Sequence record: MG592671.1
Strand: one strand, 5' to 3'
Length of the DNA: 64,000 bases
How positions within the stretch are numbered: the stretch's first letter is position 1; the number at the start of each line of letters is the position of its first letter. The translations under genes were made by a program, and so were the position numbers. This document shows, piece after piece, positions 1 to 64,000 of this stretch. The notes below the pieces were generated by a model. That model saw nothing but the letters and a program-made list of their open reading frames with translations, did not search any database and was not told the origin of the DNA.

Positions 1-23
1 TCATTCGATACGCGAGTTGTCAT
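1..23 (-). CDS. 5' end of a minus-strand gene running off the window
   Basis: ATG at 23 (minus strand) with SD AAGGAG (CTCCTT at 31-36); divergent from the tailspike gene. Confidence 0.55.
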
Positions 24-85
24 ATCTCTTCTCCTTATGTAGAACTACATTACCAATCCTACAATTTTAAATAATATTATAATGA

Positions 86-132
86 TATTTATTCGCACTA
101 GTAAATAAAAGTACGAATAAATATTGTAAATA
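86..132. promoter_or_regulatory. Divergent late-type promoter region (RTAAATA)
   Basis: GTAAATA at 101 and 126 on +, ATAAATA at 86-92 on -; resembles T4 late TATAAATA. Confidence 0.45.
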
Positions 133-158
133 TTCCAATATATTATGGAGAATTGAAT

Positions 159-2300
159 ATGAAAACATTTCCTCTTCAGAGTGATATGCTAAATGCGTAT
201 CTTGCTGAAAATGTTTCTGCAGGCGTAGTAATTACTACACTTGGTGGAACTGCTATTAATGACGGAGAAGGTGCAACGTGGGTTACTACAGGAAATGTTA
301 TTCCTGGTAATGCAGGCACTATTGTAAATGACAAAGCATACGACCAACGTGGTAACGAACTTAGTGCATTTGTCACAGTTAATAATTCTGAAGCAATAAG
401 CCTTAAATCATTTGGGGTAGTTGGCGATGGTGTTACAGATGACACAGCTGGTATCACTGCGGCAATATTAGCCGCAGAAGGTAAGACTCTCTACATACCA
501 GAAGGGGATTATAATTACTATAACGACTATACTAGGGATGCAATCAACGTTAGTAATATAACTATTCATTGTGATGGTTTTATTATAACTCCTAGAGGGC
601 TGCGACTAGAAGGAGATAGTATAACAATTATCGGAGGCAAATACGGAAGAACTGATAAGTCAACAAACACAAACACAAACTATGAATGTGGTATAGCTGT
701 GGTCGGTAACTACAACAGCATTTCCAAAATTGAGTGCTTGAATGTTGATGGTCCAGGATTAATATTTACTGGGACTTTTGGCCACATTGATCAATGTCAC
801 TTGCACGACAATCAAATGGGCGCATTGATGGGAAGTGCTTGTTCTCATGTTACCGTCGAAAACTGTAACATTCATAATAACGATGTTACTAATAATTCAG
901 GCGCTGACGGCCTAAACATTCAACGAAATACTGATAACATCACTGTTAGAAATAACCGTATCTATGAAAATGGCGAACATGGAGTTTACTTCCAAGGGAT
1001 GCGATCGCAGTTTCTAGGAAATGAAGTCTATCGTAACCATAGCGCTGGTATTAAATTTGGATCTCACCCAACTGGTCAAGCACCAAAAGAGATTATGCTG
1101 CCAATATCAGGTGACCTAGGAGACGGCATTATTGAGCAACAAGGTGGTCATACTATACTCATAGAAGGAAATAGTTGTTATGATAACCCAGGCGACAACA
1201 TTTACATCCAGCCTTCATTTAAACATGTGGAGATTTGCAACAACCGTTGCTGGAACACAAATATTGAAACAGTTCCAGTACACGATGGCATTAAGTTGAC
1301 ATATTTTTCAGGGGAAGGGGAAACAGATGAGTTAGAGGAATTGCGTGATATTAAAGTATACGGTAATTCTCTTATTGATTGTAATATATTTTCTGAATGT
1401 AATGGTACTGAGATTTTCGATAATTATGTTGAAGGTTCTATAACTTTATCAGCTTCTGACGGTGGCAAAACCGGACAAGTCAATAATCTAACTTGGCATA
1501 GAGTATCAAGAAACGTGGTCAAATATCGATCTGATGGTGGTGGTGGTATTATTCTTTGGAATAGGAGTGATAATGGATGTATTGCTGAAGATAACGACAT
1601 AATGTCTTTTGTTACTGGTGGCGGGGAACGAGATAGTATAAACCTCAAAGGGAACTTAATAAGAGAACTTCAAGACTCGATTGACTTCACACGTTTCAAC
1701 ACATTTGATGGAAATGAAGTACATATTGTAGGTAATATTGCACTAAACAGAGGTGATATAAGTTTTGGTTTCTCTAACTCATTTAGCGGAAATAGAATTT
1801 TTGGCCCTGACAGAACAGATAATCATGTTATTTCAGCATCATTTAATTCAACAACTAGTGATTATGGAATTTTTTCTGATAACTACATTTATGCTCCTCA
1901 AGCTGATAGAACAATCTATATGTGGGGTGATAATGTTACCGTGACCGGTAACGTACTTGAAAACCCAGGCGCTTCTATAGCTATTGATTATTATGGTAAT
2001 GGTGGAACATTTAGTGGAAACAACGCGTTGAGTGGTTACTTGAACTTACGAGAAGACGGTAGCACATTTGCTAGCGGTAACAATTTCTGGACTAATAACC
2101 AAGATACAGCAGGCGCACGCTTTATGACTAATATGTCAGTTGGTAATAATAAGGATATACAACAAGATACATCAGCGCCAACATCAAGACCTGAGTTCAT
2201 TGGTCAAATGTTTATTGATACTACAGCAGGAAACGTGTACATTTCAGTGGACAATGACGCATCTGGTGTTCCAGGTGGTTGGAAACTAGTAACAAATTAA
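159..2300 (+). CDS. Tailspike / right-handed beta-helix (pectate-lyase-like) depolymerase
   Basis: FGVVGDGVTDDTAGI motif, many parallel beta-helix repeats (NNRIYENG, GNEVYRN), SD GGAG 8 nt before ATG159. Confidence 0.8.
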   Translation: MKTFPLQSDMLNAYLAENVSAGVVITTLGGTAINDGEGATWVTTGNVIPGNAGTIVNDKAYDQRGNELSAFVTVNNSEAISLKSFGVVGDGVTDDTAGITAAILAAEGKTLYIPEGDYNYYNDYTRDAINVSNITIHCDGFIITPRGLRLEGDSITIIGGKYGRTDKSTNTNTNYECGIAVVGNYNSISKIECLNVDGPGLIFTGTFGHIDQCHLHDNQMGALMGSACSHVTVENCNIHNNDVTNNSGADGLNIQRNTDNITVRNNRIYENGEHGVYFQGMRSQFLGNEVYRNHSAGIKFGSHPTGQAPKEIMLPISGDLGDGIIEQQGGHTILIEGNSCYDNPGDNIYIQPSFKHVEICNNRCWNTNIETVPVHDGIKLTYFSGEGETDELEELRDIKVYGNSLIDCNIFSECNGTEIFDNYVEGSITLSASDGGKTGQVNNLTWHRVSRNVVKYRSDGGGGIILWNRSDNGCIAEDNDIMSFVTGGGERDSINLKGNLIRELQDSIDFTRFNTFDGNEVHIVGNIALNRGDISFGFSNSFSGNRIFGPDRTDNHVISASFNSTTSDYGIFSDNYIYAPQADRTIYMWGDNVTVTGNVLENPGASIAIDYYGNGGTFSGNNALSGYLNLREDGSTFASGNNFWTNNQDTAGARFMTNMSVGNNKDIQQDTSAPTSRPEFIGQMFIDTTAGNVYISVDNDASGVPGGWKLVTN

Positions 2301-2303
2301 TAG

Positions 2304-2326
2304 AAAACCCGCTCAGCGGGTTTTTT
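2304..2326 (+). terminator. Rho-independent terminator
   Basis: AAAACCCGC-TCA-GCGGGTTTTTT. Confidence 0.9.
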
Positions 2327-2398
2327 ACTGACTAAATTCCAGCAACATAACCACAATATTGTGTTAATATAAGTTATAATTTTACAAGAGATTTTGCT

Positions 2399-2965
2399 AT
2401 GAAAACCGCTATACTTTTTTTCGGACGAACTCAACCGTGTGTTCACAAAGGTCACGAAATGATCTTCGACAAAATGCGTAACGAGTGGCTAAAAGATCCG
2501 CAGAACTCTTCGTATTTCATCTATCTTACTATGACTGTAAATAGAAATTCCCCGATTCCTTATAAAACTAAGTTAGATATCTCTAAGCAGTTAGTTCCGC
2601 TTCATGCTTCTCGATTTGTCGATGAGCATCCAGGCAACCTTATCTCTGTATTAAAGGACTTGCAAGAAAATTATACTGATATAAAAATTTATACAGGATC
2701 TGATCGTTCTCTTGGATTAAGCTATGTGTACGATTATAACGGGAAAGAGTATAATTTTAATTCTATAGAAGTTGTGAATGCAGGTGAACGTAATATATGG
2801 TCTACAGGTGTAGACGGCATAAGCGGTACTAAACTCCGCGAGTGTATACGAAATAAAGATTTAGATGGTTTTATTGATGGTATTCCTAGAACCCCTAAAG
2901 AGAAGGCATCTGAAGTATTCAATACTCTATCAAATGAAATGAATGTTGTGTCAAAGGCTAGTTAA
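2399..2965 (+). CDS. HxGH-class cytidylyltransferase-like nucleotidyltransferase
   Basis: FGRTQPCVHKGH, GSDR and ISGTKLR motifs typical of phage cytidylyltransferases. Confidence 0.75.
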   Translation: MKTAILFFGRTQPCVHKGHEMIFDKMRNEWLKDPQNSSYFIYLTMTVNRNSPIPYKTKLDISKQLVPLHASRFVDEHPGNLISVLKDLQENYTDIKIYTGSDRSLGLSYVYDYNGKEYNFNSIEVVNAGERNIWSTGVDGISGTKLRECIRNKDLDGFIDGIPRTPKEKASEVFNTLSNEMNVVSKAS

Positions 2966-4134
2966 TGATATCAGATAAAGATTTAGACATCAAAGTAAAA
3001 CGTAATTTTTGTAATTATAGTGGTCATTTAGAAGAAGAATATGAGTACTATGATAGTGTTGATGACCATGGCAAGCATGTTGAGGTTAAGCATGGATACT
3101 ACCACATGTACAGCTCAGATTGTCCCACATTTATACAGAATGACTATATCTACAGACATAACAAACTCCACGGCCACCAAAAAGAATATGAATGGGATTT
3201 CGAAAATCGCTTAGAAGCTGAAGGTGAATTTGACAATGGGGTTAAAGTAGGAGTTCATAAAAGCTACAATTACGTTCGACTTAATAATTTCAACGATGAC
3301 AAAGTCTTTGTTGAAATTAGAATGTGTGCATATGTTAATGGCAAGTTGCACGGAGTTTCTCAGGAGCAACTAGAAGATGGTACTGTTATTAGCGAAGCTA
3401 TCTACAATAACGGCGTTTTAGAGTCTATGTGGGAAAAGGACAGTTCCTCTGGTTATAAATTACTTGATAAAGCTTTTTGTAAACTTGGTAATAAAAAATT
3501 AGGAGCATCGTGGGATAGAGGCGAGCTTACTGCTAAGTGGGAAGCTACGATGGGATGCGACGATTTACATAACGAAGTGTACATTACCAAATATGAAGAT
3601 TACGAGACTGGGCCAGGTGGTAAGAATTTTTTAAGAACGTATGTTGAGTTTGATGAGAACAGCAACGCAACAACTGCCAAGACTTTTTACTCTTCTGGGG
3701 CAATCAACGAAGTATACACTGTGGTTAATAATCCATTTAGAAAGTTGCAAACTTCCCCTACAAATGCAATACACTACCATACTTCACCAGAAAACAGCCC
3801 AGGAGCGCCTTGGTTTGGTAACATCCCATATCTACCAGATGAATTTCGTCGTCAAGGCCTACAGCGAGTCGAGTATTACGAAAATGGAAATGTTAAGATG
3901 GCTAACATGATAGATGGTAGAAAGTTTCTAGGAGAATTTCGCTTTTACGATGCACTTGGTAATCTTGTTGAGCATGCATATTATCATCAAGGACAAGATG
4001 TTACTAATGATGTTCTTGAGATCGCAGAATGTGATACACTTGATGACATTAGTGAGGAAGCTGAGGTTTTTCTAACACTCCAATATGGTGCGTTACTCTT
4101 AACTCCTAAGGAGTTATTATGTCCTCTGAAGTAA
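2965..4134 (+). CDS. MORN-variant/YwqK-like repeat protein
   Basis: Repeats such as EGEFDNGVKVG, YVNGKLHG, YYENGNVK. Confidence 0.6.
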   Translation: MISDKDLDIKVKRNFCNYSGHLEEEYEYYDSVDDHGKHVEVKHGYYHMYSSDCPTFIQNDYIYRHNKLHGHQKEYEWDFENRLEAEGEFDNGVKVGVHKSYNYVRLNNFNDDKVFVEIRMCAYVNGKLHGVSQEQLEDGTVISEAIYNNGVLESMWEKDSSSGYKLLDKAFCKLGNKKLGASWDRGELTAKWEATMGCDDLHNEVYITKYEDYETGPGGKNFLRTYVEFDENSNATTAKTFYSSGAINEVYTVVNNPFRKLQTSPTNAIHYHTSPENSPGAPWFGNIPYLPDEFRRQGLQRVEYYENGNVKMANMIDGRKFLGEFRFYDALGNLVEHAYYHQGQDVTNDVLEIAECDTLDDISEEAEVFLTLQYGALLLTPKELLCPLK

Positions 4135-4463
4135 AAGTTAGATTCACAGTACATCCACTTTTCGAGATGTATGAAGAAGATTACAATATTAGACAAGTAT
4201 CGGTGAAGATTGACAGCGATCGTATTGCTGTCATTAATTGCCAAAAAACAAAAGATAAATGGGGCGAGCCTAAATTTGTTATACTAAAAGGACAACTTAC
4301 CTATAGAGAAATGACTGGCTTAGGGTTCGCAATGCAACGCGCCCAAAAGATTATGATGTCTATAGGTCAACTTGTAGTAAGTACAGCTGACTTAGAGCTT
4401 TTAATAGAGAAGGCTGACGGGGAGACTCACGGACCATGCCATGCCCTATCCAACGACGAATAA
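4119..4463 (+). CDS. hypothetical protein
   Basis: ORF coupled to its neighbours. Confidence 0.7.
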   Translation: MSSEVKVRFTVHPLFEMYEEDYNIRQVSVKIDSDRIAVINCQKTKDKWGEPKFVILKGQLTYREMTGLGFAMQRAQKIMMSIGQLVVSTADLELLIEKADGETHGPCHALSNDE

Positions 4464-4723
4464 TGAATATTCTTCAAACACAGCATGAAATATGTGTGGA
4501 AGTAAAACACATTACTAAACGATATACTATGAAACACTCATACCGTAGTGTTGACTCGTTGAATATTCCTAGTGAGTGGATAAAAGTTATATACTTGATC
4601 AGCAGTACTGAGTTGTCAGAATACACTGAAGAGCAAATCATAAACGCAGTAAATCTACTGTCAGAAAAATCAAATGTATCTTTACATGTAGACGGTAAGC
4701 GTCTACGTTATAAGAAGGACTAG
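4463..4723 (+). CDS. hypothetical protein
   Basis: TAATG overlap places the start at 4463. Confidence 0.65.
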   Translation: MNILQTQHEICVEVKHITKRYTMKHSYRSVDSLNIPSEWIKVIYLISSTELSEYTEEQIINAVNLLSEKSNVSLHVDGKRLRYKKD

Positions 4724-4727
4724 CTAT

Positions 4728-5048
4728 ATGTACAAAACATTACCGTATACGTCAGTTTATGACGTGATGATTGAATGGAAAGCAGCAGTTATTATCAAGC
4801 AGAACTTTGCTCTTAAAAACAACTCCAGAGATGATTGCGATCGTGATTTGATTATCCCTGAAGTTATAGAGACTCGCGTTGTTCCAGGTAAAAACAAAAC
4901 AAGAACCATCAGACGAAAGGCTGAAACTTTAGATGATTTATTTGTCGCGCATTCTCAAAAATTATCGCAACCGTATTCTACAACTGTAGACATTATTGAA
5001 AGAGATCTACGAGATGTAGTGCGAACAATGACACTAGGTTACGATTAA
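4728..5048 (+). CDS. hypothetical protein (C-terminal tag family)
   Basis: ORF; ends RDVVRTMTLGYD. Confidence 0.65.
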   Translation: MYKTLPYTSVYDVMIEWKAAVIIKQNFALKNNSRDDCDRDLIIPEVIETRVVPGKNKTRTIRRKAETLDDLFVAHSQKLSQPYSTTVDIIERDLRDVVRTMTLGYD

Positions 5049-5078
5049 TGTAATTGTATCTATAATATGTGTTATAAC
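5049..5078 (+). promoter_or_regulatory. Phage promoter (variant)
   Basis: TGTAATT-N14-TGTTATAAC. Confidence 0.55.
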
Positions 5079-5113
5079 AATGTACAACATAACAAAACGT
5101 AAGGAGCTTGCGT

Positions 5114-5377
5114 ATGTCCAAAATTATCAAGGCTGAAGAGGCCACTCGAGCTATATTGAAGTTCTCAGGTCAGTACGGCCTAAAATCTGTAACTCTAACA
5201 ACCACTCTAGCGCAACGTTGCCAAAGTGTAGGTACTCTTACTTTGTATGCTGAGTCAGATGACGCGTATCCTGTTGTTTTGGAAGATGTGCGTTACCCAA
5301 ATGTTGTTGTTCGAAGTGTAGCACAAATGCTCCGTATCAATTTTTATTTGCGATACGATCATACCGAAATGGCGTAG
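5114..5377 (+). CDS. hypothetical protein
   Basis: SD AAGGAG at 5101. Confidence 0.7.
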   Translation: MSKIIKAEEATRAILKFSGQYGLKSVTLTTTLAQRCQSVGTLTLYAESDDAYPVVLEDVRYPNVVVRSVAQMLRINFYLRYDHTEMA

Positions 5378-5441
5378 CACGCCATTCTATGGCCTAGAAC
5401 CACCGGGCCTCCATTAACTAAGGACAATAAGGATTACCAGG

Positions 5442-5996
5442 ATGGTTTATTTGTGTTATATTTCTAAAGGAATGTCGGTAAAAGAAGTTTCGGAAATGCT
5501 TGGATATGATAAGCATAACCCTATAAAGCAAGAAATATACCAGCAACTAATAGATGGTGCTAAGTTTAAAAAGTGGGATACAGAAGCTCGATCAAAAAAA
5601 GGCGCGAAAGGCAGTATGCGTTTTGTAAAACTCATTGATATCAATTCTGATGATGTTGAATCTTGGCTTTTCACTCTAGGACTTGAGGATTCTACATTCT
5701 TCCCTTTAGGAGTTATAGACGTTACTGGTGAAGAACTAGTTAATGAACGTGATGACGAACTAAGCAACATCCATTGGAGTATTCAACCTGAACTGAGTAA
5801 AATGGTTGTTGAGTATTATACAAAGTATCCTAAGACAGAAATTGTGTATCGTGGAGGCTGGAATCGTGATATTGACTACAGTCTTAGAAACAGGTTGTCC
5901 GCACATTACAATACTCGCTATAGAGAAGAAGAAACAAAAATCAAGAAAAAGTATGCCAACACAATCACCCAATATATGAAAAAATTTGACCTATGA
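5442..5996 (+). CDS. hypothetical protein
   Basis: 184-aa ORF coupled to the next gene. Confidence 0.7.
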   Translation: MVYLCYISKGMSVKEVSEMLGYDKHNPIKQEIYQQLIDGAKFKKWDTEARSKKGAKGSMRFVKLIDINSDDVESWLFTLGLEDSTFFPLGVIDVTGEELVNERDDELSNIHWSIQPELSKMVVEYYTKYPKTEIVYRGGWNRDIDYSLRNRLSAHYNTRYREEETKIKKKYANTITQYMKKFDL

Positions 5997-6442
5997 AAAA
6001 ATATCTACATTGGTGCATCAGCACATCCAGCAAAATGTATAAGAAATACGGAACTAAGTATATTCTAATACTCACTGGTTCAATCACTGGCCTAAACGTT
6101 ATTATCGGGGCTTTATTTTTGTATTTGTTTGAGCACAATGTAGACAATGCGCTAATCAACTCATATAGTTCAGCTTTATGGATGAACTGGATGGTAGCTA
6201 CAACTGTAGGTTTTGGGGATTACTATCCTATATCTACAGGAGGTAAAATAGTTACTGGTATCTCAAGTGCAATTGGCATAGGAATGTTTGGGTTATTCAC
6301 TTCTGTAGTATCAGGTATTCTAATGGAACATACTGATGATAGTATTAGAAACAGAGAACTAAAAGAACAAAATGCTAGAATTGAAATTGAACTTAACGAG
6401 GTCAAGAAGATCCTAGTAAGCTTTACCAAAGATAAAAAATAA
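5993..6442 (+). CDS. Two-TM potassium channel (KcsA/Ion_trans_2-like)
   Basis: TM1, pore helix ALWMNWMVA, filter TTVGFGDYYP, TM2 GIGMFGL, C-terminal coiled coil. Confidence 0.9.
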   Translation: MKKYLHWCISTSSKMYKKYGTKYILILTGSITGLNVIIGALFLYLFEHNVDNALINSYSSALWMNWMVATTVGFGDYYPISTGGKIVTGISSAIGIGMFGLFTSVVSGILMEHTDDSIRNRELKEQNARIEIELNEVKKILVSFTKDKK

Positions 6443-6457
6443 GGTTAATGCGTTAAA

Positions 6458-6793
6458 ATGAGCAATTTTGAAAAGTTTTATCCTGCATTATATAACTGGT
6501 GTTCTCGTCACCCCTCACATATGTTAAGTTCTAATTGTGCATTTAAAAATCTAATGACTAAGGATTTAGGCGATTTGCCTGGATTTGCAGATTGTGGGAT
6601 TAGAACTGTGTACGCTAGAGCAGCCCAAGATCCATTTGCAATCAAATATACCTATCATATAGGAGATGTCAACTCACGTAAGAGTATTAACGTGGTGATA
6701 TCTATGGGAATTGAGTTCCATAGACGTGATGGCAGCACAGCCGCAGCGATTGCAAATGATTTAACATACCAAAATCTTAGGAAGTATACTTAA
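6458..6793 (+). CDS. hypothetical protein
   Basis: ORF coupled to rnlA. Confidence 0.7.
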   Translation: MSNFEKFYPALYNWCSRHPSHMLSSNCAFKNLMTKDLGDLPGFADCGIRTVYARAAQDPFAIKYTYHIGDVNSRKSINVVISMGIEFHRRDGSTAAAIANDLTYQNLRKYT

Positions 6794-7959
6794 TGAAATA
6801 TCAAGAATTATCCACTCGTCAAGAGGAAATCTTTTCTAATCTAACAACTATTTGTAAGGATAGTGACGCATTCTACTTCCAAGATTTCCCAGCAAATGAA
6901 GACGAAGACACAGTGTACCGAATCTTCAATTACCGACAAGCATCATATACTGACTTTTGTATGCCAGATGCGCATGAATGTCGAGGAATTACCTTTGAAG
7001 TATCAATGTATGGTAACCCTATACGTTTAGTATCGATGCCAATGCAGAAATTCTACAATCATTCAGAAACCCCGTTTGCAATGGTACATGATATTTTTGA
7101 TACAGATCCACTACTTCATGTGTCTGAGACTGACGTGAAGGCCGACGGATCTCTGATCAGCTCAGCAATCCACGTAGATGGCATGCTAGTGTTGAAATCC
7201 AAAGGGTCATTTGCCTCAGTCCAAGCAACTGAATCCTTAAAATGGCTCGAGCATCGACCTGAGATATACAACGAGGTGATGCAACTAACCCAAAATGGAT
7301 ATACAGTAAATTTTGAATGGTGTTCACCAGATAATCGTATCATTTTACCATACGCTGAGCCCCATCTTAAAGTGTTAAACATTCGTAATAATTTTACTGG
7401 TGAGTACGAGTCTCGACGTGACATCGGGGTACATTCTCCAGTACTTAAATCTCACATGATTGAACTTGTGTCTCTTCCAGGTAATACTTGGGACGAAATG
7501 ATTGAAACAGTTCGAAAAGAAACTGGTATTGAAGGGTACATTGTCAAGTTTGATAATGGGTTATGGGTTAAAATTAAAACTGACACATACAAAACGTTGC
7601 ATCACTCGAAAGACTCTGTTAATATTCCGCGCCGTTTATTTGAAGCGTGTGTGATGGATGCCACTGATGACCTAAAGGATATGTTTGGGACTGACGAAGT
7701 GGCTATGAAGCTAATTACTGATATGGAAGATTTTGTTCGTCCTATTTATAATGGCATCTGTAATGATGTTGAAACTTTTTATAATGATAACAAAGAGCGC
7801 TCACAGAAAGAATACGCTATTGCTGCACAGGCAGTCTTAGGCAAAGAACTGAACAAGTTTGGCCTAGCTATGTCATTGTACAACGGCAAAGAGATTGACT
7901 ACAAAAGCAATTTGAAGAAGTACTGGAAATCTCTTGGTCTTAAAGATGAGAAAATCTAA
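6793..7959 (+). CDS. rnlA: RNA ligase 1 (T4 RnlA-like)
   Basis: ECRGITF, motif I KADGSLI, EGYIV, VKIK. Confidence 0.9.
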   Translation: MKYQELSTRQEEIFSNLTTICKDSDAFYFQDFPANEDEDTVYRIFNYRQASYTDFCMPDAHECRGITFEVSMYGNPIRLVSMPMQKFYNHSETPFAMVHDIFDTDPLLHVSETDVKADGSLISSAIHVDGMLVLKSKGSFASVQATESLKWLEHRPEIYNEVMQLTQNGYTVNFEWCSPDNRIILPYAEPHLKVLNIRNNFTGEYESRRDIGVHSPVLKSHMIELVSLPGNTWDEMIETVRKETGIEGYIVKFDNGLWVKIKTDTYKTLHHSKDSVNIPRRLFEACVMDATDDLKDMFGTDEVAMKLITDMEDFVRPIYNGICNDVETFYNDNKERSQKEYAIAAQAVLGKELNKFGLAMSLYNGKEIDYKSNLKKYWKSLGLKDEKI

Positions 7960-8231
7960 TGCTACAGAACTTTGCCTCTAATATTGAGAAGCCAACGTCG
8001 GCAATGCGAACAGCATATCTCTACGCTTTGAGTATTGGGGCGTTTGATTCTGATAAAGTTTCATATTATGATTTTGAAAGTAGTTCCTTAGATGATAGTC
8101 CCTCGACAGAAATACATAATTCTGTTTTCGAAGCGCTGCATGTTCTTTGGAAAGAAGGTTTTATTATCATAGATAGTGAGGGACCTTTTGAAATGGTACG
8201 CTGGAACAGCGAGGATTATCCTATTGCTTGA
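7959..8231 (+). CDS. hypothetical protein (paralogue of next gene)
   Basis: Shares IGAFD/MGAFD and W-SE/W-SD with 8224-8490. Confidence 0.7.
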   Translation: MLQNFASNIEKPTSAMRTAYLYALSIGAFDSDKVSYYDFESSSLDDSPSTEIHNSVFEALHVLWKEGFIIIDSEGPFEMVRWNSEDYPIA

Positions 8232-8490
8232 AGACTTTGCTAGATCTATCCAACGTTGGACTGATTGCGAAATTGCAGCATACCAACTAGGCATCCATAT
8301 GGGTGCCTTTGATCAAGAAGATGTGCCGTTAAATGACTTTTACGAAGGTGATTTTGATGATGAGTATCTTCATGATCTAAAAATATCACTACTTAGAGCT
8401 CTTAACGCATTAGAGCACGAACGCTATATCGTATATTACATTGGAGAAAGCATGTGGAAATGGCGAAGCGATTTATATCCGTTGGACTAA
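8224..8490 (+). CDS. hypothetical protein (paralogue of previous gene)
   Basis: TTG start chosen by alignment with the upstream paralogue. Confidence 0.6.
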   Translation: MLEDFARSIQRWTDCEIAAYQLGIHMGAFDQEDVPLNDFYEGDFDDEYLHDLKISLLRALNALEHERYIVYYIGESMWKWRSDLYPLD

Positions 8491-8708
8491 TAGCTCTAGC
8501 ATTGGTCGGGTGTGGTAAAACTGAAATAGCTGAAGAAAAGTTTACTAAAGTTGAACTTGAATCAAATGATATGGTATTCACTGAGTTCTCACGATCTATG
8601 TCAGTGCTGCAGATAACTGCAAATGGAATGCCGTGTATAGTTTATAACCACATGTCAAACAAGGCAGGCATCACTTGTGATTGGACGAAATATAACCCCG
8701 GCCCATAG
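8460..8708 (+). CDS. Lipoprotein
   Basis: Signal peptide with lipobox LVGC. Confidence 0.65.
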   Translation: MAKRFISVGLIALALVGCGKTEIAEEKFTKVELESNDMVFTEFSRSMSVLQITANGMPCIVYNHMSNKAGITCDWTKYNPGP

Positions 8709-8964
8709 AGGCGTATACATCTACGAAGAAGTAGATGATAAAACTGTGATTATCGAGCTTAAAAACCAATTTTACCGAGGTGATTTATTTGACTGGCTTA
8801 ACAGTATAGAATGTTTCGCGCAAACCATACGTGATTATGAACAGCCAATAATGCATGAGAAAGAAGATAGAGACAAACTTGGTATTTGGAAAAGGTTTAG
8901 AGTAACCGAACTCATTGAAATTAAGGGATATGACGTAGTTACTTTAGTTATGTTAGGACTGTAG
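8677..8964 (+). CDS. hypothetical protein (C-terminal tag family)
   Basis: Ends YDVVTLVMLGL; start uncertain. Confidence 0.6.
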   Translation: MIGRNITPAHRGVYIYEEVDDKTVIIELKNQFYRGDLFDWLNSIECFAQTIRDYEQPIMHEKEDRDKLGIWKRFRVTELIEIKGYDVVTLVMLGL

Positions 8965-9013
8965 CAGAGACCTAAAAAATACACAATAGCAACATATTTT
9001 ATTGGCGGATATC

Positions 9014-9406
9014 ATGAAGAAAAAAGCTTCTGTTTGTTTGATACAAAATAGCGAAGGCGCAGTGCTACTATTGAAGCGGTCGCCTAATGATCGATCATAT
9101 CCTAACACTTGGTGCTTACCTGGAGGTAAGCTTGACGAAGGGGAAGACTTTGAAGACGCGTGTATCAGAGAAACACACGAGGAAACTGGACTAATAGTCA
9201 ACCCATGGGAGCGGAGTATTTCATATGAAATACCAGGTTTCGAAGTACGAATTTTTGATGCATTAGAGGTTGACGGTGAAATAATTAACTTCCCTACTAA
9301 CGAACACTCAGAGTATAAGTGGGTTCCTAAATCGGAACTTTCTCAGTACGAGGTTCCTCAAATGACTACCACATACCTTAAATGGAGATTAGGTCCTTAT
9401 GACTAA
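9014..9406 (+). CDS. Nudix hydrolase (MutT-like)
   Basis: Nudix box GGKLDEGEDFEDACIRETHEETG. Confidence 0.9.
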   Translation: MKKKASVCLIQNSEGAVLLLKRSPNDRSYPNTWCLPGGKLDEGEDFEDACIRETHEETGLIVNPWERSISYEIPGFEVRIFDALEVDGEIINFPTNEHSEYKWVPKSELSQYEVPQMTTTYLKWRLGPYD

Positions 9407-9959
9407 AAACAAAGAACGTTTTGAATTATTGAAAGAACGCAACATCATCCTTACTGGCAACGTTGCAGAAGCAAACTGTGCAGAACTGGTGCAAAAAATC
9501 ATTGACATCAATCTTAAAGACGATGTAATGGAAGAAATGGAAGTCGGATACGTTCGCGAACCAATCAAACTAACAATTGATTCGTACGGTGGTTGCTGTT
9601 ATAGTGGTAATGGTCTTATTGGTACAATCCTTACATCAAAGACTCCAGTGTGGACTTACTGTCATTCTAAAGCCATGAGTATGGGACAATTGACTTTCAT
9701 CGCAGGAGAGCGACGTTTTATTGGACCACAAGCAACTATTATGTTTCATGGTGTTGCAACAGGTGCCACTGGATACCTCCCAGCAGTTGAAACTAAATTG
9801 GAAGAAGGTCGTCGTTTAGAAGAAAAAGGTACAAAACTAACAGTGGCTCGCACTAAGGTATCTCGTGATAAACTAGAGGGTGTTATCAAAGAGAAGACGG
9901 AATGGTTTTTTGATGCCGAACAAGCAATTGAGTACGGCTTTGCTACGGATCTCCTATAA
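9399..9959 (+). CDS. clpP: ClpP-like protease
   Basis: IDSYGG, AMSMG catalytic Ser, IMFH. Confidence 0.85.
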   Translation: MTKNKERFELLKERNIILTGNVAEANCAELVQKIIDINLKDDVMEEMEVGYVREPIKLTIDSYGGCCYSGNGLIGTILTSKTPVWTYCHSKAMSMGQLTFIAGERRFIGPQATIMFHGVATGATGYLPAVETKLEEGRRLEEKGTKLTVARTKVSRDKLEGVIKEKTEWFFDAEQAIEYGFATDLL

Positions 9960-10228
9960 TGTCAGAATTTACTATCCAGGAAACCCAAAAAGCAGTAGTT
10001 CGTTCGATGACGCCAGAACTAAAAACTCGGCCCAGCTCGATGATGGAAGGATACACTATCTTTGAGTTTAGAGCAGGATCTCATTGGACAGTCTCGCGTG
10101 TCCATGCAATCATTGAAGAATTTGAAATTGAGTTTCTTGAATTAGAGTGTAAACTAAACGTGTTTAGCTTCCAAACAAAACAAGGTGATGAGTTACTAGC
10201 CCACTTTACATTATTAGGATTGTTATGA
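9959..10228 (+). CDS. hypothetical protein (C-terminal tag family)
   Basis: Ends DELLAHFTLLGLL. Confidence 0.7.
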   Translation: MSEFTIQETQKAVVRSMTPELKTRPSSMMEGYTIFEFRAGSHWTVSRVHAIIEEFEIEFLELECKLNVFSFQTKQGDELLAHFTLLGLL

Positions 10229-10458
10229 ACAAATTAGATACTATTCGTGTGGCACCAAGTATTTTTCCTAATCACTCAGTGGTTATGGTACCTCCTTACA
10301 AGAAAGGTGAGTTCGAGGAATTTGTAGAAATGGCTGGTATAGACGCCACACTGCTTTCTGGTCCTAAACGTCAAGGTTCTATATACCAACAACATGTGTA
10401 TTGTTATCGAGTGCATGACGTTCACCACGTTACAATATCTTTAGAATACGGTATTTAA
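10225..10458 (+). CDS. hypothetical protein (C-terminal tag family)
   Basis: Ends HHVTISLEYGI. Confidence 0.7.
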   Translation: MNKLDTIRVAPSIFPNHSVVMVPPYKKGEFEEFVEMAGIDATLLSGPKRQGSIYQQHVYCYRVHDVHHVTISLEYGI

Positions 10459-10461
10459 TTC

Positions 10462-10508
10462 TGTTACAACTCCTGCGTTGTGTGTTATAATAATACAGCA
10501 GAGGAGTT
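10462..10508 (+). promoter_or_regulatory. Phage promoter with SD-occluding inverted repeat
   Basis: TGTTACA-N14-TGTTATAAT; AACTCCT (10468) pairs with AGGAGTT (10502). Confidence 0.75.
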
Positions 10509-10513
10509 TAGCT

Positions 10514-10963
10514 ATGAAGAAAATTTTAATCCCGTTTATATTAGCGTTTTCAGGTTCAGTATTTGCCCACCCAGTAAACGACATTGTGTCAGCTTCTAAT
10601 GATTTGGATAATAATATGCCAAAGATTGAGACGTGTTACGAAGTGATCAAAACTGAACCTTCTTTGGTTTCCACATCTACAGAATGTGACTACGTCGCAG
10701 AAAGCGGTGCGCGTATACTAGAAATCCTAGTTGCTTCTCTAGAAGAAGAAGGAATTGAAGTTACTAAAGAAAATAGACGTGAGCTATTAGGAATTGCTTG
10801 GGGTGAATTAAATCTATTCGAATTCATTGACGTATCAACTACTGCTCTTAAAGAAAGTGTTGAAGAGACAAGTAAGTACGTCGCTAAAAATCATCCTGAG
10901 ATGGTTATGAAGTATCTAACAAAGGATACCATACAAAAACTTGAGCAAGGAGGCATCATTTGA
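10514..10963 (+). CDS. Exported hypothetical protein
   Basis: Signal peptide MKKILIPFILAFSGSVFA; SD GAGGAG. Confidence 0.75.
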   Translation: MKKILIPFILAFSGSVFAHPVNDIVSASNDLDNNMPKIETCYEVIKTEPSLVSTSTECDYVAESGARILEILVASLEEEGIEVTKENRRELLGIAWGELNLFEFIDVSTTALKESVEETSKYVAKNHPEMVMKYLTKDTIQKLEQGGII

Positions 10964-11178
10964 TGTCTTTTAAGCATTAAAAACTCTAGCCTATAAAGAG
11001 TTACTAACTTCTACTTTTGTATTGTTGATAACAACGTGGTATTGAGTTCAGACGCTGATGAGATATGATTAACGTTCGTGATTTTATAAAGAATATCTCC
11101 TAACTAAACTACCTGATGGCATACCATTACAGTTAGACAAGCTACTTATATTACCTTATCATTGGAGTTGGCAGTTGA
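10963..11178 (+). pseudogene. Decayed ORF
   Basis: Broken frames; one fragment reads QATYITLSLEL, resembling the C-terminal tag. Confidence 0.3.
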
Positions 11179-11375
11179 TCACAAATGGAATGAAAACTTT
11201 CGTAGAAGGTGATGATACAATAGTATATGCTAGTTCAGAATACTTTATTGAAGAGCTTGAAATTTATGCATTGCGTCTTCAAATTAGCTATGATATACAA
11301 TATTGTAATTCAGGATGGACTATTAAAATGTCACATGAAGATTTTAAACAATTTAAACTACGGTTTGATTTATGA
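11175..11375 (+). CDS. hypothetical protein
   Basis: Ends EDFKQFKLRFDL. Confidence 0.6.
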   Translation: MITNGMKTFVEGDDTIVYASSEYFIEELEIYALRLQISYDIQYCNSGWTIKMSHEDFKQFKLRFDL

Positions 11376-11611
11376 ATGGTGTACCAGTAAGTATTTACAG
11401 ACACCAAGATCCAGATAAAATGGTTCTTGTTCTGGATGGCTTTTATTATATGCCAGAAATTCAAAAAGCACTTGCTGACTTTTGTCCAGGACACAAGCTT
11501 ATAGAAGCCAGTCTTTGGCACAAGTCAGTTGAAATAAACAAAGAGCATTTAGATGGGCTTCGAGTTCATCTAGCATTAGTGAATATCGCCTCAAAGGAGA
11601 TCACAGAGTGA
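11372..11611 (+). CDS. hypothetical protein
   Basis: ATGA coupling to its neighbours. Confidence 0.65.
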   Translation: MNGVPVSIYRHQDPDKMVLVLDGFYYMPEIQKALADFCPGHKLIEASLWHKSVEINKEHLDGLRVHLALVNIASKEITE

Positions 11612-12552
11612 AAACTTTATTTTTGCCAATCGGCATGCAGGCATCCGGAAAAACAACCTGGGCTAAAGAGCTTTGTAAGCACATGAACCGTAAAGGTTCG
11701 CAAAATCGTTTAGCATTGATCTCTCGTGATGAATATCGTGATATGCTTGCCGGTGGTATCGAGAACTACACGTTCGGTAATAAGTTCAGCACTGAAGTTG
11801 AATCAATGATTACTGATGCTGCGGTTCATCAAGCTGAATTAGCTGTTGCTAAAAACTTGAACATCGTTATTGCTGACATGAACTTAAACCCAGCAACTCA
11901 ACGTTCTTGGGAAAAGTTCGCTAAGAAGAACAACATGAAAGTTGAGAAGAAAGACTTTTATGCTGAGTGGCTAGCAACTGAAGGTTCTAAATTTGACCTA
12001 CTTGTTGCTGAAGATAAGTATCTTGAACTTATGATCGAGCGTGACTTGAAGCGTCCTAACTCACTTGGTCATGAAGTTCTTACTAATACCTTCAATAAGT
12101 ATCTTCGATCTGAGCTTATCCAACACGAGCATATCCCAGGTCTACCTTCAGCAGTTATCTTTGATGTAGATGGTACACTGGCAGAAATGAATGGTCGTAT
12201 GCCATACCAATGGAAACGTGTTGGTGAAGATACAGTTCGTGAAAATGTTGCTCGTGTACTTCGAATGCACCACGCAGCTGGTGATAAAATTATCATCCTT
12301 AGCGGTCGTGATGGATCATGCCAACCAGAAACTGAGAAGTGGTTGAAAGATAATAATCTACACTATGATCATATCTGGATGCGAGCTCCAAAAGATCAAC
12401 GCAAAGATTCAATTATCAAAAATGAACTTATCGATGATCATGTAAACGGAGTATTTAATGTTCATTGCGTTTACGACGATAGAGATCAGGTAGTTCTAGT
12501 ACATCGTCGTAAAGGATTAGACTGTTTTCAAGTAGCACCTGGCGCATTCTAA
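11608..12552 (+). CDS. pseT: Polynucleotide 5'-kinase/3'-phosphatase (T4 PseT-like)
   Basis: Walker A GMQASGKTT; HAD motifs FDVDGTL and YDDR. Confidence 0.92.
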   Translation: MKTLFLPIGMQASGKTTWAKELCKHMNRKGSQNRLALISRDEYRDMLAGGIENYTFGNKFSTEVESMITDAAVHQAELAVAKNLNIVIADMNLNPATQRSWEKFAKKNNMKVEKKDFYAEWLATEGSKFDLLVAEDKYLELMIERDLKRPNSLGHEVLTNTFNKYLRSELIQHEHIPGLPSAVIFDVDGTLAEMNGRMPYQWKRVGEDTVRENVARVLRMHHAAGDKIIILSGRDGSCQPETEKWLKDNNLHYDHIWMRAPKDQRKDSIIKNELIDDHVNGVFNVHCVYDDRDQVVLVHRRKGLDCFQVAPGAF

Positions 12553-12594
12553 TAAAATGATATAATATCTATGTTAATTTAATATAGAATTATT

Positions 12595-12781
12595 ATGCTA
12601 AAGAAAAATAAATGCTTGTAAATTGTGCGGCGGTACAATTTACAAGCATCAAACATATTGTACTATGGAATGTTTTAAAACATTTATTAACCTGCCTGAT
12701 GAAAATGGCGAATCTCAAGCTAAAATAAAAATAAAAAGAATAGGAAAAGCTACGAGAGAATATCTGTCAAAAACGGATTAA
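12595..12781 (+). pseudogene. Frameshifted remnant of a Zn-finger (HNH-type) endonuclease
   Basis: CKLCG...YCTMEC is out of frame with ATG12595. Confidence 0.45.
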
Positions 12782-12931
12782 CCATAGAACAAATCGAGTT
12801 AACAATTAGAGAGATGGTATAAGGTACAACAAAGATGATTATATCCATTAACTTGATTTGCTTCTTTATAGATTATAGACGCAGCAATAACTCCTAAAAT
12901 TTGTATTATAACATTTAACTAGGTATATGAT

Positions 12932-13216
12932 ATGCTCACGCCACATATGATTGAACATATGTTTGTTGAAACAAAAGGAAAATTTAGCTTCATCTGTTTC
13001 AAGAGAGCTGAAAATACAGTCGAAAAACGTACTGTTAGGCAGTTGTTGAGCTACCTTGGTATATCATTTCACTTTATTCCTGGTAGCTATGTACACGAAA
13101 ATCTTGTGCAGGGAGCAGATTCTGAAATAAGTTCTGATAATATCAAATGTGATTCTTGCTCTTGCTATCAGATAAAAACTGAAGACTTGGCACACCTTGC
13201 ACTAATGGGTTTATAA
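12932..13216 (+). CDS. hypothetical protein (C-terminal tag family)
   Basis: Ends EDLAHLALMGL. Confidence 0.7.
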   Translation: MLTPHMIEHMFVETKGKFSFICFKRAENTVEKRTVRQLLSYLGISFHFIPGSYVHENLVQGADSEISSDNIKCDSCSCYQIKTEDLAHLALMGL

Positions 13217-13443
13217 TGACAGAAAAAGAATTAGTGGTTCTTATTAAACATCTTATGGAAAGAGAACCACATTTCCCTTATTCCCATATCTCTGCTGGTG
13301 TTCCGTTAACACTTAATGCATGTCTGACATTTGCTATTGAGTATTGGCAAGACATTCCTACAAGGGGTGTCTTTGAAAAGCACACAATCTATGGAACATT
13401 TGCTATGTGGCTTAGAGATCGTGACTGGGGGAAAAACTTATGA
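13216..13443 (+). CDS. MTE-family small protein
   Basis: MTEKE start and central YWQDI. Confidence 0.7.
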   Translation: MTEKELVVLIKHLMEREPHFPYSHISAGVPLTLNACLTFAIEYWQDIPTRGVFEKHTIYGTFAMWLRDRDWGKNL

Positions 13444-13715
13444 GTTTAGATCTACAAGGATCTATTAGTTGGATTACTGGCAACGACCCTTACCATTATC
13501 ATGATGAAGATGAGTTCTGTTCTAGACTAAAACAACAAATCAGATACACTAGTCGTATTTCACAAGATGAATTCTACGGTAAAGATTATGTGATCAAAGA
13601 ATATAATAATCTATTCCACTTTGCAGAATACGGTTGTTATTTTTGGGAATCGTGGAACGGTTATAGTATGGATATCTTCTGGCGCCCAGTAAAGCTGGAT
13701 CCTCTGTTTAGCTAG
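13440..13715 (+). CDS. hypothetical protein
   Basis: ATGA coupling. Confidence 0.7.
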   Translation: MSLDLQGSISWITGNDPYHYHDEDEFCSRLKQQIRYTSRISQDEFYGKDYVIKEYNNLFHFAEYGCYFWESWNGYSMDIFWRPVKLDPLFS

Positions 13716-13720
13716 GCAGT

Positions 13721-13750
13721 AGCAATACTACCTTATTAACGTGTTATAAT
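13721..13750 (+). promoter_or_regulatory. Phage promoter driving the MTE array
   Basis: GCAATA-N14-TGTTATAAT (core at 13742). Confidence 0.7.
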
Positions 13751-13761
13751 AAAGTATAATT

Positions 13762-13977
13762 ATGTCAAATGAAGATCTTCTTTTAGAGAATTTAAATCTC
13801 TGTTTTGCGATTATTGAGACTAATATTGTAACTATTAGTGGTCCTATTATTGGAGTTGGTTCTCTTATAGATAAAGATTTGGCAGAGAAATCACTTTCTA
13901 TGGTGTATATAATACTTACTCGTATTCTCGATGGAGAATGCCACGGTATGAAATGGGAAGAGTTTGCTTATGACTGA
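13762..13977 (+). CDS. First small ORF of the tandem array
   Basis: Its stop lies inside ATGACTGA. Confidence 0.65.
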   Translation: MSNEDLLLENLNLCFAIIETNIVTISGPIIGVGSLIDKDLAEKSLSMVYIILTRILDGECHGMKWEEFAYD

Positions 13978-14245
13978 CGAAGAAACACTTGAATTATTAA
14001 AATTTTTTATATATAAACTTAAAACAGGCAACCTCACAACAAAAATCAACATCAATGAGCGCTTAACATTTATATTGGGAGGGGGAGAAATCCAAGTTCC
14101 TTCTACTGATACTGCCTTCGATCAAAGTATTATTGCTCGATGGTGTAGAGCTTACAATACAGAAATCCATCGTGTTGAATATAAACCTCATAGATGTGAA
14201 TTACATCCAGTAGTTAAGCAAAAACGTACGGACTGGCAGCAATGA
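13970..14245 (+). CDS. MTE-family small protein
   Basis: MTDEE. Confidence 0.7.
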   Translation: MTDEETLELLKFFIYKLKTGNLTTKININERLTFILGGGEIQVPSTDTAFDQSIIARWCRAYNTEIHRVEYKPHRCELHPVVKQKRTDWQQ

Positions 14246-14439
14246 CGGAAGATCAAATATATAATACTATTAAACATTTAGTAGAAGATCTAAGGATTAA
14301 CTCCAACAATAAAAGTATTGTATGGCAGATCAATTTATCGTTCATAGCAATAATGGAACAATCATCTAATATTGTCATTAATGAATGGTATTATGTTATT
14401 GATTATGCTCTGAAGCATAGGATGTCGTTGCATGACTGA
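14242..14439 (+). CDS. MTE-family small protein
   Basis: MTEDQ. Confidence 0.7.
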   Translation: MTEDQIYNTIKHLVEDLRINSNNKSIVWQINLSFIAIMEQSSNIVINEWYYVIDYALKHRMSLHD

Positions 14440-14641
14440 AGAACAACTTCAAACAATTGTTTCGTCCCTTTCTTGTGATTTAGAACAATGGCATAGCTAC
14501 ACAAGACTAGGGTATCAAATAGAACTCCAAACTGTTATGATTTATTGGAACGATATCCTTATTGACCGAGGATATTTGTGGCCTGATTTCCGTCAATGGA
14601 TGGCTAACAACAAACATAAATGGGTTAGATTTGATGACTGA
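14432..14641 (+). CDS. MTE-family small protein
   Basis: MTEEQ, IYWNDI. Confidence 0.7.
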   Translation: MTEEQLQTIVSSLSCDLEQWHSYTRLGYQIELQTVMIYWNDILIDRGYLWPDFRQWMANNKHKWVRFDD

Positions 14642-14867
14642 AAAACAACTATACATTTTAATAAAATATATAAGTTCCAGAGCTAGTTATAACTCCATAG
14701 TAACTACTAGTTTCTGGGGCCAGACATTGTTTATTCTTTCTCAACACTGGCAAGATATCAACTTAGGACTAGGTGATATAGGGGAAAAGTTAGAATCTCC
14801 TGATAATCTAATAGTCCTATATAAGGCATGGGCTGCTACTAAATGTCCCTCAGGATATTACCTATGA
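14634..14867 (+). CDS. MTE-family small protein
   Basis: MTEKQ, QHWQDI; start moved to ATG14634. Confidence 0.7.
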   Translation: MTEKQLYILIKYISSRASYNSIVTTSFWGQTLFILSQHWQDINLGLGDIGEKLESPDNLIVLYKAWAATKCPSGYYL

Positions 14868-15049
14868 CTGAAAAACAATTCTTAATAGCTTTCACTGGCT
14901 CATTTCACTTAGTTGAGATGGGCAATTGGAGTGCTTGGTTTATAACTCAACTGTGTGAAAATTGGCATGCAGATATGGATTTGGATCCATCCGAAACTTT
15001 GTACTCTACAATTGTAGATGCTTTTTGTTATAGTGGGTATATGTCATGA
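14864..15049 (+). CDS. MTE-family small protein
   Basis: MTEKQ, ENWHAD. Confidence 0.7.
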   Translation: MTEKQFLIAFTGSFHLVEMGNWSAWFITQLCENWHADMDLDPSETLYSTIVDAFCYSGYMS

Positions 15050-15246
15050 CTGAGGATTTGGTAGCAAGATTAGTTATCATGTTAAGTGATGAACTTAAAC
15101 CAAGCACTATTACAACTCATCGTGAAGATCTCAATCGTCAACTAATCGCAGTTTTAATATTTTGGCCTGAGATGAAATGCCTGACTATAAGTCAAGCATT
15201 AGGTGATATTCGTAAATGGGTAGATAAGGTGTTATGTCATGACTGA
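15046..15246 (+). CDS. MTE-family small protein
   Basis: MTEDL, IFWPEM. Confidence 0.7.
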   Translation: MTEDLVARLVIMLSDELKPSTITTHREDLNRQLIAVLIFWPEMKCLTISQALGDIRKWVDKVLCHD

Positions 15247-15436
15247 AGATATAGCTACTGAGATTTGTATGAGGCTAACTAGAGATCTCAGTAGATTTCG
15301 ACATCGTCCTAGATGGGTGAAAACTTGTGCTTGGTACTTACAGACTCTTATAGAGACGTGGCCTGAAAGTAAGGCAACTACCATTATTGAATTTCTTGAT
15401 GAGCATATAGAACCTGATGGTGAACGTGATGTCTGA
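15239..15436 (+). CDS. MTE-family small protein
   Basis: MTEDI, ETWPES. Confidence 0.7.
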   Translation: MTEDIATEICMRLTRDLSRFRHRPRWVKTCAWYLQTLIETWPESKATTIIEFLDEHIEPDGERDV

Positions 15437-15641
15437 AGAACAGTTTTATAACGTAGCTCACTTTTATATCGACCTGCATGATTATCTTCAAAATTACCCA
15501 GAACGTCCATACCCTGTGATGCTTGCAACATTATGCAAACACTGGAAAGATATCATTATTGTTGAAGACTGGATGGTCATTGAGGAATTCAAAGACTGGG
15601 TTGATGATAACGAAGATAAAATAGTGGTATTCCATGACTGA
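15429..15641 (+). CDS. MTE-family small protein
   Basis: MSEEQ, KHWKDI. Confidence 0.7.
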   Translation: MSEEQFYNVAHFYIDLHDYLQNYPERPYPVMLATLCKHWKDIIIVEDWMVIEEFKDWVDDNEDKIVVFHD

Positions 15642-15837
15642 AGATAATGCTAATGATATTTTAGTTGAGCTTGTTAAGACACTTGAAAAAGACATAACCA
15701 ATACGAATACTATTACAATAAATCGTTTGTTCTACTTCACTCAAAATTGGCCATCAATAAAGACGATCGATGTATTCCATTATTGTATGTATCATAGTGG
15801 TATATATTATAAAGAGGAGCAACTCATCAATGACTGA
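15634..15837 (+). CDS. MTE-family small protein
   Basis: MTEDN, QNWPSI. Confidence 0.7.
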   Translation: MTEDNANDILVELVKTLEKDITNTNTITINRLFYFTQNWPSIKTIDVFHYCMYHSGIYYKEEQLIND

Positions 15838-16042
15838 AGATCAATTTGTTGGTATTTTAGACCTTCTTTTGTGGTCGTATCAGTTTGGAGAAACTGCTGA
15901 TTCTAGAGATGATAAAGCTTATTCTCTTAATAGAATATATTATCTAGCTGAAAACTGGCATTCATTAGATAGAATGACCTGTGCTGAATACATGACTTGG
16001 TACAGCCAAAATAGTACCCACCTACATAAACTTATTAATTAG
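15830..16042 (+). CDS. MTE-family small protein
   Basis: MTEDQ, ENWHSL. Confidence 0.7.
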   Translation: MTEDQFVGILDLLLWSYQFGETADSRDDKAYSLNRIYYLAENWHSLDRMTCAEYMTWYSQNSTHLHKLIN

Positions 16043-16085
16043 GAACGTCCTGCTCCGCATTAACTACCAAATAAAGAAAATTAAT

Positions 16086-16361
16086 ATGGCAAAAGCTAGA
16101 CCTAATGTGGATGTCTGTCTTGAGCATATATGCACTTACAATAATGAATATCAAACGTGTGGTCGACCTAAATTATCTGATATTTTGTCAGGAAGTCCAA
16201 CAACAACGTCGATGATTACAGAAGATAAGATGGCTATTGTTGCTATGTATCGTTATTTTGGATGTAAAATTTATGGAACTCTGAAGCAAAAGATTAAGAT
16301 CCATTATAATGCTCATGAAGAACTTGATCAAGTAACACTTACACTTGGAGGCTCACTATAA
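16086..16361 (+). CDS. hypothetical protein (C-terminal tag family)
   Basis: Ends EELDQVTLTLGGSL. Confidence 0.7.
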   Translation: MAKARPNVDVCLEHICTYNNEYQTCGRPKLSDILSGSPTTTSMITEDKMAIVAMYRYFGCKIYGTLKQKIKIHYNAHEELDQVTLTLGGSL

Positions 16362-16678
16362 TGGACTTAGAAGAATTTGTTAAATTCGTTCAAATAGCTA
16401 AAGACTTCAATAATGAATATATTGAAGTAAAAGATTCATATAGACGCCAATGCTCTATAAAAGATCTTACTCACAAAATTGATAACTGGACTGCTTCTAG
16501 TATGTTCAAGATTTTAGCCCAGGAAAAGCTAGATAGACTTCTTAAGTATCAGTCTTGTCTAGAATATTTCAAATGCCATACACCAGAAGCGTGTATCCGT
16601 AATGCTGATTATATAATTGCTGATATGTCTGACGAAGACCTTGTTACCCTATCCCTATTAGGAATATTCAATGAGTGA
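16361..16678 (+). CDS. hypothetical protein (C-terminal tag family)
   Basis: Ends DEDLVTLSLLGIFNE. Confidence 0.7.
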   Translation: MDLEEFVKFVQIAKDFNNEYIEVKDSYRRQCSIKDLTHKIDNWTASSMFKILAQEKLDRLLKYQSCLEYFKCHTPEACIRNADYIIADMSDEDLVTLSLLGIFNE

Positions 16679-16865
16679 TTTCTTTCGTTGGGCATACGCC
16701 GTTCTAGCAGTTATTACATATGTTCCTTACGGTTTAATGTGGTACTGCGCTCCAAAAGTTTTTAAACTGCAAAACTTAGATCCATTAGAAGAGTTAGGAT
16801 TTATGATCAGCGCGATCGCAATCACTATTCATAGACTGCTAATAATCACGTATTTTATTATATAA
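16671..16865 (+). CDS. Small membrane protein
   Basis: Two hydrophobic segments. Confidence 0.6.
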   Translation: MSDFFRWAYAVLAVITYVPYGLMWYCAPKVFKLQNLDPLEELGFMISAIAITIHRLLIITYFII

Positions 16866-16871
16866 GGAAAC

Positions 16872-16914
16872 TCTCCAATAGTAATGTTATAATAAAGTAA
16901 TATTCTATTGGAGA
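16872..16914 (+). promoter_or_regulatory. Promoter inside a 10-bp SD-occluding hairpin
   Basis: TCTCCAATAG / CTATTGGAGA flank TGTTATAAT at 16885. Confidence 0.75.
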
Positions 16915-16919
16915 AAATT

Positions 16920-17885
16920 ATGGAAAAGCGACAATTTGTGCATGATTTATCTGAGGATGCGTTTGCGGAGTATCTATCTAGTTTTAAGCATCCTTACTCA
17001 AGAGGCATACAAGGACAGCTAAATTTTGAGAAGCACGTGAATAAATTAGGATGGAGTTTTCCTGAGGATTATTTTTATGATGCAGGGTATAAGAAATTAT
17101 CGTTAATATGCCCTAAAAATCACGTGAGAGAAATGAAACCACAAGACTTTATAAAAACTAAAGATTGCTCACTCTGCTCAGGTATGCAAAAAGAAGGAGC
17201 AGAAGAAAATATAATCAAACTTTTTGAATCAGAAGGTTATAAAAAAGATACCTCGTTCGAATATATTAATAATCACACTAAACTTGATTTAGTATGTCCT
17301 GTAGGACACAGTACGAGAATACTACCACATAGATTTAGGACAGGCACACGCTGTGATATCTGTACAGGGTTCAATAGAGATCTAACAAGACAAAAATTTT
17401 ATGATATATTAGATAATATCGGGTACATAATTGAAGGAGAGTTTGAATATAATAATGGTAAATCTAGAGTTAAGTTGATATGCAATGAAGGGCATAAATT
17501 TGAATCTTGTCCTGAAGATATTAAAAGAGATGTTAGGTGTTCTGTATGCTATATGCCTAAAGGTGAGCGCGAAGTATTAGCATATCTTGAAAAGAACAAT
17601 ATCGAATATAGAACTCAGCAAACTTTTGACGATTGTGTATATCGCAGTAAATTACGCTTTGATTTTAGTATTATTATTAATGGGGAAATGAGGCTTATTG
17701 AATATAACGGAGAGCAACATTATCACTGTAGAGGTTTATTTGATAATGAAGAAGCATTTAAAATCCAACAAATAAAAGATAATATAAAACGTGACTATTG
17801 TAAGAAACATAATATCCCACTTCTTGAAATAAAATACACAGAATTTAGAAACATTAACTTAATCTTAGAAGGTTTTATAAAATGA
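16920..17885 (+). mobile_element. Free-standing homing endonuclease (Zn-ribbon repeats plus PD-(D/E)XK/DUF559-like domain)
   Basis: CP-GH...C-xC repeats; LRFDF, IEYNGEQHY. Confidence 0.75.
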
Positions 17886-18424
17886 GATTTTATGCATTCT
17901 GTAATATGTACATGTCAGGCATCCACGCTGGCATCCAAACAAGTCACTCTTTACATGAGATGTTTGTAAAGTACCAACACGCAGGTTCGCCAAAAACAAA
18001 AGCAGCTCAAGATACTTTGTTTGATTGGGCACGCAACCACAAAACTACTATCGTATTAAACGGTGGTATGCAAGAGAACTTGGAAGATCTGTTTTACTTT
18101 CTAGGCATGGATGCAAACCCTTACCCATTTGCCAAGTTCCACGAAGCTGACTTTAGTCTAAATGGCGCGCTAACAAACGTAGGTATCGTTCTACCAGAAG
18201 CAATATACAAAACAGCGGCAGAGCTACGTCAATTTAAATCTCATGGAAACACACATCGTATCAAAGAACACGATGATGGATCGCTGCACGTATTTCGAGA
18301 CTCGAAAAGAAACATTTTATTAGTTACTGATGACGTGACTGGGGAGAATGCGCATCACGAAGTGTACAGTCCTTGGCAGCATGAGTTGATGCGACGTATG
18401 AATCGTTGCAATCTGATGAGTTAA
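17882..18424 (+). CDS. Possible peptidyl-tRNA hydrolase 2-like protein
   Basis: GIQTSHS, HKTTIVLNGG, F-E...LT-VG pattern recalls the PTH2 fold; tentative. Confidence 0.45.
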   Translation: MRFYAFCNMYMSGIHAGIQTSHSLHEMFVKYQHAGSPKTKAAQDTLFDWARNHKTTIVLNGGMQENLEDLFYFLGMDANPYPFAKFHEADFSLNGALTNVGIVLPEAIYKTAAELRQFKSHGNTHRIKEHDDGSLHVFRDSKRNILLVTDDVTGENAHHEVYSPWQHELMRRMNRCNLMS

Positions 18425-18434
18425 CGGGAGATAT

Positions 18435-18818
18435 ATGAAGGTAACATATAACGACAGGTATACGTTTGATCACCCATTTGACGAAACAACTGAGTTTGAA
18501 CTTAATATACTAGGGACGTTCGAAATAGTTATAGATTTTGACGGAGCCATGTTCTCTAACTCACTATCATGGGAATGCACTGGCGACGACCAGCAATCAT
18601 CGCGTGATGATGAAGAAAGAAGAGACACTGAATCGCGCAATTTTTTATGTACGCACTATATTGATGATTTGGCACTAATGTACCAGATAGTTGATGAATA
18701 TTTGTTCCACGACCTAGAAGGAAAGGAAGCATTACGTTATTTGGAAAATATTCCAAATGATGCTAAGGTTGTTATATTGAATAACTTGTCAGAAAAAGGA
18801 CCAACAAATGAACGATAA
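18435..18818 (+). CDS. hypothetical protein
   Basis: SD GGGAG. Confidence 0.7.
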   Translation: MKVTYNDRYTFDHPFDETTEFELNILGTFEIVIDFDGAMFSNSLSWECTGDDQQSSRDDEERRDTESRNFLCTHYIDDLALMYQIVDEYLFHDLEGKEALRYLENIPNDAKVVILNNLSEKGPTNER

Positions 18819-19254
18819 AGAACGAATAGATTTGCTAAATTCTGCATTCATGTCCGAGTGGCTTGATAGCTATTGCTTTGGTGTAGAAGGTGAAGAAGAT
18901 CAGTTTGAGCTCGTTGTTATTGAAGGTTTAAATCAACGCTTTGTTGCTGTGGTGAACTCTGGCACTTTTATTGATCGTCTTTGGGTAGACTCGGATGGTA
19001 CGGTATGGGCAGCAGGAGGTCAAGATGATCCGTTTTTGCCACAACCAGACTGGGATGTTGATAAGGTGAATGGTAAATGGTACTGTGGTGATGAAATTGA
19101 GCAGGTAGGCGAAAATTTCCAATTCAACTACGGGTGTCATTGGTACTCATCTATGTGTATTCCTAAAGTTAAGTCTTACAGCATCACACCAGAAAGTTAT
19201 GCATACTTGACTACTAAATGGTTTTTAGAGTATCCGGATAAACGAGATGAATGA
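18808..19254 (+). CDS. hypothetical protein
   Basis: SD AAGGA, coupled. Confidence 0.7.
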   Translation: MNDKERIDLLNSAFMSEWLDSYCFGVEGEEDQFELVVIEGLNQRFVAVVNSGTFIDRLWVDSDGTVWAAGGQDDPFLPQPDWDVDKVNGKWYCGDEIEQVGENFQFNYGCHWYSSMCIPKVKSYSITPESYAYLTTKWFLEYPDKRDE

Positions 19255-19544
19255 TGATTGTAACAGTTGACGACCACATACATGCTGACTTCTGTTGTAA
19301 AATGTCTGACTTAGATATCAACTTGGAATACCTAGGGAAGTTTAGGAAAAGTAGGTCATGGTCTAATGAGCTAGGATATTCTGTTCCTAAGCACAGAAGT
19401 GAAACTTATGATGTATACATAACTGCTTATTTTGATGAAAATTATGTGGAATACAGATACAGGACTACTAGCTCGGTAGATGTTGCAACTATTATAATGG
19501 ACAATACATATTCATTTTTATTTGATTGTGGGATTTTAGTATAA
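19251..19544 (+). CDS. hypothetical protein
   Basis: ATGA coupling. Confidence 0.65.
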   Translation: MMIVTVDDHIHADFCCKMSDLDINLEYLGKFRKSRSWSNELGYSVPKHRSETYDVYITAYFDENYVEYRYRTTSSVDVATIIMDNTYSFLFDCGILV

Positions 19545-19554
19545 TAAAAAGGAA

Positions 19555-19596
19555 CTCTACTATAATGTTATACTGTGTTATGGCAAAATAGTAGAG
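19555..19596 (+). promoter_or_regulatory. Promoter variant inside a 9-bp inverted repeat
   Basis: CTCTACTAT / ATAGTAGAG flank TGTTATACT. Confidence 0.55.
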
Positions 19597-19658
19597 ATTT
19601 TGTCTGTACAAAACGTTGATTCGTTAAAATATCAACACTCCCACTCTAAGGGAAGAAC

Positions 19659-20310
19659 ATGAAAATAAAACAGGTAAACGATATGAGTAATAAAGGAGTT
19701 GATCCGACACGAAGGGGTCCTATGGATTTCTTTATGTCGGATCCGTGAATAATGTCCACATTTTTGGCACAAGAATGTAATTACATATTGCAATCGTCCT
19801 TTTTCAGATGTGGATAGTATGAACACTGCATTATCTCACCAATGGAATCAAACAGTTGGGGAAAATGATACTGTTTATATTCTCGGTGATTGGTGTTTTT
19901 ACGGCCCTAATAATGTGCAAAAAGTTGCAGACCATATGAACTCTCTTAATGGAATGAAGAAGTTTGTATTTGGTAACCATGACCACAAAGGCATGATTCG
20001 TAAGCTAGTCAAGGATGGACTAGTCCCTAAATTGGAGATTTTAGGCGATCGAGCAGAGATAAAAAGCTTCGATTCTAAGGGCAACAAATACGATATTACC
20101 CTTTGTCATTACGCACACAGAACTTGGAATAAGAGTCATTATGGCTCGATGATGTTGTATGGCCACTCGCACGGAACTCTTCCAGGATTAGGGAGATCTA
20201 TGGATGTTGGTGTTGATGTAAAGCATAGACTTTACGGTGATTGGGCTCCTTTTAGTATAGACCAAATTATCGATCAAATTGGCAATATTCCAATACATAA
20301 TCCAGTGTAA
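19659..20310 (+). CDS. Calcineurin-like metallophosphoesterase split by a 13-nt coding gap
   Basis: 5' frame ends ...FFMSDP-stop (19748); the +1 frame resumes (P)HFWHKN... then ILGD, GNHD, CHY, YGHSH. Confidence 0.7.
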
Positions 20311-20448
20311 ATCTATAGAACACAATTTTAGAAATTACAATGGCACTACTAAATTTATTATACTGGGTGATATTACTAATATCACCCTTTCTTGTATCAG
20401 GGATGTTAATCATGCTTTGTTTGATCTGAGCATGATATAGGAGGAAAG

Positions 20449-21591
20449 ATGGCAACAGGTAATTACATACCAGAAAAATTTTATGTTGGTAGGCAATCGC
20501 GTGGACAAAATTCAATTGTAGGATTCATGACACCTATAACGAAAGACTCAGCGTTTAGCGGGCGTAAGGCAACAGTTAACAAGTGGTCTGACGATAATCT
20601 ACCTAAACTTGAAATCGAAAACAAATCTCAGAAAGGGTTCCGTGTCGTAGATAATGTTTCTCGACATAGTACATCAAATGTATTATGGAGAGTACTACAC
20701 CCACGTGGCTTTGAGATTGAAATTTCAAGTGGAAACTTCATGCACCTAATTCAAGAATGTAAAATTGATGAAGGTGAATTTGAAAACTCATTATTGTTTG
20801 TACGTTGCGGAAAAGAAAACTACTTAACATTTGAGGGATCGTCAGTTCACGCAGAAGCTCATGCAGTTGCAGATATTGATAATAAAGTACCAATAAAAAA
20901 CGTTCAAATTGGTGATTCTATTTTACTCAAAGATGGCACTGACGCTATCTATTACGGGAGCGCTCATTTTGTAACGGTTAGTCCGTATCGAACTAATGAA
21001 CTTGGCAACTCTGCAAGACGTCACGTATATAAAGTGACTCGTTCTGATGGTAGCATTTCTTATGTAGCTCGTAGTTCCCTTCATATCTCTAAGGTACAGA
21101 ACAAAGTTCAAACTCCTATTGATAAGCAAGTTGCGTTTGATCACTTGGAAGATATTTTCAAGAATCCTGTAAAGAATGTATCGTTTGATATGTACGATTA
21201 CAATGACATTGTTGGTATATTCCAAAAGCCACTCAAAGAATTGGATATGGTATACAAAACTCGTACTATCACCAAAGCAGAATATAAGTCTGCTATTGCT
21301 CGTAGAAGTGGTGAATGGCGTTATGTTATGATGGTAGGATCAGATCGCTATAGAAAGTATAGTGGTCGTCGTTATCACTATAGCCAATCAAAGCGCCCAG
21401 TTAGCACAGCAACGTCTATTGAGTGCGTAAAGATTCTTGGTGACGGCAACACAACTCCTTGGCGTATCGAAGAAGAGACAGTAACCAATTCTGGTACTTG
21501 GCACACTCATACATACAATGAAGAAGTTGAGTATCAAATTGAGCCTACTGATGTAACATCGTATGAAGTTATTGAAATAGAGCGCAAGTAA
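20449..21591 (+). CDS. hypothetical protein
   Basis: 380-aa ORF; SD AGGAGG. Confidence 0.8.
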   Translation: MATGNYIPEKFYVGRQSRGQNSIVGFMTPITKDSAFSGRKATVNKWSDDNLPKLEIENKSQKGFRVVDNVSRHSTSNVLWRVLHPRGFEIEISSGNFMHLIQECKIDEGEFENSLLFVRCGKENYLTFEGSSVHAEAHAVADIDNKVPIKNVQIGDSILLKDGTDAIYYGSAHFVTVSPYRTNELGNSARRHVYKVTRSDGSISYVARSSLHISKVQNKVQTPIDKQVAFDHLEDIFKNPVKNVSFDMYDYNDIVGIFQKPLKELDMVYKTRTITKAEYKSAIARRSGEWRYVMMVGSDRYRKYSGRRYHYSQSKRPVSTATSIECVKILGDGNTTPWRIEEETVTNSGTWHTHTYNEEVEYQIEPTDVTSYEVIEIERK

Positions 21592-21625
21592 CACCGTCGC
21601 TTATAATGTTACAATATTATAAGCG
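21588..21625 (+). promoter_or_regulatory. Promoter variant inside a 10-bp inverted repeat
   Basis: CGCTTATAAT / ATTATAAGCG around TGTTACAAT; GTAACA upstream. Confidence 0.55.
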
Positions 21626-21651
21626 CATTAATTAATCTCAAGGAGGAGCTA

Positions 21652-22464
21652 ATGAATTTACAAGAATATTGCAAAAAGAACAAACTCTTTATGCCAGGCG
21701 ACCAAATACGTGCTAAAACATTTGGAGATATTCGTGCAAATTTAAGTGTAGCTGGTTATGAGCTTGACATAGAGTATGATTATACTGGTAACAGAGTTGA
21801 ATCTTGTCTAGCAACTCATAGTAAATTTAAAGATATTAATATCACAATAAACGATAGTCGAAAATTACGCGATTGGTCAACCATTTCAAACACAACTGGT
21901 GAACTTAGTGAAATGCGTTTTTTTACACGAATTGGTAGCTATAAACGAACAATTCGACTCCCTATTTCATGCTATGATATACAGTTTCACGAAAAGTACA
22001 CGCCAGAACAGCGCTTAAAAAAATATAACATCTGTGTTACGGAGTTAACGCAAGAATTACAAAACACAACTAAACCTCAAGAAAAAACACAGCAAAAGGA
22101 ATCTGCTATGAATTTGAATTTTAATGCCCAAGATATCTTAGACCAAAATAAAGAAGCTGCCATGACTGCCGCAAAGATTGAAGTTGGAGAAGCTGCGGTC
22201 GCGCAACTTGTAAAGTTAGTAAAACCTAAACTGCCAATGATGGCTCGCGGATATGCAGATCTTCCAATGTTTGATATTTTAGTTGCAAACCTTGTAGTTA
22301 TGGCTATTCGACAGTACGCTCCACAAAATGAAAAGGCCTTGGTAGTTGCAGATGCAATGCTGTTGTCTGCAATGCAAAAACAAATGAAAGAATTTAATAT
22401 CCCTGGTATGATCGACGAGTTTGTATCTAAAGTTGATGTATCAGCAATTACGAAAGGTGACTAA
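21652..22464 (+). CDS. hypothetical protein with likely internal start at 22108
   Basis: SD AAGGAGG; second SD AAGGA before in-frame ATG22108. Confidence 0.75.
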   Translation: MNLQEYCKKNKLFMPGDQIRAKTFGDIRANLSVAGYELDIEYDYTGNRVESCLATHSKFKDINITINDSRKLRDWSTISNTTGELSEMRFFTRIGSYKRTIRLPISCYDIQFHEKYTPEQRLKKYNICVTELTQELQNTTKPQEKTQQKESAMNLNFNAQDILDQNKEAAMTAAKIEVGEAAVAQLVKLVKPKLPMMARGYADLPMFDILVANLVVMAIRQYAPQNEKALVVADAMLLSAMQKQMKEFNIPGMIDEFVSKVDVSAITKGD

Positions 22465-22559
22465 TGTCAGGATTAATATGTTTCGTATTAGGAATCTTTA
22501 TTGGGTGGGTTTGTGGTTGGGCACTACGAGCTACCCCTATAGACGACTTAGAAAAATAA
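22464..22559 (+). CDS. 31-aa membrane microprotein
   Basis: MSGLICFVLGIFIGWVCGWALRATPIDDLEK; TAATG coupling. Confidence 0.55.
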   Translation: MSGLICFVLGIFIGWVCGWALRATPIDDLEK

Positions 22560-22575
22560 ACTATAAGGGAATTTT

Positions 22576-23370
22576 ATGAAATTTAGAATTTTAAGTGATC
22601 TACATACGGAATTTAGTAGGTACGAAGTTCCCACACGGCAAGGTGATTTAGAAACAGTATTGATACTTGCTGGAGATATTGGCATGTTTAAAAGAAAATC
22701 AGCATATGCTGATTTTCTAGAGGATTGTTCTGTTAAATTTAAGCATGTGGTAGTTGTTCCTGGAAATCACGAATATTATAAAACTAATATTGGTCGTGGA
22801 TCCTTTCATGTTCGGGAATTAATTGAAGGCATTACAAATATCAGTATCTTAGAAAAAGAAACTGTTATTGTAGATGATGTTGCTATTATTGGTGCTACCC
22901 TATGGACTGATTTTGGTAGAGACGAATTAGTCCGTTTTAAAGCCCAAGAAGTAATGAACGACTACAGACAAATCCGTTATGGTCCAGAAGCTGTTCCTTG
23001 GCAGAAGAAATTACATACTAATGACACTTTAGCTATGCACTTCGAGCACAAGAAGTTTATCTTTAGTGAGGTCCAGAAGCATAAAAACGATGGTTTAAAA
23101 ACTGTCGTTATCTCTCATCACGGGCCATCCACAAAATCAATTGATACTGATTATATTGGTGACGAGCTGAACTACGCATATATCTCAGATCAGTCTGAAG
23201 ATATATTTGATTATGCTCCTAACTTATGGATTCATGGACATGTTCATCAAAATTTCGATTACGAAATAGGTGATACAAGAGTAGTTTGTAATCCGCGCGG
23301 ATACCCTAATCGCATCGGTGGTGGTTTTGAGAATCCTAATTTTGATGACTTCTTTAGTGTGGAAATCTAA
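22576..23370 (+). CDS. Metallophosphoesterase
   Basis: SDLH, AGD, PGNHE, SHH, HGHVH. Confidence 0.9.
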   Translation: MKFRILSDLHTEFSRYEVPTRQGDLETVLILAGDIGMFKRKSAYADFLEDCSVKFKHVVVVPGNHEYYKTNIGRGSFHVRELIEGITNISILEKETVIVDDVAIIGATLWTDFGRDELVRFKAQEVMNDYRQIRYGPEAVPWQKKLHTNDTLAMHFEHKKFIFSEVQKHKNDGLKTVVISHHGPSTKSIDTDYIGDELNYAYISDQSEDIFDYAPNLWIHGHVHQNFDYEIGDTRVVCNPRGYPNRIGGGFENPNFDDFFSVEI

Positions 23371-23735
23371 TGGTACTTTATATCTGGAATGATTTTAAAA
23401 ATGATGGTAAACTTACATATACATTCAAGCCAAGTAGTAAGCTGAAATATAAACAACTTATGATGGCTGACCGTTCAATGCTGTTCAAATCTAATGTCAT
23501 TATTTCTAGTGATGATACAGGATTTCGTATTCTAAAATCCAGATATCAAGACGATAAAGGAACAGTGTCTAGTAGAGGAATTATTGTCCCGTTTCCTGAT
23601 CAAGAATTAGTATCATACAGCAAGCCTTTGACTCCTAAAATGTTAGAGGCTTTGTTTTGGATTGGTGAAGAAGGCGCGTACGATTTTATGCGTCATATAA
23701 GTAAGAACTACAACGATATTGTTACAGCTCTGTAA
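23370..23735 (+). CDS. hypothetical protein
   Basis: TAATG coupling. Confidence 0.7.
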   Translation: MVLYIWNDFKNDGKLTYTFKPSSKLKYKQLMMADRSMLFKSNVIISSDDTGFRILKSRYQDDKGTVSSRGIIVPFPDQELVSYSKPLTPKMLEALFWIGEEGAYDFMRHISKNYNDIVTAL

Positions 23736-23749
23736 AATTGTGTTATAAT
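23720..23749 (+). promoter_or_regulatory. Phage promoter
   Basis: TGTTACA-N14-TGTTATAAT. Confidence 0.75.
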
Positions 23750-23784
23750 AACAAGTAAGTAAAATAATTTAGGAACATAAAAAT

Positions 23785-24486
23785 ATGTCTAGCTTTTTTC
23801 CGATGGTAGTAGAGTCAACAAATTCCGGTGAACGTGTAATGAGCATTGATTCGTGTCTTTTGAAAGAACGAATTATTGTTATTGATGGTGGTGTTGATCC
23901 TCAGCTTTCAAAGCTTGTCAATTCACAGTTGCTTTATTTAGATAGTATTAGCAACGAGGATATCAAAATCCATCTCAAGTCTCCAGGTGGATGCGTCCAC
24001 TCCGGTATGTCTATCCAAGATACTATGGATATGTGTCGATCTGATATTGTTATTATTGGCTCTGGTGAGCTATGCTCAATGGGTTGCTACCTATTATCAA
24101 TGGGCACGCCAGGAAAGCGTTTTGTTACTAAACGAGCTCAGATCATGGCCCACCAAGTATCTAGTGGAACTAGTGGCCACATTGAGGATCAGAGAGCTTC
24201 ATTCAATCATACAGACAAGCTTAATGATCTCTTAGGTAAAGAAATTGCAAACGCCGCTGGGATGTCACATAGTCAATATCTCAAGTATGTAGATCGTGAT
24301 TTCTGGGCATCTGCTGAAGAAGCAGTATTGTTCGGCAAGACTGGGTTTGCTGATGGAGTGATTACTGGTGAGCGTTCAGATGACGGTGAACTACTTATCA
24401 AACGTCGTAGTGACCTAGAAGCTCCAGTTAAAAAGAAACCTAGAGCTAAAAAAGTACCAGCTAAAAAGAAAGATACAACGGAGTAA
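23785..24486 (+). CDS. clpP: ClpP protease proteolytic subunit
   Basis: LLKERII, LKSPGG, LCSMG, IMAHQ, DRDF. Confidence 0.92.
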   Translation: MSSFFPMVVESTNSGERVMSIDSCLLKERIIVIDGGVDPQLSKLVNSQLLYLDSISNEDIKIHLKSPGGCVHSGMSIQDTMDMCRSDIVIIGSGELCSMGCYLLSMGTPGKRFVTKRAQIMAHQVSSGTSGHIEDQRASFNHTDKLNDLLGKEIANAAGMSHSQYLKYVDRDFWASAEEAVLFGKTGFADGVITGERSDDGELLIKRRSDLEAPVKKKPRAKKVPAKKKDTTE

Positions 24487-24489
24487 ACA

Positions 24490-24813
24490 ATGGCAAAGAA
24501 AGGACTCAAGTATAAATTAGTTAGGGATAATATTCCTAACATTATTATGGAAGATGGTAAAACTCCTATCACTAAGGAGCTTCAAACAGATAAGCAGAAA
24601 CGAGACGCTTTATTTAAGAAGCTCCAAGAAGAGTCTATAGAGTTGAAAAATGCTCCTCCTAAGGAACGCGCGGAAGAAATGGCAGATATCCTCGAAGTCC
24701 TCGGAGCAATAATGTTGCACGATAATATTGATTCTGATGAAGTTTTTGATATCCGTGAGAATAAAGCCAAAGAAAAAGGCGCTTTTGTTAAATTCATATC
24801 TCTTGGTAAATAA
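24490..24813 (+). CDS. MazG/PRA-PH-like nucleotide pyrophosphohydrolase
   Basis: KLVRDNIP, KLQEE..E, EEMADILE. Confidence 0.8.
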   Translation: MAKKGLKYKLVRDNIPNIIMEDGKTPITKELQTDKQKRDALFKKLQEESIELKNAPPKERAEEMADILEVLGAIMLHDNIDSDEVFDIRENKAKEKGAFVKFISLGK

Positions 24814-24814
24814 A

Positions 24815-25549
24815 ATGAATATCATTATAGATGAAGTAACTCATAAAGAATTACAAAAATATGTTATTGAGACTATAGAGTTTGGTTCTACTATGAAAGG
24901 GACCAGCACAGTCAACTCAGATCATGATTATTTACATATTATATATCCGTCTAGCACTTGGCAAAAATCCCCAGTAAACACTAATCATCTGCTACAATAC
25001 AAGGATGATGGGGCTGACCACATTTATTGTGATCCTGTGAATTTCGTAAAGTGCTTATTAGATGGGGATAGTACAATTTTTCACGAGATGCTTCGCTATA
25101 ATGTACTTAATGATACTTGTATTAGTTTCTTGAACAAGTATAAATTTGAGCATTACAAAACTCTCAGAGCATATTTAGGAATTGCACGCCGAGACCTCAA
25201 AGAGGTATCTAAATTATTCAATAATAACGAAGTAAAGTCTCGTAAAAAGCTAAATTTTGCGATCGAATCTCATAACTACGTTTGTGAGGTTCTAAATGCA
25301 ACTCAACGTCAATACACACTGCCAATGATCAACACAATACATGACTTGCGAGTAGTATTATCAAGTGTTCAAAAAAGCTTAGATATATTACGTAATGATA
25401 TCAATCTTAAATTGCAATCTGGCACTATTTCCAGAACTATATCAAAAGAAGAACTGCATGATATCCAGTCAGAGTTAAATGCATTCAACGTAGCTTTTTA
25501 TAGTTCTGGATTAAGTTTCTTTTACGATAGTCATATATTAGGAAACTAG
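24815..25549 (+). CDS. Pol-beta-type (RlaP-like) nucleotidyltransferase
   Basis: FGSTMKG...SDHDY. Confidence 0.65.
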   Translation: MNIIIDEVTHKELQKYVIETIEFGSTMKGTSTVNSDHDYLHIIYPSSTWQKSPVNTNHLLQYKDDGADHIYCDPVNFVKCLLDGDSTIFHEMLRYNVLNDTCISFLNKYKFEHYKTLRAYLGIARRDLKEVSKLFNNNEVKSRKKLNFAIESHNYVCEVLNATQRQYTLPMINTIHDLRVVLSSVQKSLDILRNDINLKLQSGTISRTISKEELHDIQSELNAFNVAFYSSGLSFFYDSHILGN

Positions 25550-25581
25550 TGTAGTGGTTAATATAAAGTATCATGACATTG

Positions 25582-25590
25582 TGTTATAAT
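25582..25590 (+). promoter_or_regulatory. Phage promoter core
   Basis: TGTTATAAT. Confidence 0.65.
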
Positions 25591-25619
25591 AAGTAAGTAA
25601 ATTATTACGAGGTGCTATA

Positions 25620-26057
25620 ATGGCAACAGACATGTATTCCCAGGGTTACTCGCAATTTAATAAAGAGCCAGTACCTGATTCAACTGTAAAGAGTAATCCA
25701 CCTCAATGGAGAGCTGGATATCGAGCCGCTGAGAAAGCGAGTGAAGCTAGAAACAAAATTGCAATCAAGCCAACAAAGGTAGATCGTGTAAATTATGGCT
25801 CGCTGACCATCACTTGGTCTCTTATCACGTTTATTACATCAACACCTAGATTCCATATTTTCGATAGACAGCCTAAGCTGTATCCTATTTTAGCTGAGAT
25901 CCGAAAATCTATCTATGATGATAGAGATAAGATTAATGGCATAAAAGAATTAGTTAAATGCGCTGATAAAAAATTCGATTCTATTCTCCAATGGGGCTAT
26001 GATGAAGGCATTCTGACTATTTCTGATTGTGAGCTTAGAGGCTACACGCCAAAATAG
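25620..26057 (+). CDS. hypothetical protein
   Basis: SD GAGGT. Confidence 0.7.
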   Translation: MATDMYSQGYSQFNKEPVPDSTVKSNPPQWRAGYRAAEKASEARNKIAIKPTKVDRVNYGSLTITWSLITFITSTPRFHIFDRQPKLYPILAEIRKSIYDDRDKINGIKELVKCADKKFDSILQWGYDEGILTISDCELRGYTPK

Positions 26058-26060
26058 ATA

Positions 26061-26084
26061 GGAAAAGGGGCTTTGCCCCTTTCC
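26061..26084 (+). terminator. Terminator-like hairpin
   Basis: GGAAAAGGGGC-TTT-GCCCCTTTCC. Confidence 0.65.
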
Positions 26085-26124
26085 ATTTATATTAAATAAT
26101 TATATCAAAAAAGGAGATATAATT

Positions 26125-26289
26125 ATGAGAATGCTAACAAACGAACAACTCAACGATCCAGATTTTTTCAATAATGATGAATACAATGCTGAGAAAGAGG
26201 CTTCTTATCAACGGGCATTAGATTTCTACAATAGTTTACGAGCTAATGCTAAAATTCAAAGGATGAAAAATGCACGAAAAGGAAATTAA
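26125..26289 (+). CDS. 54-aa hypothetical protein absent from the ORF track
   Basis: SD AAGGAG; MRMLTNEQLND... Confidence 0.65.
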   Translation: MRMLTNEQLNDPDFFNNDEYNAEKEASYQRALDFYNSLRANAKIQRMKNARKGN

Positions 26290-26716
26290 AGTTTTCATGA
26301 GTGTTTGTGAAGAGTTCGCAACATTATCTCATTGTATTTCTAAGAAAGTGGCAGTTGTTGCAGTAAAAGATAGACGAATAATTGCAACAGGAATTAACGG
26401 AACAATACCTGGGCAAAAGAATTGCGATTGTTGCTACAACGATGGCGACTTCACTAGGGAAGAACATCATGAGTGGTCACTTAAAAATGAAGTGCATGCT
26501 GAAGTAAACATGATTGCATATTGCGCAAAACACGGCATTTCCTTAGAAGGGGCCACTGTGTTTTCAACGTTACAGCCATGTGCAGACTGTTCTAAAGCCT
26601 TAGCAGTTAGCGGAATTTCTAAGGTAATATATAAAGATGAATATGCTTTTACTCCTCCTGAGGCATCAGTAGTATTAAAAAGTGCAAATATTATCGTATC
26701 AAAATTTAAAGAGTGA
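26270..26716 (+). CDS. dCMP deaminase
   Basis: HAEVN, PCADC, ATGING. Confidence 0.92.
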   Translation: MHEKEIKVFMSVCEEFATLSHCISKKVAVVAVKDRRIIATGINGTIPGQKNCDCCYNDGDFTREEHHEWSLKNEVHAEVNMIAYCAKHGISLEGATVFSTLQPCADCSKALAVSGISKVIYKDEYAFTPPEASVVLKSANIIVSKFKE

Positions 26717-26719
26717 TAT

Positions 26720-27109
26720 ATGAAAGAGTTATTATTTGAAGTTTACGGACATTTAATGTCAGACGCATTTAATTTCCTGTGGTGGGAGATTTATGCATAC
26801 TGGGGAACTGTAGTGATGATCTTTGTTGTTGATAACACGCTTCGACATCGATATAATAAGAAACTCAAAATAGAACACGATGCACAAAAGACCGATATGG
26901 ATCATCGCCTAGATGCTGCTAGAGTAGAAATTAATAAGCTTAAACACGAAGTTCAGTGGTATATAATGCGTGATGGTGGAGTTGGATCTGTTATGGATAT
27001 CAAGGATTACCATGTTAAAGTTGCAACTATGTCTTATTCCAAAGGTGATCCGTTGGAACTTAATTACTCATACAAGTTAACAACTAATTTCCCTATTTTA
27101 AAAGGTTAA
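26720..27109 (+). CDS. Membrane-anchored hypothetical protein
   Basis: N-terminal TM plus coiled coil. Confidence 0.65.
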   Translation: MKELLFEVYGHLMSDAFNFLWWEIYAYWGTVVMIFVVDNTLRHRYNKKLKIEHDAQKTDMDHRLDAARVEINKLKHEVQWYIMRDGGVGSVMDIKDYHVKVATMSYSKGDPLELNYSYKLTTNFPILKG

Positions 27110-27113
27110 AATA

Positions 27114-27374
27114 ATGACACTTATATATCTAGTTGCATTTATCCTGTCATTTTTGATATGTATTTTTTCTATATTGACTGTAATTGTTAAACGAGCACAA
27201 TTCACATCATTTTCCATTGAATGGGATTTTCCCAAAAAGAAATATGTTGTATATCGACAGTCATGTGGTGGATTACTGCGTAAAGTGATAGTTGATGATA
27301 ATAGCGTTATGTTCTTCGATACAAAAGAAGAAGCACTAAAATTCATTGAGACAATTAAACCTGTACGAATTTAA
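27114..27374 (+). CDS. Membrane-anchored hypothetical protein
   Basis: N-terminal TM. Confidence 0.65.
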   Translation: MTLIYLVAFILSFLICIFSILTVIVKRAQFTSFSIEWDFPKKKYVVYRQSCGGLLRKVIVDDNSVMFFDTKEEALKFIETIKPVRI

Positions 27375-27376
27375 AT

Positions 27377-27402
27377 AAAAGCCACTCTAGAGTGGCTTTT
27401 TT
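27377..27402 (+). terminator. Rho-independent terminator
   Basis: AAAAGCCACT-CTAG-AGTGGCTTTTTT. Confidence 0.9.
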
Positions 27403-27464
27403 AATGACTACACATTACTAATGGATAAATAATTGCAATTATACTTATTTTTAAGGAGATTATA

Positions 27465-28322
27465 ATGGCTAAATCTGTAGCTGGGGTTAACAAATACCCC
27501 TTCGGAACAACCGGAATACGTATAGCCGCAGCATCAATGACGTCTGACTCTGGAACAGTCGTGTCAATAACTGGCGAGAAATGTATACTTAAACAAGCAT
27601 CATCATCGCAGTATAAAATTATTGCTGATAGCGCTGGAACATATACTATAGATACAGTTACGTTCACAGCAACCACAACAGCCCCTGATGCGGGTGGCGG
27701 AACTATTGCATTTAACATAGACAATATTTCGTTTACAGTGGCATATGATGAAGACACTACTAGTGATGAACTTGCGACAGAGGCTGCAAGAGTTGCCAAT
27801 CTAGCTGGAATAGCAGCAGTAGCATCTAATGACGTCTGTACGTTCACTCATACTGTAATTGGCCCTCAGCCACAAATTACATACACCATTAACGACAATG
27901 ATGATCTTGCTCCGCCAGTTCTCGATGTCACATCAGTTCCTGGCCTTGCTGAAGTGTTCACAGAAGTTGTGCGCCCTAAAAGTATAGGCAAGCAAGAATT
28001 ACTTTTTGATATTATGTCTTATGGTATAGCTCCTGCAGACACAGACAGTGAAGTCGCAACAAAACTATTTGAAACTCCAGGATCTTTTGCTATACGAGTG
28101 TGGAAGCGTGATATTAACGGTGATCCTGTCCAAGCTGGATACATATATGAATTAGGCCAAAAAATAGTATCTATTGCTGTTCCTAGCACTGGTATTGAAA
28201 CAGATCTAACAGATACATATGTTACTGGCTCGTATGAGTTAGTTAGTATGTCTGCTGGTGTTCCAGTAATCCCTGCGGGATCTAAATCTAAGTATTTCAT
28301 AGAAAGTCGTTTAGCCAGCTAA
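27465..28322 (+). CDS. Probable virion structural protein
   Basis: Thr/Ala/Val-rich beta composition; ATAAATA at 27425; SD AAGGAG. Confidence 0.55.
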   Translation: MAKSVAGVNKYPFGTTGIRIAAASMTSDSGTVVSITGEKCILKQASSSQYKIIADSAGTYTIDTVTFTATTTAPDAGGGTIAFNIDNISFTVAYDEDTTSDELATEAARVANLAGIAAVASNDVCTFTHTVIGPQPQITYTINDNDDLAPPVLDVTSVPGLAEVFTEVVRPKSIGKQELLFDIMSYGIAPADTDSEVATKLFETPGSFAIRVWKRDINGDPVQAGYIYELGQKIVSIAVPSTGIETDLTDTYVTGSYELVSMSAGVPVIPAGSKSKYFIESRLAS

Positions 28323-28341
28323 ATATTTGTAATTCCACCTC

Positions 28342-28376
28342 AAAAAAAGAGCTACTTTAAAGTAGCTCTTTTTTTT
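28342..28376. terminator. Bidirectional terminator between convergent genes
   Basis: A7-GAGCTACTTT/AAAGTAGCTC-T8. Confidence 0.9.
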
Positions 28377-28377
28377 G

Positions 28378-29136
28378 TTATCTAATAACAAAATCCGCAT
28401 ATTGGACAACTAGTCCTTCAGTGTTATCCCCTGATACCCTAACATCAATAACATCGCCAGTGCTTAATGACGTTACTGCAAACAATGATTCTGAATTAAC
28501 ATTATTCACTCCACGAGTTGAGAAAATAGTAGGAATCGTGATAGGCGATCCATTCTTAAACACATTAATTCGGTATTCATCAGTGCCACCAGCGCCAGAA
28601 GTACAAACTATTTTTGCATCGATGTATACTGGCGTGCCACTAGCATCAGGACCGGTGTATGTGAGAGATCCGTCAACGCTATTTTGATCAAAATTTCTTA
28701 TAAATGTTGTTGAGAACCCAGTACTAGCACCAGTAACTATTTTTGTATATTCGCTAACATCGCCTGTTGTTGGTGTTAGTGTTGTGTTTTGATCTTCAAC
28801 CCATGCATGTGCGTAGCATACTCGGTGCTCTATGTATGCCCATGCTCCTTGAGATCCGTCAGTAGTATACATGTGGAGCTCATCCGTATCAGTATTAAAT
28901 ACAACTAGACCATCAGATGCTTCAGTTAGGGCATCGCGTTCTAACGTAGTTACGTTAGGGATCACAACACCTCCTGATATGTCTCCTGATTCCCCTAAAA
29001 TAGTTTGCACGCCATCAACAACATTAACCACGCTACCGTTTGGAAAAATATAAAGACCATTCTCTAAATTACTATCATCCAGTCTTTTATTTTTTTCTGC
29101 CACTAATTTTTTGTATAATGATCGATTATTACTCAT
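28378..29136 (-). CDS. Probable fibre/structural protein with a C-terminal beta-sandwich
   Basis: SD AAAGGAG before ATG29136; IPNVTTLERDAL...GLVVFNTD motif; C-terminal LSTGDVIDVRV. Confidence 0.55.
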   Translation of the reverse strand: MSNNRSLYKKLVAEKNKRLDDSNLENGLYIFPNGSVVNVVDGVQTILGESGDISGGVVIPNVTTLERDALTEASDGLVVFNTDTDELHMYTTDGSQGAWAYIEHRVCYAHAWVEDQNTTLTPTTGDVSEYTKIVTGASTGFSTTFIRNFDQNSVDGSLTYTGPDASGTPVYIDAKIVCTSGAGGTDEYRINVFKNGSPITIPTIFSTRGVNNVNSESLFAVTSLSTGDVIDVRVSGDNTEGLVVQYADFVIR

Positions 29137-29191
29137 ATTATCTCCTTTGTGTGCGTATTGCACCAAAGCAAGTACGACTTATAATATCAAC

Positions 29192-29203
29192 TATTTATAA
29201 ATA
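29192..29203. promoter_or_regulatory. Palindromic bidirectional late promoter
   Basis: TATTTATAAATA is its own reverse complement and gives TATAAATA on both strands. Confidence 0.7.
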
Positions 29204-29235
29204 CGATTAATAGAGTTTTATTTAGGGTTTAAACC

Positions 29236-29619
29236 ATGGAAAATGAAAGAGAATCAAAGTTTAGTGAGTGGGCTAAACTGCTAGTGCCGGTTCTACTTCC
29301 AATGCTTATCATGGGATGTATATATCTGTCTAATGTTGTGATGTCACAAGGTACGCAAATTACCAAGTTAAAAACACATATGGATACACGCGCTATTTTG
29401 ATTACAAAATATGAAGCGACGTTTGATCAAATAGGAACAGATTTACAGCGCATTGATTTAAACATTTCGAAGCTAGAGTCTCGAATCACTGTAACTGAGC
29501 AATCACAAGGGAAGATCGTTAGTATTTTAGATGATCTTAACAAAACACTGGAACGTATAAATGTTACAGTTGGTAAGTTAGAAACACGCTTGGATTACAC
29601 AGAAAAATCTGGAGGGTAA
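29236..29619 (+). CDS. Holin-like TM plus coiled-coil protein
   Basis: Single N-terminal TM, long coiled coil, late promoter. Confidence 0.45.
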   Translation: MENERESKFSEWAKLLVPVLLPMLIMGCIYLSNVVMSQGTQITKLKTHMDTRAILITKYEATFDQIGTDLQRIDLNISKLESRITVTEQSQGKIVSILDDLNKTLERINVTVGKLETRLDYTEKSGG

Positions 29620-29620
29620 T

Positions 29621-29878
29621 ATGAAACCAATTACTCTTTTGATTATTACTTTCTTGCTGGCAACGTTGCCAGCAAGAAGTATAGCCCAAGACTTGCAATC
29701 ACACAAAAATGATGTTAGTGATAGGGTCGAGACTATCGAAGAAAAAATAGCTAAGTTGGAAAAAACACATATAGAACTTAAAGAAACTATATCTAGACTA
29801 GAAAAAAAAGTTGATGATACTAATCGTAGATTGACTATTTTAACTGGCACTTATTACGGAGCATCAGGGGGAAACTAA
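29621..29878 (+). CDS. Exported coiled-coil protein
   Basis: Signal peptide then heptad repeats. Confidence 0.55.
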   Translation: MKPITLLIITFLLATLPARSIAQDLQSHKNDVSDRVETIEEKIAKLEKTHIELKETISRLEKKVDDTNRRLTILTGTYYGASGGN

Positions 29879-30834
29879 TGAGGTACATTTTAAGTTTACT
29901 CGCTGGTGTGACTTTTTTATCGCATTCTGCAGAGGTATATCGCACTGAAAATTCTGTTGTGAATGCGAACGCGTATATTGAATATTCAGTTATGACCGGA
30001 CACGATCCAACAGAAAGCCCTTACATATCTGATAGTAAAGACCGAGATATATTAGGAGTGTCTGGGGTATATGTTTATGATATTAATACTGCATTCCTAG
30101 GCTCAGTGATGCGAGATACCACTAAAGATAAATGGGAACATCACTTTGCTGGCGTTAACATATCAGATACAAATACGAGCTGGACTGTTCTATACGGAAA
30201 ACAACCGTCAATATACGATGTTCAGGCAGGAAAAGGTGATTATAGCTACAAATTAGGTGGTGTGACTGTAGGTGGTGAACTAGGTGGCGGTATAACAGAC
30301 AACACCATACGCTCAACACTAGTCGAAAATCGTCTTGCTTTTGGGGTTTCGCATAGTTTTGGATACAAATCTATTGATAACATCACAGCTTTTGCGGCAA
30401 GATACGCGTTTGATGATGTTACAGTGAGTATTGGGTATCTATCAGGGCTAAGCTTTACTAAAAAAGGCTATGATAACATAGACATTGACAGAAAATATAA
30501 ATTATCATCTACTGCATACCAAACCGGGATAGCTTATACTAAAGACAAGTTGTCATTAGGTGCGTCAATTGAAAAGGCTAATATTGGGAGATGGAATGTT
30601 CTATCTTACGAGGTTGGTGTGCGATATTTTGTATCAGATAAAATGTCGTTTGCTTCCACATATGGAAACAGAGATGCCACATTCAAGAAAACACAGTCTG
30701 ATATTTCCACAAATCAAATAACATTTGGCACTGGATATAAAGTACACCCTAATGCTGAACTGTATGCTGAAGTTAGACAAGATTTTTATGGAAGATACAG
30801 TGCTAGTGCTATAGGAACTAAAATATATTTTTAA
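29878..30834 (+). CDS. Outer-membrane porin (OmpU/OmpC-like)
   Basis: Signal peptide, mature N-terminus AEVY, YGKQ, amphipathic strands, terminal KIYF. Confidence 0.8.
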   Translation: MRYILSLLAGVTFLSHSAEVYRTENSVVNANAYIEYSVMTGHDPTESPYISDSKDRDILGVSGVYVYDINTAFLGSVMRDTTKDKWEHHFAGVNISDTNTSWTVLYGKQPSIYDVQAGKGDYSYKLGGVTVGGELGGGITDNTIRSTLVENRLAFGVSHSFGYKSIDNITAFAARYAFDDVTVSIGYLSGLSFTKKGYDNIDIDRKYKLSSTAYQTGIAYTKDKLSLGASIEKANIGRWNVLSYEVGVRYFVSDKMSFASTYGNRDATFKKTQSDISTNQITFGTGYKVHPNAELYAEVRQDFYGRYSASAIGTKIYF

Positions 30835-30839
30835 CGTTC

Positions 30840-30863
30840 AAAACCCGTTACACGGGTTTTTTT
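30840..30863 (+). terminator. Rho-independent terminator
   Basis: AAAACCCGT-TAC-ACGGGTTTTTTT. Confidence 0.9.
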
Positions 30864-30944
30864 GTGACTATACGAATAGGTTATTGTTTTTTGCGTCAAT
30901 AAAAAATGTTATAACAAAATATATTATTTTACTTAGACTATAAA

Positions 30945-31601
30945 ATGAACATATTAAAAAATATCATTGTTAAGATGTTAATAGTAACAGGTTTATGCAC
31001 TGTGGGCCTAATGTCTATAGTAGGGTATGCAGTTTTTAAGGATTATATTGACACCACTCAATATGACATATCTGAGGCTATGGGAGCATCAAACGTTTAC
31101 GTTGATGGGAATGTCATAGTGATTGATGGCATTCTAGATGAATTTACCCTACCGCAAGTAAAGAATGTATTTTACGATAATATTAAGACTAATAATATCA
31201 ATACATTGTCTATAAAAAGTAATGGCGGCTCTGTTAACGCTGGATTAGAAATCGCAGATTTCGTTCATCAACACCAACTCAACACATTTGCTCCAAAAGA
31301 TTGCCACTCTGCATGTACGTTGGTGTTCACCGCTGGGATAAAAAAGACTATAACATTTGATACTGTTATGGGATTTCATGCACCAGGATGGCAGTTTAAA
31401 GAGAAATCATATTCAAAAGATACAGTAGGTGAGTTTGTCGCTACTGTTAACGATTATGCTGGTAAAATGATGAAACATTATATTGATAGTGGCATGTCGA
31501 CATCATTTGTTGCATCAATGTTCTCAACACCTTTTGAGGAAATTGAGTATTATAATGCAACTGAATTACTGAAAAACAAGGTTGCAAATTCTATACAGTG
31601 A
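30945..31601 (+). CDS. Membrane-anchored ClpP/crotonase-fold peptidase-like protein
   Basis: N-terminal TM, SNGGSV, CHSAC, GFHAP. Confidence 0.7.
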   Translation: MNILKNIIVKMLIVTGLCTVGLMSIVGYAVFKDYIDTTQYDISEAMGASNVYVDGNVIVIDGILDEFTLPQVKNVFYDNIKTNNINTLSIKSNGGSVNAGLEIADFVHQHQLNTFAPKDCHSACTLVFTAGIKKTITFDTVMGFHAPGWQFKEKSYSKDTVGEFVATVNDYAGKMMKHYIDSGMSTSFVASMFSTPFEEIEYYNATELLKNKVANSIQ

Positions 31602-31608
31602 GAGATAC

Positions 31609-31770
31609 ATGGATGATTTAGAGATATATGTCAATGCCACATGTCATGGACAATTTTTAGACGAAATAGGCATTGATATTCAAATATCCTATGCTGAAGA
31701 TGATGATGCTTGGATAGAACATGCATTAGAATATGGGGTTAACCCTGAATTAGAACTAAGGGAGTCTTAG
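31609..31770 (+). CDS. hypothetical protein
   Basis: Short ORF upstream of NadM-Nudix. Confidence 0.5.
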   Translation: MDDLEIYVNATCHGQFLDEIGIDIQISYAEDDDAWIEHALEYGVNPELELRES

Positions 31771-31771
31771 T

Positions 31772-32848
31772 ATGAAACAAGAAAAAGTTTACGCTTATAT
31801 TGGGCGTTTCCAAGGAGCTCATAACGGGCACTACGACACAACAATCCAATCGCTAGCGAAGTGCGATCACTTAGTTATTGTTGTTGGGTCTTATGAGAAA
31901 GCCAGAGATCCAAAAAACCCATTCCAATTTAAAGAAATTAAAGCAGTTCTAGAAGAGATGCTAGAGCCAACAATTTCTTCATACCGTTCAATGGGAATTA
32001 GTAAAAAACTATCAATCGTGCCAGTCCACGATTACGTTTACAACAATACCAAGTGGCTATCAGAAGTACAATCACAAGTATCATCTGTTACTAATTCATC
32101 AGATATTACACTTACTGGGTATAACAAAGATGAAAGCTCTTTTTACTTAAAGTTTTTCCCGCAATGGAAACAAGACTTTTTGAAGGAAAGTGTTCAAGGT
32201 ATCGACGCAACAACAATCCGCAATTCTTTCTTTGGCGAAGGTAAAATCGAATACGATATGCTACCTGATGCTACTGCGAAATTCCTTGCTAATTTCAAAT
32301 TGAACCACCAATATGTTTACGATATTATACGTGCTGAACATAAGTGTGTTCTTGATTACAAAGAAGATCATAAAGATATGCCATGGCAAGCTCCGTTCTT
32401 GACTGGTGATGCTGTTGTAACGTGCGCAGGTCATATTCTACTAATCGAGCGCGGGGAGTTCCCAGGCAAAGGTCTATGGGCATTACCAGGTGGTTTCTTT
32501 AAGAACCAAGTAGATGCAACTATACCAGGCGATAAAGTGGATTACGATCAAATTGATTCAGCAATCCGTGAACTACGTGAAGAAACAAAACTAAAAGTGC
32601 CATATCCAGTTCTGCGCGGTTGTATCCGTGAGAGTGTTGATTTTACGCACCCAAATCGTTCTTTGCGCTGGCGTATCATGACTAAGGCATCGTACATCGT
32701 TTTGAACGATACTACGTTACCGCGTGTACGTGGATCCGATGATGCTAAGAAAGCTATGTGGATTCCGATCAACGACGTGAAAACGAATCGTAGTAAGTTC
32801 TTCGAAGATCATGTACATATCATTGATACGTTTTTAGGCGTACTGTAA
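31772..32848 (+). CDS. nadM: Bifunctional NMN adenylyltransferase / ADP-ribose Nudix hydrolase (NadM-Nudix, NatV-like)
   Basis: IGRFQGAHNGH; ALPGGF...AIRELREET; FEDH. Confidence 0.92.
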   Translation: MKQEKVYAYIGRFQGAHNGHYDTTIQSLAKCDHLVIVVGSYEKARDPKNPFQFKEIKAVLEEMLEPTISSYRSMGISKKLSIVPVHDYVYNNTKWLSEVQSQVSSVTNSSDITLTGYNKDESSFYLKFFPQWKQDFLKESVQGIDATTIRNSFFGEGKIEYDMLPDATAKFLANFKLNHQYVYDIIRAEHKCVLDYKEDHKDMPWQAPFLTGDAVVTCAGHILLIERGEFPGKGLWALPGGFFKNQVDATIPGDKVDYDQIDSAIRELREETKLKVPYPVLRGCIRESVDFTHPNRSLRWRIMTKASYIVLNDTTLPRVRGSDDAKKAMWIPINDVKTNRSKFFEDHVHIIDTFLGVL

Positions 32849-32855
32849 AACTTGT

Positions 32856-32877
32856 TAGGGGCTTCGGCCCCTACTTT
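32856..32877 (+). terminator. Terminator with cUUCGg loop
   Basis: TAGGGGC-TTCG-GCCCCTA-CTTT. Confidence 0.8.
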
Positions 32878-32891
32878 AAAGAGATAGTTTT

Positions 32892-33053
32892 ATGATTAAA
32901 AACAAAGAAAGTGCTATGGGCAGATTTGATGAAATCTGCTTTGAGATTAGAGAATCTCAGGAACTTCTTCCTTGGTCAAAACAGATGGATGATGACATTT
33001 ATCTGTTAGCAAATCAAAAATTAATTGAAGAAATATTTTCAGAAGCGCTATAG
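32892..33053 (+). CDS. 53-aa hypothetical protein absent from the ORF track
   Basis: MIKNKESAMGRFDEIC... Confidence 0.55.
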   Translation: MIKNKESAMGRFDEICFEIRESQELLPWSKQMDDDIYLLANQKLIEEIFSEAL

Positions 33054-33081
33054 CTTCTTACTTTACTTTAAAGAGATTAAA

Positions 33082-33444
33082 ATGAATCTAAAAGAAAAAG
33101 CTCTAGAATATCTAGCTGAGTTCCAACGCAGTGATCTGTACGCAAGTATATACAAAGCTGACCCATATGAACTGTTCTTCGGTATTATCTTCTCTGTGTT
33201 TATGGCACTATTTTTGGCGCTAGCTGGCATAGTATTATATTCAGGATCACATATGCCAATTTCAGCCACAATCATATTAATGCCATTTATGTGCATGATG
33301 GCGGTAGGTATCATACATGGACTGGATGCACAATCAATCTCAGCCCGAAAAGTGTTTTGGGGTGGTATTTTATTGTATGTGGTTTCTCATGCTTTAGGAA
33401 CAATTGGCTTTGGTACAATCATTTTATGTAAGGCACTATTCTAA
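33082..33444 (+). CDS. Membrane protein
   Basis: Three hydrophobic segments. Confidence 0.65.
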   Translation: MNLKEKALEYLAEFQRSDLYASIYKADPYELFFGIIFSVFMALFLALAGIVLYSGSHMPISATIILMPFMCMMAVGIIHGLDAQSISARKVFWGGILLYVVSHALGTIGFGTIILCKALF

Positions 33445-33767
33445 TGTGGGTATTTGATCAAATCGTTAACGAAATATTCCTGTCAATATTTGTAATTGTA
33501 TTTTTCGTAGTTACTATATGGATGCTATGTTTATCAACAACGTATGTGACTACTGGCCCAGATAAGCCAGGAGAATCATATTACGAAGAGCGCAGAGCTA
33601 AGAACTCAGGAAAACTCCAAGAGCTGGATCCGTTAGAGATTCAAGGAATTGGTGGCAACGCACAAGTAGAACATTTACCAGAATCTCAAGAGTATCCTCC
33701 TATCCCACCAGTAAAAGATCCAAAAACTGCAGATACTAAGGTTGAACTCACTATAAACTTTAGATAA
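33444..33767 (+). CDS. Membrane-anchored protein
   Basis: N-terminal TM, Pro-rich tail. Confidence 0.65.
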   Translation: MWVFDQIVNEIFLSIFVIVFFVVTIWMLCLSTTYVTTGPDKPGESYYEERRAKNSGKLQELDPLEIQGIGGNAQVEHLPESQEYPPIPPVKDPKTADTKVELTINFR

Positions 33768-33811
33768 TGTTATAAAACCTGCTTTATGTGTTATAATACA
33801 GTATAAGCAGG
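33768..33811 (+). promoter_or_regulatory. Phage promoter inside an inverted repeat
   Basis: TGTTATA-N14-TGTTATAAT; CCTGCTT/AAGCAGG. Confidence 0.7.
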
Positions 33812-33831
33812 CATTAATAAAAGGACACGCA

Positions 33832-34020
33832 ATGGACATTGCATCAATTTATGCTGGTGGTATAATACCGTGTATTATATTATTCTCAATAATTATAGTA
33901 AAGCTAAAATCTAAGAATATGGATAATTACTTAGACTATGTGTATGGATGCGGTGCTATATTAACGTGGCCAATATCGGCTGTTATCATTAGTTACTTAA
34001 TAATCACTAAGGTGAAATAA
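33832..34020 (+). CDS. Small membrane protein
   Basis: Two TM segments. Confidence 0.6.
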   Translation: MDIASIYAGGIIPCIILFSIIIVKLKSKNMDNYLDYVYGCGAILTWPISAVIISYLIITKVK

Positions 34021-34021
34021 T

Positions 34022-34392
34022 ATGTTTGGTTTATCTGTAAGTTCAATGCTTATGCTTTATCTTGTTAACGTTGTTGTTGTCTACGTTGTACTTGCTGGCT
34101 TTATGCCAACTTGGTTAGGAGCTAAAATCAATTACAGAGGCAAAAGTCTCCGCTTAATGCTTATGGCACTTGGGTGGCTGCCACTAGCTATTGGCTCTAT
34201 GGTCTACATGTCAATTCGCAAAAATCGTGATATTGATAGTATGCATGAAGAGTTAGAGGCAACTCGCGAAGAGGCAGAAAAGAAAGACCTAAAAAAGCAG
34301 TAAAGTTTGACGAAGAGGCAGAATTCGTACAAACTGAAGAAAATCTAACTAAGAAAGAAGAAAAGCTTTCTTGGTGGCAAAAACTGCCATAG
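34022..34392 (+). CDS. Two-TM protein with a probable -1 frameshift extension (zero-frame stop at 34303)
   Basis: A_AAA_AAG at 34291-34297 plus a downstream hairpin; the -1 frame is open to 34392. Confidence 0.55.
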
Positions 34393-34463
34393 CAACATAA
34401 CAAAAATAGGGTACTAATGTACTCTATATTAACTTCATTCTCAAACAACTAGGGGAGTCCATT

Positions 34464-35204
34464 ATGTTTGAAGCGCTACAGGGCTTATATCAAGCCTCGC
34501 TAGAACCAGTAATCACTTTAGGGTGGCCACTTAGCACGTTAGATTTTATCATCCTAGCGTTCAACCTCACTTGTGTTTATCTTGTTGGTAAAAACAATAT
34601 TTTAAATTACCCGATCGGGATGGTCGCAATTGTTGCTTACACTTTCATGTGTTTCAGCTTTGGTTTTTATAGTGAATTCTTCCTGCAAATTTATTTCTTC
34701 ATTGCCAGCATTATTGGTTGGTATATGTGGCGTGACCGCGGCTTATTCGAAACACTGCAACCACGTTATATTGGAATTCCTAGTTTAGTTGGTGTTATTG
34801 TAATGTGGGCTGGATGTGCTGCTATTTTAGGCACAAACATTGACGCATTATTTGCAGGATTTGTTGAACTAATTGCTCCAGTCCTAACAGTGCTGAACAG
34901 TGGTGTGCCTATTGAATACGTGCATTCTCCTGCTGCTTATCCTTACATTGACGCATTCACAACTGTTGGTCAAGTTATTGCCATGATCATGATGATGCGT
35001 AAATTTGTTGAAAGTTGGTACATTTGGTTGACTATCAATGCAGTAAGCGCACCAATGTTTTACCTCAAAGGTGGTTACGGAATTACAATCATGTTCACGT
35101 TGTTCTTCTTAAACGCCATGCTAGGTCTTTATCGTTGGCGCAAGCTAGAAAAAGAACACCGTAAAACTGAAATGCTATCGCCAATTTCCCACTTACACTC
35201 GTAA
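34464..35204 (+). CDS. pnuC: Nicotinamide riboside transporter
   Basis: NYPIG, SEFFLQIYF, IGWYMW, YPYIDAFTT, ESWYIW. Confidence 0.92.
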   Translation: MFEALQGLYQASLEPVITLGWPLSTLDFIILAFNLTCVYLVGKNNILNYPIGMVAIVAYTFMCFSFGFYSEFFLQIYFFIASIIGWYMWRDRGLFETLQPRYIGIPSLVGVIVMWAGCAAILGTNIDALFAGFVELIAPVLTVLNSGVPIEYVHSPAAYPYIDAFTTVGQVIAMIMMMRKFVESWYIWLTINAVSAPMFYLKGGYGITIMFTLFFLNAMLGLYRWRKLEKEHRKTEMLSPISHLHS

Positions 35205-35210
35205 TACAAA

Positions 35211-35230
35211 GCCTAGAATTTGTTCTAGGC
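35211..35230 (+). other. Intergenic hairpin
   Basis: GCCTAGAA/TTCTAGGC, no U tract. Confidence 0.5.
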
Positions 35231-35253
35231 CATTAACTTAACAGGGATTAATT

Positions 35254-36267
35254 ATGAAAAAAGGGTTAGCTTTTGGTAAGTATTGGCCAATGACTGTTGG
35301 TCATGAATACTATTTGAAAGAATCTGCAACCAAGGTAGATGAACTTACTATTATTGTTTGCGGTAATGAAACTCAGAGATTTATGGATATCACGCCACGT
35401 GATAGACATATTGCGATGATCAGATTCGTTGAGGATTACATACCTAATGGTAAGGTTATCTTCTTCGATGATATTGATATGCCACAAGGAGCTGCAACTC
35501 CAGAAGAAAGTTTGGAAACTTCTAGTGTGTGGGCTGAAAAGTTTAAAGAATTGGCTCCTGGAACTACTCACGTTTGTACTTCTGAACGATATGGTGATGA
35601 AGTAGCAGAGTTTATGGGCATTGAACATATTTGTATTGACGAACAGCGATCAACAGTTAACATCTCAGCAACGATGATACGTAATGACGTTTTTCAGTAT
35701 TGGCACATGATGAATGAATACATGCAGAAGTGCTGCACTTTTAAAGTTTGTGTTTATGGCCCAGAAAGCTGTGGTAAAACCACAGTAGCTAAAAAACTAG
35801 CCAAATTATTCGACGCACAGTTTATTCCAGAACATGCACGAATGATTCTCCCTGATATGAATCTTACTAAAGAGGTTTTTGAGGATATTGCTATTGGGCA
35901 GTACGCTAGGGTGTTCGAGGCTCCTCCAGAAAAGTTAATACAAATTTGCGATACAGACTTAAACATTACAACAGCATATGCTGAGTGGTATCTGAATAAC
36001 GTTCCGAATATAGTGAGCAAATTACAGTCTAAAGAGAAGTATGATTTATATGTGATGTTGGCGCCTACCGTTGAATGGGTAAACGATGGACTTCGTGACA
36101 TACATCATGATAATCATCGACAATACATGTTTCAACGACTGCTCTCTTCAATGAAAGCTACTGGAACTCCATATGTTATTATTGACGATAAGAACTACTC
36201 AGACCGCCTCAGTAAAGCAGTAGAGCGTGTTGGAGTGGAATTATTCAAACGAGGGCTACAAAATTGA
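35254..36267 (+). CDS. nadR: NadR-like NMN adenylyltransferase / ribosylnicotinamide kinase
   Basis: FGKYWPMTVGH, SATMIR, Walker A GPESCGKTT, CDTD; no HTH domain. Confidence 0.9.
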   Translation: MKKGLAFGKYWPMTVGHEYYLKESATKVDELTIIVCGNETQRFMDITPRDRHIAMIRFVEDYIPNGKVIFFDDIDMPQGAATPEESLETSSVWAEKFKELAPGTTHVCTSERYGDEVAEFMGIEHICIDEQRSTVNISATMIRNDVFQYWHMMNEYMQKCCTFKVCVYGPESCGKTTVAKKLAKLFDAQFIPEHARMILPDMNLTKEVFEDIAIGQYARVFEAPPEKLIQICDTDLNITTAYAEWYLNNVPNIVSKLQSKEKYDLYVMLAPTVEWVNDGLRDIHHDNHRQYMFQRLLSSMKATGTPYVIIDDKNYSDRLSKAVERVGVELFKRGLQN

Positions 36268-36749
36268 AAACAACAGATATTTGCATTGAGCAGCTCACGA
36301 CAGACATTCGTGAAATTATTCTTCCTATCGTCCATAAACATGAATGGTCTCCAACTGAAATGCTTGCTCTTGCAATCACACTAGATAATAGCATCGATGA
36401 TTTCGTAAAGACAATCAAAATTGCAAAAGAAAAATGTACTGATGTCGTTGTGTTGTTTGGTTCTCCGCGATTTGTTGGCAACGAAGCAACAAAGCCTGAT
36501 ATGATCGACACTTATGATATCGGCTCAACTCGCTCATCCTTTATGGGAGAAGAACACTTCAAAAACAATTCAGCAAACTTCACTCAAGAAGTGACGTACG
36601 AAGATATTGTTGCACAATCAGCAGATCATATCCTAGATCATTTTTCTATGGGACGTTGTTCTCGAGAAATGATAATTTGTGTTGAGTACTTTGTGAAAGA
36701 AATCCGAGATTCGATTACTAAAGTAAATTATCGTATCCCAAAAGAATAA
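36264..36749 (+). CDS. hypothetical protein
   Basis: TTG start overlapping nadR. Confidence 0.6.
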   Translation: MKTTDICIEQLTTDIREIILPIVHKHEWSPTEMLALAITLDNSIDDFVKTIKIAKEKCTDVVVLFGSPRFVGNEATKPDMIDTYDIGSTRSSFMGEEHFKNNSANFTQEVTYEDIVAQSADHILDHFSMGRCSREMIICVEYFVKEIRDSITKVNYRIPKE

Positions 36750-36756
36750 ATGGTAG

Positions 36757-36783
36757 CTCCTAGTAAATAACATAAACTAGGAG
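36757..36783 (+). promoter_or_regulatory. Late-type promoter within an SD-occluding hairpin
   Basis: CTCCTAGT/ACTAGGAG around GTAAATA (36763). Confidence 0.65.
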
Positions 36784-36789
36784 AAAACT

Positions 36790-37008
36790 ATGAATAAAGA
36801 AATGAAACTTTTGATAGACGAGTATGCTGAATCTGTTATAACTGAGCTTGAAGAGTCTCTTGCAGACACAACTCAGAAAATAGGAGACCAAACAGCAGCA
36901 AACGAACTTCAAAAAAAGTTAAAAAAAGCTAAACCGCAATCTGCCAAAAAGCCAAGAGAGCAAAAAATTGGTGCATTTTCACCATTCTCAGCTGATACTC
37001 GCGGATAA
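36790..37008 (+). CDS. Small, probably late protein
   Basis: SD GGAG; late-type promoter. Confidence 0.7.
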   Translation: MNKEMKLLIDEYAESVITELEESLADTTQKIGDQTAANELQKKLKKAKPQSAKKPREQKIGAFSPFSADTRG

Positions 37009-37067
37009 GAAAACTTGCTTGAAGAATGTTCTTCAAGCTTTTTATAAACACTAAGGGAGTCTTAGTT

Positions 37068-38555
37068 ATGAAAAATGAAAATCCTATTGTTCGTTCTGTA
37101 AATCCAACTGTTGAGTACAATACAATACTTGACATCGATTCGTATAAAGAGTTGCACGGAGCTATGCTTCCTGGAGGTGTTGTTAATCTCTCAGCAAGTA
37201 TTATCCCTCGTAAACCTAATGCTCACGCAACGCATGTAGTTGCAATGGGTCATCAGTATTATATTCGCCGCTATCTGCAAAGAGCCATCACTCAGGAGAT
37301 GATTGATGAGGCTGCAATTGAGATTGATGAGCAAGGTTACGAGTTTAACCGCGCGCGTTGGAATTATATTTTAAATCGCTACAAAGGTAAACTTCCTCTG
37401 GAGGTACGAGCAGTCCCTGAAGGGACAGTGCTTCCAGTTGGAGTTCCATCAGTAGTTATCGAGACTACTGATAAAAAGTGTGCGTGGCTTGTTGGTCGTA
37501 TTGAAACAGCAATACAACGCAACGAGTGGAAGTTCAGTACAGTGGCGAGTATTTCTCGTGCTGTTAAAACTTATCTTCAAGATGTTATGGAAGATATGGA
37601 AGGTTACCGAGACGTGCCATTCCACCTCCACAACTTTGGAGATCGTGGGGCTGACGCGTACGAAGCTGCAATAATAGCTGGCATGGCACATCTTACGCAA
37701 TTTAGCGGTACAGATTGTCTATCAGCGAACAAGCACATCAAATGGCTATATAATACTAATAAGCCGTACGGCTCATCTGTTATCGCAACAGAGCATAGCG
37801 TAATGTGTGCCTGGTCTGACCCAGAAGCACGTGATGACTATAAAGCTGCGGTGATGGCTGTTGATCTGCTAGAAAAGGCGGTAGAACGTTTCGAGAATAC
37901 TGGAAAAGGCGTGCCTATAGTGTCTGTTGTTATCGACACATACGATGCATATCGATTCACTCGTGATTACATTGGTGGGTATCTAAAAGATCGCATTGTA
38001 GCGCTTGGTGCTCGCGGCGGGCGTTTGGTATGTCGTCCTGATTCAGGCGATGCAACTACTATGCCAATTGAGATCATTGAAATCTTAATGGATAAGTTTG
38101 GTTACGAAACTAATGAGAAAGGTTTCCGCAATCTTCCTAGCTACATTGGAGTAATCCAAGGTGATGGTATCAACCAAACTAGCTTACGCACAATTGTTGA
38201 TAATCTGTATAAGAGCAAAATGTCTCTACAAAATCTTGTATTTGGAATGGGTTCAGGCCTAGTCCATGATGCAGGGCGTGATGAGTTCAGTTTTGCTATG
38301 AAGGCAACTGCTCGTCAAATGGAAGATGGGACTTGGGTTGACATGTTTAAAGATCCGATTACTGACCATAAAAAGAAATCGCTGAAAGGCCGTTGTACTA
38401 CTTTCAAATGTAATGCAACAGGTAAGATCTTTGCTGATCGTATTGGCAGTCAAAGCGATAACAGCAGCGTGGTTGATATGATGGAAATTGTATACCGTGA
38501 TGGTAACATCCTGGTTGAATATGATTTTGACCAAGTTCGCGAAGCTTCAAAATAA
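37068..38555 (+). CDS. nadV: Nicotinamide phosphoribosyltransferase
   Basis: DIDSYK, LHNFGDRG, ATEHS, RPDSG, QGDG, KSLKGR. Confidence 0.93.
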   Translation: MKNENPIVRSVNPTVEYNTILDIDSYKELHGAMLPGGVVNLSASIIPRKPNAHATHVVAMGHQYYIRRYLQRAITQEMIDEAAIEIDEQGYEFNRARWNYILNRYKGKLPLEVRAVPEGTVLPVGVPSVVIETTDKKCAWLVGRIETAIQRNEWKFSTVASISRAVKTYLQDVMEDMEGYRDVPFHLHNFGDRGADAYEAAIIAGMAHLTQFSGTDCLSANKHIKWLYNTNKPYGSSVIATEHSVMCAWSDPEARDDYKAAVMAVDLLEKAVERFENTGKGVPIVSVVIDTYDAYRFTRDYIGGYLKDRIVALGARGGRLVCRPDSGDATTMPIEIIEILMDKFGYETNEKGFRNLPSYIGVIQGDGINQTSLRTIVDNLYKSKMSLQNLVFGMGSGLVHDAGRDEFSFAMKATARQMEDGTWVDMFKDPITDHKKKSLKGRCTTFKCNATGKIFADRIGSQSDNSSVVDMMEIVYRDGNILVEYDFDQVREASK

Positions 38556-38585
38556 CTTGCACGGAAATTTTACTTATGTGCACCT

Positions 38586-38610
38586 ATAAGCCCACAGTGT
38601 GGGCTTATTA
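38586..38610 (+). terminator. Terminator-like hairpin
   Basis: ATAAGCCCAC/GTGGGCTTAT. Confidence 0.7.
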
Positions 38611-38627
38611 TTAATTAGAGAGATGAT

Positions 38628-38918
38628 ATGCCACCACTTACTGATACTGAATTAGAATATTGGCGAATTGCTGCTAATAACACCCTCTTCAAGTGCAATC
38701 TTTCTACCCAGGCAACAACACATAAAGTAGTGCCGATTGATTCAACGTTCGTAACTGATAAAACAAACGAAACTATTTCGTTTAGTCTTATGATGGATTT
38801 AGTTGAGTACTTTAATATGCGCCCTCACACACGAGACGGTATAATTGCAGGGTATGGTTTACAACAAACTCATCTTAGCAAAATGATCAAAAAAAACTAC
38901 TTGAAAGCGACCAAGTAA
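38628..38918 (+). CDS. hypothetical protein
   Basis: ORF. Confidence 0.65.
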   Translation: MPPLTDTELEYWRIAANNTLFKCNLSTQATTHKVVPIDSTFVTDKTNETISFSLMMDLVEYFNMRPHTRDGIIAGYGLQQTHLSKMIKKNYLKATK

Positions 38919-38943
38919 CTGTTACATTAATGATAGGTTAATT

Positions 38944-39255
38944 ATGCAATATATCTTAACATCTGAAGAGTACCAAGATCTTAAAAATCGAGCCGAACAG
39001 TCTGTACCTAACAACAAGTTACTTACTGAGTGTGTTAAAATTGCAACTACGACTCCTATCCTATATTGGAATAATACAGAACCAAGAATTTGGGGATGCC
39101 CGCATGCGGATTTAGCTCTTCCTGTTGATAAGAGAAAGAAATGGGATGAATTAGGTTGGCACTGGGATGAGGCTCAAGACATCGAATGGTGCGATTATTG
39201 TGACGAATGTATTGTCCAGCATATATGCCCTGCTACTAAATCATGGAGTAAGTGA
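38944..39255 (+). CDS. Cys-rich hypothetical protein
   Basis: WCDYCDECIVQHIC. Confidence 0.7.
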   Translation: MQYILTSEEYQDLKNRAEQSVPNNKLLTECVKIATTTPILYWNNTEPRIWGCPHADLALPVDKRKKWDELGWHWDEAQDIEWCDYCDECIVQHICPATKSWSK

Positions 39256-39863
39256 TGAAACACGTTGTACTGGTACACGGGCTGTTTATGCACGGAACTG
39301 TAATGAAAGTTATGGAATCTCGTTTTTCTAAGTTGGGGTATATAGTCCACAATTTTAGCTATAATTCGTTTAATCCAGATGCAGCAGTTGATAAGCTACG
39401 CCAATATTGTGATTTAATAGATCTACACGGAAATGTATATTTTGTAGGGCACTCATTAGGTGGGATAGTAATTGACAAATTTATGGAAACGTCGTATGAC
39501 AGATATATGTTTAACGACTGTTGTGTTGTAACTTTAGGAACGCCACATAAAGGATCATCTATTGCGAATAGAGTAGACTCGATACCCATACTACGTTGTG
39601 TCTTAGGGAAGTCAGCCCCTGTCTTGACTGCAGGAACATCTAGCAAAAACTACGATTTAGGGTGTATTGCTGGAACATGCGAGGTTGGAATAGCTGTATT
39701 CTCTAAAGAACCAAATGATGGCACTGTGACTGTCGCAGAAGCGATTACTCCGTTTTCTATTGACAGCCTTGAAATTAATTTAAGCCACACTGCGCTTGTA
39801 TATTCTAATAAAGTAGTGGAACAGGTCCACTACTTTATTAATAATCGTAAATTTAAAAAGTAG
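39252..39863 (+). CDS. Alpha/beta hydrolase (esterase/lipase)
   Basis: VHGL, GHSLGG, LGTPH-GS, NDGTV, SH. Confidence 0.88.
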   Translation: MMKHVVLVHGLFMHGTVMKVMESRFSKLGYIVHNFSYNSFNPDAAVDKLRQYCDLIDLHGNVYFVGHSLGGIVIDKFMETSYDRYMFNDCCVVTLGTPHKGSSIANRVDSIPILRCVLGKSAPVLTAGTSSKNYDLGCIAGTCEVGIAVFSKEPNDGTVTVAEAITPFSIDSLEINLSHTALVYSNKVVEQVHYFINNRKFKK

Positions 39864-39871
39864 GAGAAAAA

Positions 39872-39964
39872 ATGAAAAAAATTTCTGTTTTGACTTATGA
39901 CGATTCTGACGAGGCTTGTGGGATGTGCGGGAATTGGGGATGGGGAAATTGTCCTAATTGCTAG
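39872..39964 (+). CDS. 30-aa CxxC...CxxC microprotein
   Basis: SD AGGAG; MKKISVLTYDDSDEACGMCGNWGWGNCPNC. Confidence 0.6.
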   Translation: MKKISVLTYDDSDEACGMCGNWGWGNCPNC

Positions 39965-40215
39965 AACAATTCATCCATAGTTTCCTGCTCATGATAAGAA
40001 CTTACACGTTCTTGCACATCAGATAACTCTTTTCTCAAAAAACGAATTTCGTCGTATTGGCGATCTAATTCGTCCTCTAAGTACTGGATTTGTTCAGAAA
40101 CATTAGGTTTCTGAACGCTTCCATCATTAAAAAAGTACACTCTGTACAAAACACCTAAACCTATAAAAACTACCATTAATGATAAAAATATATCGGATAT
40201 TTTATTAAAGTTCAT
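39961..40215 (-). CDS. TM plus coiled-coil protein (spanin-like?)
   Basis: N-terminal TM; downstream of the holin-like gene. Confidence 0.45.
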   Translation of the reverse strand: MNFNKISDIFLSLMVVFIGLGVLYRVYFFNDGSVQKPNVSEQIQYLEDELDRQYDEIRFLRKELSDVQERVSSYHEQETMDELF

Positions 40216-40217
40216 GT

Positions 40218-40667
40218 TTACGCTCTCTTAGCAATACTTGCGCCAAAATAAGTGCCGGTAATTATTTGAAAAGAGTCAACAACCACAGGATGCATGACAA
40301 AACCTTTAAGCTCAGTCCATACTACTTTAGTTGTTGTGGTGTCAATTAATCCAAATAGATACTTACCACCTTCTGTTACGGTTTCTGGTGAAAAGATAGG
40401 CAATGTGGGATCAATGATAGGTGCAAAGACTACAAATGCTACTAAGGAAGTCATTACCAACGCAATAACTCTGCGCGTAATCCCGAACCACATGTTCTCT
40501 TTAGCCATATCGTTAGACTTGTCTATGTTTTCTTGGCGTTTTGCAGATAATCCTATGATCATCTCTTGTTGCACTCTCTTATTCTCCATACTAATAGAAA
40601 ACAATTTAGTTACTGCTCCGAAGATTCCGCCACAAATCAATGGGAGTAGATCCATTAATATACTCAT
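40218..40667 (-). CDS. Holin-like membrane protein
   Basis: Multi-TM, C-terminal TGTYFG-S-AK; GTAAATA on the minus strand at 40694-40700. Confidence 0.55.
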   Translation of the reverse strand: MSILMDLLPLICGGIFGAVTKLFSISMENKRVQQEMIIGLSAKRQENIDKSNDMAKENMWFGITRRVIALVMTSLVAFVVFAPIIDPTLPIFSPETVTEGGKYLFGLIDTTTTKVVWTELKGFVMHPVVVDSFQIITGTYFGASIAKRA

Positions 40668-40700
40668 ATCAAACTCCTTATATGGATACTAGGTATTTAC

Positions 40701-40973
40701 ATGAAACTTGAAACTGATGCAGATTTCGAATACTATAATTATTGCCAAGCAGTATCAACGCTAATAGTCCACCACAAAGATTCTTTAGATTTTGCATCTA
40801 AAAACAGACCAGATACTTCTCTTGAATTAGAATTAGCTCTATCATTAGAACCACACAAGTACACTAAAGAAGAATGGTGGGATGTGCTTAACAATAATAT
40901 TGTTATGTTCGCTTTACTCGATGAGCGCATTAGTAAAATTATCCCAAATTATATCAAATGGGCTAGAGAGTAA
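40701..40973 (+). CDS. hypothetical protein
   Basis: Contains LELELALSLEP. Confidence 0.65.
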   Translation: MKLETDADFEYYNYCQAVSTLIVHHKDSLDFASKNRPDTSLELELALSLEPHKYTKEEWWDVLNNNIVMFALLDERISKIIPNYIKWARE

Positions 40974-41242
40974 TGTCTTCACCACTACACAAACTCCTAA
41001 TAGCTAGAATGTTATTATTTCGACCAAAGTCTATTGGTCGAAATATACAAAGAGCTCACTTAGTTGACTTAGAGCCTTGTGTTGATTTTGTAATGTCGCT
41101 ATTTGATAATGATTACACTACAGAAGATAGAATACAAGAAATAGAAGAAGCTGAGATAACTCTTGCTTTGTTGAATCCACAATTCAGTACAATAATGAAT
41201 GGCGCAATAAAAGATTACAAAGCTGATGGGATTGAGCGATAA
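40973..41242 (+). CDS. hypothetical protein
   Basis: Contains EAEITLALLNP. Confidence 0.65.
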   Translation: MSSPLHKLLIARMLLFRPKSIGRNIQRAHLVDLEPCVDFVMSLFDNDYTTEDRIQEIEEAEITLALLNPQFSTIMNGAIKDYKADGIER

Positions 41243-41266
41243 CATGGAGTAAATATTCATGTAAAA

Positions 41267-41275
41267 TGTTATAAT
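41267..41275 (+). promoter_or_regulatory. Phage promoter core
   Basis: TGTTATAAT. Confidence 0.65.
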
Positions 41276-41312
41276 AAAATAACAAAACGCAACAATAAAA
41301 GAAGGAACTTTT

Positions 41313-42698
41313 ATGAGTACTAAACACTTTGTTTTGGATACGAATATCCTACTGCACGATCCAGGCGCAGTGACATCTTTTGATGAGCACACTGTTGTAA
41401 TACCTATGGTAGTGTTGCAGGAGTTGGATAATATCAAACAGCAAAAGACTCGTGATGTATGTCGCGAAGCTCGAGTAGCTATCCGACAAATTGAAGATAT
41501 TGTTGGCGATGCAAGTCACCAAGAAATCTTAGCTGGTGTTCCAATTGGTGCAACAATCCCAGGTATACCTGATACTGCTAAGTTGACGATCTTCCCTGAT
41601 CACTCAACTGATTTTTCGATGGAACCTTTCATCCAAGATCCAATCAACGATGACATTATCATCAACGTTGCTCTAAAGATGCAACAAGATGGCATTGATG
41701 TTGTTCTAGTTTCAAATGATATCAATATGCGTTTGAAAGCTAAAGGTTGTGGCATGGAACGAGTTGAATCTTATTCTTCAGACAAAACTGTTGATGATGT
41801 AGATCTACTTCCTCGTGGTCATCGTGAACTAGAATTTAACTTCTGGGATGCAGTTGGCGCAGCACCTAAATCATACGTTGACGAGTATCGCATTTACTAC
41901 CACGTTGATGCAAGTCTTTTCCCTGAAGATACTATTCTAAATGAATATTTCTATAGTGAAGACCAAGGTGTTATGTTCCGTGTTAAAGGACATGATGAAG
42001 ATGGTTTGCTAATTGTAGAAGATATTACTTATCAGAAAGCACTTGATAAGAAGATTTGGGGCATTCATCCTAAAGATGAAGGACAAGCTATAGCAGTCCA
42101 TTCCTTGCTAGATCAAGAACAAGCACTAACAACTTTGCTTGGCCCAGCTGGTACAGGTAAAACTCTTGTTACTATCGCCACAGCACTTGAAATGGTATTC
42201 GAGAAGAAACGTTATGATAAGATCATCTTTACTCGTTCTATGCAATCTCAGTTCGAAGACATTGGCTTTTTACCAGGCAGTGAGGCAGAGAAGACCATGC
42301 CATGGTGTGGTGGAGCATTTGATAGCTTGGAGTTCCTACATAAGAACGACAACGATCCACAAAGCTCAGTAGAGTTCTTGCTAGAACAAGGTAAGCTACA
42401 GTTCCGTGCGTTGAACTTCATTCGTGGACGTTCATTCCAGGACACAATTTTGATCATTGATGAAGCGCAGAACTTATCTGCTACACAGATCAAAACAATT
42501 CTATCTCGTGCAGGTAAGAACTGTAAGGTTGTATTACTTGGCAACTTAGCTCAGATTGATAATCAGTACGTATCTCCACTATCAAGTGGTCTTACTTACG
42601 CAGTTGAAAAGACTAAAATGTACCACGGTGCATCAGTTATTCAACTAGAAGGTGTTATCCGTTCAGAGTTAGCTGACTTCGTTGAGAAAAACTTTTAA
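41313..42698 (+). CDS. phoH: PhoH-family ATPase with an N-terminal PIN domain
   Basis: VLDTNILL, GPAGTGKT, RGRS, IIDEAQN, LLGN--QID. Confidence 0.93.
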   Translation: MSTKHFVLDTNILLHDPGAVTSFDEHTVVIPMVVLQELDNIKQQKTRDVCREARVAIRQIEDIVGDASHQEILAGVPIGATIPGIPDTAKLTIFPDHSTDFSMEPFIQDPINDDIIINVALKMQQDGIDVVLVSNDINMRLKAKGCGMERVESYSSDKTVDDVDLLPRGHRELEFNFWDAVGAAPKSYVDEYRIYYHVDASLFPEDTILNEYFYSEDQGVMFRVKGHDEDGLLIVEDITYQKALDKKIWGIHPKDEGQAIAVHSLLDQEQALTTLLGPAGTGKTLVTIATALEMVFEKKRYDKIIFTRSMQSQFEDIGFLPGSEAEKTMPWCGGAFDSLEFLHKNDNDPQSSVEFLLEQGKLQFRALNFIRGRSFQDTILIIDEAQNLSATQIKTILSRAGKNCKVVLLGNLAQIDNQYVSPLSSGLTYAVEKTKMYHGASVIQLEGVIRSELADFVEKNF

Positions 42699-42702
42699 GA
42701 TA

Positions 42703-42722
42703 AAAAGCCGCTAGCGGCTTTT
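42703..42722 (+). terminator. Terminator
   Basis: AAAAGCCGC-TA-GCGGCTTTT. Confidence 0.75.
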
Positions 42723-42739
42723 ATTTTGGGGTTAGATAA

Positions 42740-42769
42740 TGTTACAGCCCTAAAATTAAATGTTATAAT
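42740..42769 (+). promoter_or_regulatory. Phage promoter
   Basis: TGTTACA-N14-TGTTATAAT. Confidence 0.75.
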
Positions 42770-42825
42770 AAAAAGTAAGCAAAACAAACTAACAAGTTTT
42801 TAAAATAAACAAAAGGAAAGCGCAA

Positions 42826-43107
42826 ATGGCAAAAGATAATTCTCGTCAGGCTGCAATGAATAACTCAGAACGTGTTGCATCGCTTAAATCCCTGCGAAAA
42901 GCTGGTGTTATCGATCGAGCTACTTTTCGAATGATTGCAAAGCAGAAAGGCCTAAGTTGTGCTCGCACGCCAATCACTAACACTGGCGGTAAAGATGGTG
43001 GTCATCGTGTTCCAGAAATGCCTAAGTTTTTAGATGTGGACGGCAAAGAAGACAACACCCGTTGGGTGAGTGTTGGCTCTCAGCCAGCAGTGCGTTTCAC
43101 TAAGTAA
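42826..43107 (+). CDS. Small basic protein
   Basis: SD AAGGA; co-transcribed with the downstream structured RNA. Confidence 0.7.
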   Translation: MAKDNSRQAAMNNSERVASLKSLRKAGVIDRATFRMIAKQKGLSCARTPITNTGGKDGGHRVPEMPKFLDVDGKEDNTRWVSVGSQPAVRFTK

Positions 43108-43719
43108 TACTGATAGTGCTTGGAGTTAAATCCCAGGCATTACTAGAACTGGTTCTAATCACCAGTAGAGGCTCGAGACTCTAAAACGTTAGCAGCTCCT
43201 CCTACTGTGAGGCTTAAGGTGAAACTGAAAAGTCTCTCAGTAAGATACAGGACGTAGTAAAAGTACGAAGTGTAACAGAATGCGCAGTCTGATCAATAAG
43301 AGAGGTTGCTATAGCTGCGGACTGGTATAACTGGTATATTCTAGTAATAGATATATTAGATCAGTTTAGTGGCAACGTGGGTTCGACTCCCATGTGAGAT
43401 CACACTAAGTATTAGAGGAGATACGTCGCTCCTAGTGTTGACGGCATAACTTACTTGCCAGAGCTGAATAAATGTCATGTAGTACCGCTGTCCGAAAGGA
43501 CAGCACATTAACAGAATTTTATAAATATCATTGTACTTAATTAAAAGAATTTAAAACAAGGAAATTGTCGATGCACGTATCAGTTACTAAATCTAGTTCG
43601 TTTAGTAAGGGAACTAAATGGTTCTCCTGGATACTAGTGCCTGAAAATTGTCGACTGATAGCATAACCTCCTTTTTGTTTTGCGCTATTAAGCCGATGAT
43701 TGTTTCATCGGCTTATTTT
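43108..43719 (+). ncRNA. Large (~610 nt) structured non-coding region with a T-arm, ending in a terminator
   Basis: No ORF in the track; more than 12 helices including 10-bp long-range pairs, a GAAA tetraloop and GGGTTCGACTCCC. Confidence 0.7.
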
Positions 43720-43733
43720 ATGACTTGAATAAA

Positions 43734-43772
43734 TGCAATGCACCCTACATAATATGTTATAATAATATGTAG
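43734..43772 (+). promoter_or_regulatory. Phage promoter inside an inverted repeat
   Basis: TGCAATG-N14-TGTTATAAT; CTACATA/TATGTAG. Confidence 0.65.
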
Positions 43773-43796
43773 ACGTTAACTAAGTAGGTATTAGCA

Positions 43797-44507
43797 ATGA
43801 GCACAGAGATTAGTGAATTCCCTTACGTTAGACCAGAGCAGCGCGTGTCAGCACATTTTGCTAAGAACTGGACATTTAATTTTCCCTATCGTTCAGCTGG
43901 GATGTTCAACTATGGATCTAAAGTTTATGGCAACAAGAAGCCAAGCGATATTGACGTAATTGCTGTATTTGTTGGTAATGTTGATTATTGCGAACAACAT
44001 AAAGTTGAAGATATAAACAACATCGGCACTTTCATCGACGTCACGTTGTATAGTGAAAAAACCTTCCTAGAGAAAGTTAACGAACACGAGATTTCAATAT
44101 TAGAATGTGTGTTTGCCAAAAAGAAAAATATATTAGTTCCGATAAGTTTGTACTTAGAACGACAACTGAAGCATTTTGTAATTGACAAGTCTACTCTACG
44201 TAGAGCAATTTCCAAGAAAGCAAGTAACTCTTATGTAAAAGCTAAGAAAAAACTTTTAGTTGAAGCGGACTACGATTTGGAATGTTCGCTGAAAAGCTTA
44301 TGGCATTCGATTCGTATTTTAGACTTTGGTTCACAGCTTGCTGAATCAAGCACTATCGACGAATTTGATTCAGTTAATTGGATATTTAAAGATATACTAG
44401 ATACATATATCAGCACAGAGTGTAACTGGGAAGAGATTCATAAAAAGTATAAGCCAATTTATAATGAGTTTGCAAGTACATTTCGTGAAACTTGTCCAAA
44501 GGAATAA
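43797..44507 (+). CDS. Pol-beta-type nucleotidyltransferase
   Basis: YGSKVYG...SDIDVIAV. Confidence 0.75.
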   Translation: MSTEISEFPYVRPEQRVSAHFAKNWTFNFPYRSAGMFNYGSKVYGNKKPSDIDVIAVFVGNVDYCEQHKVEDINNIGTFIDVTLYSEKTFLEKVNEHEISILECVFAKKKNILVPISLYLERQLKHFVIDKSTLRRAISKKASNSYVKAKKKLLVEADYDLECSLKSLWHSIRILDFGSQLAESSTIDEFDSVNWIFKDILDTYISTECNWEEIHKKYKPIYNEFASTFRETCPKE

Positions 44508-44509
44508 TT

Positions 44510-44791
44510 ATGTGTGGAGCAGCCGCAGCAATACATCTTCTACATCAGCGAGCTCGTGAAGAAGAAAATCAAAGACAGACACGTTCAATGTTTCCGTCAG
44601 ATGAAAAAATATCAGGTGTTGTCCATAAAATATTTCAACCTAAAGTTGATGAAGCTAAAAAACTTCTTGGTGAGATTGACAAGCTAACACAACAGGCTGA
44701 ATTAGCTGAATTAGAAGCTAAACTCGCACAGAACGAGAAGTATACATTTCCTACTTTTTCTGTACAAGATATTCAGAACTTACGAAAATGA
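44510..44791 (+). CDS. hypothetical protein
   Basis: ORF. Confidence 0.65.
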   Translation: MCGAAAAIHLLHQRAREEENQRQTRSMFPSDEKISGVVHKIFQPKVDEAKKLLGEIDKLTQQAELAELEAKLAQNEKYTFPTFSVQDIQNLRK

Positions 44792-44961
44792 CATTACATA
44801 GCACGTTCCCTTATGGTAGTAAAATCCTTATTATCTTTAAAGATGGATCACAGCTTGTAACGAAGTTTCGTGATTCAAAGTCAGGTAAAATTATTACTGA
44901 TGATGGCACATTTTTGAAAACAGATATTAGAAGCACTGGCTTTTATAAGGCTAAGAAATGA
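44788..44961 (+). CDS. 57-aa hypothetical protein absent from the ORF track
   Basis: ATGA coupling on both sides. Confidence 0.6.
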   Translation: MTLHSTFPYGSKILIIFKDGSQLVTKFRDSKSGKIITDDGTFLKTDIRSTGFYKAKK

Positions 44962-45038
44962 ATATTTTGTATTTACATCTAGTAATCTATGCGCCGATAA
45001 TTTATTATGTGCTTGTATGCATTGAAGATGTGGAGTAA
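44958..45038 (+). CDS. 26-aa hydrophobic microprotein
   Basis: ATGA coupling. Confidence 0.45.
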   Translation: MNILYLHLVIYAPIIYYVLVCIEDVE

Positions 45039-45044
45039 TTTTAC

Positions 45045-45236
45045 ATGATTGATATTATTGTTGATCACTTAACATCTCAACTTCCACTTATGCTCATAAT
45101 GATACCATTTGCGTTATTGCTTGGTTGGGTCATGAAAGAATTTGATGATGTTGAGGGAGAACATTACGAATCACTTGAACGTGATTACGAAATGTTAGCG
45201 TATTTGGATAAAAATAAGCCAAAAGATGGCAAGTAA
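45045..45236 (+). CDS. Small membrane protein
   Basis: One TM; SD GGAG. Confidence 0.6.
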   Translation: MIDIIVDHLTSQLPLMLIMIPFALLLGWVMKEFDDVEGEHYESLERDYEMLAYLDKNKPKDGK

Positions 45237-45441
45237 TTTTATCAAAGTCTGGTGTGAATATAATATCAGCGGATCGTTTGGTGGAAACAACAACGAAGAA
45301 GTGTTAGAGTACAACGGTGATTCAGAAGTTGACGATATTGATCAACTAGTTCTTGATTTTATGAAGCGCAAAACAAACCTAACAGAAGAAGAGCTAGAAG
45401 ATCTTCATGGTTGGGAATGGCTTGTAATGGAAGAACTATAA
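45226..45441 (+). CDS. hypothetical protein
   Basis: ORF. Confidence 0.65.
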   Translation: MASNFIKVWCEYNISGSFGGNNNEEVLEYNGDSEVDDIDQLVLDFMKRKTNLTEEELEDLHGWEWLVMEEL

Positions 45442-45450
45442 TAAAAAATT

Positions 45451-45542
45451 GGCGGGTTGGTAGAGTTTGGCTTATTGCACCTGACTTGAAATCAGGCGAA
45501 CCTTAAACGGTTCCGAGGGTTCGAATCCCTCACCCGCTTCCA
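45451..45542 (+). tRNA. tRNA-Ser(UGA)
   Basis: Class II cloverleaf, loop CTTGAAA, CCA; discriminator U. Confidence 0.9.
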
Positions 45543-45544
45543 AT

Positions 45545-45620
45545 GCAGGGATAGCTCAGTAGGTAGAGCACGTGATTGAAAATCACGGTCGCGCCAGTTC
45601 AATTCTGGCTCCTTGCACCA
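45545..45620 (+). tRNA. tRNA-Phe(GAA)
   Basis: 76 nt, loop TTGAAAA, CCA. Confidence 0.92.
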
Positions 45621-45723
45621 ACAGTGCGTACTCCTCTAATACACCTCGGTAATATTACGTTTACGCCTTCTTAATTTGTTAGTCTGTGATGGAAAAGAAA
45701 AATAATCTCAAGGAGATAAAACA

Positions 45724-45930
45724 ATGGCTAAATCCTATGTACAGATCAAGTACCTTACAGTAAGCGAACTTGATAAACTAAATGACAAGCGTTTAGTGGA
45801 AGTGCTAAAAGTTGCTCGTAAACACTTCAAGATTCTTGAAGCTGGTGAATTTACTGTTGACGAAGTTGCGTCAGCTGAAACATACCACAACCAAGTCAAA
45901 GCTATTAGCGAGACTCGTAGTAACGTATAG
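45724..45930 (+). CDS. hypothetical protein
   Basis: SD AAGGAG. Confidence 0.7.
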   Translation: MAKSYVQIKYLTVSELDKLNDKRLVEVLKVARKHFKILEAGEFTVDEVASAETYHNQVKAISETRSNV

Positions 45931-45942
45931 TAATCTACGTAC

Positions 45943-46031
45943 AGGGAATGTTCTTGTCAGCGGTCTCCAAAACCGTCGAGAATAAACAGACTTGTGGTGC
46001 TCTAGGGGTTCGATTCCTCCATTCCCTGCCA
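45943..46031 (+). tRNA. Atypical tRNA-Trp(CCA) lacking a normal D-arm
   Basis: Acceptor AGGGAAT/ATTCCCT-G-CCA, loop CTCCAAA, T-loop TTCGATT; only ~10 nt where the D-arm should be. Confidence 0.65.
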
Positions 46032-46047
46032 AATTTTATAAGATATT

Positions 46048-46269
46048 ATGAAAAGTTATAAAAGTAATTGCTTATTTGAAGCAATAAAACTACGATTTAA
46101 AATACCTAACAGTTCATTTAAAATGAAGTGGACAGAACAAAGTTGGATATTCCCTCATTGTTATGTTGAGACCGAAACGCATAAGATTGCTTTTGTTGGA
46201 TTATATTCCGATGAACCACCTTTAGCCCATTTTTGGTACATAGGTAGAATAAAAAGTAGATTGAAATAA
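46048..46269 (+). CDS. hypothetical protein
   Basis: ORF between tRNAs. Confidence 0.6.
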   Translation: MKSYKSNCLFEAIKLRFKIPNSSFKMKWTEQSWIFPHCYVETETHKIAFVGLYSDEPPLAHFWYIGRIKSRLK

Positions 46270-46272
46270 TTC

Positions 46273-46362
46273 GGAGGCATGGCAGAGCGGCTTATCGCGC
46301 ACCCCTGCTAAGGGTGTAGACCTTAATAGGTCTCGTTGGTTCAAATCCAACTGCCTCCGCCA
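46273..46362 (+). tRNA. tRNA-Ser(GCU)
   Basis: Class II, loop CTGCTAA, G73-CCA. Confidence 0.93.
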
Positions 46363-46364
46363 AT

Positions 46365-46453
46365 AGAGAGATGACTGAGTGGCTTAAGGTACTCGCTTGG
46401 AAAGCGAGAGGAGGCATAGCTTCCCGCAGGTTCGAATCCTGTTCTCTCTGCCA
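46365..46453 (+). tRNA. tRNA-Ser(GGA)
   Basis: Class II, loop TTGGAAA, G73-CCA. Confidence 0.93.
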
Positions 46454-46478
46454 ATATATTTTTAAACAAGGACTTAAT

Positions 46479-46724
46479 ATGTTCGTAGTAATTTTTGGTC
46501 AACCAGGTTGCCCATTCTGCACAAAAGCAGTAGATCTAGCTGAAAAATATAAAACAGAGCGCGATGATTTCAACTATCGTTATGTTGATATCAAAGCAGA
46601 AGGCATTAGCAAAGCTGATCTTTCAAAAACAGTAGGTGAAGAAGTGACCACAGTGCCACAAATCTTCATTGATCAAACACCAATTGGTGGTTACACGCAA
46701 TTTGAAGCATACAATTTAGACTAG
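46479..46724 (+). CDS. grxA: Glutaredoxin 1
   Basis: GQPGCPFC, TVPQIF, IGGY; start corrected to ATG46479. Confidence 0.93.
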   Translation: MFVVIFGQPGCPFCTKAVDLAEKYKTERDDFNYRYVDIKAEGISKADLSKTVGEEVTTVPQIFIDQTPIGGYTQFEAYNLD

Positions 46725-46738
46725 GAGTAAAACAGCAA

Positions 46739-47194
46739 GTGGAACACGTCATTACGTTCCTTCAGGATTACCTGTCCTGGATCATGAACGGTGTATCGAT
46801 GGTGGCAGCATATTGTCTTTCTAATCAGAGAGCAGTCGTTGGTCGATACTTAGGTGCAACAGGTGCATCTCTTTTTATATTATACGGCGTGGTGACAAAT
46901 CAGCCTGCTTTTGTGGTAGCTGATATCATCTTCCTGTACATTTACATTAGTGCAGTTTTGAAGTTCAATAAGAAACGAGATTCTTATCGTGAAAAAGCAG
47001 CGGATGATGAAGAAACTATTGCTCAAATGCGAAAGATCATCAAACGTGCTAATACAATTGAATTAGAAATTCTTGAAACACGTATTGGTAAGCAAACGAA
47101 AAAGAAACTTGAACTCCGTAAATCATTACAGAAGCAACTTTATATTCTGTTGAAGATTGGCGAAAAGATTGAAAATGACATCGAGGACGAGTAA
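46739..47194 (+). CDS. Membrane protein with a C-terminal coiled coil
   Basis: Three short TM segments; SD AGGAG. Confidence 0.65.
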   Translation: MEHVITFLQDYLSWIMNGVSMVAAYCLSNQRAVVGRYLGATGASLFILYGVVTNQPAFVVADIIFLYIYISAVLKFNKKRDSYREKAADDEETIAQMRKIIKRANTIELEILETRIGKQTKKKLELRKSLQKQLYILLKIGEKIENDIEDE

Positions 47195-47208
47195 AATCGT
47201 CCTTTTTT
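47184..47208 (+). terminator. Terminator
   Basis: AGGACGA-GTAAAA-TCGTCCTTTTTT. Confidence 0.75.
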
Positions 47209-47223
47209 GTGACTAAAATTTAT

Positions 47224-47342
47224 GGGCTCATGGCGAAGCGGGATCGCGATTTAGTTTAGTACCTAGATCTAGGAGTACGCATCCGCAACACTCTTAACCG
47301 GCATGATCGGTGACGTTGGTTCGAATCCAACTGAGTCCACTA
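47224..47342 (+). ncRNA. tRNA-like RNA with G3.U70/A73 and a replaced anticodon arm
   Basis: GGGCTCA/TGAGTCC-A-CTA, D-arm and T-arm present. Confidence 0.65.
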
Positions 47343-47349
47343 TTAACTT

Positions 47350-47568
47350 GTCGAGCTGGAAAACAAAGCCTCTGAAACTGTAAAGCCTCCACAAGGTTAA
47401 CAGATTGTAGAAGATTCGTTATACTAAGAGAATCAGGGGAGATAATGTTTGGTCAGAGTAACAAATAGATATGGAATATTAGAGGAAAAGCTAGTAGACA
47501 GTGGAACTACTTGCAGAACTCTTTTAAGACGTTGAAACTACGGGGTTCGATTCCTCGTCTCGGCACAA
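47350..47568 (+). ncRNA. 219-nt RNA with tRNA-like termini
   Basis: GTCGAG/CTCGGC-A-CAA; T-arm CGGGG-TTCGATT-CCTCG. Confidence 0.55.
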
Positions 47569-47572
47569 AAAA

Positions 47573-47664
47573 GGAATACAATCGAAAAAGGGCTTGTAGT
47601 AGGCACTGAGACCCAGAAGCCCTGAAATACCCATTCAGATCGTCTGTAAGCAGTGCTGTATTCC
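47573..47664 (+). ncRNA. 92-nt pseudoknotted RNA element
   Basis: GGAATACA/TGTATTCC, AGGGCTT/AAGCCCT, GCACTG/CAGTGC. Confidence 0.55.
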
Positions 47665-47674
47665 TATTAACTAT

Positions 47675-47969
47675 GCCCCTGATGTTCAATACTTGAATAA
47701 GGGAATCCCTGTAAGGCTGGAGTCACCCGGAGAGACAGATTACGATACTATATCACTCACTAATACACTGGATCCAGATCGCGTGTTCGTGACTGTGACG
47801 GTAGTATAGTACGTGTCGTAAAGAGATGATTCCTGTGATACGGTATAAGCTGGTGTAGAACTCGCTCGTGAAGGTAGACTGAAAGCGGACCAAGTGTGAC
47901 TACTTGGCAAAATCCAGGAGTATGTTGAGACTATGAGTTGGGTGGTTCGATTCCACGCCAGGGGCAACA
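47675..47969 (+). ncRNA. ~295-nt RNA with tRNA-like termini
   Basis: GCCCCTG/CAGGGGC-A, T-arm GTGG-TTCGATT-CCAC, internal helices. Confidence 0.65.
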
Positions 47970-48032
47970 ATTCAGGATAACGCAAACGCATTATCCTCAT
48001 TAATATGTGTTAATATAATACAACAACATTAT

Positions 48033-48103
48033 CCCCGTTCCCTAACGTGACACTACAGAAATAATAGAGTTGCTGGACGTTCGAATCGTCAAGCGGGGTC
48101 TAA
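48033..48103 (+). pseudogene. Degenerate tRNA-like element
   Basis: CCCCGTT/AGCGGGG and GACG-TTCGAAT-CGTC only. Confidence 0.45.
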
Positions 48104-48131
48104 TCATCCTTAATATCAAAGGTACTTCATA

Positions 48132-48869
48132 ATGGATAATATCCTTCTGTTCGCTGGACACAACACGTCAAAACGTGGCGGCATGGCCGATTTCGTTGCT
48201 GCATTTAGTTCTGTTTATGCAGCACAAAAGTTTATTGAAAACGAGAACACCCAACACACCCTGCTTGACACACTCCCAAGTTTACAGTGGGCACATTTGT
48301 ATAACACAAATGAAGGTCGTATTGTGCAGAAAGGCAAGATCGAGATCTGGGGTCGTGAAGATATTGGAAATGAAGATGATGAAGAGACTAAGTTCACATG
48401 GTCACCGTGTGATGATGAAAAGGATCTTCAACCTCTAATGGTTCAAGCAGCTAACGACAATAGTGCTCGTGAAAAGGCCGAAGAAGAACGTATTGCTAAA
48501 GAAGAAGCAAAACTTGCTGCTGAACAGGCTATTGAAGATTCGGTTGCTAATACTATCATTCGCGTAGTTCCCTTTGATCTAGGCGTTATTGACTCTGTAG
48601 TTGATGAAATTGAAGTTCAATTAGAGTTTGCATTTAATCTTGAAGCAATGAAGCAAGAAGGTGAAATCACCAATCGACACGTAAAAGTATTGACTATTTC
48701 ATTTTCAGATGAAGATAAAGCTCTACTTGAGAGTATGGGTGGTCCTAGTGCGCCAGGTCATTGGGTAAGTAAAGCTCAGCAGCATTTTGATGACGAAATG
48801 ATCATGGCATTTTTTGAAAACGAAGTTCTAACCGAGGACGAAGTTAGCTCAGTAGCAGAGGTAGCTTAA
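48132..48869 (+). CDS. Acidic hypothetical protein
   Basis: 245-aa ORF. Confidence 0.8.
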   Translation: MDNILLFAGHNTSKRGGMADFVAAFSSVYAAQKFIENENTQHTLLDTLPSLQWAHLYNTNEGRIVQKGKIEIWGREDIGNEDDEETKFTWSPCDDEKDLQPLMVQAANDNSAREKAEEERIAKEEAKLAAEQAIEDSVANTIIRVVPFDLGVIDSVVDEIEVQLEFAFNLEAMKQEGEITNRHVKVLTISFSDEDKALLESMGGPSAPGHWVSKAQQHFDDEMIMAFFENEVLTEDEVSSVAEVA

Positions 48870-49237
48870 TGGCTGACTTTACTTATGAAGATGCTATAGC
48901 ATCACCTGAGGGCACTACCTTTTGGGTATGTGCTCACTCTCGTAGGGATGTCACTAAGAAAGCACAGCGTTATCAAGAACCACAGCAAGCAGTTGTGGTA
49001 AGTGACGGTGCAGTAATTCGTGGATCGAATTTTCTTGTCCTTCTTAATAACAAGGGCAATATGACCAAGAAGAAAGTCATTCGCACATCTACTTATATCT
49101 ATGATGATAAGGATGAGTGTGCAGCTAGATTCAATGCGTTAAGTATTGAGATTCGAGATCGCTATATGGATTACTCTCGATACGTGGCAGAACAAGCTAC
49201 AGCGCTGAGCAAGCTAATTGACAAATACAGCAAATAA
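48869..49237 (+). CDS. hypothetical protein
   Basis: TAATG coupling. Confidence 0.75.
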   Translation: MADFTYEDAIASPEGTTFWVCAHSRRDVTKKAQRYQEPQQAVVVSDGAVIRGSNFLVLLNNKGNMTKKKVIRTSTYIYDDKDECAARFNALSIEIRDRYMDYSRYVAEQATALSKLIDKYSK

Positions 49238-49460
49238 CGGGATATACTGAAAAGGGCATCTCCGAAGCTATCATCCTAGGAAATGTGGCGATCATTGTTG
49301 TCGGTTATTAGGTATATTCAAGTCTACTCCGAAAGCACGGGCTGACGCGGGAGCGTTGGGCGAAGTAGAGGTTCAATTCCTCTAGCACACTTGATAACAA
49401 ATCGGGAGAGTGTGTTCTGGGTGAAATATTAGGGTGCGAGTCCCTTAAGTAGACGCCCGT
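49237..49460 (+). ncRNA. 224-nt structured RNA with a permuted tRNA-like domain
   Basis: T-arm followed by GCACACT/AGTGTGT hairpin; closed by GTCTACT/AGTAGAC and ACGGG/CCCGT. Confidence 0.6.
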
Positions 49461-49485
49461 AATTAACTACATGGAAGGATCAAAT

Positions 49486-49929
49486 ATGGCAAAGGTAATT
49501 GTCTCTACAGAACGAGAAACTATTTCGGAATACTCTTCTTCAGAGAAATATGGCGATTGGAGCTCAGACCACACTTATCGAGTTACTGGAGTGCGCTTGT
49601 GCTCATCGATAGATGATGCATGGGAAGAAACTTTCGAACTAGGTGATGTTAAAGCTGGCGACGAAGTTCATGTCTTATCTATTGTATACGGAACTGGCGA
49701 CAGTTTTGGCAAATCATCTGGTAATGGCGAAGTGGTAATGGTTTACAAGAGCCGTGCCTTAGCTGAGCAGGCATACAGTATGTATGATGAAAAGTCTGGC
49801 GATTACTCGATCAAACTCCCGTTTGAAACTCCTAAAGGCACTGAATTCCGCGCTATTAGCAACCCAGCAGCTGGATATTTTGAGTGCTTGGAAAGTCTAG
49901 ATCTAGAAACATTCATTGTCGGAAACTAA
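49486..49929 (+). CDS. hypothetical protein
   Basis: SD GGAAGGA. Confidence 0.75.
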   Translation: MAKVIVSTERETISEYSSSEKYGDWSSDHTYRVTGVRLCSSIDDAWEETFELGDVKAGDEVHVLSIVYGTGDSFGKSSGNGEVVMVYKSRALAEQAYSMYDEKSGDYSIKLPFETPKGTEFRAISNPAAGYFECLESLDLETFIVGN

Positions 49930-49938
49930 CAATTTACT

Positions 49939-50853
49939 CTAATGTTTTATCCCTAGTTTTTCAAGTAACACCTGTTTGACATTATCATCGTATCTAATAC
50001 GTAATATATTTCCGAGTTCTTCAGCTTTGGCAGTTTTCACTGTATCTCGATGTTGAGCTCTATTAAATCCATCTGTATCTTTATGAAAGATTGGGACAAA
50101 TTCATAGTGCTGTTTGCCATCATACTCAACAAATAGATTATAATCAGGCAGATAGAAATCATAGTAATACTTACAATCAACATCGTTAACTCTGTATTGC
50201 TGAATATAAGTAATATTATTATCATCTAAGATCTTTTTAGTTTCAAGCTCACCTTTAGAAGTTCTACAATTAGGACAGCCTGATTTCATACTTATATGGG
50301 CACTGCCTTGTTGATAAAAAATTCCATGTTTAGAGCAAATAATAGGATGTCTATCATCATATGCGCTATAATCAATCAGTGAATAATCATACAAATCACC
50401 ATGAACATCTTTAGCTTTTTGAATAAATTCTTCTTGTGTTAGAGTATTTGATTTATTTCTTGATAGTTGCCCACAGACTTGACAACTGTGTTTGCCGTTG
50501 ATGAGATTATCAGGAGTCATTTCGAATTCTCCATGTTCAGAGCAGATTATCACAACTTTTGTGTGGGCTCCTTTATATACAACCTTACTAAGATCATATT
50601 TTTCACCATGAATCTTTTTGAAGTTCTCTATAAATTGTTCTTGCGTGATACTATTATTAGGTATAAAACAATCAGGACAGGAACCAGTTCTAGCACCTAA
50701 ATGATTTCTAGCCATACAAGAAAATTCTCCATGATCTGGGCATATTATAGTTACGGCACTTTGTCTGTTTTTGAAATTTTCTATTAACGAGTAATCAAAT
50801 CTATCGCCAAATTTACTTTTGGCTTTATTGATGAACTTTTCTAAATTAGTCAT
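49939..50853 (-). mobile_element. Free-standing homing endonuclease (CPxHGEF repeats plus DUF559-like domain)
   Basis: Three ICxxHGxF...CxxC repeats; YDFYL, VEYDGKQHY; antisense insertion. Confidence 0.8.
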
Positions 50854-50899
50854 GGTATAATCCTTATGTTATATCATATTTATAAAAAGGAGTGAGCCC

Positions 50900-51736
50900 G
50901 TGGGCAGCTGGTATGAAACTGACTTTCTTACAAATCTACCTATTCAAGACGATGATGAAGTGATGGTGTTCTTCTTAGAGCAACAACATGGATTAGTTCC
51001 TACAAGTTCTATAACTTATTCACATGATATATATCGACCTATAGGTATTCCTATTCAAGGGTGGTATGACGATTACGGTCGTTATAAACTTAATGAGGGT
51101 GATATAGTATATGATCATATGCTAGAACATCTACGTTCAAAAGTTATGCCTATGGAAGAAGGTTCTAATAGATATCACGAAAAAGCAGTAATCCCAGAAA
51201 CTATGACATGGGAAAACGTTTTCGAGAATATCCATGAAGAACGGCTAAAGACTCACTCGCACTACAACGGTTCTAAGAATCACATTGTTGAAGTAGCAAT
51301 TCATAGAAGCATTTATGATATGATGTCAGAAGAATGCACTACTTGGAAAGGCACTCAAACTTGGAACGATGAATACCAAGATCTAAAGGCCAAAATAGCT
51401 AAAGCTCGTGAAGATATTGATAACGGAACTCCTGAGAGAATTGCTAGTGCTATTATGCGAATGGAAATAGGAGAAATCCTAGGCAGGTTCGCACCATTTG
51501 ATAGTGTTTCTTTCAAAGACATGTATTATGCAGCAGTTGATGATGGGCAAGAAGATCATTATCTAAGAGCACTTGCTAAAATGAAAGTATTCAATACAAA
51601 CTTATCCATGTTGCGTAAATCTTGGATGCCACAAGCTGGCACAGGATCACAGGATGCTGAATTTGAATTACACATAAAACTAAATGGTGTAGTAACAATG
51701 TTTGCTCATAATAAGAAGAGGAGTTACGATGAATAA
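50900..51736 (+). CDS. hypothetical protein
   Basis: GTG start; SD AAGGAG. Confidence 0.75.
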   Translation: MGSWYETDFLTNLPIQDDDEVMVFFLEQQHGLVPTSSITYSHDIYRPIGIPIQGWYDDYGRYKLNEGDIVYDHMLEHLRSKVMPMEEGSNRYHEKAVIPETMTWENVFENIHEERLKTHSHYNGSKNHIVEVAIHRSIYDMMSEECTTWKGTQTWNDEYQDLKAKIAKAREDIDNGTPERIASAIMRMEIGEILGRFAPFDSVSFKDMYYAAVDDGQEDHYLRALAKMKVFNTNLSMLRKSWMPQAGTGSQDAEFELHIKLNGVVTMFAHNKKRSYDE

Positions 51737-51983
51737 TCCCGGCTATCATGTTACCCTTATAGATAAAGGTTCACTAGGTGAGCTTTCAAAGATCTTAGAG
51801 GAAATCAACGAAGCTATTGATGCGGAAAAACAGGGTTGTAAAATTATGACCCTTATTGAACTATCTGATATGATAGGAGCAACAAAGCGCTACCTTGAAA
51901 AACATCATCCTGATATAACACTTGACGATTTGCTAACAATGGCAGATATTACACGTCGCGCATTTGAGAACGGACACAGATAA
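51729..51983 (+). CDS. MazG-like all-alpha pyrophosphatase-like protein
   Basis: SKILEE..E..DA and IELSDMIGA acidic pattern. Confidence 0.5.
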   Translation: MNNPGYHVTLIDKGSLGELSKILEEINEAIDAEKQGCKIMTLIELSDMIGATKRYLEKHHPDITLDDLLTMADITRRAFENGHR

Positions 51984-52540
51984 TGAATATAGACACATCG
52001 CTTATTTTTCAGGCCATAAAACACTACGAAGAGTATGGCTATAATATGGTCACTGTTCCTATGTTAGTAGATGAAGAAGCATCTAGGCTAACAAAGCCTA
52101 AGGGATGCAAAGATCTATATCATAAAGATAAAGTCTACGTAGCATCTGCTGAACAGAGTTTTATCCAGTTGTATAACGAAGGTGAGCTAATGACAGGAAA
52201 ATATATGGCATTAACTCCTTGTTATAGAGATGAACCTGAATTAGATGATACACACTTCAATATCTTTTTGAAGCTAGAACTAATCAAAGTTTATCGAGAA
52301 GGCTATAAACCAGGTGCCTCTGTTGTGTTAGATGATGCATATGATTTCTTTAAGCCATTAGCAAAATACAACACAAAACTTGTTAGTTTTGGAAATAATA
52401 ATCACGATATAGAAATAAATGGACTGGAAGTAGGCTCGTATGGATATCGTCAGTTCTCTGATGGTACATGGTACGTTTACGGAACAGGAATAGCTGAGCC
52501 AAGACTTAGTTACGCATTAGGGAAATCCAATGACGAATGA
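51983..52540 (+). CDS. Stand-alone class II aminoacyl-tRNA synthetase-like catalytic core
   Basis: VASAEQ, motif 2 PCYRDE..H..F-KLE, IEINGLEVGS, motif 3 GTGIAEPRL; no anticodon-binding domain. Confidence 0.7.
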   Translation: MNIDTSLIFQAIKHYEEYGYNMVTVPMLVDEEASRLTKPKGCKDLYHKDKVYVASAEQSFIQLYNEGELMTGKYMALTPCYRDEPELDDTHFNIFLKLELIKVYREGYKPGASVVLDDAYDFFKPLAKYNTKLVSFGNNNHDIEINGLEVGSYGYRQFSDGTWYVYGTGIAEPRLSYALGKSNDE

Positions 52541-52763
52541 TGAATACTTTGAATACCTGCATGATCTACAAAAGCAGGGATATATGATATACGATAATTC
52601 TCGTATGGTTCAGGACTTTATCTCAATTGAAAAAATTGATGGAGTATGGAGGTATTTTTATCACGAAGACACTGAAGGTGAAATAGACTGTGATATGGAT
52701 GGATGCTTTACTGTATACAAGGATGTCACTGCTGAAGTAAAGCAATCAACTACAATGTTATAA
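52530..52763 (+). CDS. hypothetical protein
   Basis: ORF. Confidence 0.6.
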   Translation: MTNDEYFEYLHDLQKQGYMIYDNSRMVQDFISIEKIDGVWRYFYHEDTEGEIDCDMDGCFTVYKDVTAEVKQSTTML

Positions 52764-52797
52764 TATAGTAATAATAAAATATTAGTAGAGAAATATT

Positions 52798-53817
52798 ATG
52801 AAACATTATACTTATTGGATTATAGATACTGTAAATGCTATGTATTACCACGGTGTTCATAGCGATAATGATCCAGAAAATATCCATCACTACTCTGGGT
52901 CTTCTAAGTCACTGACATCAGCTATTCAACAATACGGAATATCAAATTTTATAAAGAGAGTTGAGCGTTATTTTGATACTAGGGAAGCAGCTAATAAGTG
53001 GGAAGCAACAGTACATAAGCGATTAGATGTAAAAAACCATAATAAATTTTATAACAATAATAATGCATCAGAAGATTTTACTGCCTACAATAAAGTTACA
53101 GTTAGAGATACAAGCGGTAATATATTTTCGGTAGATAAAAATGACAAAAGATATATTAGTGGTGAACTTGTTCATAATAATTTAGGTAAGCACATTGTAA
53201 TTGATTCAAATGGTGATGCGTTTAAAATATTAGCTAGTGATGAAAGATTTGTAAGTGGGGAGCTAAAAGACAGATTATCAGGAAAAGTTATCGTCAAAGA
53301 CGAAAACGATAATAATATTTTAGTAGAAACTACAGATACAAAATATTTAAGAGGTGAATACACCCACATTAATGCTGGTGTGGTAACAGTTAAGGATACA
53401 AACGGAAATACTATGCGGGTTTCAACAGACGATCCTAGATATATTTCAGGAGAGCTTGTTCATCTAACCACAGGGCGTGTGACTGTAAAAGATAAAGCAG
53501 GAAATCACATACAAGTAGACATTGATGATCCAAGAATTGATAATGGCGAGTTTACATATCTACAAGTTGGTAAAGTTCCAGTCAAAGATGAGAATGGTAC
53601 TATATTCCAAGTTGATGCCACTGACCCTAGATATATTTCAGGGGAATTAACACATCATCTTAAGGGGATTTCCAATAGTCACAAAGATAGAATTTGGATA
53701 ACTAATCCTATATTAAAGAAGAACAAGCGCGTTCTTAAAGATGATTTGGATTCTTGGTTACTGAAATCTGATTGGACTAAAGGTCGTAAAACTTACGCAA
53801 AAATAAAGGAATTATAA
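52798..53817 (+). mobile_element. GIY-YIG (Seg-like) homing endonuclease with six ~32-aa repeats
   Basis: HYTYWI...YYHGVH...YSGS; repeats VKD--G----V---DPRY-SGEL; own promoter at 52756. Confidence 0.8.
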
Positions 53818-55067
53818 TGTCTAAAGAAATAAAGAATGTAATAGTACAGCATTATGCTGGTAGCATATCTTATGGCACATCACTTCCTACGAGTGATACT
53901 GATATCCGCGGTATCTTCTGTGCTGGTGAAGAAAATATACGTACGCCGTTCTTTCCTATCCGTGAACAAACACTAGAAGATGAAGAAGATGGTAAGCTAT
54001 ATGAGCTTAGTAATTTCCTTAAGTTATACACTGATGGTAACCCGAATATCCTAGAATCTCTATGGGTAGATGATAGACACATCATTGAAGGTTCAGAAGC
54101 ATACGATATTCTTACTGAACACAGGCAAACTCTGCTGTCTAAAAAGGTTGCATTCACTTATAGCGGCTACGCTATTTCGCAACTACATCGTATCAAAGGC
54201 CACAACAAGTACATCAATAACCCAGCTAAAGAGACGCCACCACGTCAAATTGACTTTGTGAAGCTAGTTCATAACTTTACAGACAAAAAGATCTTTAAGA
54301 TCAATATGGAAGATATCCAAAACGGATACAGGTTAATACCATACGGTGGTGATTTATTTGGTGTTTATGAATCCCCGGGTTCCCAAACATTCGATCACTT
54401 GTTCACATTGAACACTAATTGTGATGCAGATCTAAGTGGCTTCTACACAAAGACTCGAACATTCACAGATAAGATAGCTGGATTCATTACAGGTAATCCT
54501 GATTTTGGAACACGCAAACTCCCACTGTTCATTGTATCGTTTAACCGTGAAGGTTACAAGAAATCAAAAGAGCATTGGAAATCTTACTGGAGCTGGAAGC
54601 GTAATCGTAACGAAGCACGACGTTTGCTTGAAGAAGAAAACGGATACGATACAAAACACGCTCAACATTTGGTAAGACTGCTGAATATGGCTGAAGAAAT
54701 CCTAACTGATGGTATAGTAAAAGTGTTCCGCCCTGATCGAGAATTATTATTAGATATTCGACATGGTAAGTTCTCTTTTGATGAGCTTATGGAAATGGTT
54801 GAAGGTAAGGATGAATACATCCGTGGAGAGTTGTACAAGAAATCTCCGCTACCAAAAGCACCTGATATCAAACTAGCTTCTAAAGTTCTCATAGATGCTC
54901 AAGATTGTTTCTGGAAAGAGCCAACAAAAGAAAAGCGTATTCAGAAAGCCAAAGATCGCATGTTTGATCGTCATCAAAAAGAAGAAGATCGCCGTGAAGC
55001 ACGTTTCTGTGAAAACATGGAACGACTACAAGAAAATCTGAAAGGTGATGATAATGAATCAGAATAG
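53817..55067 (+). CDS. RlaP-like (Nuc-transf) Pol-beta nucleotidyltransferase
   Basis: AGSISYGTSLPTSDTDIRGIF, GNPNILE, YDTKHAQHLVRL. Confidence 0.85.
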   Translation: MSKEIKNVIVQHYAGSISYGTSLPTSDTDIRGIFCAGEENIRTPFFPIREQTLEDEEDGKLYELSNFLKLYTDGNPNILESLWVDDRHIIEGSEAYDILTEHRQTLLSKKVAFTYSGYAISQLHRIKGHNKYINNPAKETPPRQIDFVKLVHNFTDKKIFKINMEDIQNGYRLIPYGGDLFGVYESPGSQTFDHLFTLNTNCDADLSGFYTKTRTFTDKIAGFITGNPDFGTRKLPLFIVSFNREGYKKSKEHWKSYWSWKRNRNEARRLLEEENGYDTKHAQHLVRLLNMAEEILTDGIVKVFRPDRELLLDIRHGKFSFDELMEMVEGKDEYIRGELYKKSPLPKAPDIKLASKVLIDAQDCFWKEPTKEKRIQKAKDRMFDRHQKEEDRREARFCENMERLQENLKGDDNESE

Positions 55068-55431
55068 TAGAGATTCACTTAGGAGTACTCTTAATGAGTA
55101 CTTCAGACTCTGTAATTCCTGTGAACAAGCAGGTATTGACATTGATGATGTCCATAATGACATTACAAAAACAGTCACTCAAGAAGGTGGTCCACAGAAG
55201 CTAGAAGATTTTCTAGTGAATACTGTTTGCTGTCCTAGCTGTGAAGGCGAGGCTGGCGAGAGTGTTGCTGATGGACACGACTGTTGGGGAAAAACAGAGT
55301 TCAGTTTTATCCCTTGTTTCAAATGTGACGGTAAAGGCTTTTTACCAGCTGATTATAAAGAACAAGAGAAGAACGAACGACGTAAAATGTACATACAGCT
55401 TCGTGAAGAATTTGGACACGAAGATATTTAA
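55054..55431 (+). CDS. Protein with a DnaJ-type CxxCxG zinc finger
   Basis: CPSCEG, CFKCDGKG. Confidence 0.7.
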   Translation: MNQNSRDSLRSTLNEYFRLCNSCEQAGIDIDDVHNDITKTVTQEGGPQKLEDFLVNTVCCPSCEGEAGESVADGHDCWGKTEFSFIPCFKCDGKGFLPADYKEQEKNERRKMYIQLREEFGHEDI

Positions 55432-55464
55432 TGTAATAAAGTCATAAAAATATGTTATAACATA
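55432..55464 (+). promoter_or_regulatory. Phage promoter variant, palindromic
   Basis: TGTAATA-N14-TGTTATAAC; TATGTTATAACATA palindrome. Confidence 0.6.
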
Positions 55465-55519
55465 TAGTAAGCAGACAGGCTGCTAACTAAAACTTATAAC
55501 ATATTCAAAAGAGGCTACT

Positions 55520-56077
55520 ATGTCAAAAGCTAAAAAGGCTGCAGAGGCTACTAGTAAAGCAACAAAAGGCGCTGTGAAAGGTGTCGGTAAAGGTTTATTA
55601 GGTGGACTCCAGTCAATCTGGAAATTCGGCGGTAAGTGGTTGTTACTAGCGAACGCATTCTCGTTCTTATGCGTTGCGGGAATTTATAACTGGATTGCAC
55701 CAGAGTATACAGTTGTTGGATACTTCCAAAATGCAATACAAAGTGGCGATCCACTATCGAATATGGTAGGTATGTCAATTGTAACGTTGCTCTTATTTGG
55801 CGCAATTGGCTATATGGCTAATAACACTAAGCGATCTTTAGGTTGGATCGGGTTAATCTTTATGTCAACACTCATCGGTCTTGTTGGTTTTTGGATGTTC
55901 ACACTTGGCACTTTTGATGGCGCGAGTACTGCATTCCTAGCAACTATTGCACAGATAGGTGTTTCTTTTGTGTTAGCTTTCGGCCTAGTGTACGCTAAAA
56001 TCGATAAGATTATAACCGGTCGTGTCAATACTGACTCCTACGATGTGGGCGGTGATGACGATGACGATGATCGATAA
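55520..56077 (+). CDS. Four-TM membrane protein
   Basis: Hydrophobic helices; acidic tail. Confidence 0.75.
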   Translation: MSKAKKAAEATSKATKGAVKGVGKGLLGGLQSIWKFGGKWLLLANAFSFLCVAGIYNWIAPEYTVVGYFQNAIQSGDPLSNMVGMSIVTLLLFGAIGYMANNTKRSLGWIGLIFMSTLIGLVGFWMFTLGTFDGASTAFLATIAQIGVSFVLAFGLVYAKIDKIITGRVNTDSYDVGGDDDDDDR

Positions 56078-56088
56078 TTGATCACTAA

Positions 56089-56111
56089 AGGGGAGGACTT
56101 GTCCTCCCCCT
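56089..56111 (+). terminator. GC-rich hairpin
   Basis: GGGGAGGAC/GTCCTCCCC. Confidence 0.6.
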
Positions 56112-56137
56112 ATTAACTTAATGTACGAGATTTAAAA

Positions 56138-56563
56138 ATGTCAAAATTAATTACTAACCTAAATAGTGATAACTTCGATTTTGAGGATATCCTGTACTTA
56201 AAAACCCGTTTAAAATTCAAGTTCAAAAATGAACCTGAAGTAAATGTAGACCTTAGTTTCTACCCTCATGATCGAGATTATGGATTCACAAAACGTTTCA
56301 AAAATTCATCCAAATGGGAAGAATATATGAGTATTCTTCGTAAAGCTAAAAACATTCTCAAAGAAGGACTAGTTGAAAATCTAGAACTTGAAACATACTC
56401 AACTGGTTATTACGCTGTTGATTCTGAGCATCGAACAATCTCACGTAAAGGAATGAGCGCAGTGATTAATAGCGAATGGAACGAACGTTATCGTATTGAT
56501 ACGCCAATTGAATCTGCGGAAGAAGTAATTTTGTGGACTAAAATGGTTCTTTTAGGCAAATAA
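56138..56563 (+). CDS. hypothetical protein
   Basis: ORF. Confidence 0.7.
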   Translation: MSKLITNLNSDNFDFEDILYLKTRLKFKFKNEPEVNVDLSFYPHDRDYGFTKRFKNSSKWEEYMSILRKAKNILKEGLVENLELETYSTGYYAVDSEHRTISRKGMSAVINSEWNERYRIDTPIESAEEVILWTKMVLLGK

Positions 56564-56571
56564 AGATTTAA

Positions 56572-56665
56572 ACACATGACAACAGAGTTATTTGGTTCAA
56601 ATCCAGGCTTGGCGGGTAAGACTGCATTGAAGCTTATTATTGGTATAAAGCACTACGTTATGTGT
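56572..56665 (+). ncRNA. 94-nt circularly permuted tRNA mimic (YrlA-like topology)
   Basis: Terminal stem ACACATGAC/GTTATGTGT; the T-arm precedes the D-arm. Confidence 0.55.
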
Positions 56666-56694
56666 CATTAACTTATAATATAACGAGCGTTTAA

Positions 56695-57117
56695 ATGTTT
56701 TGGAATGAAAATAAAAAGTGCGATACGTCTACAGATAATAATGTACTGCCAAAATATCGTAATCCAGATAATGAATTATACGGAACGTACGTTGTTGTTA
56801 GACCAAATATGTCAATAGACGATCTCGTTGCAATCCAAGATTGGGTTAAAGAGCATCCTAATTTGACACTAGTAACAATGCCAGTTGCTGACATCCTTGC
56901 TAATGCAAAAAGAAATGGCCAAGCACACGTATGTATTGATACTATTGGTAATGTTTCATCTGACATGAATCCCCATAAAGAGTTTCGCGAACTAACGTTA
57001 CATTTAAAGCCTACTGTATATTGGTATAATGTTGAGCCTGCTGTTATTGAGGTTCTAGGCAAGAAGTATGATAAGACTCAATTAGAAGAAGCTCTTAGAA
57101 ATATCGATTCAAAGTAA
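56695..57117 (+). CDS. hypothetical protein
   Basis: ORF. Confidence 0.7.
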   Translation: MFWNENKKCDTSTDNNVLPKYRNPDNELYGTYVVVRPNMSIDDLVAIQDWVKEHPNLTLVTMPVADILANAKRNGQAHVCIDTIGNVSSDMNPHKEFRELTLHLKPTVYWYNVEPAVIEVLGKKYDKTQLEEALRNIDSK

Positions 57118-57132
57118 CGCCGGAGGCAATGA

Positions 57133-57606
57133 ATGCAAGAGATCGAGCGTAAGTTTTTACCAGCACCTGGTGCAGTAATCCCGTTTACTTCAGATAATGA
57201 AGAAATCATCCAAATGTACATCCATGAAGAAGGCGAAGATACTGTATGTCGTTTACGTCTTATTGATGGCCACAAAGCGTTAATCACTCAGAAAGACAAA
57301 AGTCTAGATGGCGGGTTCTCATGTAATGAGCTTGAATCTCGTATCCCATATCATATAGGGTTAGTGATGTATGATGCGTGTGGTAATCCGCCTATCATCA
57401 AAGAACGTTATCGTATCCCACACGGCGAGTTAACTTTCGAAGTAGATGTATTTTCTGATCACAATAAAGGCTTAGTCCTTATTGAAATCGAAATGCCTTC
57501 TAAAGATACAGTTATCACGTTACCTGACTGGGTAGGCGAAGAAGTAACTTTAGATCCACGTTATAAAAACGTTAATCTAATAAAAAATCCATATGAACTA
57601 TGGTAA
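57133..57606 (+). CDS. CYTH (triphosphate tunnel metalloenzyme) protein
   Basis: QEIERKFL, RLR, K-RY, EVD-F, IEIE, EEVT-DPRYKN. Confidence 0.9.
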   Translation: MQEIERKFLPAPGAVIPFTSDNEEIIQMYIHEEGEDTVCRLRLIDGHKALITQKDKSLDGGFSCNELESRIPYHIGLVMYDACGNPPIIKERYRIPHGELTFEVDVFSDHNKGLVLIEIEMPSKDTVITLPDWVGEEVTLDPRYKNVNLIKNPYELW

Positions 57607-57612
57607 ACTAAT

Positions 57613-57785
57613 TTAAGCAGCAACTCGTGGTAGGGGAATGTAGACCCGCCTTGGGGAATCTAGGAGAGCTCAGAGGATACTTGCGGCACAGTTGAAGAGT
57701 GTTCCCTAATTCACGGGACGTGTAGCCTTAATGGCGAAGTGTAGACTGTTACTGGTTCAAGTCCAGTCCATCGAACGCTGCTTAA
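57613..57785 (+). ncRNA. tRNA-Leu-like RNA, copy 1 (expanded anticodon domain, extended acceptor)
   Basis: TTAAGCAGC/GCTGCTTAA; T-arm ACTGG-TTCAAGT-CCAGT. Confidence 0.6.
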
Positions 57786-57789
57786 TAAA

Positions 57790-57950
57790 ATGAAATACAG
57801 CAACTCGTTGTGGTGAAACTGGTAGACGCGCCTGGTTGGTACCTGCGTTGACTACCCCTGTAAAAAAAGGGGTCATAGACAATGGGACGCCCGGGATCCT
57901 TGTGAAAGGGGAGTGCAGGTTCGAGTCCTGTCTTCGAACGCTGTGTTCAT
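57790..57950 (+). ncRNA. tRNA-Leu-like RNA, copy 2
   Basis: D-arm GTGGTGAAACTGGTAGACGCG, V-arm, T-arm GCAGG-TTCGAGT-CCTGT; shares terminal motifs with copy 1. Confidence 0.65.
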
Positions 57951-57953
57951 ACT

Positions 57954-58063
57954 TGAGAAGATCATAAACAAAATTTGGTACGCGCTTCAGTTGTGAGGTT
58001 CAATTCCTCGAGGTTCTAGGTGACCAACGTCGACGTAGAGGTTCGAATCCTCCTTTTCAACCA
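57954..58063 (+). ncRNA. 110-nt CCA-ending tRNA-like RNA with two T-loops
   Basis: TGAGAAG/CTTTTCA-A-CCA. Confidence 0.6.
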
Positions 58064-58077
58064 AAAAATAATAGGAT

Positions 58078-58500
58078 ATGAGTATGAATCTTAATGAAAT
58101 CGAATTAGTCCCTAAAACTAAAACATTTTATGTTCGTTATACATCCAATCAGACTGGCGTGTATAAAATTGTTGGTACTTCTGAAGAAACATTTAAAAAT
58201 ATTCTTGTTGAACAGCACACAAAAATGCATAGAGCTAAACGATACGTTGATGAGTATCAAACAGAAGTTAACACTGCTCAACGCAAAATGAATAAACTTC
58301 GTGATGATTGTGATTTCACACATTACTACAATCAAGCACAGGATGATCGTAGTAACTATGAATACTACCTGGATCAACAAATGCCAAAATTCAAAAAGGC
58401 AGAAAAAGAATTCAATTTCTATTTTGATCAGATTAATCCAGATGCTGGCGAGTATATTACGCTGATGATGTGTTATGACGCAGAGTGGGTTTTTGAATGA
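58078..58500 (+). CDS. Coiled-coil hypothetical protein
   Basis: SD AGGA. Confidence 0.7.
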   Translation: MSMNLNEIELVPKTKTFYVRYTSNQTGVYKIVGTSEETFKNILVEQHTKMHRAKRYVDEYQTEVNTAQRKMNKLRDDCDFTHYYNQAQDDRSNYEYYLDQQMPKFKKAEKEFNFYFDQINPDAGEYITLMMCYDAEWVFE

Positions 58501-58577
58501 AAAAAGATTTTGCTGAATTGTTTATAGGGTTTGTTTTAGTTATGTTCGCTATAGCTATATTGCTTGAAGTTACGTAA
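58497..58577 (+). CDS. 26-aa membrane microprotein
   Basis: ATGA coupling; single TM. Confidence 0.5.
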   Translation: MKKDFAELFIGFVLVMFAIAILLEVT

Positions 58578-58647
58578 TGTTACGCAATCGTAATAAAATG
58601 TTATAATAATACATAAGCAGTTAGCAACAAGAGCTGCTTAGTAAATT
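58578..58647 (+). promoter_or_regulatory. Promoter plus 5' leader hairpin (duplicated at 59775-59828)
   Basis: TGTTACG-N14-TGTTATAAT; ATAAGCAGTTAGCAAC. Confidence 0.7.
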
Positions 58648-58723
58648 GGGCCTTTAGCTCAGTGGTTAGAGCAGTCGACTCATAATCGATTGGTCCGGGG
58701 TTCAAGTCCCTGAAGGCCCACCA
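58648..58723 (+). tRNA. tRNA-Ile2(CAU)
   Basis: 76 nt, loop CTCATAA; body resembles enterobacterial ileX rather than Met tRNAs. Confidence 0.85.
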
Positions 58724-58843
58724 AACCTAGATAGATTTCTAGCTTTGCGACCTTGCGAGTTGCGAAGTGCTACTGAAAAGTAGGGGTAAGCTAAACTCGT
58801 ATCAAGTGTTGCCTACTCGGAGCACTTAAATGGAAAAGCGTCA

Positions 58844-59302
58844 ATGTACTTTCCAGCCTGCATGCGAGGATTAACTAGAGAGGTTCTTATGTCTGTCCAA
58901 GCATCTTGGGAAAAAGATTTTGAAGAAAAATATGGCTTTGAGCATATTTTTGAAGAGAACATGATCCAAGCTATAAAGGTTTATTTCCAGTTCGGATTAG
59001 AACCAGGATCTTGTACTACTTGTATTCTTCGTGGTGAACTAGAAGAAGCTCGTGCAAGAGCACATCCTCACTTATTACGATGTGAATTTAATTCAGCTGT
59101 AACTAACATTGAGCGTTTGTATCATACAATTCGTGAGTTGCTTGGTGAAATGGTTCTTGAATATAGCTTAGATCCGAATCACGGATATAAGTTTCCAGGG
59201 ATAAATAATATTCCAGAACATGAACAAGCGATGATATTTTTAGAATCGCCGTTGTTACAGTATTGGATGAAAGAAGCTGCTGACGCGGAGTTTATTAGAT
59301 AG
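58844..59302 (+). CDS. hypothetical protein
   Basis: ORF; start uncertain. Confidence 0.7.
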   Translation: MYFPACMRGLTREVLMSVQASWEKDFEEKYGFEHIFEENMIQAIKVYFQFGLEPGSCTTCILRGELEEARARAHPHLLRCEFNSAVTNIERLYHTIRELLGEMVLEYSLDPNHGYKFPGINNIPEHEQAMIFLESPLLQYWMKEAADAEFIR

Positions 59303-59309
59303 GTTCTAT

Positions 59310-59534
59310 ATGGGCAAGACATATAAGGATACCGGTAAGTATTATCTCGGTAAAAATAAAGATATTCCAAAATATCTAAAAGATAAACTTCCTGAAGGTC
59401 GCTTCGGACATGCTGCTGGGCTTCGTTGGGGAAATTCTCGTAAAAACAGAGCGAAAGATAGTCAAATATTAAATCAGATTGAACGTTCTCAATTAAATCG
59501 AAAAATTGGTAAAGATGATGACTCAAGCTCATAA
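59310..59534 (+). CDS. Small basic protein
   Basis: MGKTYKD; K/R-rich. Confidence 0.65.
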   Translation: MGKTYKDTGKYYLGKNKDIPKYLKDKLPEGRFGHAAGLRWGNSRKNRAKDSQILNQIERSQLNRKIGKDDDSSS

Positions 59535-59787
59535 AACTATTGGTGCTTTAGTTGAACTACACGATGATGTATTTGACTTAGAGGGCTATAAAGATTATTA
59601 TACACACCTTGTTCATTTGCGTGGTGTGGTATTTGAAGTTCAAAATTGTGATGGCGCGCATACGCACGTTATTGATAGAAATAGTGGCGTAGAATTTGGC
59701 CTACATTCAGAGAATTTCAAAACTATTTCAAAAGAAAAGAAAAAAGCTTACGATAAAGCACAACGCTTCGTAAATAAAATGTTATAA
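59515..59787 (+). CDS. hypothetical protein
   Basis: ORF. Confidence 0.65.
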   Translation: MMTQAHKTIGALVELHDDVFDLEGYKDYYTHLVHLRGVVFEVQNCDGAHTHVIDRNSGVEFGLHSENFKTISKEKKKAYDKAQRFVNKML

Positions 59788-59828
59788 TTAATTATAAGCA
59801 GTTAGCAACGTAGACTGCTTGATAAATT

Positions 59829-59916
59829 GGAGGTATTGGGGAGTAGACAAACCCAAGGGACTGTAAATCCCTCGCTTACGAGAGTAGCTACGGTGGTGCA
59901 AATCCATCTACCTCCA
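59829..59916 (+). tRNA. tRNA-Tyr(GUA)
   Basis: Loop CTGTAAA, long V-arm; T-loop TGCAAAT; 3' CAA rather than CCA. Confidence 0.85.
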
Positions 59917-59972
59917 CAAACTGTTGTCATATAAAATGTTATAATAACTATATACTAATATAGGGATTTATA

Positions 59973-60848
59973 ATGTATTATATGACAAGAGATGAAAGTT
60001 GGAAACAACCTAACGGCAAATATAAGTGTCCAGAATGTGATAAAGAATATAGTGCAAAAGGTATAATGAGTCATTATATTTCACAGCATACTGACCAAGA
60101 AGGTTTTGCTAAAAAAGCAGAGCAAGATAAAGCTAATAATAATTCTAGATTATCTGCGTATAAGAAAGATCCAACTAAATGTAATCAATGTTTAGCTGTT
60201 TTATCATATGACAAACGCAAAAATAAATATTGTTCACATAGTTGTGCTGCTAAATCTTCAAACGCCTCAAGAAGCAAAGTTGATACATCAGGAACTAAAG
60301 ATTGTAACTGTATATCTTGTGGTAATACTATTAAGATAGCAAAAAATGCATCAGCAACGCGATCTAAATGTGTGAAATGCAAGAAGCCAAAAACTGCAAA
60401 AAAACCTAAAAATAACCCAGTTAAAGATAAAAACCCAGGCGAGCACACTAAGGTTAAGCCGTGCATTATATGCGGTAAGTATCATACTAAAATATCAGGA
60501 AAATATTGCAATATATGCCAACCTAATGTTAGGCTTTATAGGGCAAGAGCTGAATTTACATTTAATGTATATGACTATCCAGATAGATTCAATATTGCTC
60601 TTATTGACCAATATGGATGGTATTCCCCTGGCGGTAAAAAGAAAACTAAAAATATTAACGGTATCTCAAGAGATCATAAATATTCAGTATCAGAAGGATT
60701 TGCTAACAAAGTAGACCCTAAATTATTATCTCATCCAGCAAATTGTGAGATAATGTTACAGCTGGATAATGTTAAAAAGAGACATCGTAGTTCTATTACT
60801 TTAGATGAGTTAAAACAGCTAATCGAAGAATGGGATAAAAAACATTAA
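59973..60848 (+). mobile_element. HNH-type homing endonuclease with zinc fingers, inserted in the tRNA cluster
   Basis: CPEC, CNQC..YCSHSC, SRDH...HPANC...N; own promoter at 59937. Confidence 0.7.
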
Positions 60849-60858
60849 AATAAATTGT

Positions 60859-60934
60859 TGGGGTATAGCTCAATTGGTAGAGCACCTGGTTTTGATCCAG
60901 GTTGTTGGAGATTCGAGTTCTTCTACCCCAGCCA
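60859..60934 (+). tRNA. tRNA-Gln(UUG)
   Basis: 76 nt, loop TTTTGAT, G73-CCA. Confidence 0.9.
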
Positions 60935-60936
60935 TT

Positions 60937-61011
60937 GGATGAGTAGCTCAGAGGCAGAGCGGGGAGCTGTTAACTCCTAGGTCGGGATTTCGAAATTCCC
61001 CTCGTCCGCCA
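60937..61011 (+). tRNA. tRNA-Asn(GUU)
   Basis: Loop CTGTTAA, G73-CCA. Confidence 0.88.
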
Positions 61012-61022
61012 ATTAACAAAAT

Positions 61023-61099
61023 CGGAACTTAGCTCAGTTTGGTAGAGTACACCGTTTGGGACGGTGTTGTCAGAAGTTCGAATCTTCTAGTTCCGACCA
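61023..61099 (+). tRNA. tRNA-Pro(UGG)
   Basis: Loop TTTGGGA, C1-G72, A73-CCA. Confidence 0.92.
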
Positions 61100-61101
61100 A
61101 T

Positions 61102-61186
61102 GGAAGTATCACTTAGTGATGGCAATCAACTTTACAAGTTAGTGAAGCATTGTTGATAAGCCCACGGAGGTATGTGTCTTCCGCCA
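61102..61186 (+). pseudogene. Degenerate tRNA-like element (Val UAC-like loop)
   Basis: GGAAG/CTTCC-G-CCA, loop TTTACAA, no T-arm. Confidence 0.4.
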
Positions 61187-61236
61187 ATCCTGGTGTCACT
61201 TAACCGGACACCTTGACCTCTTCGGAGGTCAAAATC

Positions 61237-61319
61237 GCTGGTATCGCATAGTGGCAATTGCAATACACTTGTAATGTATCGGGAAACCTTCGTCAGTTCG
61301 AGTCTGACTACCAGCACCA
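61237..61319 (+). tRNA. tRNA-Thr(UGU) with an enlarged variable arm
   Basis: Loop CTTGTAA; 12-nt V region CGGGAAACCTTC; CCA. Confidence 0.88.
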
Positions 61320-61322
61320 CTT

Positions 61323-61399
61323 CTTCCGTTCGTCTAGTTGGCCTAGGACACTGCCCTTTCACAGCGGCAACAGGGGTTCGAATCCCCTACGGAAGACCA
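61323..61399 (+). tRNA. tRNA-Glu(UUC)
   Basis: Loop CTTTCAC, CCA. Confidence 0.88.
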
Positions 61400-61468
61400 A
61401 TTTCTAGTAACAATGCGCTCGAAGATTGCCTTAAGGCGCGAATTGAGACATTACGCTAGAATTATTTT

Positions 61469-61501
61469 AAACCTTAAGAATTTGATTCTTAGGGTTTTTT
61501 T
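61469..61501 (+). terminator. Terminator closing the tRNA cluster
   Basis: CCTTAAGAAT-TTG-ATTCTTAGGG-T7. Confidence 0.85.
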
Positions 61502-61526
61502 ATGACTAAAATAATAGGATTAGATA

Positions 61527-63533
61527 ATGGATTTTCATGATTTGAAAGTTGCGGTATCCAAGCAGTTCGATTTTATGGCTTCAAAAAGCACTAATTTATT
61601 TGCATCCAAAGCATCTCGTGACGAGCTTTGGAATACATATCTAGGTTCTTTCCCTGAAGGTACCAATCCAATCTATAAAGAGCGTCCAACATATGACTGT
61701 AATTGCTGTAAGCAGTTCATTCGTGCAGCAGGAAATGCACTAGCTATCATTGATGGTGAAGTTGTTTCTATCTGGGACGTGCAAATTGGTGGTTACTACC
61801 AAGTAGTTGTTGATGCAATGGCGGCACTAGTTCGAGAAAAAGGCATTGGTTCTGTATTTCTACATGCTGAGAGTGCTGTAGGTACTGACTTCAACATGCA
61901 ACAAATTGAAGGTGAGCCAGTAAAACGTTGGGATCACTTCCATCAAGTTCTTCCTCGCTATTCTGTAGTAACTGATGGTTCAATTGGTAAGAAGAAAGGT
62001 GATTCTTCAAGTAACCGCGCAGTATTAGAGCGTTCACTAGTTGAACTAACTGATGAAGCAGTTGATGTTGTTCTAGAACTTATTGATCAGAAATCACTTT
62101 ACCGTGGTGAAGAACACAAGCGCACTGTTACGACTCTTCAAACATTGAAGCGAGAATACCTACAGGCTGAAAACAAAGACTTGTATCTTTGGACTAAATC
62201 AGTTGAACTAGGTCGTGTATCAGCTTTCCGTAACACTGTAATCGGGTCTCTTATTCAAGATCTATCAGAAGGCATTGACCTTGAAGTTGCAGTGAAAAAG
62301 TTCGAAGTAAAGGTTGCGCCACAGAACTACAAGCGTCCAACAGCTCTTGTAACGCAGTCTATGGTAAACAACGCTCAAGCTAAAGTTGAAGAACTTGGTG
62401 CCGCTCGCTCACTACCACGTCGTCGTGCCGTAACAACTGATATCACTATCAACAACGTACTGTTCGCTGATCGCTCTGCTAAAGAGTCAATGGGTGAGCT
62501 AATGGACATCCTAGGAACTTCGGTTAAACGAAATACTCCTAAGATGGATAAAGTAGATGAAGTATCTATCCAGGACTTCATTGATAATATCCTGCCTAAA
62601 GCAGACTCATTAGAAGTAATGGTAGACAACAAGCACACTAACAACTTTGTTAGCCTTATTGCTCCAGAAAACGCTGATGCGCCAAATATCCTTAAGTGGG
62701 ATAACAACTTCTCTTGGTCATACAACGGTGAAGTTGCTGACTCAATGAAGGAGCGTGTGAAAGCTGCTGGTGGTCAAGTAACTGGCGACTTACGCTTCTC
62801 CATCCAGTGGAACGATGATGTGCAAAACCGTAATGATCTTGATGCTCACTGTAAAGAGCCAGGTGGTAACGAGATTTACTTCAATAACAAAGGCCGTCGA
62901 CACGCTTCATCAGGCATGCTTGATGTTGACATTATGTCTCCAGGCGATAAAGTAGCTGTTGAGAACATCATTTATTCTGATCGCAATAAAATGCCAGAAG
63001 GGGATTACAACTTCTTTGTAAACAATTACTCCGGCTCAAGCGGTGAGAACTTTACTGCTGAGATTGAATTCGATGGCACAATACATACACTTAATTTTGT
63101 AGGTCGTTGTTCAGGTCGTATGCAAGTTGCAACCGTAAACTATTCACGCACTGAAGGCTTCACAATCAAAGAGCACCTACCAAGTGCAACTGCTTCTAAA
63201 GAAGTATGGGGCGTAACAACCAATGCTTGGACTAAAGTGCAAATGGTTATGAACTCGCCTAACCACTGGGATGGCGAAGAAACTGGCAACAAGCACTTCT
63301 TCTTCATGTTAGAAGGTTGTAAGGATCCTGATACGTCACGTGGCTTCTACAATGAATTCTTATCCGCTGAACTAAATGAACACCGTAAGGTATTCGAGTT
63401 ATTAGGTGGCAAGATGCGTGTTCAGCCTACAAACGAGCAGTTGAGCGGTGTTGGCTTCTCAAGCACATCACGCAACGAGGTACTTGTAAAAGTATCTGGC
63501 GCATTCAACCGCGTTGTGAAAGTAAAATTCTAA
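61527..63533 (+). CDS. Large hypothetical protein with a YfaP/DUF2135-like C-terminal domain
   Basis: DLRFSIQW, DLDAH, LDVD, AVENI; N-terminal CNCCK. Confidence 0.65.
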   Translation: MDFHDLKVAVSKQFDFMASKSTNLFASKASRDELWNTYLGSFPEGTNPIYKERPTYDCNCCKQFIRAAGNALAIIDGEVVSIWDVQIGGYYQVVVDAMAALVREKGIGSVFLHAESAVGTDFNMQQIEGEPVKRWDHFHQVLPRYSVVTDGSIGKKKGDSSSNRAVLERSLVELTDEAVDVVLELIDQKSLYRGEEHKRTVTTLQTLKREYLQAENKDLYLWTKSVELGRVSAFRNTVIGSLIQDLSEGIDLEVAVKKFEVKVAPQNYKRPTALVTQSMVNNAQAKVEELGAARSLPRRRAVTTDITINNVLFADRSAKESMGELMDILGTSVKRNTPKMDKVDEVSIQDFIDNILPKADSLEVMVDNKHTNNFVSLIAPENADAPNILKWDNNFSWSYNGEVADSMKERVKAAGGQVTGDLRFSIQWNDDVQNRNDLDAHCKEPGGNEIYFNNKGRRHASSGMLDVDIMSPGDKVAVENIIYSDRNKMPEGDYNFFVNNYSGSSGENFTAEIEFDGTIHTLNFVGRCSGRMQVATVNYSRTEGFTIKEHLPSATASKEVWGVTTNAWTKVQMVMNSPNHWDGEETGNKHFFFMLEGCKDPDTSRGFYNEFLSAELNEHRKVFELLGGKMRVQPTNEQLSGVGFSSTSRNEVLVKVSGAFNRVVKVKF

Positions 63534-63541
63534 TTCCAATG

Positions 63542-63562
63542 TGAGGTGTTCCGAGCACCTCA
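63542..63562 (+). other. Intergenic hairpin
   Basis: TGAGGTGTT/AGCACCTCA. Confidence 0.5.
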
Positions 63563-63593
63563 TTCACTTAAAATAAAATAAAAGGGTTCTATT

Positions 63594-63983
63594 ATGACTA
63601 ATATTTTCGCTCTGGCTACTCGCCAAAAACTTCGTTTCCCTACACATAAAGGCAACGCAACAGTTGAAGACTTGTGGGATCTACCACTTGACTCAGCTCG
63701 AGGCACATCAATCAACAGCTTGTATGTTGAGATTGATGCAGCTCTAAAAGAAACACAGGTATCTGGTCTAGTTGCTAAGCCAACTAAAGGTTCTGAAGTT
63801 CTAACTCTAAAACGAGATATCTTGAAAGAGATTTTTGAAGTTCGTGATGCTGAACAAGAAGCTGCTAAAGCTGCTCAAGATGACAAGGCTCATAACCAAC
63901 GCATCCTGGCTCTTATTGCAGAGAAGGAACTTGCTGCTGAAGGCGAACTTTCGATTGACGAATTGAAAGCTAAGTTGAAGTAA
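63594..63983 (+). CDS. Helical hypothetical protein
   Basis: KLRF...VEDLWDLPL; SD AAGGG. Confidence 0.75.
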   Translation: MTNIFALATRQKLRFPTHKGNATVEDLWDLPLDSARGTSINSLYVEIDAALKETQVSGLVAKPTKGSEVLTLKRDILKEIFEVRDAEQEAAKAAQDDKAHNQRILALIAEKELAAEGELSIDELKAKLK

Positions 63984-64000
63984 GTTATAATTAGGGAAGA

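Follow-up and report, generated by a model that had tools for sequence, protein, structure and literature searches.

Two adjacent genes of the giant Vibrio phage 2.275.O._10N.286.54.E11 (MG592671.1) very probably encode one conserved phage enzyme pair: a class II aminoacyl-tRNA synthetase (aaRS) core, derived from seryl-tRNA synthetase (SerRS) and reduced to its bare active-site domain, together with a HisE-like NTP pyrophosphohydrolase. In hundreds of large phages, the two genes are neighbours with very few exceptions, and occasionally form a single fused gene; we therefore regard them as a two-enzyme unit, conserved but uncharacterised; no functional study of the pair was found in the published literature, nor any precedent for the near-obligate coupling of an aaRS core to a HisE-like pyrophosphohydrolase. 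All coordinates refer to the window, a stretch of 64,000 nucleotides from this record, and all of the features described lie on its plus strand.

The gene pair and its surroundings

An earlier note on this DNA had described a coupled gene pair inside a tRNA region, and two open reading frames indeed lie exactly at 51729..51983 and 51983..52540, encoding proteins of 84 residues (NVP2275O_308; phrog_6408, E 1e-36) and 185 residues (NVP2275O_309; phrog_4806), respectively, both of which are labelled hypothetical proteins in GenBank. Direct reading of the sequence reveals that they are joined by the overlap TAATG (51981..51985), in which the stop codon TAA (51981-51983) and the start codon ATG (51983-51985) have one A in common, and that a Shine–Dalgarno-like GGAG (51720..51723) is placed 5 bases 5' of the ATG of the 84-residue gene. 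The latter is itself overlapped, by 8 nt (ATGAATAA), by the preceding gene (278 aa; 50900..51736), which matches phrog_5960, has no assigned function and is probably part of the same transcription unit; homologues of this gene occur near the module at only two other loci (L027 and L080), and it is not a conserved module member. On the other side, a 77-aa gene (52530..52763) overlaps the 185-residue gene by 11 nt; it has no family match in Pfam or PHROG, and is likewise not conserved with the module. More generally, no gene flanking the pair in the window recurs in more than two other loci. A scan of the region for promoters and terminators gave signals at or under the shuffled expectation.

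The tRNA region comprises 12 tRNA-like genes between 45451 and 61399 (ARAGORN and Rfam). The upstream cluster (45451..47339; also in the GenBank annotation) holds Ser-TGA, Phe, Ser-GCT and Ser-GGA, together with a 116-nt tRNA-like gene, and the downstream cluster (58648..61399) holds Met, Tyr, Gln, Asn, Pro, Thr and Glu. Between the pair and the latter cluster lies a gene for an RlaP-family (PF10127) RNA 3'-end nucleotidyltransferase (53817..55067; Pfam RlaP E 6e-11, above the cut-off); RlaP adds NMP to damaged RNA 3' ends, and tRNA chargeability is thereby restored (PMC12776372; PMC7824862).

Across phages, the two genes are adjacent on the same strand in 76 of the 80 loci found via one gene and in all 80 found via the other, both are present in 10/10 genome-collection loci, and they abut or overlap within ~30 nt in 43 of the 64 related loci that share the gene order. 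With over 150 independent phage loci in which the pair is found again, the pairing is far above chance. Natural fusions of the two genes also occur (L032, L072 and L091–L093), fused proteins accounting for 8 of 249 cluster representatives; the idea of a two-enzyme pathway, raised in the earlier note, gains strength from this near-obligate adjacency and from the fusions. All-against-all BLAST clustering of the ORFs from 80 loci gave no third conserved gene, no other family being present in more than nine loci.

The 185-residue family is almost confined to phages: it comprises 1,616 cluster representatives of tightly conserved length, and is present in 278 isolate genomes from large lytic phages with very different hosts, including E. 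coli phages amenable to laboratory work, such as PaulScherrer; among the carriers are Phapecoctavirus, Acinetobacter T4-like and Caulobacter phages. Further domains are seen in some of these, as CcrColossus gp133 has an added RNA_pol_A_CTD (HhH) domain (27.3 bits, cut-off 23.8), some core proteins carry zinc-ribbon-like tails and, in huge phages, a cupin-like domain is fused to the HisE/MazG-like partner. Databases label the family 'histidyl tRNA synthetase' or 'seryl-tRNA synthetase'; 'putative seryl-tRNA synthetase' is the name that GenBank annotators have given to family members, and one genome paper accepts the seryl-tRNA synthetase label at face value (PMC8953757). A widespread phage function is mislabelled, and the names probably mislead genome papers.

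The neighbours vary from locus to locus. As raw counts, tRNA genes occur within 6 kb at 19/60 loci, with three or more at 11 of these 19, and an RlaP nucleotidyltransferase lies beside the module in 17 distinct contigs, which represent several lineages of phages; in L175 and L176, it directly abuts the MazG-like gene. Other RNA-related neighbours are CCA-adding-type PolyA_pol+HD genes, TyrRS, YqeY, Macro and KptA. Some loci are situated among RNR, NAD-salvage, dCMP deaminase, thymidylate kinase (Tmk) or PurZ-like genes, the neighbour in one locus is an R2K ATP-grasp ligase, and at many loci neither a tRNA gene nor one for RNA repair is close by. This context favours RNA/tRNA ends or nucleotides as the target, rather than EF-P. 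The idea of NAD reconstitution was also considered, and was rejected: NARP3 consists of PnuC and NadR, which are unrelated to the pair.

The SerRS-like core

There is strong support for the 185-residue protein being a SerRS-derived class II core cut down to the bare active-site domain. Statements on residue conservation are based on an alignment of 53 family sequences, and E. coli SerRS provides the numbering of aligned positions. The class II motif 1 region (residues 19-29, GYNMVTVPMLV; 52037..52069) contains the nearly invariant Pro26, which aligns with Pro196 (MAFFT). The counterpart of the SerRS TAE (TxE) loop is SAEQSF (residues 55-60; 52145..52162), in which S55, E57, S59 and F60 are invariant, the first two aligning with T237 and E239, respectively. 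Within motif 2 (residues 79-100, PCYRDE...FLKLEL; 52217..52282), C80, R82, F95, K97, E99 and L100 are invariant, and all of these except L100 have aligned counterparts (C266, R268, F287, K289 and E291, respectively), although the motif 2 loop is ~6 residues shorter. The strand pair D142...E149-x-G-S152-Y-G (52406..52444) is the probable Mg2+/ATP site, as predicted from sequence: D142, E149, G151 and G154 are invariant and D142 aligns with D342; the equivalence of E149xxS152 with E355xxS358 is a by-eye match, the MAFFT E-INS-i placement being six residues off. Finally, motif 3 (residues 165-178, VYGTGIAEPRLSYA; 52475..52516) includes G167-T168-G169-x-A-x-P173-R174, with T168, G169, P173 and R174 invariant; G167-T168-G169 aligns with G390-S391-G392, and R174 with R397. 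A lack of conservation of the catalytic arginines had been named beforehand as one refuting outcome, but both R82 and R174 proved to be invariant in the 53 sequences.

These alignments strongly support the view that the core retains motifs 1–3 and the positions corresponding to the ATP-, Mg2+- and serine-binding motifs of SerRS (the TxE loop, the motif 2 Arg/Glu, F-x-K-x-E, E-x-x-S and the [ST] before the motif 3 Arg). Conservation at the positions of the serine- and ATP-binding motifs makes serine the likely substrate.

As had been proposed from the sequence, the protein is a minimal class II core that keeps motifs 2 and 3 and has no anticodon-binding or further domain: 184 of its 185 residues are covered by the alignment with the catalytic domain of SerRS, and it corresponds to residues 235-470 of human mt-SerRS. 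Structure prediction, which the earlier note had suggested as a check, returned a confident, compact model (AF2 pLDDT 95.5) with the antiparallel beta-sheet catalytic fold of class II aaRSs. The EpmA/AsnA/BirA-type kinship put forward in the same note must, on the other hand, be abandoned, as profile search, hhalign and structure alignment all place SerRS as the nearest relative. Among the structure matches listed, SerRS came first, followed by HisRS, PylRS, GlyRS and ProRS, with neither EpmA nor LysRS among them. Detection in the PDB required the family profile, for which ranks 1–8 were all SerRS (best E 1.4e-5), whereas a search with the single sequence gave noise only. The hhalign alignment to E. 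coli SerRS had a probability of 88.8% and covered the N-terminal 108 residues only; local pairwise alignment of the C-terminal part with SerRS was unsuccessful, although MAFFT E-INS-i did align motif 3. Scores against curated models fall under the cut-offs for the 185-residue protein, both for Pfam tRNA-synt_2 (18.8 bits versus 25) and for TIGR00414 serS of NCBIfam (19.6 bits versus 301.65); across the family, matches at E <= 0.1 were found to tRNA-synt_2 for 30/53 members, and to tRNA-synt_2d for 25/53.

Bacterial-type SerRS (class IIa) is a protein of ~430 aa. The phage core matches E. coli SerRS only from ~residue 171, and nothing in it corresponds to the N-terminal ~170 residues, which include the coiled-coil tRNA arm; it also has shorter insertions ahead of motif 3, and lacks the C-terminal tail. 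There is strong support for the core having lost the N-terminal arm that grips tRNA-Ser, along with ~6 residues of the motif 2 loop. Net charge and pI are uninformative as indicators of RNA binding (median pI of the family 5.2; E. coli SerRS 5.3). Also unlike SerRS, the core needs, or is accompanied by, a HisE-like partner.

EpmA (PoxA/GenX), AsnA, HisZ and the BirA-type paralogues resemble the phage core in being class II proteins that lack an anticodon-binding domain and serve non-canonical ends, but their lineages are LysRS-, AspRS-/AsnRS- or HisRS-like, whereas the core is closest to SerRS. A HisZ/HisG-type role, to which the HisE-like partner and the name in PHROG had pointed, was rejected: HisZ is a HisG-binding protein whose catalytic residues have been lost, whereas those of the phage core are intact, with invariant catalytic Arg residues, and no hisG is present. 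The SerRS-like amino acid:[carrier protein] ligases share with the core a SerRS origin, the absence of the arm, tRNA independence and the adjacency of a small helical protein. These ligases, of ~300 aa, load a phosphopantetheinyl carrier and descend from the methanogen-type SerRS, which depends on zinc; in the 53-sequence alignment of the phage core, by contrast, a second invariant Cys, as a zinc site would need, was not seen, and the phage partner has a HisE/MazG catalytic motif, with no invariant serine for phosphopantetheine attachment or Cys acceptor. Each of the arm-less class II paralogues (EpmA, AsnA, HisZ and the carrier protein ligases) has brought unexpected biology, and the phage family is smaller than all of them; at ~180 aa, it nears the engineered 'urzymes', and would offer a natural test of the minimum class II synthetase needed for catalysis.

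The HisE-like partner

Assignment of the 84-residue protein to the HisE-like all-alpha (MazG) NTP pyrophosphohydrolase superfamily, with a predicted acidic metal site that is intact, is strongly supported by its conservation pattern. In 34 family sequences, Y6, H7, K21, E24, E25, E28, D31, E44, D47, R77 and R84 are invariant, and the acidic residues among these (E24, E25, E28, D31, E44 and D47) make up an EExxE..D...ExxD motif, which the AF2 model (pLDDT 92.8) places on helices 19-34 and 38-59. A short all-alpha fold and the EExxE...ExxD signature are common to HisE/MazG enzymes, and the N-terminal pattern of the family, Y-x(3)-[LI]-x(2)-KG-x(6)-K-I-x-EE, resembles the Y...KG...K-x-x-EE of HisE. 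Foldseek searches with the model returned HisE or MazG structures as 10 of the 11 top matches (1yvw, 7bgn, 7bgm, 7yh5, 3cra, 2yxh and 1y6x are in the list), at 21-28% identity and with E-values of only 0.6-3, such weak values being expected because the protein is small and helical. The hisE model TIGR03188 matched with E 0.0055 and 16.9 bits, not passing its cut-off of 42.7, and Pfam PRA-PH gave a weak match in 21/34 family members (best E 0.0017-0.002), under the gathering score. The protein thus differs from HisE/MazG in that all HMM scores are under the curated cut-offs, in belonging to a phage-specific family (phrog_6408) and in the extra invariant residues H7, Q35, D67, T75, R77, F79 and R84. 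Moreover, HisE, a phosphoribosyl-ATP pyrophosphohydrolase, is tied to histidine biosynthesis, whereas the phage protein is tied to an aaRS-like enzyme; no his genes were found near the gene pair.

The 'MazG-like' call of the earlier note is therefore right as to superfamily, given the invariant acidic motif, but its putative pyrophosphatase is not an inorganic pyrophosphatase: neither a family I nor a family II PPase was matched in Pfam, NCBIfam or fold searches, and the protein is instead of the HisE type, predicted to release PPi from a nucleotide rather than to remove PPi. A carrier protein function was likewise discarded, as the family has no invariant Ser or Cys, with the catalytic-type acidic motif invariant instead; S46, the sole carrier-like serine, is Ala or Thr in several homologues.

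Proposed function and alternatives

The core probably makes enzyme-bound seryl-adenylate from serine and ATP. Our best guess for what follows is that the serine is passed on, either to a nucleotide or to the 3' end of a tRNA or other RNA, and we tentatively favour action on RNA/tRNA as the overall best explanation for a SerRS-derived core with a HisE-like partner. With more reserve, we can envisage the two proteins acting as a complex in a phage tRNA/RNA-maintenance programme, in which the core would serylate RNA 3' ends and the partner handle a related NTP. Serine would pass from Ser-AMP to the ribose hydroxyl of the 3'-terminal adenosine of tRNA or another RNA; the acceptor would have to be recognised without the usual SerRS arm, perhaps aided in some phages by the added HhH or zinc-ribbon domains, and the pyrophosphohydrolase would act on an NTP, be it a substrate for serylation, a competitor or a by-product. 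The proposal in its most ambitious form, namely a phage enzyme system of a kind not recognised before, with the smallest natural class II aaRS-type ligase (~180 aa) in obligatory complex with a HisE-like partner and serylating a nucleotide or RNA/tRNA 3' ends in the absence of the standard means of tRNA recognition, is doubtful. If it is true, the role could be the capping, repair or protection of tRNA 3' ends against CCA-attacking host toxins or, alternatively, the production of a new seryl-nucleotide metabolite: a tRNA-end target would represent a new counter-measure of phages in the arms race that centres on tRNA, and a nucleotide target a new aminoacyl-nucleotide metabolite.

Several considerations count against the RNA-end reading. 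Canonical SerRS no longer charges tRNA-Ser once its coiled-coil arm is lost, and the shortening of the motif 2 loop also speaks against ordinary tRNA binding by the core; furthermore, no model explains why RNA-end serylation should need an NTP pyrophosphohydrolase. To our knowledge, all characterised MazG/HisE enzymes use free nucleotides, acting on free NTPs, which better fits a small-molecule pathway, and the cupin-like domain carried by the partner protein of huge phages, a type typical of small-molecule enzymes, points to the same kind of chemistry. We would accord a modest chance to a free-nucleotide pathway on the pattern of PurZ/MazZ or T4 gp56/gp42, where an NTP pyrophosphohydrolase is likewise coupled to an enzyme, by which the NMP product is modified: MazZ provides dGMP for the aspartate-ligating PurZ in 2-aminoadenine phages, the amino acid being ligated at the expense of a nucleotide triphosphate. 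The partner would convert a specific (d)NTP to (d)NMP and the core would then carry out an ATP-driven ligation of serine, the product being a nucleotide serylated on base, sugar or phosphate, for use as a precursor or cofactor, or else as an inhibitor or signal mimic. Obligate pairing and fusions would suit metabolite channelling, and the loci among RNR, NAD, dCMP-deaminase, Tmk or PurZ-like genes are consistent with this. However, the second enzyme of the known systems is an adenylosuccinate-synthetase or thymidylate-synthase homologue rather than a class II aaRS core; the carrier lineages differ greatly in DNA chemistry, and we know of no modified base in phages with the pair, nor of a serylated nucleotide in the Phapecoctavirus, Acinetobacter T4-like or Caulobacter phages, which are well-studied groups. 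Such a pathway also leaves the HhH/zinc-ribbon additions and the recurrent tRNA/RlaP/CCA-enzyme context unexplained.

It is improbable that the core is an ordinary minimalist SerRS that supplements the host enzyme for phage tRNA-Ser, beside an independent nucleotide house-cleaning enzyme. PylRS catalytic domains of ~270 aa do function without their N-terminal domain, the ancestry and conserved active site are those of SerRS, three tRNA-Ser genes lie within the window, and the GenBank name was adopted in the genome paper cited above; nevertheless, the arm that recognises tRNA-Ser is absent, the motif 2 loop is short, the serS score is 19.6 bits against 301.65, and the adjacency (76/80 and 80/80) and fusions of the two genes contradict the notion that they are independent. 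Arm-less class II paralogues have repeatedly evolved towards protein modification, as in EpmA and in the carrier protein ligases with their adjacent ~80-aa helical carrier, and by analogy the core could be a protein-directed serine ligase, with either some host protein or the adjoining ~84-aa helical protein as the acceptor; the R2K ATP-grasp ligase at one locus would be in keeping with this. We consider it quite improbable, since the partner conserves a HisE/MazG catalytic site, has no invariant Cys and varies at S46, and since the core is SerRS-like, whereas EpmA is LysRS-like. Both enzymes being nucleotide-directed, alarmone metabolism might also be envisaged, with Ser-AMP giving rise to Ap4A/Ap4N or RNA caps, and the partner trimming these or (p)ppGpp/(p)ppApp, such that the host stress response is reprogrammed: in class II aaRSs, SerRS included, the aminoacyl-adenylate gives rise to Ap4A, and a connection has been drawn between MazG and the nucleotides of the stringent response. 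Synthesis followed by cleavage of Ap4A would, however, be a futile cycle, cyanophage MazG reportedly does not hydrolyse magic-spot nucleotides (title of a reference in PMC8953757), and no specific gene context supports the idea, which is very improbable. Lastly, a length under half that of SerRS might indicate a decaying, functionless remnant of a captured SerRS gene. This is effectively refuted by the conservation of the family, with its 1,616 cluster representatives of tightly conserved length, by the confident compact fold and conserved partner, and by 18 catalytic-type residues that are invariant among aligned sequences only 41-55% identical to the 185-residue protein of the window.

The coupled genes and their island

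Over 50900-55067, the sequence matches Vibrio phage 2.275.O._10N.286.54.E11 (MG592671.1; genome of 348,911 bp; host Vibrio cyclitrophicus) at 100% identity; in that phage, the pair corresponds to NVP2275O_308 and NVP2275O_309, each labelled 'hypothetical protein' in GenBank. An ORF scan places the 84-aa HisE-like gene, measured from its ATG, at 51729-51983 (+) and the 185-aa aaRS-like gene at 51983-52540 (+); at their junction (...CAG ATA ATG AAT...), the last base of the TAA stop codon (51981-51983) is the first of the ATG start codon (51983-51985), which confirms from the sequence both ORFs and the TAATG coupling described in the earlier note. A GGAG lies 5 bases 5' of the ATG of the 84-aa gene, which shares 8 nt with the 278-aa gene before it, and 11 nt are common to the 185-aa gene and the 77-aa gene that follows; given these start/stop overlaps, the four genes are probably co-translated. 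The pair had also been placed inside a tRNA region, correctly so, as ARAGORN and Rfam locate 12 tRNA-like genes within 45451-61399 on the same strand. Overall, the observation made in that note stands, and its interpretation is supported in part.

One tRNA-like gene (47224-47339, +; 116 nt), named 'tRNA-OTHER, anticodon TTA' in GenBank, scores 37.8 bits against Rfam tRNA and receives no ARAGORN call; being unusually long, it may contain an intron or an extra arm, or be a tRNA mimic. Homing-endonuclease-type genes stand on both sides of the module: a GIY-YIG/SegE-like gene with repeated C-terminal units (52798-53817, +), between the module and an RlaP-family (PF10127) nucleotidyltransferase gene (53817-55067, +), and, encoded on the other strand, a DUF723/HNH-type gene (49939-50853, -). 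Mobile endonucleases seem to have been inserted into this tRNA/RNA-repair island, which holds a further triphosphate-handling enzyme a few kb downstream: a CYTH-domain (triphosphate tunnel metalloenzyme) protein annotated at ~57133-57606 (+; 181133-181606 in the record).

The SerRS-like core and its HisE-like partner

The 185-aa protein scores under the cut-offs of Pfam tRNA-synt_2 (E 9.5e-4) and NCBIfam serS (19.6 bits; cut-off 301.65), and is a firm member of phrog_4806, labelled 'histidyl tRNA synthetase' in PHROGs. A collection of 5.8 billion proteins yielded 281 homologues, nearly all of 173-200 aa. The two catalytic arginines, R82 in motif 2 and R174 in motif 3, are among 18 positions that are invariant in a 53-homologue alignment (41-55% identity to the query), as are the SAEQSF loop, C80, F95, K97, E99, D142, E149, T168 and G169. 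The AlphaFold2 model built on this alignment (pLDDT 95.5, pTM 0.90) has the class II aaRS catalytic fold that the earlier note had anticipated: its Foldseek matches are the catalytic domains of class II aaRSs, with PylRS and SerRS at E ~1e-9 to 3e-10. Against PDB sequences, SerRS provides the top eight matches of the family profile (best E 1.4e-5), with VaSAEqSF, tpCyRdE and FlKlEL aligned to IPTAEVPL, TPCYRRE and FDKVEL, respectively, and hhalign places residues 15-108 on 185-296 of E. coli SerRS (probability 88.8%). In a MAFFT alignment with the latter, S55/E57 correspond to T237/E239, C80/R82 to C266/R268, F95/K97/E99 to F287/K289/E291, D142 to D342, G167-T168-G169 to G390-S391-G392 and R174 to R397; E149-x-x-S152 was matched by eye to E355-x-x-S358, its MAFFT placement being wrong. 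In Thermus thermophilus SerRS, the serine hydroxyl is bound by the Glu of F-x-K-x-E and the Thr before motif 3, the alpha-amino group by the TxE loop and Mg2+ by the E-x-x-S pair. The counterparts of these positions are all invariant in the phage family, which makes it reasonably likely that the 185-aa enzyme activates serine with ATP.

Relative to SerRS, ~170 N-terminal residues are gone from the core, the coiled-coil tRNA arm among them; the motif 2 loop is shorter by about six residues, and the C-terminal tail and the insertions that precede motif 3 are absent too. The core descends from SerRS and is predicted to work like it, but fails both the defining tRNA-arm feature of that enzyme and its curated model; we firmly predict an adenylate-forming core derived from SerRS and devoid of its tRNA arm. 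It joins the aa:CP ligases, EpmA, AsnA and HisZ as an arm-less class II paralogue, and is a new, smaller, phage-specific branch of that group whose partner is also of a new kind. Neither 'seryl-' nor 'histidyl-tRNA synthetase' is a suitable annotation for it. Both the PHROGs label and 'putative seryl-tRNA synthetase', which are spread through phrog_4806 and RefSeq/GenBank phage records, probably overstate its function; one genome paper repeats the synthetase label and draws metabolic conclusions from it (PMC8953757). In the literature, we found genome papers repeating the annotation and no functional study of the pair, which is open to direct testing in E. coli phages.

The 84-aa protein belongs to phrog_6408 (function unknown in PHROGs). 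Its invariant residues across 34 homologues are Y6, H7, G14, G17, K21, E24, E25, E28, D31, Q35, E44, D47, D67, T75, R77, F79 and R84: the acidic ones form the EExxE...ExxD signature of all-alpha NTP pyrophosphohydrolases, and the N-terminal Y...KG...K-I-x-EE spacing parallels that of HisE (alignment to 2a7w). The HMM signal for HisE/PRA-PH is weak but consistent, with E 0.0055 against TIGR03188 and Pfam PRA-PH matches for 21 of the 34 members at E <= 0.1, all under curated thresholds; none of the 34 matches Pfam MazG. In the AF2 model (pLDDT 92.8), two short helices follow a helical hairpin; 10 of the model's 11 top PDB matches are HisE or MazG, albeit at 21-28% identity and E of only 0.6-3. 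On this evidence, 'MazG-like', the term in the earlier note, is right for the superfamily, and 'HisE-like' is the more precise name for what we firmly predict to be an intact HisE-type NTP pyrophosphohydrolase. 'Pyrophosphatase' does not hold in the sense of an inorganic pyrophosphatase, the predicted substrate class being nucleotides.

Conservation, spread and accessory domains

A HisE-like gene lies on the same strand within the flanks of 76 of the 80 IMG/VR loci found by the aaRS-like profile; of the four partnerless loci, one lies where its contig ends, and the remaining three yielded no partner even when thresholds were relaxed. Conversely, all 80 loci found by the HisE-like profile have the aaRS-like gene, with the HisE-like gene upstream (61), downstream (17) or fused (2). 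Among 64 loci arranged as in the window, 43 have the two genes abutting or overlapping to within ~30 nt, and single-ORF fusions (L032, L072 and L091-L093; 8/249 cluster representatives) always run from aaRS core to HisE-like domain. No third gene conserved with the module was found among the loci compared, the window's flanking genes included. We conclude firmly that the core and a HisE-type NTP pyrophosphohydrolase have been selected together, at times as one polypeptide. The fused ORFs of L091, L092 and L093 are on contigs (one of 905 kb) binned as Candidatus Woesebacteria/Woesearchaeota MAGs.

An exhaustive HMM search gave 1,616 cluster representatives of the core family at 50% identity (1,111 at E <= 1e-30), and tblastn found the core gene in 278 isolate phage genomes, including Phapecoctavirus and Justusliebigvirus of E. 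coli, Acinetobacter T4-like phages, Caulobacter CcrColossus and CcrPW, phiTE/CR3, Microcystis MaMV, Xanthomonas XacN1 and Bacillus phage G. One-genome-per-species collections of 185,579 prokaryotes held only 10 loci, all with the partner; the sole one inspected, from Mesorhizobium, has neighbours of phage families.

Several cores carry additional domains. CcrColossus gp133 (L087:3746-4600) has a helix-hairpin-helix domain of the RNA-polymerase alpha-CTD type (27.3 bits in Pfam, against a cut-off of 23.8) fused to the core; its annotation, 'putative RNA polymerase alpha subunit C-terminal domain protein', thus covers an alpha-CTD-like HhH and a mini-SerRS core, and loci L049 and L061 are cases of the same kind. 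Others have Cys-rich zinc-ribbon-like tails. On the partner's side, Acinetobacter T4-like phages have an uncharacterised C-terminal domain of ~125 aa, and huge phages (contigs of 140-580 kb) and the Mesorhizobium locus fuse an N-terminal ~190-aa domain, phrog_4784, to the HisE-like domain (L050:5184-6014, L056:5052-6002, L081:5013-5978, L066:5156-6001, L048:4782-5606 and L096:5187-6005). Its motifs are HxH...H, with conserved FGLGFIQLK, HDHRY and a later FH. In a protein-language and structure atlas it falls near cupins (cysteine dioxygenase, ADO and JmjC), a lead only towards a cupin-like domain. In L031, a 250-kb phage contig, a phrog_4784 fragment lies between the module's two genes. The HisE-like protein at L060:5294-5992 has a C-terminal segment resembling the RF-1 domain downstream of GGQ (E 9.6e-5, under the Pfam cut-off); this RF-1/peptidyl-tRNA-hydrolase-like extension, a single case, reads HLPTG... 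with no GGQ motif visible.

Neighbourhoods and candidate reactions

The neighbourhoods vary from lineage to lineage, with RNA/translation genes recurring. As raw proximity counts, tRNA genes lie <6 kb from the module in 19 of 60 loci (three or more in 11 of the 19), and an RlaP-family gene is beside it on 17 distinct contigs of several lineages. Besides the window, RlaP occurs near the module in the CR3/phiTE group, Acinetobacter T4-likes and huge phages, and in two loci (L175 and L176) directly adjoins the HisE-like gene. Damaged RNA 3' ends are extended by RlaP with one or two NMPs, and repaired tRNA becomes chargeable again (PMC12776372); the enzyme is common in jumbo phages along with RNA ligases and CCA-adding enzymes (PMC7824862). 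Further RNA-related genes near the module are those for PolyA_pol+HD (CCA-adding type), full-length TyrRS, KptA, a TROVE-like protein, YqeY, Macro and R2K.

The core would form Ser-AMP, and we tentatively favour the 3'-terminal ribose of RNA or tRNA as the acceptor of the serine: in SerRS, the second step is transfer to A76, the site for which lies within the retained core; moreover, tRNA genes and tRNA-end repair enzymes recur as neighbours, and some cores have gained nucleic-acid-binding modules. Ordinary charging of tRNA-Ser, by a protein devoid of the arm that holds it, seems improbable. The main rival, possible if on balance unlikely, is a free-nucleotide route by analogy with MazZ/PurZ, in which an NTP would be converted to NMP and then ligated to an amino acid at the expense of ATP; it explains the obligatory nucleotide pyrophosphohydrolase and the cupin fusions better than does serylation of RNA ends. 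Some copies of the module lie amid nucleotide/NAD genes: a class III RNR overlaps the aaRS-like gene in Phapecoctavirus, and other loci have NrdA-like, NMNAT and PnuC, or NadD-like, NadE and Tmk, or a dCMP deaminase, or an RNR small subunit with glutaredoxin. Serylation of a protein by the core is slightly less probable than tRNA-Ser charging, and Ap4N/alarmone metabolism by the pair marginally less so again; with both catalytic arginines invariant, a dead remnant of SerRS is scarcely credible.

In L100 (Logan SRR31444226 contig, 125 kb), the module sits amid a Mom-like protein, two DNA methyltransferases, YqeY, a Macro domain, an R2K ATP-grasp ligase and an adenylosuccinate-synthetase (PurZ-like) gene, in what looks like a dense island of DNA modification and translation-factor modification. 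Additionally, ~6 kb upstream of the module in L031 is a tRNA with anticodon CTA (L031:211-286; ARAGORN 'tRNA-Pyl', amber-reading), which may be a suppressor tRNA.

Follow-up and report, generated by a model that had tools for sequence, protein, structure and literature searches.

Two paralogous tRNA-derived elements with complementary ends in the jumbo Vibrio phage 2.275.O

Gene neighbourhood and paralogy of the two elements

The window analysed here, a stretch of 64,000 nucleotides, corresponds to bases 124001-188000 of MG592671.1, the genome of Vibrio phage 2.275.O._10N.286.54.E11. This T4-like jumbo phage of 349 kb belongs to the Nahant collection and has Vibrio cyclitrophicus as its host. 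A gap of 470 nt (57607-58077), which carries no annotation in GenBank (MG592671), contains two tRNA-like elements, el1 and el2. A CYTH-domain gene (57133-57606) is located on the 5' side of the gap, directly upstream of el1 and on the same strand, and an orphan gene of 140 aa (58078-58500) lies on the 3' side. The neighbours, genes and tRNAs alike, are on the + strand. The RlaP nucleotidyltransferase gene (53817-55067) is found 2.5 kb upstream on this strand, and two RNA ligases, a CCA-adding enzyme and a peptidyl-tRNA hydrolase (Pth2) are encoded elsewhere in the genome. No sigma-70-like promoter adjoins the elements; the sole match (57003-57030) is about 600 nt upstream, within an ORF of 140 aa (56695-57117). 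In addition, no terminator-like site was found for el1 and el2. The features of the gap are listed below.

57613..57785, + strand: el1, whole tRNA-derived element closed by a predicted stalk, 173 nt; unannotated in GenBank MG592671
57613..57621, + strand: el1 stalk, 5' strand UUAAGCAGC, partner 57777-57785; leader-trailer duplex of -13.9 kcal/mol
57618..57628, + strand: el1 copy of the exact 11-mer CAGCAACTCGT, which runs from the end of the stalk through the AAC loop into the acceptor-like strand; exact match
57633..57647, + strand: el1 D-arm-like hairpin, GGG / 9-nt loop / CCC, D-loop shortened; from sequence and alignment
57649..57750, + strand: el1 idiosyncratic interior, replacing the anticodon and variable arms
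57711-57720, + strand: el1 UCACGGG-ACG motif, pairing possible with 57624-57630
57751..57767, + strand: el1 T-arm, ACUGG UUCAAGU CCAGU; T-arm hairpin scan
57771..57780, + strand: el1 copy of the exact 10-mer TCGAACGCTG; exact match
57777..57785, + strand: el1 stalk, 3' strand GCUGCUUAA; leader-trailer duplex
57790..57950, + strand: el2, whole tRNA-derived element closed by a predicted stalk, 161 nt; Rfam tRNA model 18.5 bits, threshold 29
57790..57801, + strand: el2 stalk, 5' strand, 11 bp plus bulged A 57795, partner 57940-57950; -12.8 kcal/mol
57798..57808, + strand: el2 copy of the exact 11-mer CAGCAACTCGT; exact match
57813..57829, + strand: el2 D-arm, GUG / AAACUGGUAGA / CGC; Rfam alignment and match to the phage tRNA-Leu(UAA)
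57831..57895, + strand: el2 anticodon-like stem, 57831-35 with 57891-95, around the 55-nt insert 57836-57890; permissive Rfam scan and folds
57880-57889, + strand: el2 CAAUGGG-ACG motif, within the insert
57896..57914, + strand: el2 variable hairpin of class-II type, CCUU GUGA AAGG; Rfam scan and constrained fold
57915..57931, + strand: el2 T-arm, GCAGG UUCGAGU CCUGU; T-arm hairpin scan
57934..57943, + strand: el2 copy of the exact 10-mer TCGAACGCTG; exact match
57954..58063, + strand: t3, a third, distinct tRNA-like element just 3' of el2, with a perfect 7-bp acceptor UGAGAAG/CUUUUCA, A73 and an encoded CCA; two T-arm-like hairpins, at 57994 and 58037

The initial annotation of this DNA had described two adjacent elements of 173 and 161 nt with identical flanks, and both the lengths (57613-57785 and 57790-57950) and the flanks agreed with this description. 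The 11-mer was found exactly at 57618 and 57798 and the 10-mer exactly at 57771 and 57934, with no third copy of either in the 64,000-nt window; the 10-base cores of both motifs have no further copy in the 349-kb genome. The 5' parts through the end of the D-arm are homologous; they agree in 29 of 36 aligned columns, a score that was not equalled in 300 shuffles. Each element also holds the expected T-arm as a canonical hairpin (57751-57767 and 57915-57931), and the inserts and interiors are unrelated to each other (p about 0.96). el1 and el2 are thus paralogues in which exact flanks, a homologous D-arm region and a T-arm surround unrelated inserts, which is the conserved scaffold around a variable payload that had been proposed.

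The flanks are identical at 21 of 21 positions, whereas the homologous arms agree at about 71% (D-arm 11/17, T-arm 13/17, by manual comparison). Conservation is therefore not uniform, unlike that expected from uniform drift after duplication. Moreover, the T-stem and D-stem differences between the copies preserve pairing. A MAFFT alignment of the two elements puts their 5' parts out of register.

For the canonical tRNAs of the phage, a 12-nt stretch of el2, which covers the greater part of the D-loop and extends one base into the 3' strand of the D-stem, was identical to tRNA-Leu(UAA) at 12 of 12 positions, and the el2 T-arm was identical to that of tRNA-Ser(GGA) at 16 of 17. The el1 T-arm shares 13 nt with tRNA-Ser(ACU), comprising the 7-nt loop and, on either side of it, the three adjoining bases of the stem. 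The D-loop of el1 is degenerate: it has 9 nt and one G in place of G18-G19. Accordingly, the D-arm of leucine type claimed for both elements was recovered in el2 but not in el1, with its shortened loop and single G.

These comparisons bear on the possibility that el1 and el2 are functionless, decaying relics of duplicated tRNA-Leu genes, the likeness of the flanks being due to recent duplication or patchy gene conversion. The close match of the T-arms to two phage tRNA-Ser genes is compatible with mosaic exchange, and the lost G of the el1 D-loop would also suit decay. However, identical flanks beside arms of about 71% identity are not expected under uniform neutral drift, and the T- and D-stems still pair. 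On the whole, we consider such relics unlikely.

Three further resemblances were rejected. The motif AUCUAGGAG, shared by el1 and the element at 47224, was not significant, and neither was an internal D-arm duplication within el1. The el2 variable hairpin is complementary to the anticodon arm of tRNA-Glu at 14 of 15 positions, which is at chance level (E about 3).

Decoding features, closing stalk and competing folds

ARAGORN made no tRNA or tmRNA call on el1 or el2. Rfam was searched over the full window at its gathering thresholds, and permissively (E up to 10) on 57400-58200 and on el1 alone. The sole result was a sub-threshold match of el2 to the tRNA model RF00005 (18.5 bits, E = 0.6, against a threshold of 29); el1 gave nothing, even when searched alone. 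No CCA is encoded after either element, as had been pointed out before, whereas 13 of the 19 canonical phage tRNAs encode it. The 7-nt anticodon loop is also absent. In el2, it is replaced by 55 nt (57836-57890), and in el1 about 100 nt between the D-arm and the T-arm take the place of the anticodon and variable arms. Unrelated inserts of about 50-70 nt had been described for both; the lack of relation and the size in el2 were right, but the el1 insert is longer. What is retained of a tRNA is a D-arm with a 3-bp stem and an 11-nt leucine D-loop of the G18 G19 type together with a T-arm in el2, and a T-arm with the 9-nt D-loop in el1. A tmRNA was also considered and rejected, as neither ARAGORN nor Rfam called one.

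el1 and el2 are neither decoding tRNAs nor intron-containing tRNAs. In the latter case, they would be tRNA-Leu genes whose transcripts lose the inserts by splicing and yield functional tRNAs. The el2 insert does lie exactly at the place of the anticodon loop, in a 5-bp anticodon-like stem followed by a class-II variable hairpin, and the phage encodes RNA ligases and a CCA-adding enzyme. However, the replaced stretches of 55 and about 100 nt are too short for a group I intron, and no Rfam intron or ribozyme family matched at E up to 10. For an archaeal or eukaryal type of intron, the predicted folds, constrained or free, contain no bulge-helix-bulge (3 nt / 4 bp / 3 nt), and the phage genome has no annotated splicing endonuclease. 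Furthermore, the acceptor stems are mismatched, a leucine anticodon context is not evident at the borders of the inserts, and a canonical tRNA-Leu(UAA) is already present downstream in the same phage. Splicing is thus highly improbable, and the earlier view that these are not ordinary or spliced tRNA-Leu genes agrees with our result.

The statements on structure that follow rest on thermodynamic prediction and on the comparison of two sequences. The leader and trailer of each element are complementary and are predicted to pair into a stalk. It comprises 9 bp in el1 (57613-21 paired to 57777-85); in el2 it has 11 bp (57790-801 paired to 57940-50) and a single bulged A. Beyond the common CAGC/GCUG, the stalk sequences of the two copies differ, yet each pairs. 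With the same 16-nt flanks taken for all, the leader-trailer duplex had an energy of -13.9 kcal/mol in el1 and -12.8 kcal/mol in el2, compared with +0.8 to -8.1 kcal/mol for the 19 canonical phage tRNAs. Because different outer sequences still pair and the energies lie beyond the canonical range, the stalk appears to be a specific and maintained feature of these elements. The CAGC/GCUG closing helix drawn previously is therefore kept, by changes on two strands, but it is longer than drawn. That outer pairs differ and stay complementary also speaks against decaying relics. When stalks were sought around every T-arm with RNAduplex over long stretches, the scan was over-fitted and was discarded.

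Inside the stalk, the tRNA-like acceptor (57624-30 with 57768-75, el1 numbering) has a C1-A72 mismatch in both copies. It pairs at 6 of 7 positions with a bulged U in el1, and at 4 of 7 with two U-U mismatches in el2. The same 5' strand (CUCGUNG) can instead pair with an internal UCACGGG in el1 or CAAUGGG in el2, each followed by ACG. This alternative helix has 7 of 7 pairs in both copies and is used in both minimum-energy folds; between el1 and el2 it differs by one compensatory change (G-C to U-A) along with two that are wobble-preserving. Its support is only moderate, because roughly one shuffled interior in four also contains a 7-bp partner. When the tRNA-like fold is imposed, the energy rises above the minimum free energy by 0.3 kcal/mol in el1 and by 7.5 kcal/mol in el2. 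The 'extended-acceptor internal loop' of the initial annotation would thus be one candidate structure, and covariation seems to favour the alternative helix; the proposed UCG/CGA pairing is not maintained in el2, which has two U-U mismatches there, and it competes with a helix that is perfect in both copies. The exactly conserved flank bases are real whichever pairing holds. As readings of the conserved loop, an integron attC site, a bulge-helix-bulge and a K-turn were compared by eye and did not fit.

Folding of the whole elements was not unusual, with z = -0.46 for el1 and z = -2.06 for el2. The el1 interior folded worse than its shuffles (z = +1.14), and the el2 arm gave z = -1.82. There is little evidence in these predictions for the inserts as folded domains, and the description of the inserts as variable domains gains little from them. 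The imperfect acceptors, with C1-A72 in each copy plus two U-U mismatches in el2 and a bulge in el1, and an el1 insert no more structured than shuffles are what relics of tRNA genes might show.

Orphan tRNA-like elements of the phage and the search for relatives

The whole genome was scanned for T-arms, defined as a 5-bp stem around TTCRANY. Such hairpins occur 34 times on the + strand and once on the - strand, 32 of them at 167-211 kb. About half lie outside any called tRNA, some with clean acceptors, and el1 and el2 are therefore two of roughly 15-18 orphan remodelled tRNA-derived elements, all on one strand and missed by annotation tools. The element t3 counts among those with a clean acceptor. 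The orphan at 45943-46031 has A1-U72, G2, G3, G73, a CCA end and the CUCCAAA loop of tRNA-Trp without a normal D-arm. The orphan at 47224-47339, which is labelled 'tRNA-OTHER' in GenBank, has its anticodon arm replaced by 62 nt. Several further orphans lie outside the window, and two of them also appear to be closed by a stalk (8-11 bp). Standard tRNA finders thus overlook roughly every second tRNA-derived gene of the phage, and at least a dozen further unannotated tRNA-like elements are present in the phage, some with a perfect acceptor and an encoded CCA. It is not easily explained by decay that a compact phage genome retains 470 nt here and about 15-18 orphans, all on one strand.

Other orphan T-arm hairpins occupy short gaps between protein genes (49367 and 56591; 18851 and 23097 of L004). 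This arrangement would suit purely cis-acting elements of processing or punctuation, by which the polycistronic transcript is cut and the ends of mRNAs and tRNAs are set, the excised pieces having no role. el1 and el2 follow a coding gene and precede more tRNA-like elements and tRNA genes on the same strand, and no promoter or terminator of their own was found, which is consistent with this explanation. However, two consecutive large elements with long copy-specific interiors exceed the needs of a cleavage signal, and leader-trailer pairing in a pre-tRNA is expected to hinder rather than help RNase P. A purely cis-acting role is in our opinion rather unlikely.

Relatives of the two elements were sought in several collections. 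A 'distant' blastn search of 50,697 phage records returned phage 2.275.O itself only. In viral contigs, the two-flank pattern gave one chance match in a high-GC coding sequence, and the pattern of the 5' flank and D-loop gave 69 matches, none with a T-arm downstream. The pattern of the T-loop and 3' flank had no match in viral contigs and 26 in metagenomes, all chance matches within coding sequence, and the combined pattern had none in genome contigs. When synteny was anchored on the CYTH protein, its relatives were at most 44% identical and stood in unrelated contexts; the protein downstream of the gap had no homologue at all in this search. By exact-protein look-up, three Logan assemblies carry the locus. 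They are 100% identical to the window, and hence represent the same phage and provide no variation to exploit.

As no relative was found in the phage, viral, genome or metagenome collections, a family beyond the phage 2.275.O genome is unsupported, and conservation can be assessed across the two paralogues only. The new small-RNA family that had been suggested is so far two paralogues in one genome, with no relative by pattern scans, blastn or protein-anchored synteny. The failure of Rfam and ARAGORN on el1 and el2 and their lack of relatives elsewhere would also be expected of relics.

Proposed function and comparison with known systems

Our preferred reading is that el1 and el2 are processed, stable, non-decoding tRNA-derived RNAs like T4 RNAC and RNAD, with the stalk as a processing or recognition handle. 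It is tentative, and we put it a little short of an even chance. The two elements would be tandem paralogues that arose from a class-II (leucine-type) tRNA gene and were remodelled into structured, stalk-closed RNAs without a decoding function. They would be transcribed on the + strand within a long rightward transcript that spans the CYTH gene and the tRNA genes, and leader and trailer would pair into the stalk of 9-11 bp. The conserved module beside the stalk (CAGC-AAC-UCGU on the 5' side and UCGA-AC-GCUG on the 3' side) may be a handle for excision, for binding or for both. A candidate for cutting at this handle is an endonuclease specific for double strands or structure, such as the host RNase III, or a phage factor. 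T7 processing sites are the basis for likening the stalk to an RNase III substrate: together with coaxial inner helices, it would extend over roughly two turns of helix, with an asymmetric loop at the centre. The stalk may additionally shield the ends of the RNA.

The retained T-arm, in el2 together with the tRNA-Leu D-loop, would present a tRNA elbow to tRNA-binding proteins, and the anticodon domain would have been swapped for copy-specific sequence. Phage tRNA clusters are now viewed as weapons against host defences that cleave tRNAs. The freed RNAs, of about 150-170 nt, might act in trans as tRNA mimics, serving as a decoy or a cofactor in the phage-host conflict over tRNAs. We infer the transcription of el1 and el2, their processing at the stalk, their stability and any function in trans from these features.

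The unique exact flanks, the uneven conservation, the maintained pairing of the stalk and its energies support processed, non-decoding RNAs. The lack of CCA and of tRNA calls, the orphan T-arms on one strand, the likeness to T4 RNAC and the nearby tRNA and RNA-repair genes do so as well. This reading is weakened by the lack of an adjacent promoter or terminator, the ordinary z values of the whole elements, the degenerate D-loop and the insert z value of el1, the position of the tRNA-like fold of el2 well above the minimum, and the lack of relatives.

In a bolder version, which we regard as quite doubtful, el1 and el2 and perhaps many of the about 15 other orphans would be natural tRNA-scaffolded RNAs. 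The handle would serve a dedicated factor, the elbow would recruit tRNA-binding proteins, and interchangeable inserts would provide every RNA with a target of its own. If this were true, such RNAs could inhibit or decoy host defence nucleases that cleave tRNAs, or serve RlaP/ligase repair as cofactors.

Among known systems, T4 RNAC (species 1 RNA) and RNAD, of 119-139 nt, lie on the tRNA strand within a phage tRNA cluster, as el1 and el2 do. In T4 RNAC, as in el2, a canonical T-arm adjoins an imperfect acceptor-like helix that contains tandem U-U; the D and anticodon arms of RNAC are replaced by long hairpins. el1 and el2 share with RNAC and RNAD the tRNA cluster, the same strand, the T-arm, the acceptor-like closing helix and the non-decoding nature. 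The T4 RNAs are non-decoding, and no role has yet been assigned to them (PMC3014915, PMC9697503). Sequence similarity between the two pairs is not detectable, and the annotated mature T4 forms lack an extra leader-trailer stalk and a conserved stalk-loop module. In addition, el2 retains a tRNA-Leu D-loop, unlike the T4 RNAs, and T4 RNAC folds far better than its shuffles (z = -4.57), whereas el1 and el2 do not. The match would thus be a likeness of kind and not homology, and no family model exists.

The bacterial Y RNAs Yrn1 and YrlA also combine a tRNA-like module with a helix of the 5' and 3' ends (PMC4201824; bioRxiv 10.1101/312249), in a setting of RNA repair and decay. The ends of Yrn1 close at the acceptor side, as in el1 and el2, and YrlA has no free CCA end. 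Another comparison is the b7a-tRNA, a predicted tRNA-like ncRNA beside RNA-repair enzymes including RlaP-type systems, which is the setting found here; it is described as strongly resembling authentic tRNA and as tied to a Band-7 protein and RtcB (bioRxiv 10.1101/312249). el1 and el2 could accordingly be imagined as cofactors of this sort for an RlaP/CYTH/RNA ligase repair module, tethering the enzymes to damaged tRNA. The position of RlaP and CYTH on the strand of el1 and el2, 2.5 kb and immediately upstream, respectively, would fit such a role. So would the end closure at the acceptor side with the D-to-T order inside, which is the topology of Deinococcus radiodurans Yrn1 (PMC4201824), and the 3' flank UCGAACG, which resembles GNCGAAN0-1G save the first G. 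tRNA-like RNAs have also been predicted beside RNA ligases (bioRxiv 10.1101/312249, citing Burroughs and Aravind 2016).

However, the defining property of Y RNAs is the binding of Ro60/Rsr, whose gene is located nearby, and phage 2.275.O has no such annotated gene. TROVE/Ro60, Band-7/SPFH and RtcB were found neither in the annotation of the whole genome nor by Pfam in the 13 ORFs around el1 and el2, and no Rfam Y_RNA or YrlA match was obtained at E up to 10. The order of YrlA is permuted (T, acceptor loop, D), and the GNCGAAN0-1G motif of Y RNAs is near the 5' end, whereas the motif-like (A/U)UCGAACG is at the 3' end here. Compared with b7a-tRNA, the cloverleaf of el1 and el2 is heavily remodelled. 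Every defining feature of the Y-RNA or b7a reading that is open to computational check fails, and it is improbable.

The tRNA-Leu genes of cyanobacteria and plastids carry a group I intron of more than 200 nt in the anticodon loop, which has a conserved core and is spliced to give a normal tRNA. The interruption at the anticodon loop is alike in our elements, but the size, the core and the splicing are not seen. The engineered 'tRNA scaffold' of Ponchon and Dardel reportedly has a foreign RNA in place of the anticodon arm, the tRNA body providing folding, processing and stability. Its architecture is the one proposed for el1 and el2 in the initial annotation. However, this artificial RNA has a perfect acceptor and normal processing by RNase P and to CCA, while the acceptor of el1 and el2 is mismatched and a stalk is predicted to close each element.

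Compared with these systems, el1 and el2 would be of a known kind, the stable RNAs of phage tRNA clusters; what sets them apart would be the stalk with its strictly conserved loop module, and the unrelated interiors of the paralogues. To our knowledge, T4 RNAC and RNAD have had no known role for about fifty years. el1 and el2 offer mutational targets (the AAC/AC loop, the stalk and the GGGACG motif) in a culturable phage-host pair, and therefore bear on the question raised by the T4 RNAs.

T-arm hairpins and tRNA-like genes across the genome

The T-arm hairpin motifs were surveyed over the whole genome of MG592671, that is, in the window and in the stretches beyond it. The motif was found 34 times on the + strand versus once on the - strand, and 32 of the motifs lay within record positions 167-211 kb. 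Moreover, about half of them fell outside annotated tRNAs. The elements located in the window and in L004, a stretch of the same genome beyond the window with its own numbering, are given below.

Tabulated tRNA-like elements and T-arm hairpins
Window 43377, 49367 and 56591: isolated T-arm hairpins in short gaps separating protein genes, away from called tRNAs
Window 45943-46031: unannotated tRNA-Trp-like gene, 89 nt
Window 47224-47339: tRNA-like gene, 116 nt, 'tRNA-OTHER, anticodon TTA' in GenBank
Window 47541, 47941 and 48075: three orphan T-arm hairpins (outside any called tRNA) in a non-coding gap of 800 nt (47349-48105)
Window 57954-58063, + strand: t3, an unannotated tRNA-like element immediately after el2
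L004 3600-3925: RNA-like stretch of about 300 nt with a T-arm at its end
L004 ~4217-4327 and ~4333-4433: two degenerate tRNA-like elements, closed by stalks of 11 bp and 8 bp, respectively
L004 ~4446-4494: mini-helix of acceptor and T-arm

The tRNA-Trp-like gene, for which neither ARAGORN nor Rfam gave a call, carried A1-U72, G2-C71, G3-C70, G73 and an encoded CCA, together with a 5-bp anticodon stem and the loop CUCCAAA. A normal D-arm was absent, and the T-arm was preceded by 27 extra nt. The gene at 47224-47339 scored 37.8 bits with the Rfam tRNA model, and ARAGORN made no call on it. Its acceptor, D-arm, variable hairpin and T-arm were good, while 62 nt took the position of the anticodon arm. 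In the non-coding gap with three orphan hairpins, possible acceptor pairings would span 217 nt (47349-47565) and 66-247 nt (ending near 48102).

Further odd elements were present in the tRNA region beyond the window (L004 3600-4860, 18767-18877, 22989-23122 and 23224-23365). The tRNA-like genes of about 110-145 nt in L004 had acceptor stems of 6-8 bp, 'anticodon' loops of 6 or 8 nt and very long variable regions.

Surroundings of el1 and el2

The element t3 adjoins el2, the second of the two neighbouring tRNA-Leu-derived elements. Its 7-bp acceptor was perfect (UGAGAAG/CUUUUCA) and was followed by A73 and an encoded CCA. The body held two T-arm-like hairpins, at 57994 and 58037, and no anticodon arm was recognisable in it. 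The variable hairpin of el2 (57907-57921) was complementary at 14 of 15 positions to window 61349-61363, where the tRNA-Glu(UUC) of the phage has its anticodon stem-loop. With E at about 3 over the searched sequence, this complementarity was at chance level, and the candidate was rejected.

Two contig ends were also observed in this region. The contig of the same phage in an independent assembly (Logan SRR8667483) ended at window 58719 within tRNA-Met (58648-58723), so that it stopped one base short of the discriminator (58720) and four short of the last base of the CCA that this gene encodes. A 955-nt contig from a different sequencing run ended inside el1, at 57678.

RNA-repair genes and an unrelated viral contig

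The RNA-end-repair-type genes form a run on the same strand as the tRNAs (window 52798-57606 and 6793-7959), including an RlaP nucleotidyltransferase, a CYTH protein and an RNA ligase. The run also contains a protein annotated as GIY-YIG, an assignment that Pfam did not confirm. The rest of the phage genome encodes a second RNA ligase, a CCA-adding enzyme, Pth2, IF-3 and S21, in addition to several Clp proteases and a ClpS-like adaptor.

A CYTH homologue was likewise found in a tRNA region of an unrelated 179-kb viral contig (IMG/VR 3300035181_001013, 5800-6760). Beyond an ORF-like stretch of about 250 nt, and about 370 nt downstream of the homologue, lay a tRNA with anticodon CUA (6633-6706); an orphan T-arm hairpin lay at 6724, 44 nt past the T-arm of this tRNA. 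This order echoes the layout of CYTH and tRNA-like elements in the window.

Follow-up and report, generated by a model that had tools for sequence, protein, structure and literature searches.

The locus and its genomic setting

The window, a stretch of 64,000 nucleotides, matches the genome of Vibrio phage 2.275.O._10N.286.54.E11 (MG592671.1, 348,911 bp), a phage of Vibrio cyclitrophicus, with 100% identity. Positions given here are those of the window, and addition of 124,000 converts them to positions in the record. The phage possesses a tRNA island with 18 standard tRNAs, as predicted by ARAGORN, between 169 and 193 kb of the record. An element of 110 nt with two T arms (57954-58063, + strand) lies inside a 470-nt gap of this tRNA and RNA-repair region. 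The gap is bordered upstream by a gene encoding a CYTH-domain protein (57133-57606) and downstream by an orphan gene encoding a coiled-coil protein (58078/58084-58500). Further upstream in the tRNA island is a gene for an RlaP nucleotidyltransferase of the 'RNA repair pathway' type (53817-55067), and a GIY-YIG gene is likewise located upstream of the element. A gene of the PolyA_pol/CCA-adding type, separate from that for RlaP, is found elsewhere in the phage (record 202383-202751). Genes for RtcB and for Ro/TROVE proteins were looked for across the phage genome, and neither was found.

The 470-nt gap consists of three tRNA-like units placed end to end, which are unit a' (57618-57782), unit b' (57798-57945) and the two-T-arm element. 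The spacers across the gap, from the CYTH-domain gene to the coiled-coil gene, are 11, 15, 8 and 14 nt in length, which corresponds to the spacing within tRNA operons, and a search for promoters and terminators within the gap returned none. Units a' and b' (about 150-165 nt) are paralogous in that they have the first ~21 nt and the last 10 nt in common (direct repeats D3 and D5), and their interiors are unrelated to each other. Both units have T arms and poor acceptor pairing that is extended by an outer CAGC/GCUG helix. Unit b' scores 18.5 bits with the Rfam tRNA model as a tRNA with a 52-nt insert, and its D-loop reads GUGAAACUGGUAGA. The GC content of the element is 0.45 versus 0.38 for the genome.

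Architecture of the element

The element has several traits of a canonical tRNA, namely an acceptor helix, a T arm with a consensus loop, and a discriminator followed by CCA. The 7-bp acceptor and A73-CCA end reported in a preliminary description of this DNA are present: 57954-57960 pairs with 58053-58059 through six Watson-Crick pairs and one G.U, and ACCA follows at 58060-58063. The encoded discriminator A58060 and CCA (58061-58063) form the same ending that is seen in 9 of the 11 tRNAs called by ARAGORN in the window. The 5' strand of the acceptor may be taken as 57953..57960, with U57953 forming an eighth pair with A58060 or serving as the -1 residue for RNase P; the 3' strand (58053..58063) pairs through 58053-58059 or 58054-58060 accordingly. 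When the 157 nt upstream were shuffled, an 8-bp helix with at most one G.U arose in 1.5% of the shuffles. Instead of the G3.U70 pair that confers alanine identity, position 3:70 has A-U in one register and G-C in the other.

The T arm that adjoins the acceptor 3' strand, T2 (58037..58053, + strand; GAGG / UUCGAAU / CCUC), stacks with the acceptor to give 11 or 12 bp depending on the register, and A58037 and C58053 are either unpaired or form an A.C mismatch. Although the arm that had been described as a normal T arm is therefore present, it has only four clean stem pairs in the A73-CCA register, the fifth being A.C. The extra hairpin, T1 (57994..58010, + strand; UGAGG / UUCAAUU / CCUCG), lies 43 nt upstream of T2 and is the better hairpin of the two, with five pairs and a consensus T-loop. 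Both loops contain U54, U55, C56, R57 and A58 and are closed by G53-C61. Among the 35 hairpins of the T-arm type on both strands of the 349-kb genome, 30 are on the + strand between 167 and 212 kb, the tRNA region, which argues that the T1/T2 hairpin motif is not background. The second T hairpin of the preliminary description is real, but its assignment to the place of the anticodon is an interpretation.

An A-rich linker (57961..57993, + strand) occupies the region where a D arm and an anticodon arm would be expected. As had been stated before, there is no D-arm, and a D stem cannot be drawn anywhere in the element. The linker contains a D-loop-like UUGGUA (57975-57980) and an anticodon-loop-like CUUCAGU (57985-57991). 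The spacer between the two T arms (58011..58036, + strand) starts with a third GAGGUUC repeat, the motif occurring at 57995, 58010 and 58038, and these three repeats could be slippage products. Within the spacer, 58018-58026 would supply the 3' strand of a possible central helix, and the palindrome that had been noticed ahead of the true T arm occupies 58027-58036 (+ strand), where a 3-bp mini-hairpin is possible.

The preliminary description also had T1 presented by a central stem (57975-57981 with 58020-58027), a proposal that did not hold up. The complementarity amounts to 7 bp with a bulge, or to 9 bp with two bulges once the acceptor helix, T1 and T2 are forced in the fold. The duplex formed by the flanks of T1 has an energy of -8.7 kcal/mol versus a mean of -9.5 for shuffled flanks, and 1157 of 2000 shuffles were as good, so the stem is not above chance and has no weight as evidence. 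In the unconstrained ensemble its pair probability is at most 0.001. By analogy, the 5' strand of the supposed stem, UUGGUA, may equally be read as a remnant of a D-loop; minimal tRNA-like elements of other phages have UGGU-type linkers where the D arm would be.

The interior of the element can form several mutually exclusive hairpins and has no significant long-range helix. The 5' strand of T1, for instance, has two rival local partners, one being CUUCA in a hairpin with a GUUG tetraloop and the other a weak stem around CUUCAGU. The energy of the whole proposed fold is -18.2 kcal/mol versus -28.6 for the minimum free energy structure, and real tRNAs misfold in such predictions too. Since the folding z-score of the element (-1.6) is within the range of the real tRNAs of the phage (+0.6 to -3.8), the fold is neither supported nor excluded by thermodynamics.

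Comparison with tRNAs and described tRNA mimics

A D arm and an anticodon arm at canonical spacing were not found in the element, and it has no usable anticodon. The Rfam tRNA model (RF00005, threshold 29 bits) gave no match over 57954-58063 even at E-values up to 10, and ARAGORN made no call on the element in its bacterial, intron, mitochondrial-armless and tmRNA modes. The element is a tRNA-derived RNA without an anticodon that has two T arms and a CCA end.

Several described families were considered and rejected. The tRNA-Sec model (RF01852) was the sole member of the clan to match the element, with 16.3 bits against a threshold of 47, over 57990-58061 only and with another, weaker acceptor register; a tRNA-Sec was to be recognized by an 8+5 acceptor/T stack and a UCA anticodon arm. 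A tmRNA is dismissed given that there is no ARAGORN tmRNA call and no G3.U70. A bacterial Y RNA of the YrlA type is dismissed given that the phage lacks a TROVE gene and no Y RNA was among the Rfam matches at E-values up to 10. With regard to an intron-bearing tRNA, no excised internal segment gives back a 5-bp anticodon stem with a 7-nt loop (ARAGORN introns of 0-200 nt). Elsewhere in the phage, ARAGORN called four genes with long inserts (31-48 nt) and one gene with a 5-nt insert. A cis-regulatory reading was also rejected, as the gap contains no promoter or terminator and the acceptor helix leaves the ribosome-binding site uncovered.

By analogy, the element would work most like the acceptor-T minihelix of tRNA biochemistry. 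Acceptor-T minihelices are substrates of RNase P, the CCA-adding enzyme and some aminoacyl-tRNA synthetases, and the element resembles them in that its acceptor and T stem form a continuous stack of 11-12 bp, its T-loop has the consensus sequence and its ACCA end is single-stranded. It differs from the laboratory minihelix in being a natural gene with about 75 extra nt that include the second T hairpin. The YrlA Y RNA and the tRNA-like domain of tmRNA resemble the element in that they are organized around an acceptor-like helix with a T arm and have no anticodon for decoding. YrlA has a closed acceptor end and works with the Ro/Rsr protein, and tmRNA possesses G3.U70 together with the reading frame for its tag. 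D-armless mitochondrial tRNAs are similar to the element in that they have no D stem and a short linker from the acceptor. They keep a normal anticodon arm and decode, however, and the element does not fit the mitochondrial modes of ARAGORN.

Origin and relatives

The homologue search proposed in the preliminary description yielded none for the element in 50,697 phage genomes, IMG/VR or the JGI metagenomes. Searches of the phage genomes with 801 nt and 117 nt (blastn) returned only the phage itself, and the T1...T2 pattern retrieved only unrelated elements from IMG/VR and the JGI metagenomes. The downstream coiled-coil protein likewise returned itself alone from IMG/VR, INPHARED and a set of 5.8 billion proteins. 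The nearest relatives of the CYTH-domain protein are at most 43% identical, and a syntenic element is absent from their loci.

Within the phage, blastn of the element against the whole genome gave matches of T-arm length and nothing longer, and local alignments with the 26 tRNA and tRNA-like genes of the phage were at best no better than genome background. The same applies to two suggestive alignments, one of the 5' linker with an odd tRNA-Trp-like gene and another with a 224-nt RNA (49237-49460), both of which were rejected since they fall within genome background. A recent pseudogene or duplication of a phage tRNA was rejected as well, there being no similarity to a parent beyond the T-arm motif. 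Because no parent or paralogue is detectable in the genome, the element is neither a recent copy of a gene that the genome still has nor a recent rearrangement. The preliminary description had raised the possibility of a recent, unexpressed tandem duplication unique to this isolate. Uniqueness was borne out, but for an isolate without any sequenced relatives; a recent duplication was not, given that T1 and T2 match at 13 of 17 positions and have unrelated flanks, and the region of the element is present in RNA libraries.

Outside its 18 standard tRNAs, the phage genome contains a further 19 T-arm hairpins. For seven of the 19, a 7-bp acceptor partner with no more than one G.U exists, and these include oversized genes of 116, 133 and 146 nt, while a 134-nt tRNA-like gene has an acceptor partner matching at 6 of 7 positions. 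The oversized tRNA-like genes of 133-146 nt with good acceptors are located at record positions 191773-191918, 210988-211121 and 211223-211355. A structured stretch that ends in a T arm (record ~206700-206880) is located directly upstream of the start of an open reading frame that is groEL-like in its first residues.

Double-T-arm genes in other phages

Two T-loops 18-40 nt apart were used as a pattern to search IMG/VR, which gave at least 119 stretches. Membership in a double-T class was defined by two T hairpins 15-40 nt apart that both lie inside a single acceptor pairing, within a tRNA array, and besides the element of the window at least 36 distinct IMG/VR elements belong to it. Among the matches listed (83 distinct), 58 are not callable as tRNAs, 23 consist of a normal tRNA with an orphan T hairpin after it, and two are ordinary type-II tRNAs with a T-like anticodon arm. 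All 20 loci that were compared with Rfam are phage tRNA arrays, in which tRNA was the sole family matched, and some double-T elements pass the Rfam tRNA threshold with inserts of 30-80 nt. Double-T-arm tRNA-like genes are common in phage tRNA arrays. They are architectural parallels and not sequence homologues of the element in the window.

One family of such genes, about 140 nt in length, combines an acceptor and a D arm with two T-loop hairpins and is represented by 49 loci with 32 variants on phage contigs of ~60 kb. Compensatory changes are seen in T2 and in a hairpin located between the two T arms, and the family has no non-tRNA match in Rfam (examples in alignment A1 are L035:1510-1652 and L083:2553-2697). 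The closest analogue of the element among the matches listed is L152:1975-2094 (IMG/VR contig 3300032116_001451), which is located beside a tRNA-Met. Like the element, it is oversized (~117 nt) and has an AU-rich 7-bp acceptor with an adjoining T arm, and it carries a GAGG-UUCAAUU-CCUC hairpin, as in T1, within a 52-nt insert at the anticodon position. In contrast to the element, its D arm is intact, and its insert is closed by a clean stem of 5 bp (CUCUG/CAGAG). The similarity between the two is confined to the T hairpins, whose common sequence was imposed by the search pattern.

The loci retrieved contain other unusual tRNA genes. In phage Thr-UGU, Tyr-GUA-like and Lys-UUU-like tRNA genes (54-60 bits in Rfam; L075:3871-4025, L075:5005-5161, and L101 minus strand at ~2805-2853 and 4651-4700), the anticodon loop is split near position 37 by inserts of 78-95 nt, which are too short for group I introns. 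The inserts of the Thr and Tyr genes are minimal tRNA-like minihelices, each made up of a stem of 8-9 bp, a short linker that contains GG, and a T arm, and the minihelix is kept between two diverged contigs with a variable interior. Right after tRNA-Arg and tRNA-Asp on the minus strand of L097 are mini tRNA-like genes of ~50-55 nt that have no anticodon arm and comprise a 6-7 bp acceptor, a linker of 13-16 nt with UGGU and a T arm, one of them ending in GCCA. On a 179-kb viral contig, a tRNA with a CUA anticodon (amber-suppressor type; L004:3633-3740) lies downstream of a CYTH homologue, with a short open reading frame (3224-3541) between them, and an orphan T-arm hairpin lies 44 nt downstream of its own T arm.

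Presence in RNA libraries

Eight RNA runs from two studies of 2019 contain the stretch or part of it; these are presumably the runs of Yang et al. 2021, Cell Syst. The data are assembled contigs (Logan), in which DNA carry-over is possible and whose ends cannot prove RNA ends. Contigs from four runs of the two studies extend over the element, three of them fully and that of run X5 from 58006 onward only. In study P1, the gap is spanned in full, and with zero differences, by contigs of 1.2 to 12 kb, two of which terminate at the boundaries of a tRNA-Met (58651 at its 5' end, 58719 at its 3' end). For run X5 (study P2), the assembly has a contig that stops at 57678, within unit a', then nothing over 57679-58005, and a second contig that extends from 58006 to 58722, the CCA end of tRNA-Met, before it runs into adapter. 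The contig ends at tRNA-Met fit tRNA-end processing of the same transcript. The edge at 58006 lies within the element, at the base directly following the T1 loop, and coincides with neither of the predicted ends; cleavage at this site, blocked reverse transcription or a coverage artefact could be the cause. No contig breaks were found at the borders of the element, and 58063/58064 is crossed in all four runs.

Interpretation of the two-T-arm element

The reading that we favour, with a probability of roughly 0.4, is that the two-T-arm element is a selected, non-decoding mimic of a tRNA end. Its acceptor, T1, T2 and ACCA are intact and its D stem and anticodon arm are unrecognizable, which argues for selection since neutral decay would degrade all parts alike. 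The intact half of the element corresponds to the portion of a tRNA that RNase P, EF-Tu, T-arm modifiers and the enzymes of CCA addition and repair recognize. Besides this intactness, the mimic is favoured because the gap is tightly packed, RNA-repair genes lie nearby and the same plan recurs in other phages.

How the RNA would be processed and kept stable, what it would bind and how it would benefit the phage we can only infer. The two upstream tRNA-like units, the element and the downstream gene would be transcribed together in one long transcript. Host tRNA end-processing enzymes would recognize the tRNA-like end, with RNase P cutting on the 5' side at 57953/57954 and the 3' end being trimmed to the encoded CCA, which would release an RNA of ~110 nt. 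This RNA may act through proteins that bind the acceptor-T-CCA module and the free T arm. Candidate binders are the CCA-adding-type and RlaP nucleotidyltransferases of the phage, T-arm modification enzymes and EF-Tu, as well as host toxins that attack tRNA 3' ends. The RNA might thus serve as a tRNA-end mimic or decoy in the conflict between phage and host over tRNAs.

Alternatively, the element could be a relic of a former type-II (leucine-like) tRNA that was scrambled by slippage or recombination in the array and is transcribed within the operon without a function. This is a close contender, only a little less probable than the mimic. The three GAGGUUC repeats suggest slippage, and an orphan with no homologue in the databases searched, no D stem or anticodon arm, an interior helix at chance level and an unremarkable folding z-score is what such a history might leave behind. 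The unbroken passage of RNA contigs through the ends of the element and the many other degenerate tRNA-like pieces of the phage, some of which have poor acceptors, are in keeping with it, as is the fact that a bare 7-bp acceptor match was obtained in 5.6% of the shuffles of the 157 nt upstream. Neutral decay, however, is not expected to leave ~50 nt perfect (an 8-bp acceptor, both T hairpins and ACCA) and to erase the rest. The parent sequence is undetectable, so the event would not be recent, and the 470-nt gap is tightly packed. A relic would also have to be reconciled with the recurrence of the double-T plan in other phages, in one family with covariation.

The acceptor-T minihelix could instead be nothing but a processing signal, that is, a site for RNase P and 3' trimming that sets the 5' end of the downstream mRNA, with the excised RNA as a by-product. 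The CCA is 14 nt ahead of the start-codon region of the next gene in a gap that has no promoter, and contigs end at the tRNA-Met at 58651, 58719 and 58722 (the last with adapter), as cutting at tRNA ends would predict. Contigs cross 58063/58064 in four of four runs, however, and punctuation has no need of a second T hairpin or an exact CCA, which makes this account unlikely.

It is very unlikely that the element is an aberrant decoder, in which T1 would be the anticodon arm (CAA) of a tRNA-Leu with a long variable arm or CUUCAGU would be an anticodon loop (UCA). A73 fits leucine identity, and two of the 83 double-T matches listed are type-II tRNAs, including a tRNA-Leu(CAA) whose loop is that of T1; CUUCAGU, for its part, conforms to Y-U-NNN-R-N. 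T1, on the other hand, starts at position 41 and not 27, and position 37 of its loop is U, while the stem around CUUCAGU has four weak pairs that overlap T1. The D stem is lacking, and with it the D-arm core; LeuRS makes use of this tertiary core of the tRNA. The blank results with the Rfam tRNA model and all ARAGORN modes over the element also argue against decoding. An intron-bearing tRNA or a described mimic (tmRNA tRNA-like domain, Y RNA or tRNA-Sec) is the least probable explanation of all, as tRNAs with T-hairpin inserts in the anticodon loop in other phage arrays and the weak tRNA-Sec match of 16.3 bits are outweighed by the failure of any excision to restore an anticodon stem-loop, a tRNA-Sec score far below 47, the absence of a tmRNA call and of G3.U70, and the absence of a TROVE/Ro gene and of a Y-RNA match.

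Implications for phage tRNA arrays

No description of two-T-arm tRNA-like phage RNAs, or of the odd tRNA-like genes of Vibrio phage 2.275.O, was found in the full-text literature searched, and a 2026 preprint on bacterial tRNA mimics deals with other families. Work on the 18 tRNAs of a T4-like vibriophage is cited in a review (PMC13191261). This vibriophage is presumably Vibrio phage 2.275.O, for which the standard ARAGORN count is likewise 18, so that its odd tRNA-like genes were probably left out of that work.

The RNAC and RNAD of T4 (species 1 and 2 RNAs of the T4 tRNA region) have been referred to as 'RNAs of yet unknown functions' (PMC9697503). These RNAs and the Vibrio element are likened by description alone, all being small, non-decoding and located in or beside a phage tRNA cluster; RNAC and RNAD are stable RNAs, whereas the Vibrio element is seen only within long contigs. 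The T4 RNAs are not known to carry two T arms. Since T4, phage tRNA clusters have been known to include small RNAs that do not decode.

Phage tRNAs are weapons against host defences that cut or block tRNAs. The element retains only the parts that serve end-processing, repair and 3'-end-directed enzymes and has genes for RNA repair as neighbours, which makes it a candidate for a decoy or a dedicated substrate, and this idea is directly testable as the phage can be cultured and RNA-seq exists. A broader proposal, that the element belongs to a widespread class of phage RNAs under selection that have the shape of a tRNA, a CCA end that can be charged or repaired, and a second T-arm module in place of the anticodon, is doubtful at present. 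If it is true, the second T module could occupy two T-arm or elbow-binding sites at once or bait enzymes and toxins that act on tRNA ends, and such RNAs would be kept in the tRNA and RNA-repair islands of large phages. The value of the element lies mainly in the class to which it points and in its testability in a culturable phage. That dozens of double-T-arm genes are missed by standard tRNA finders suggests that annotation overlooks a group of RNAs in phages.
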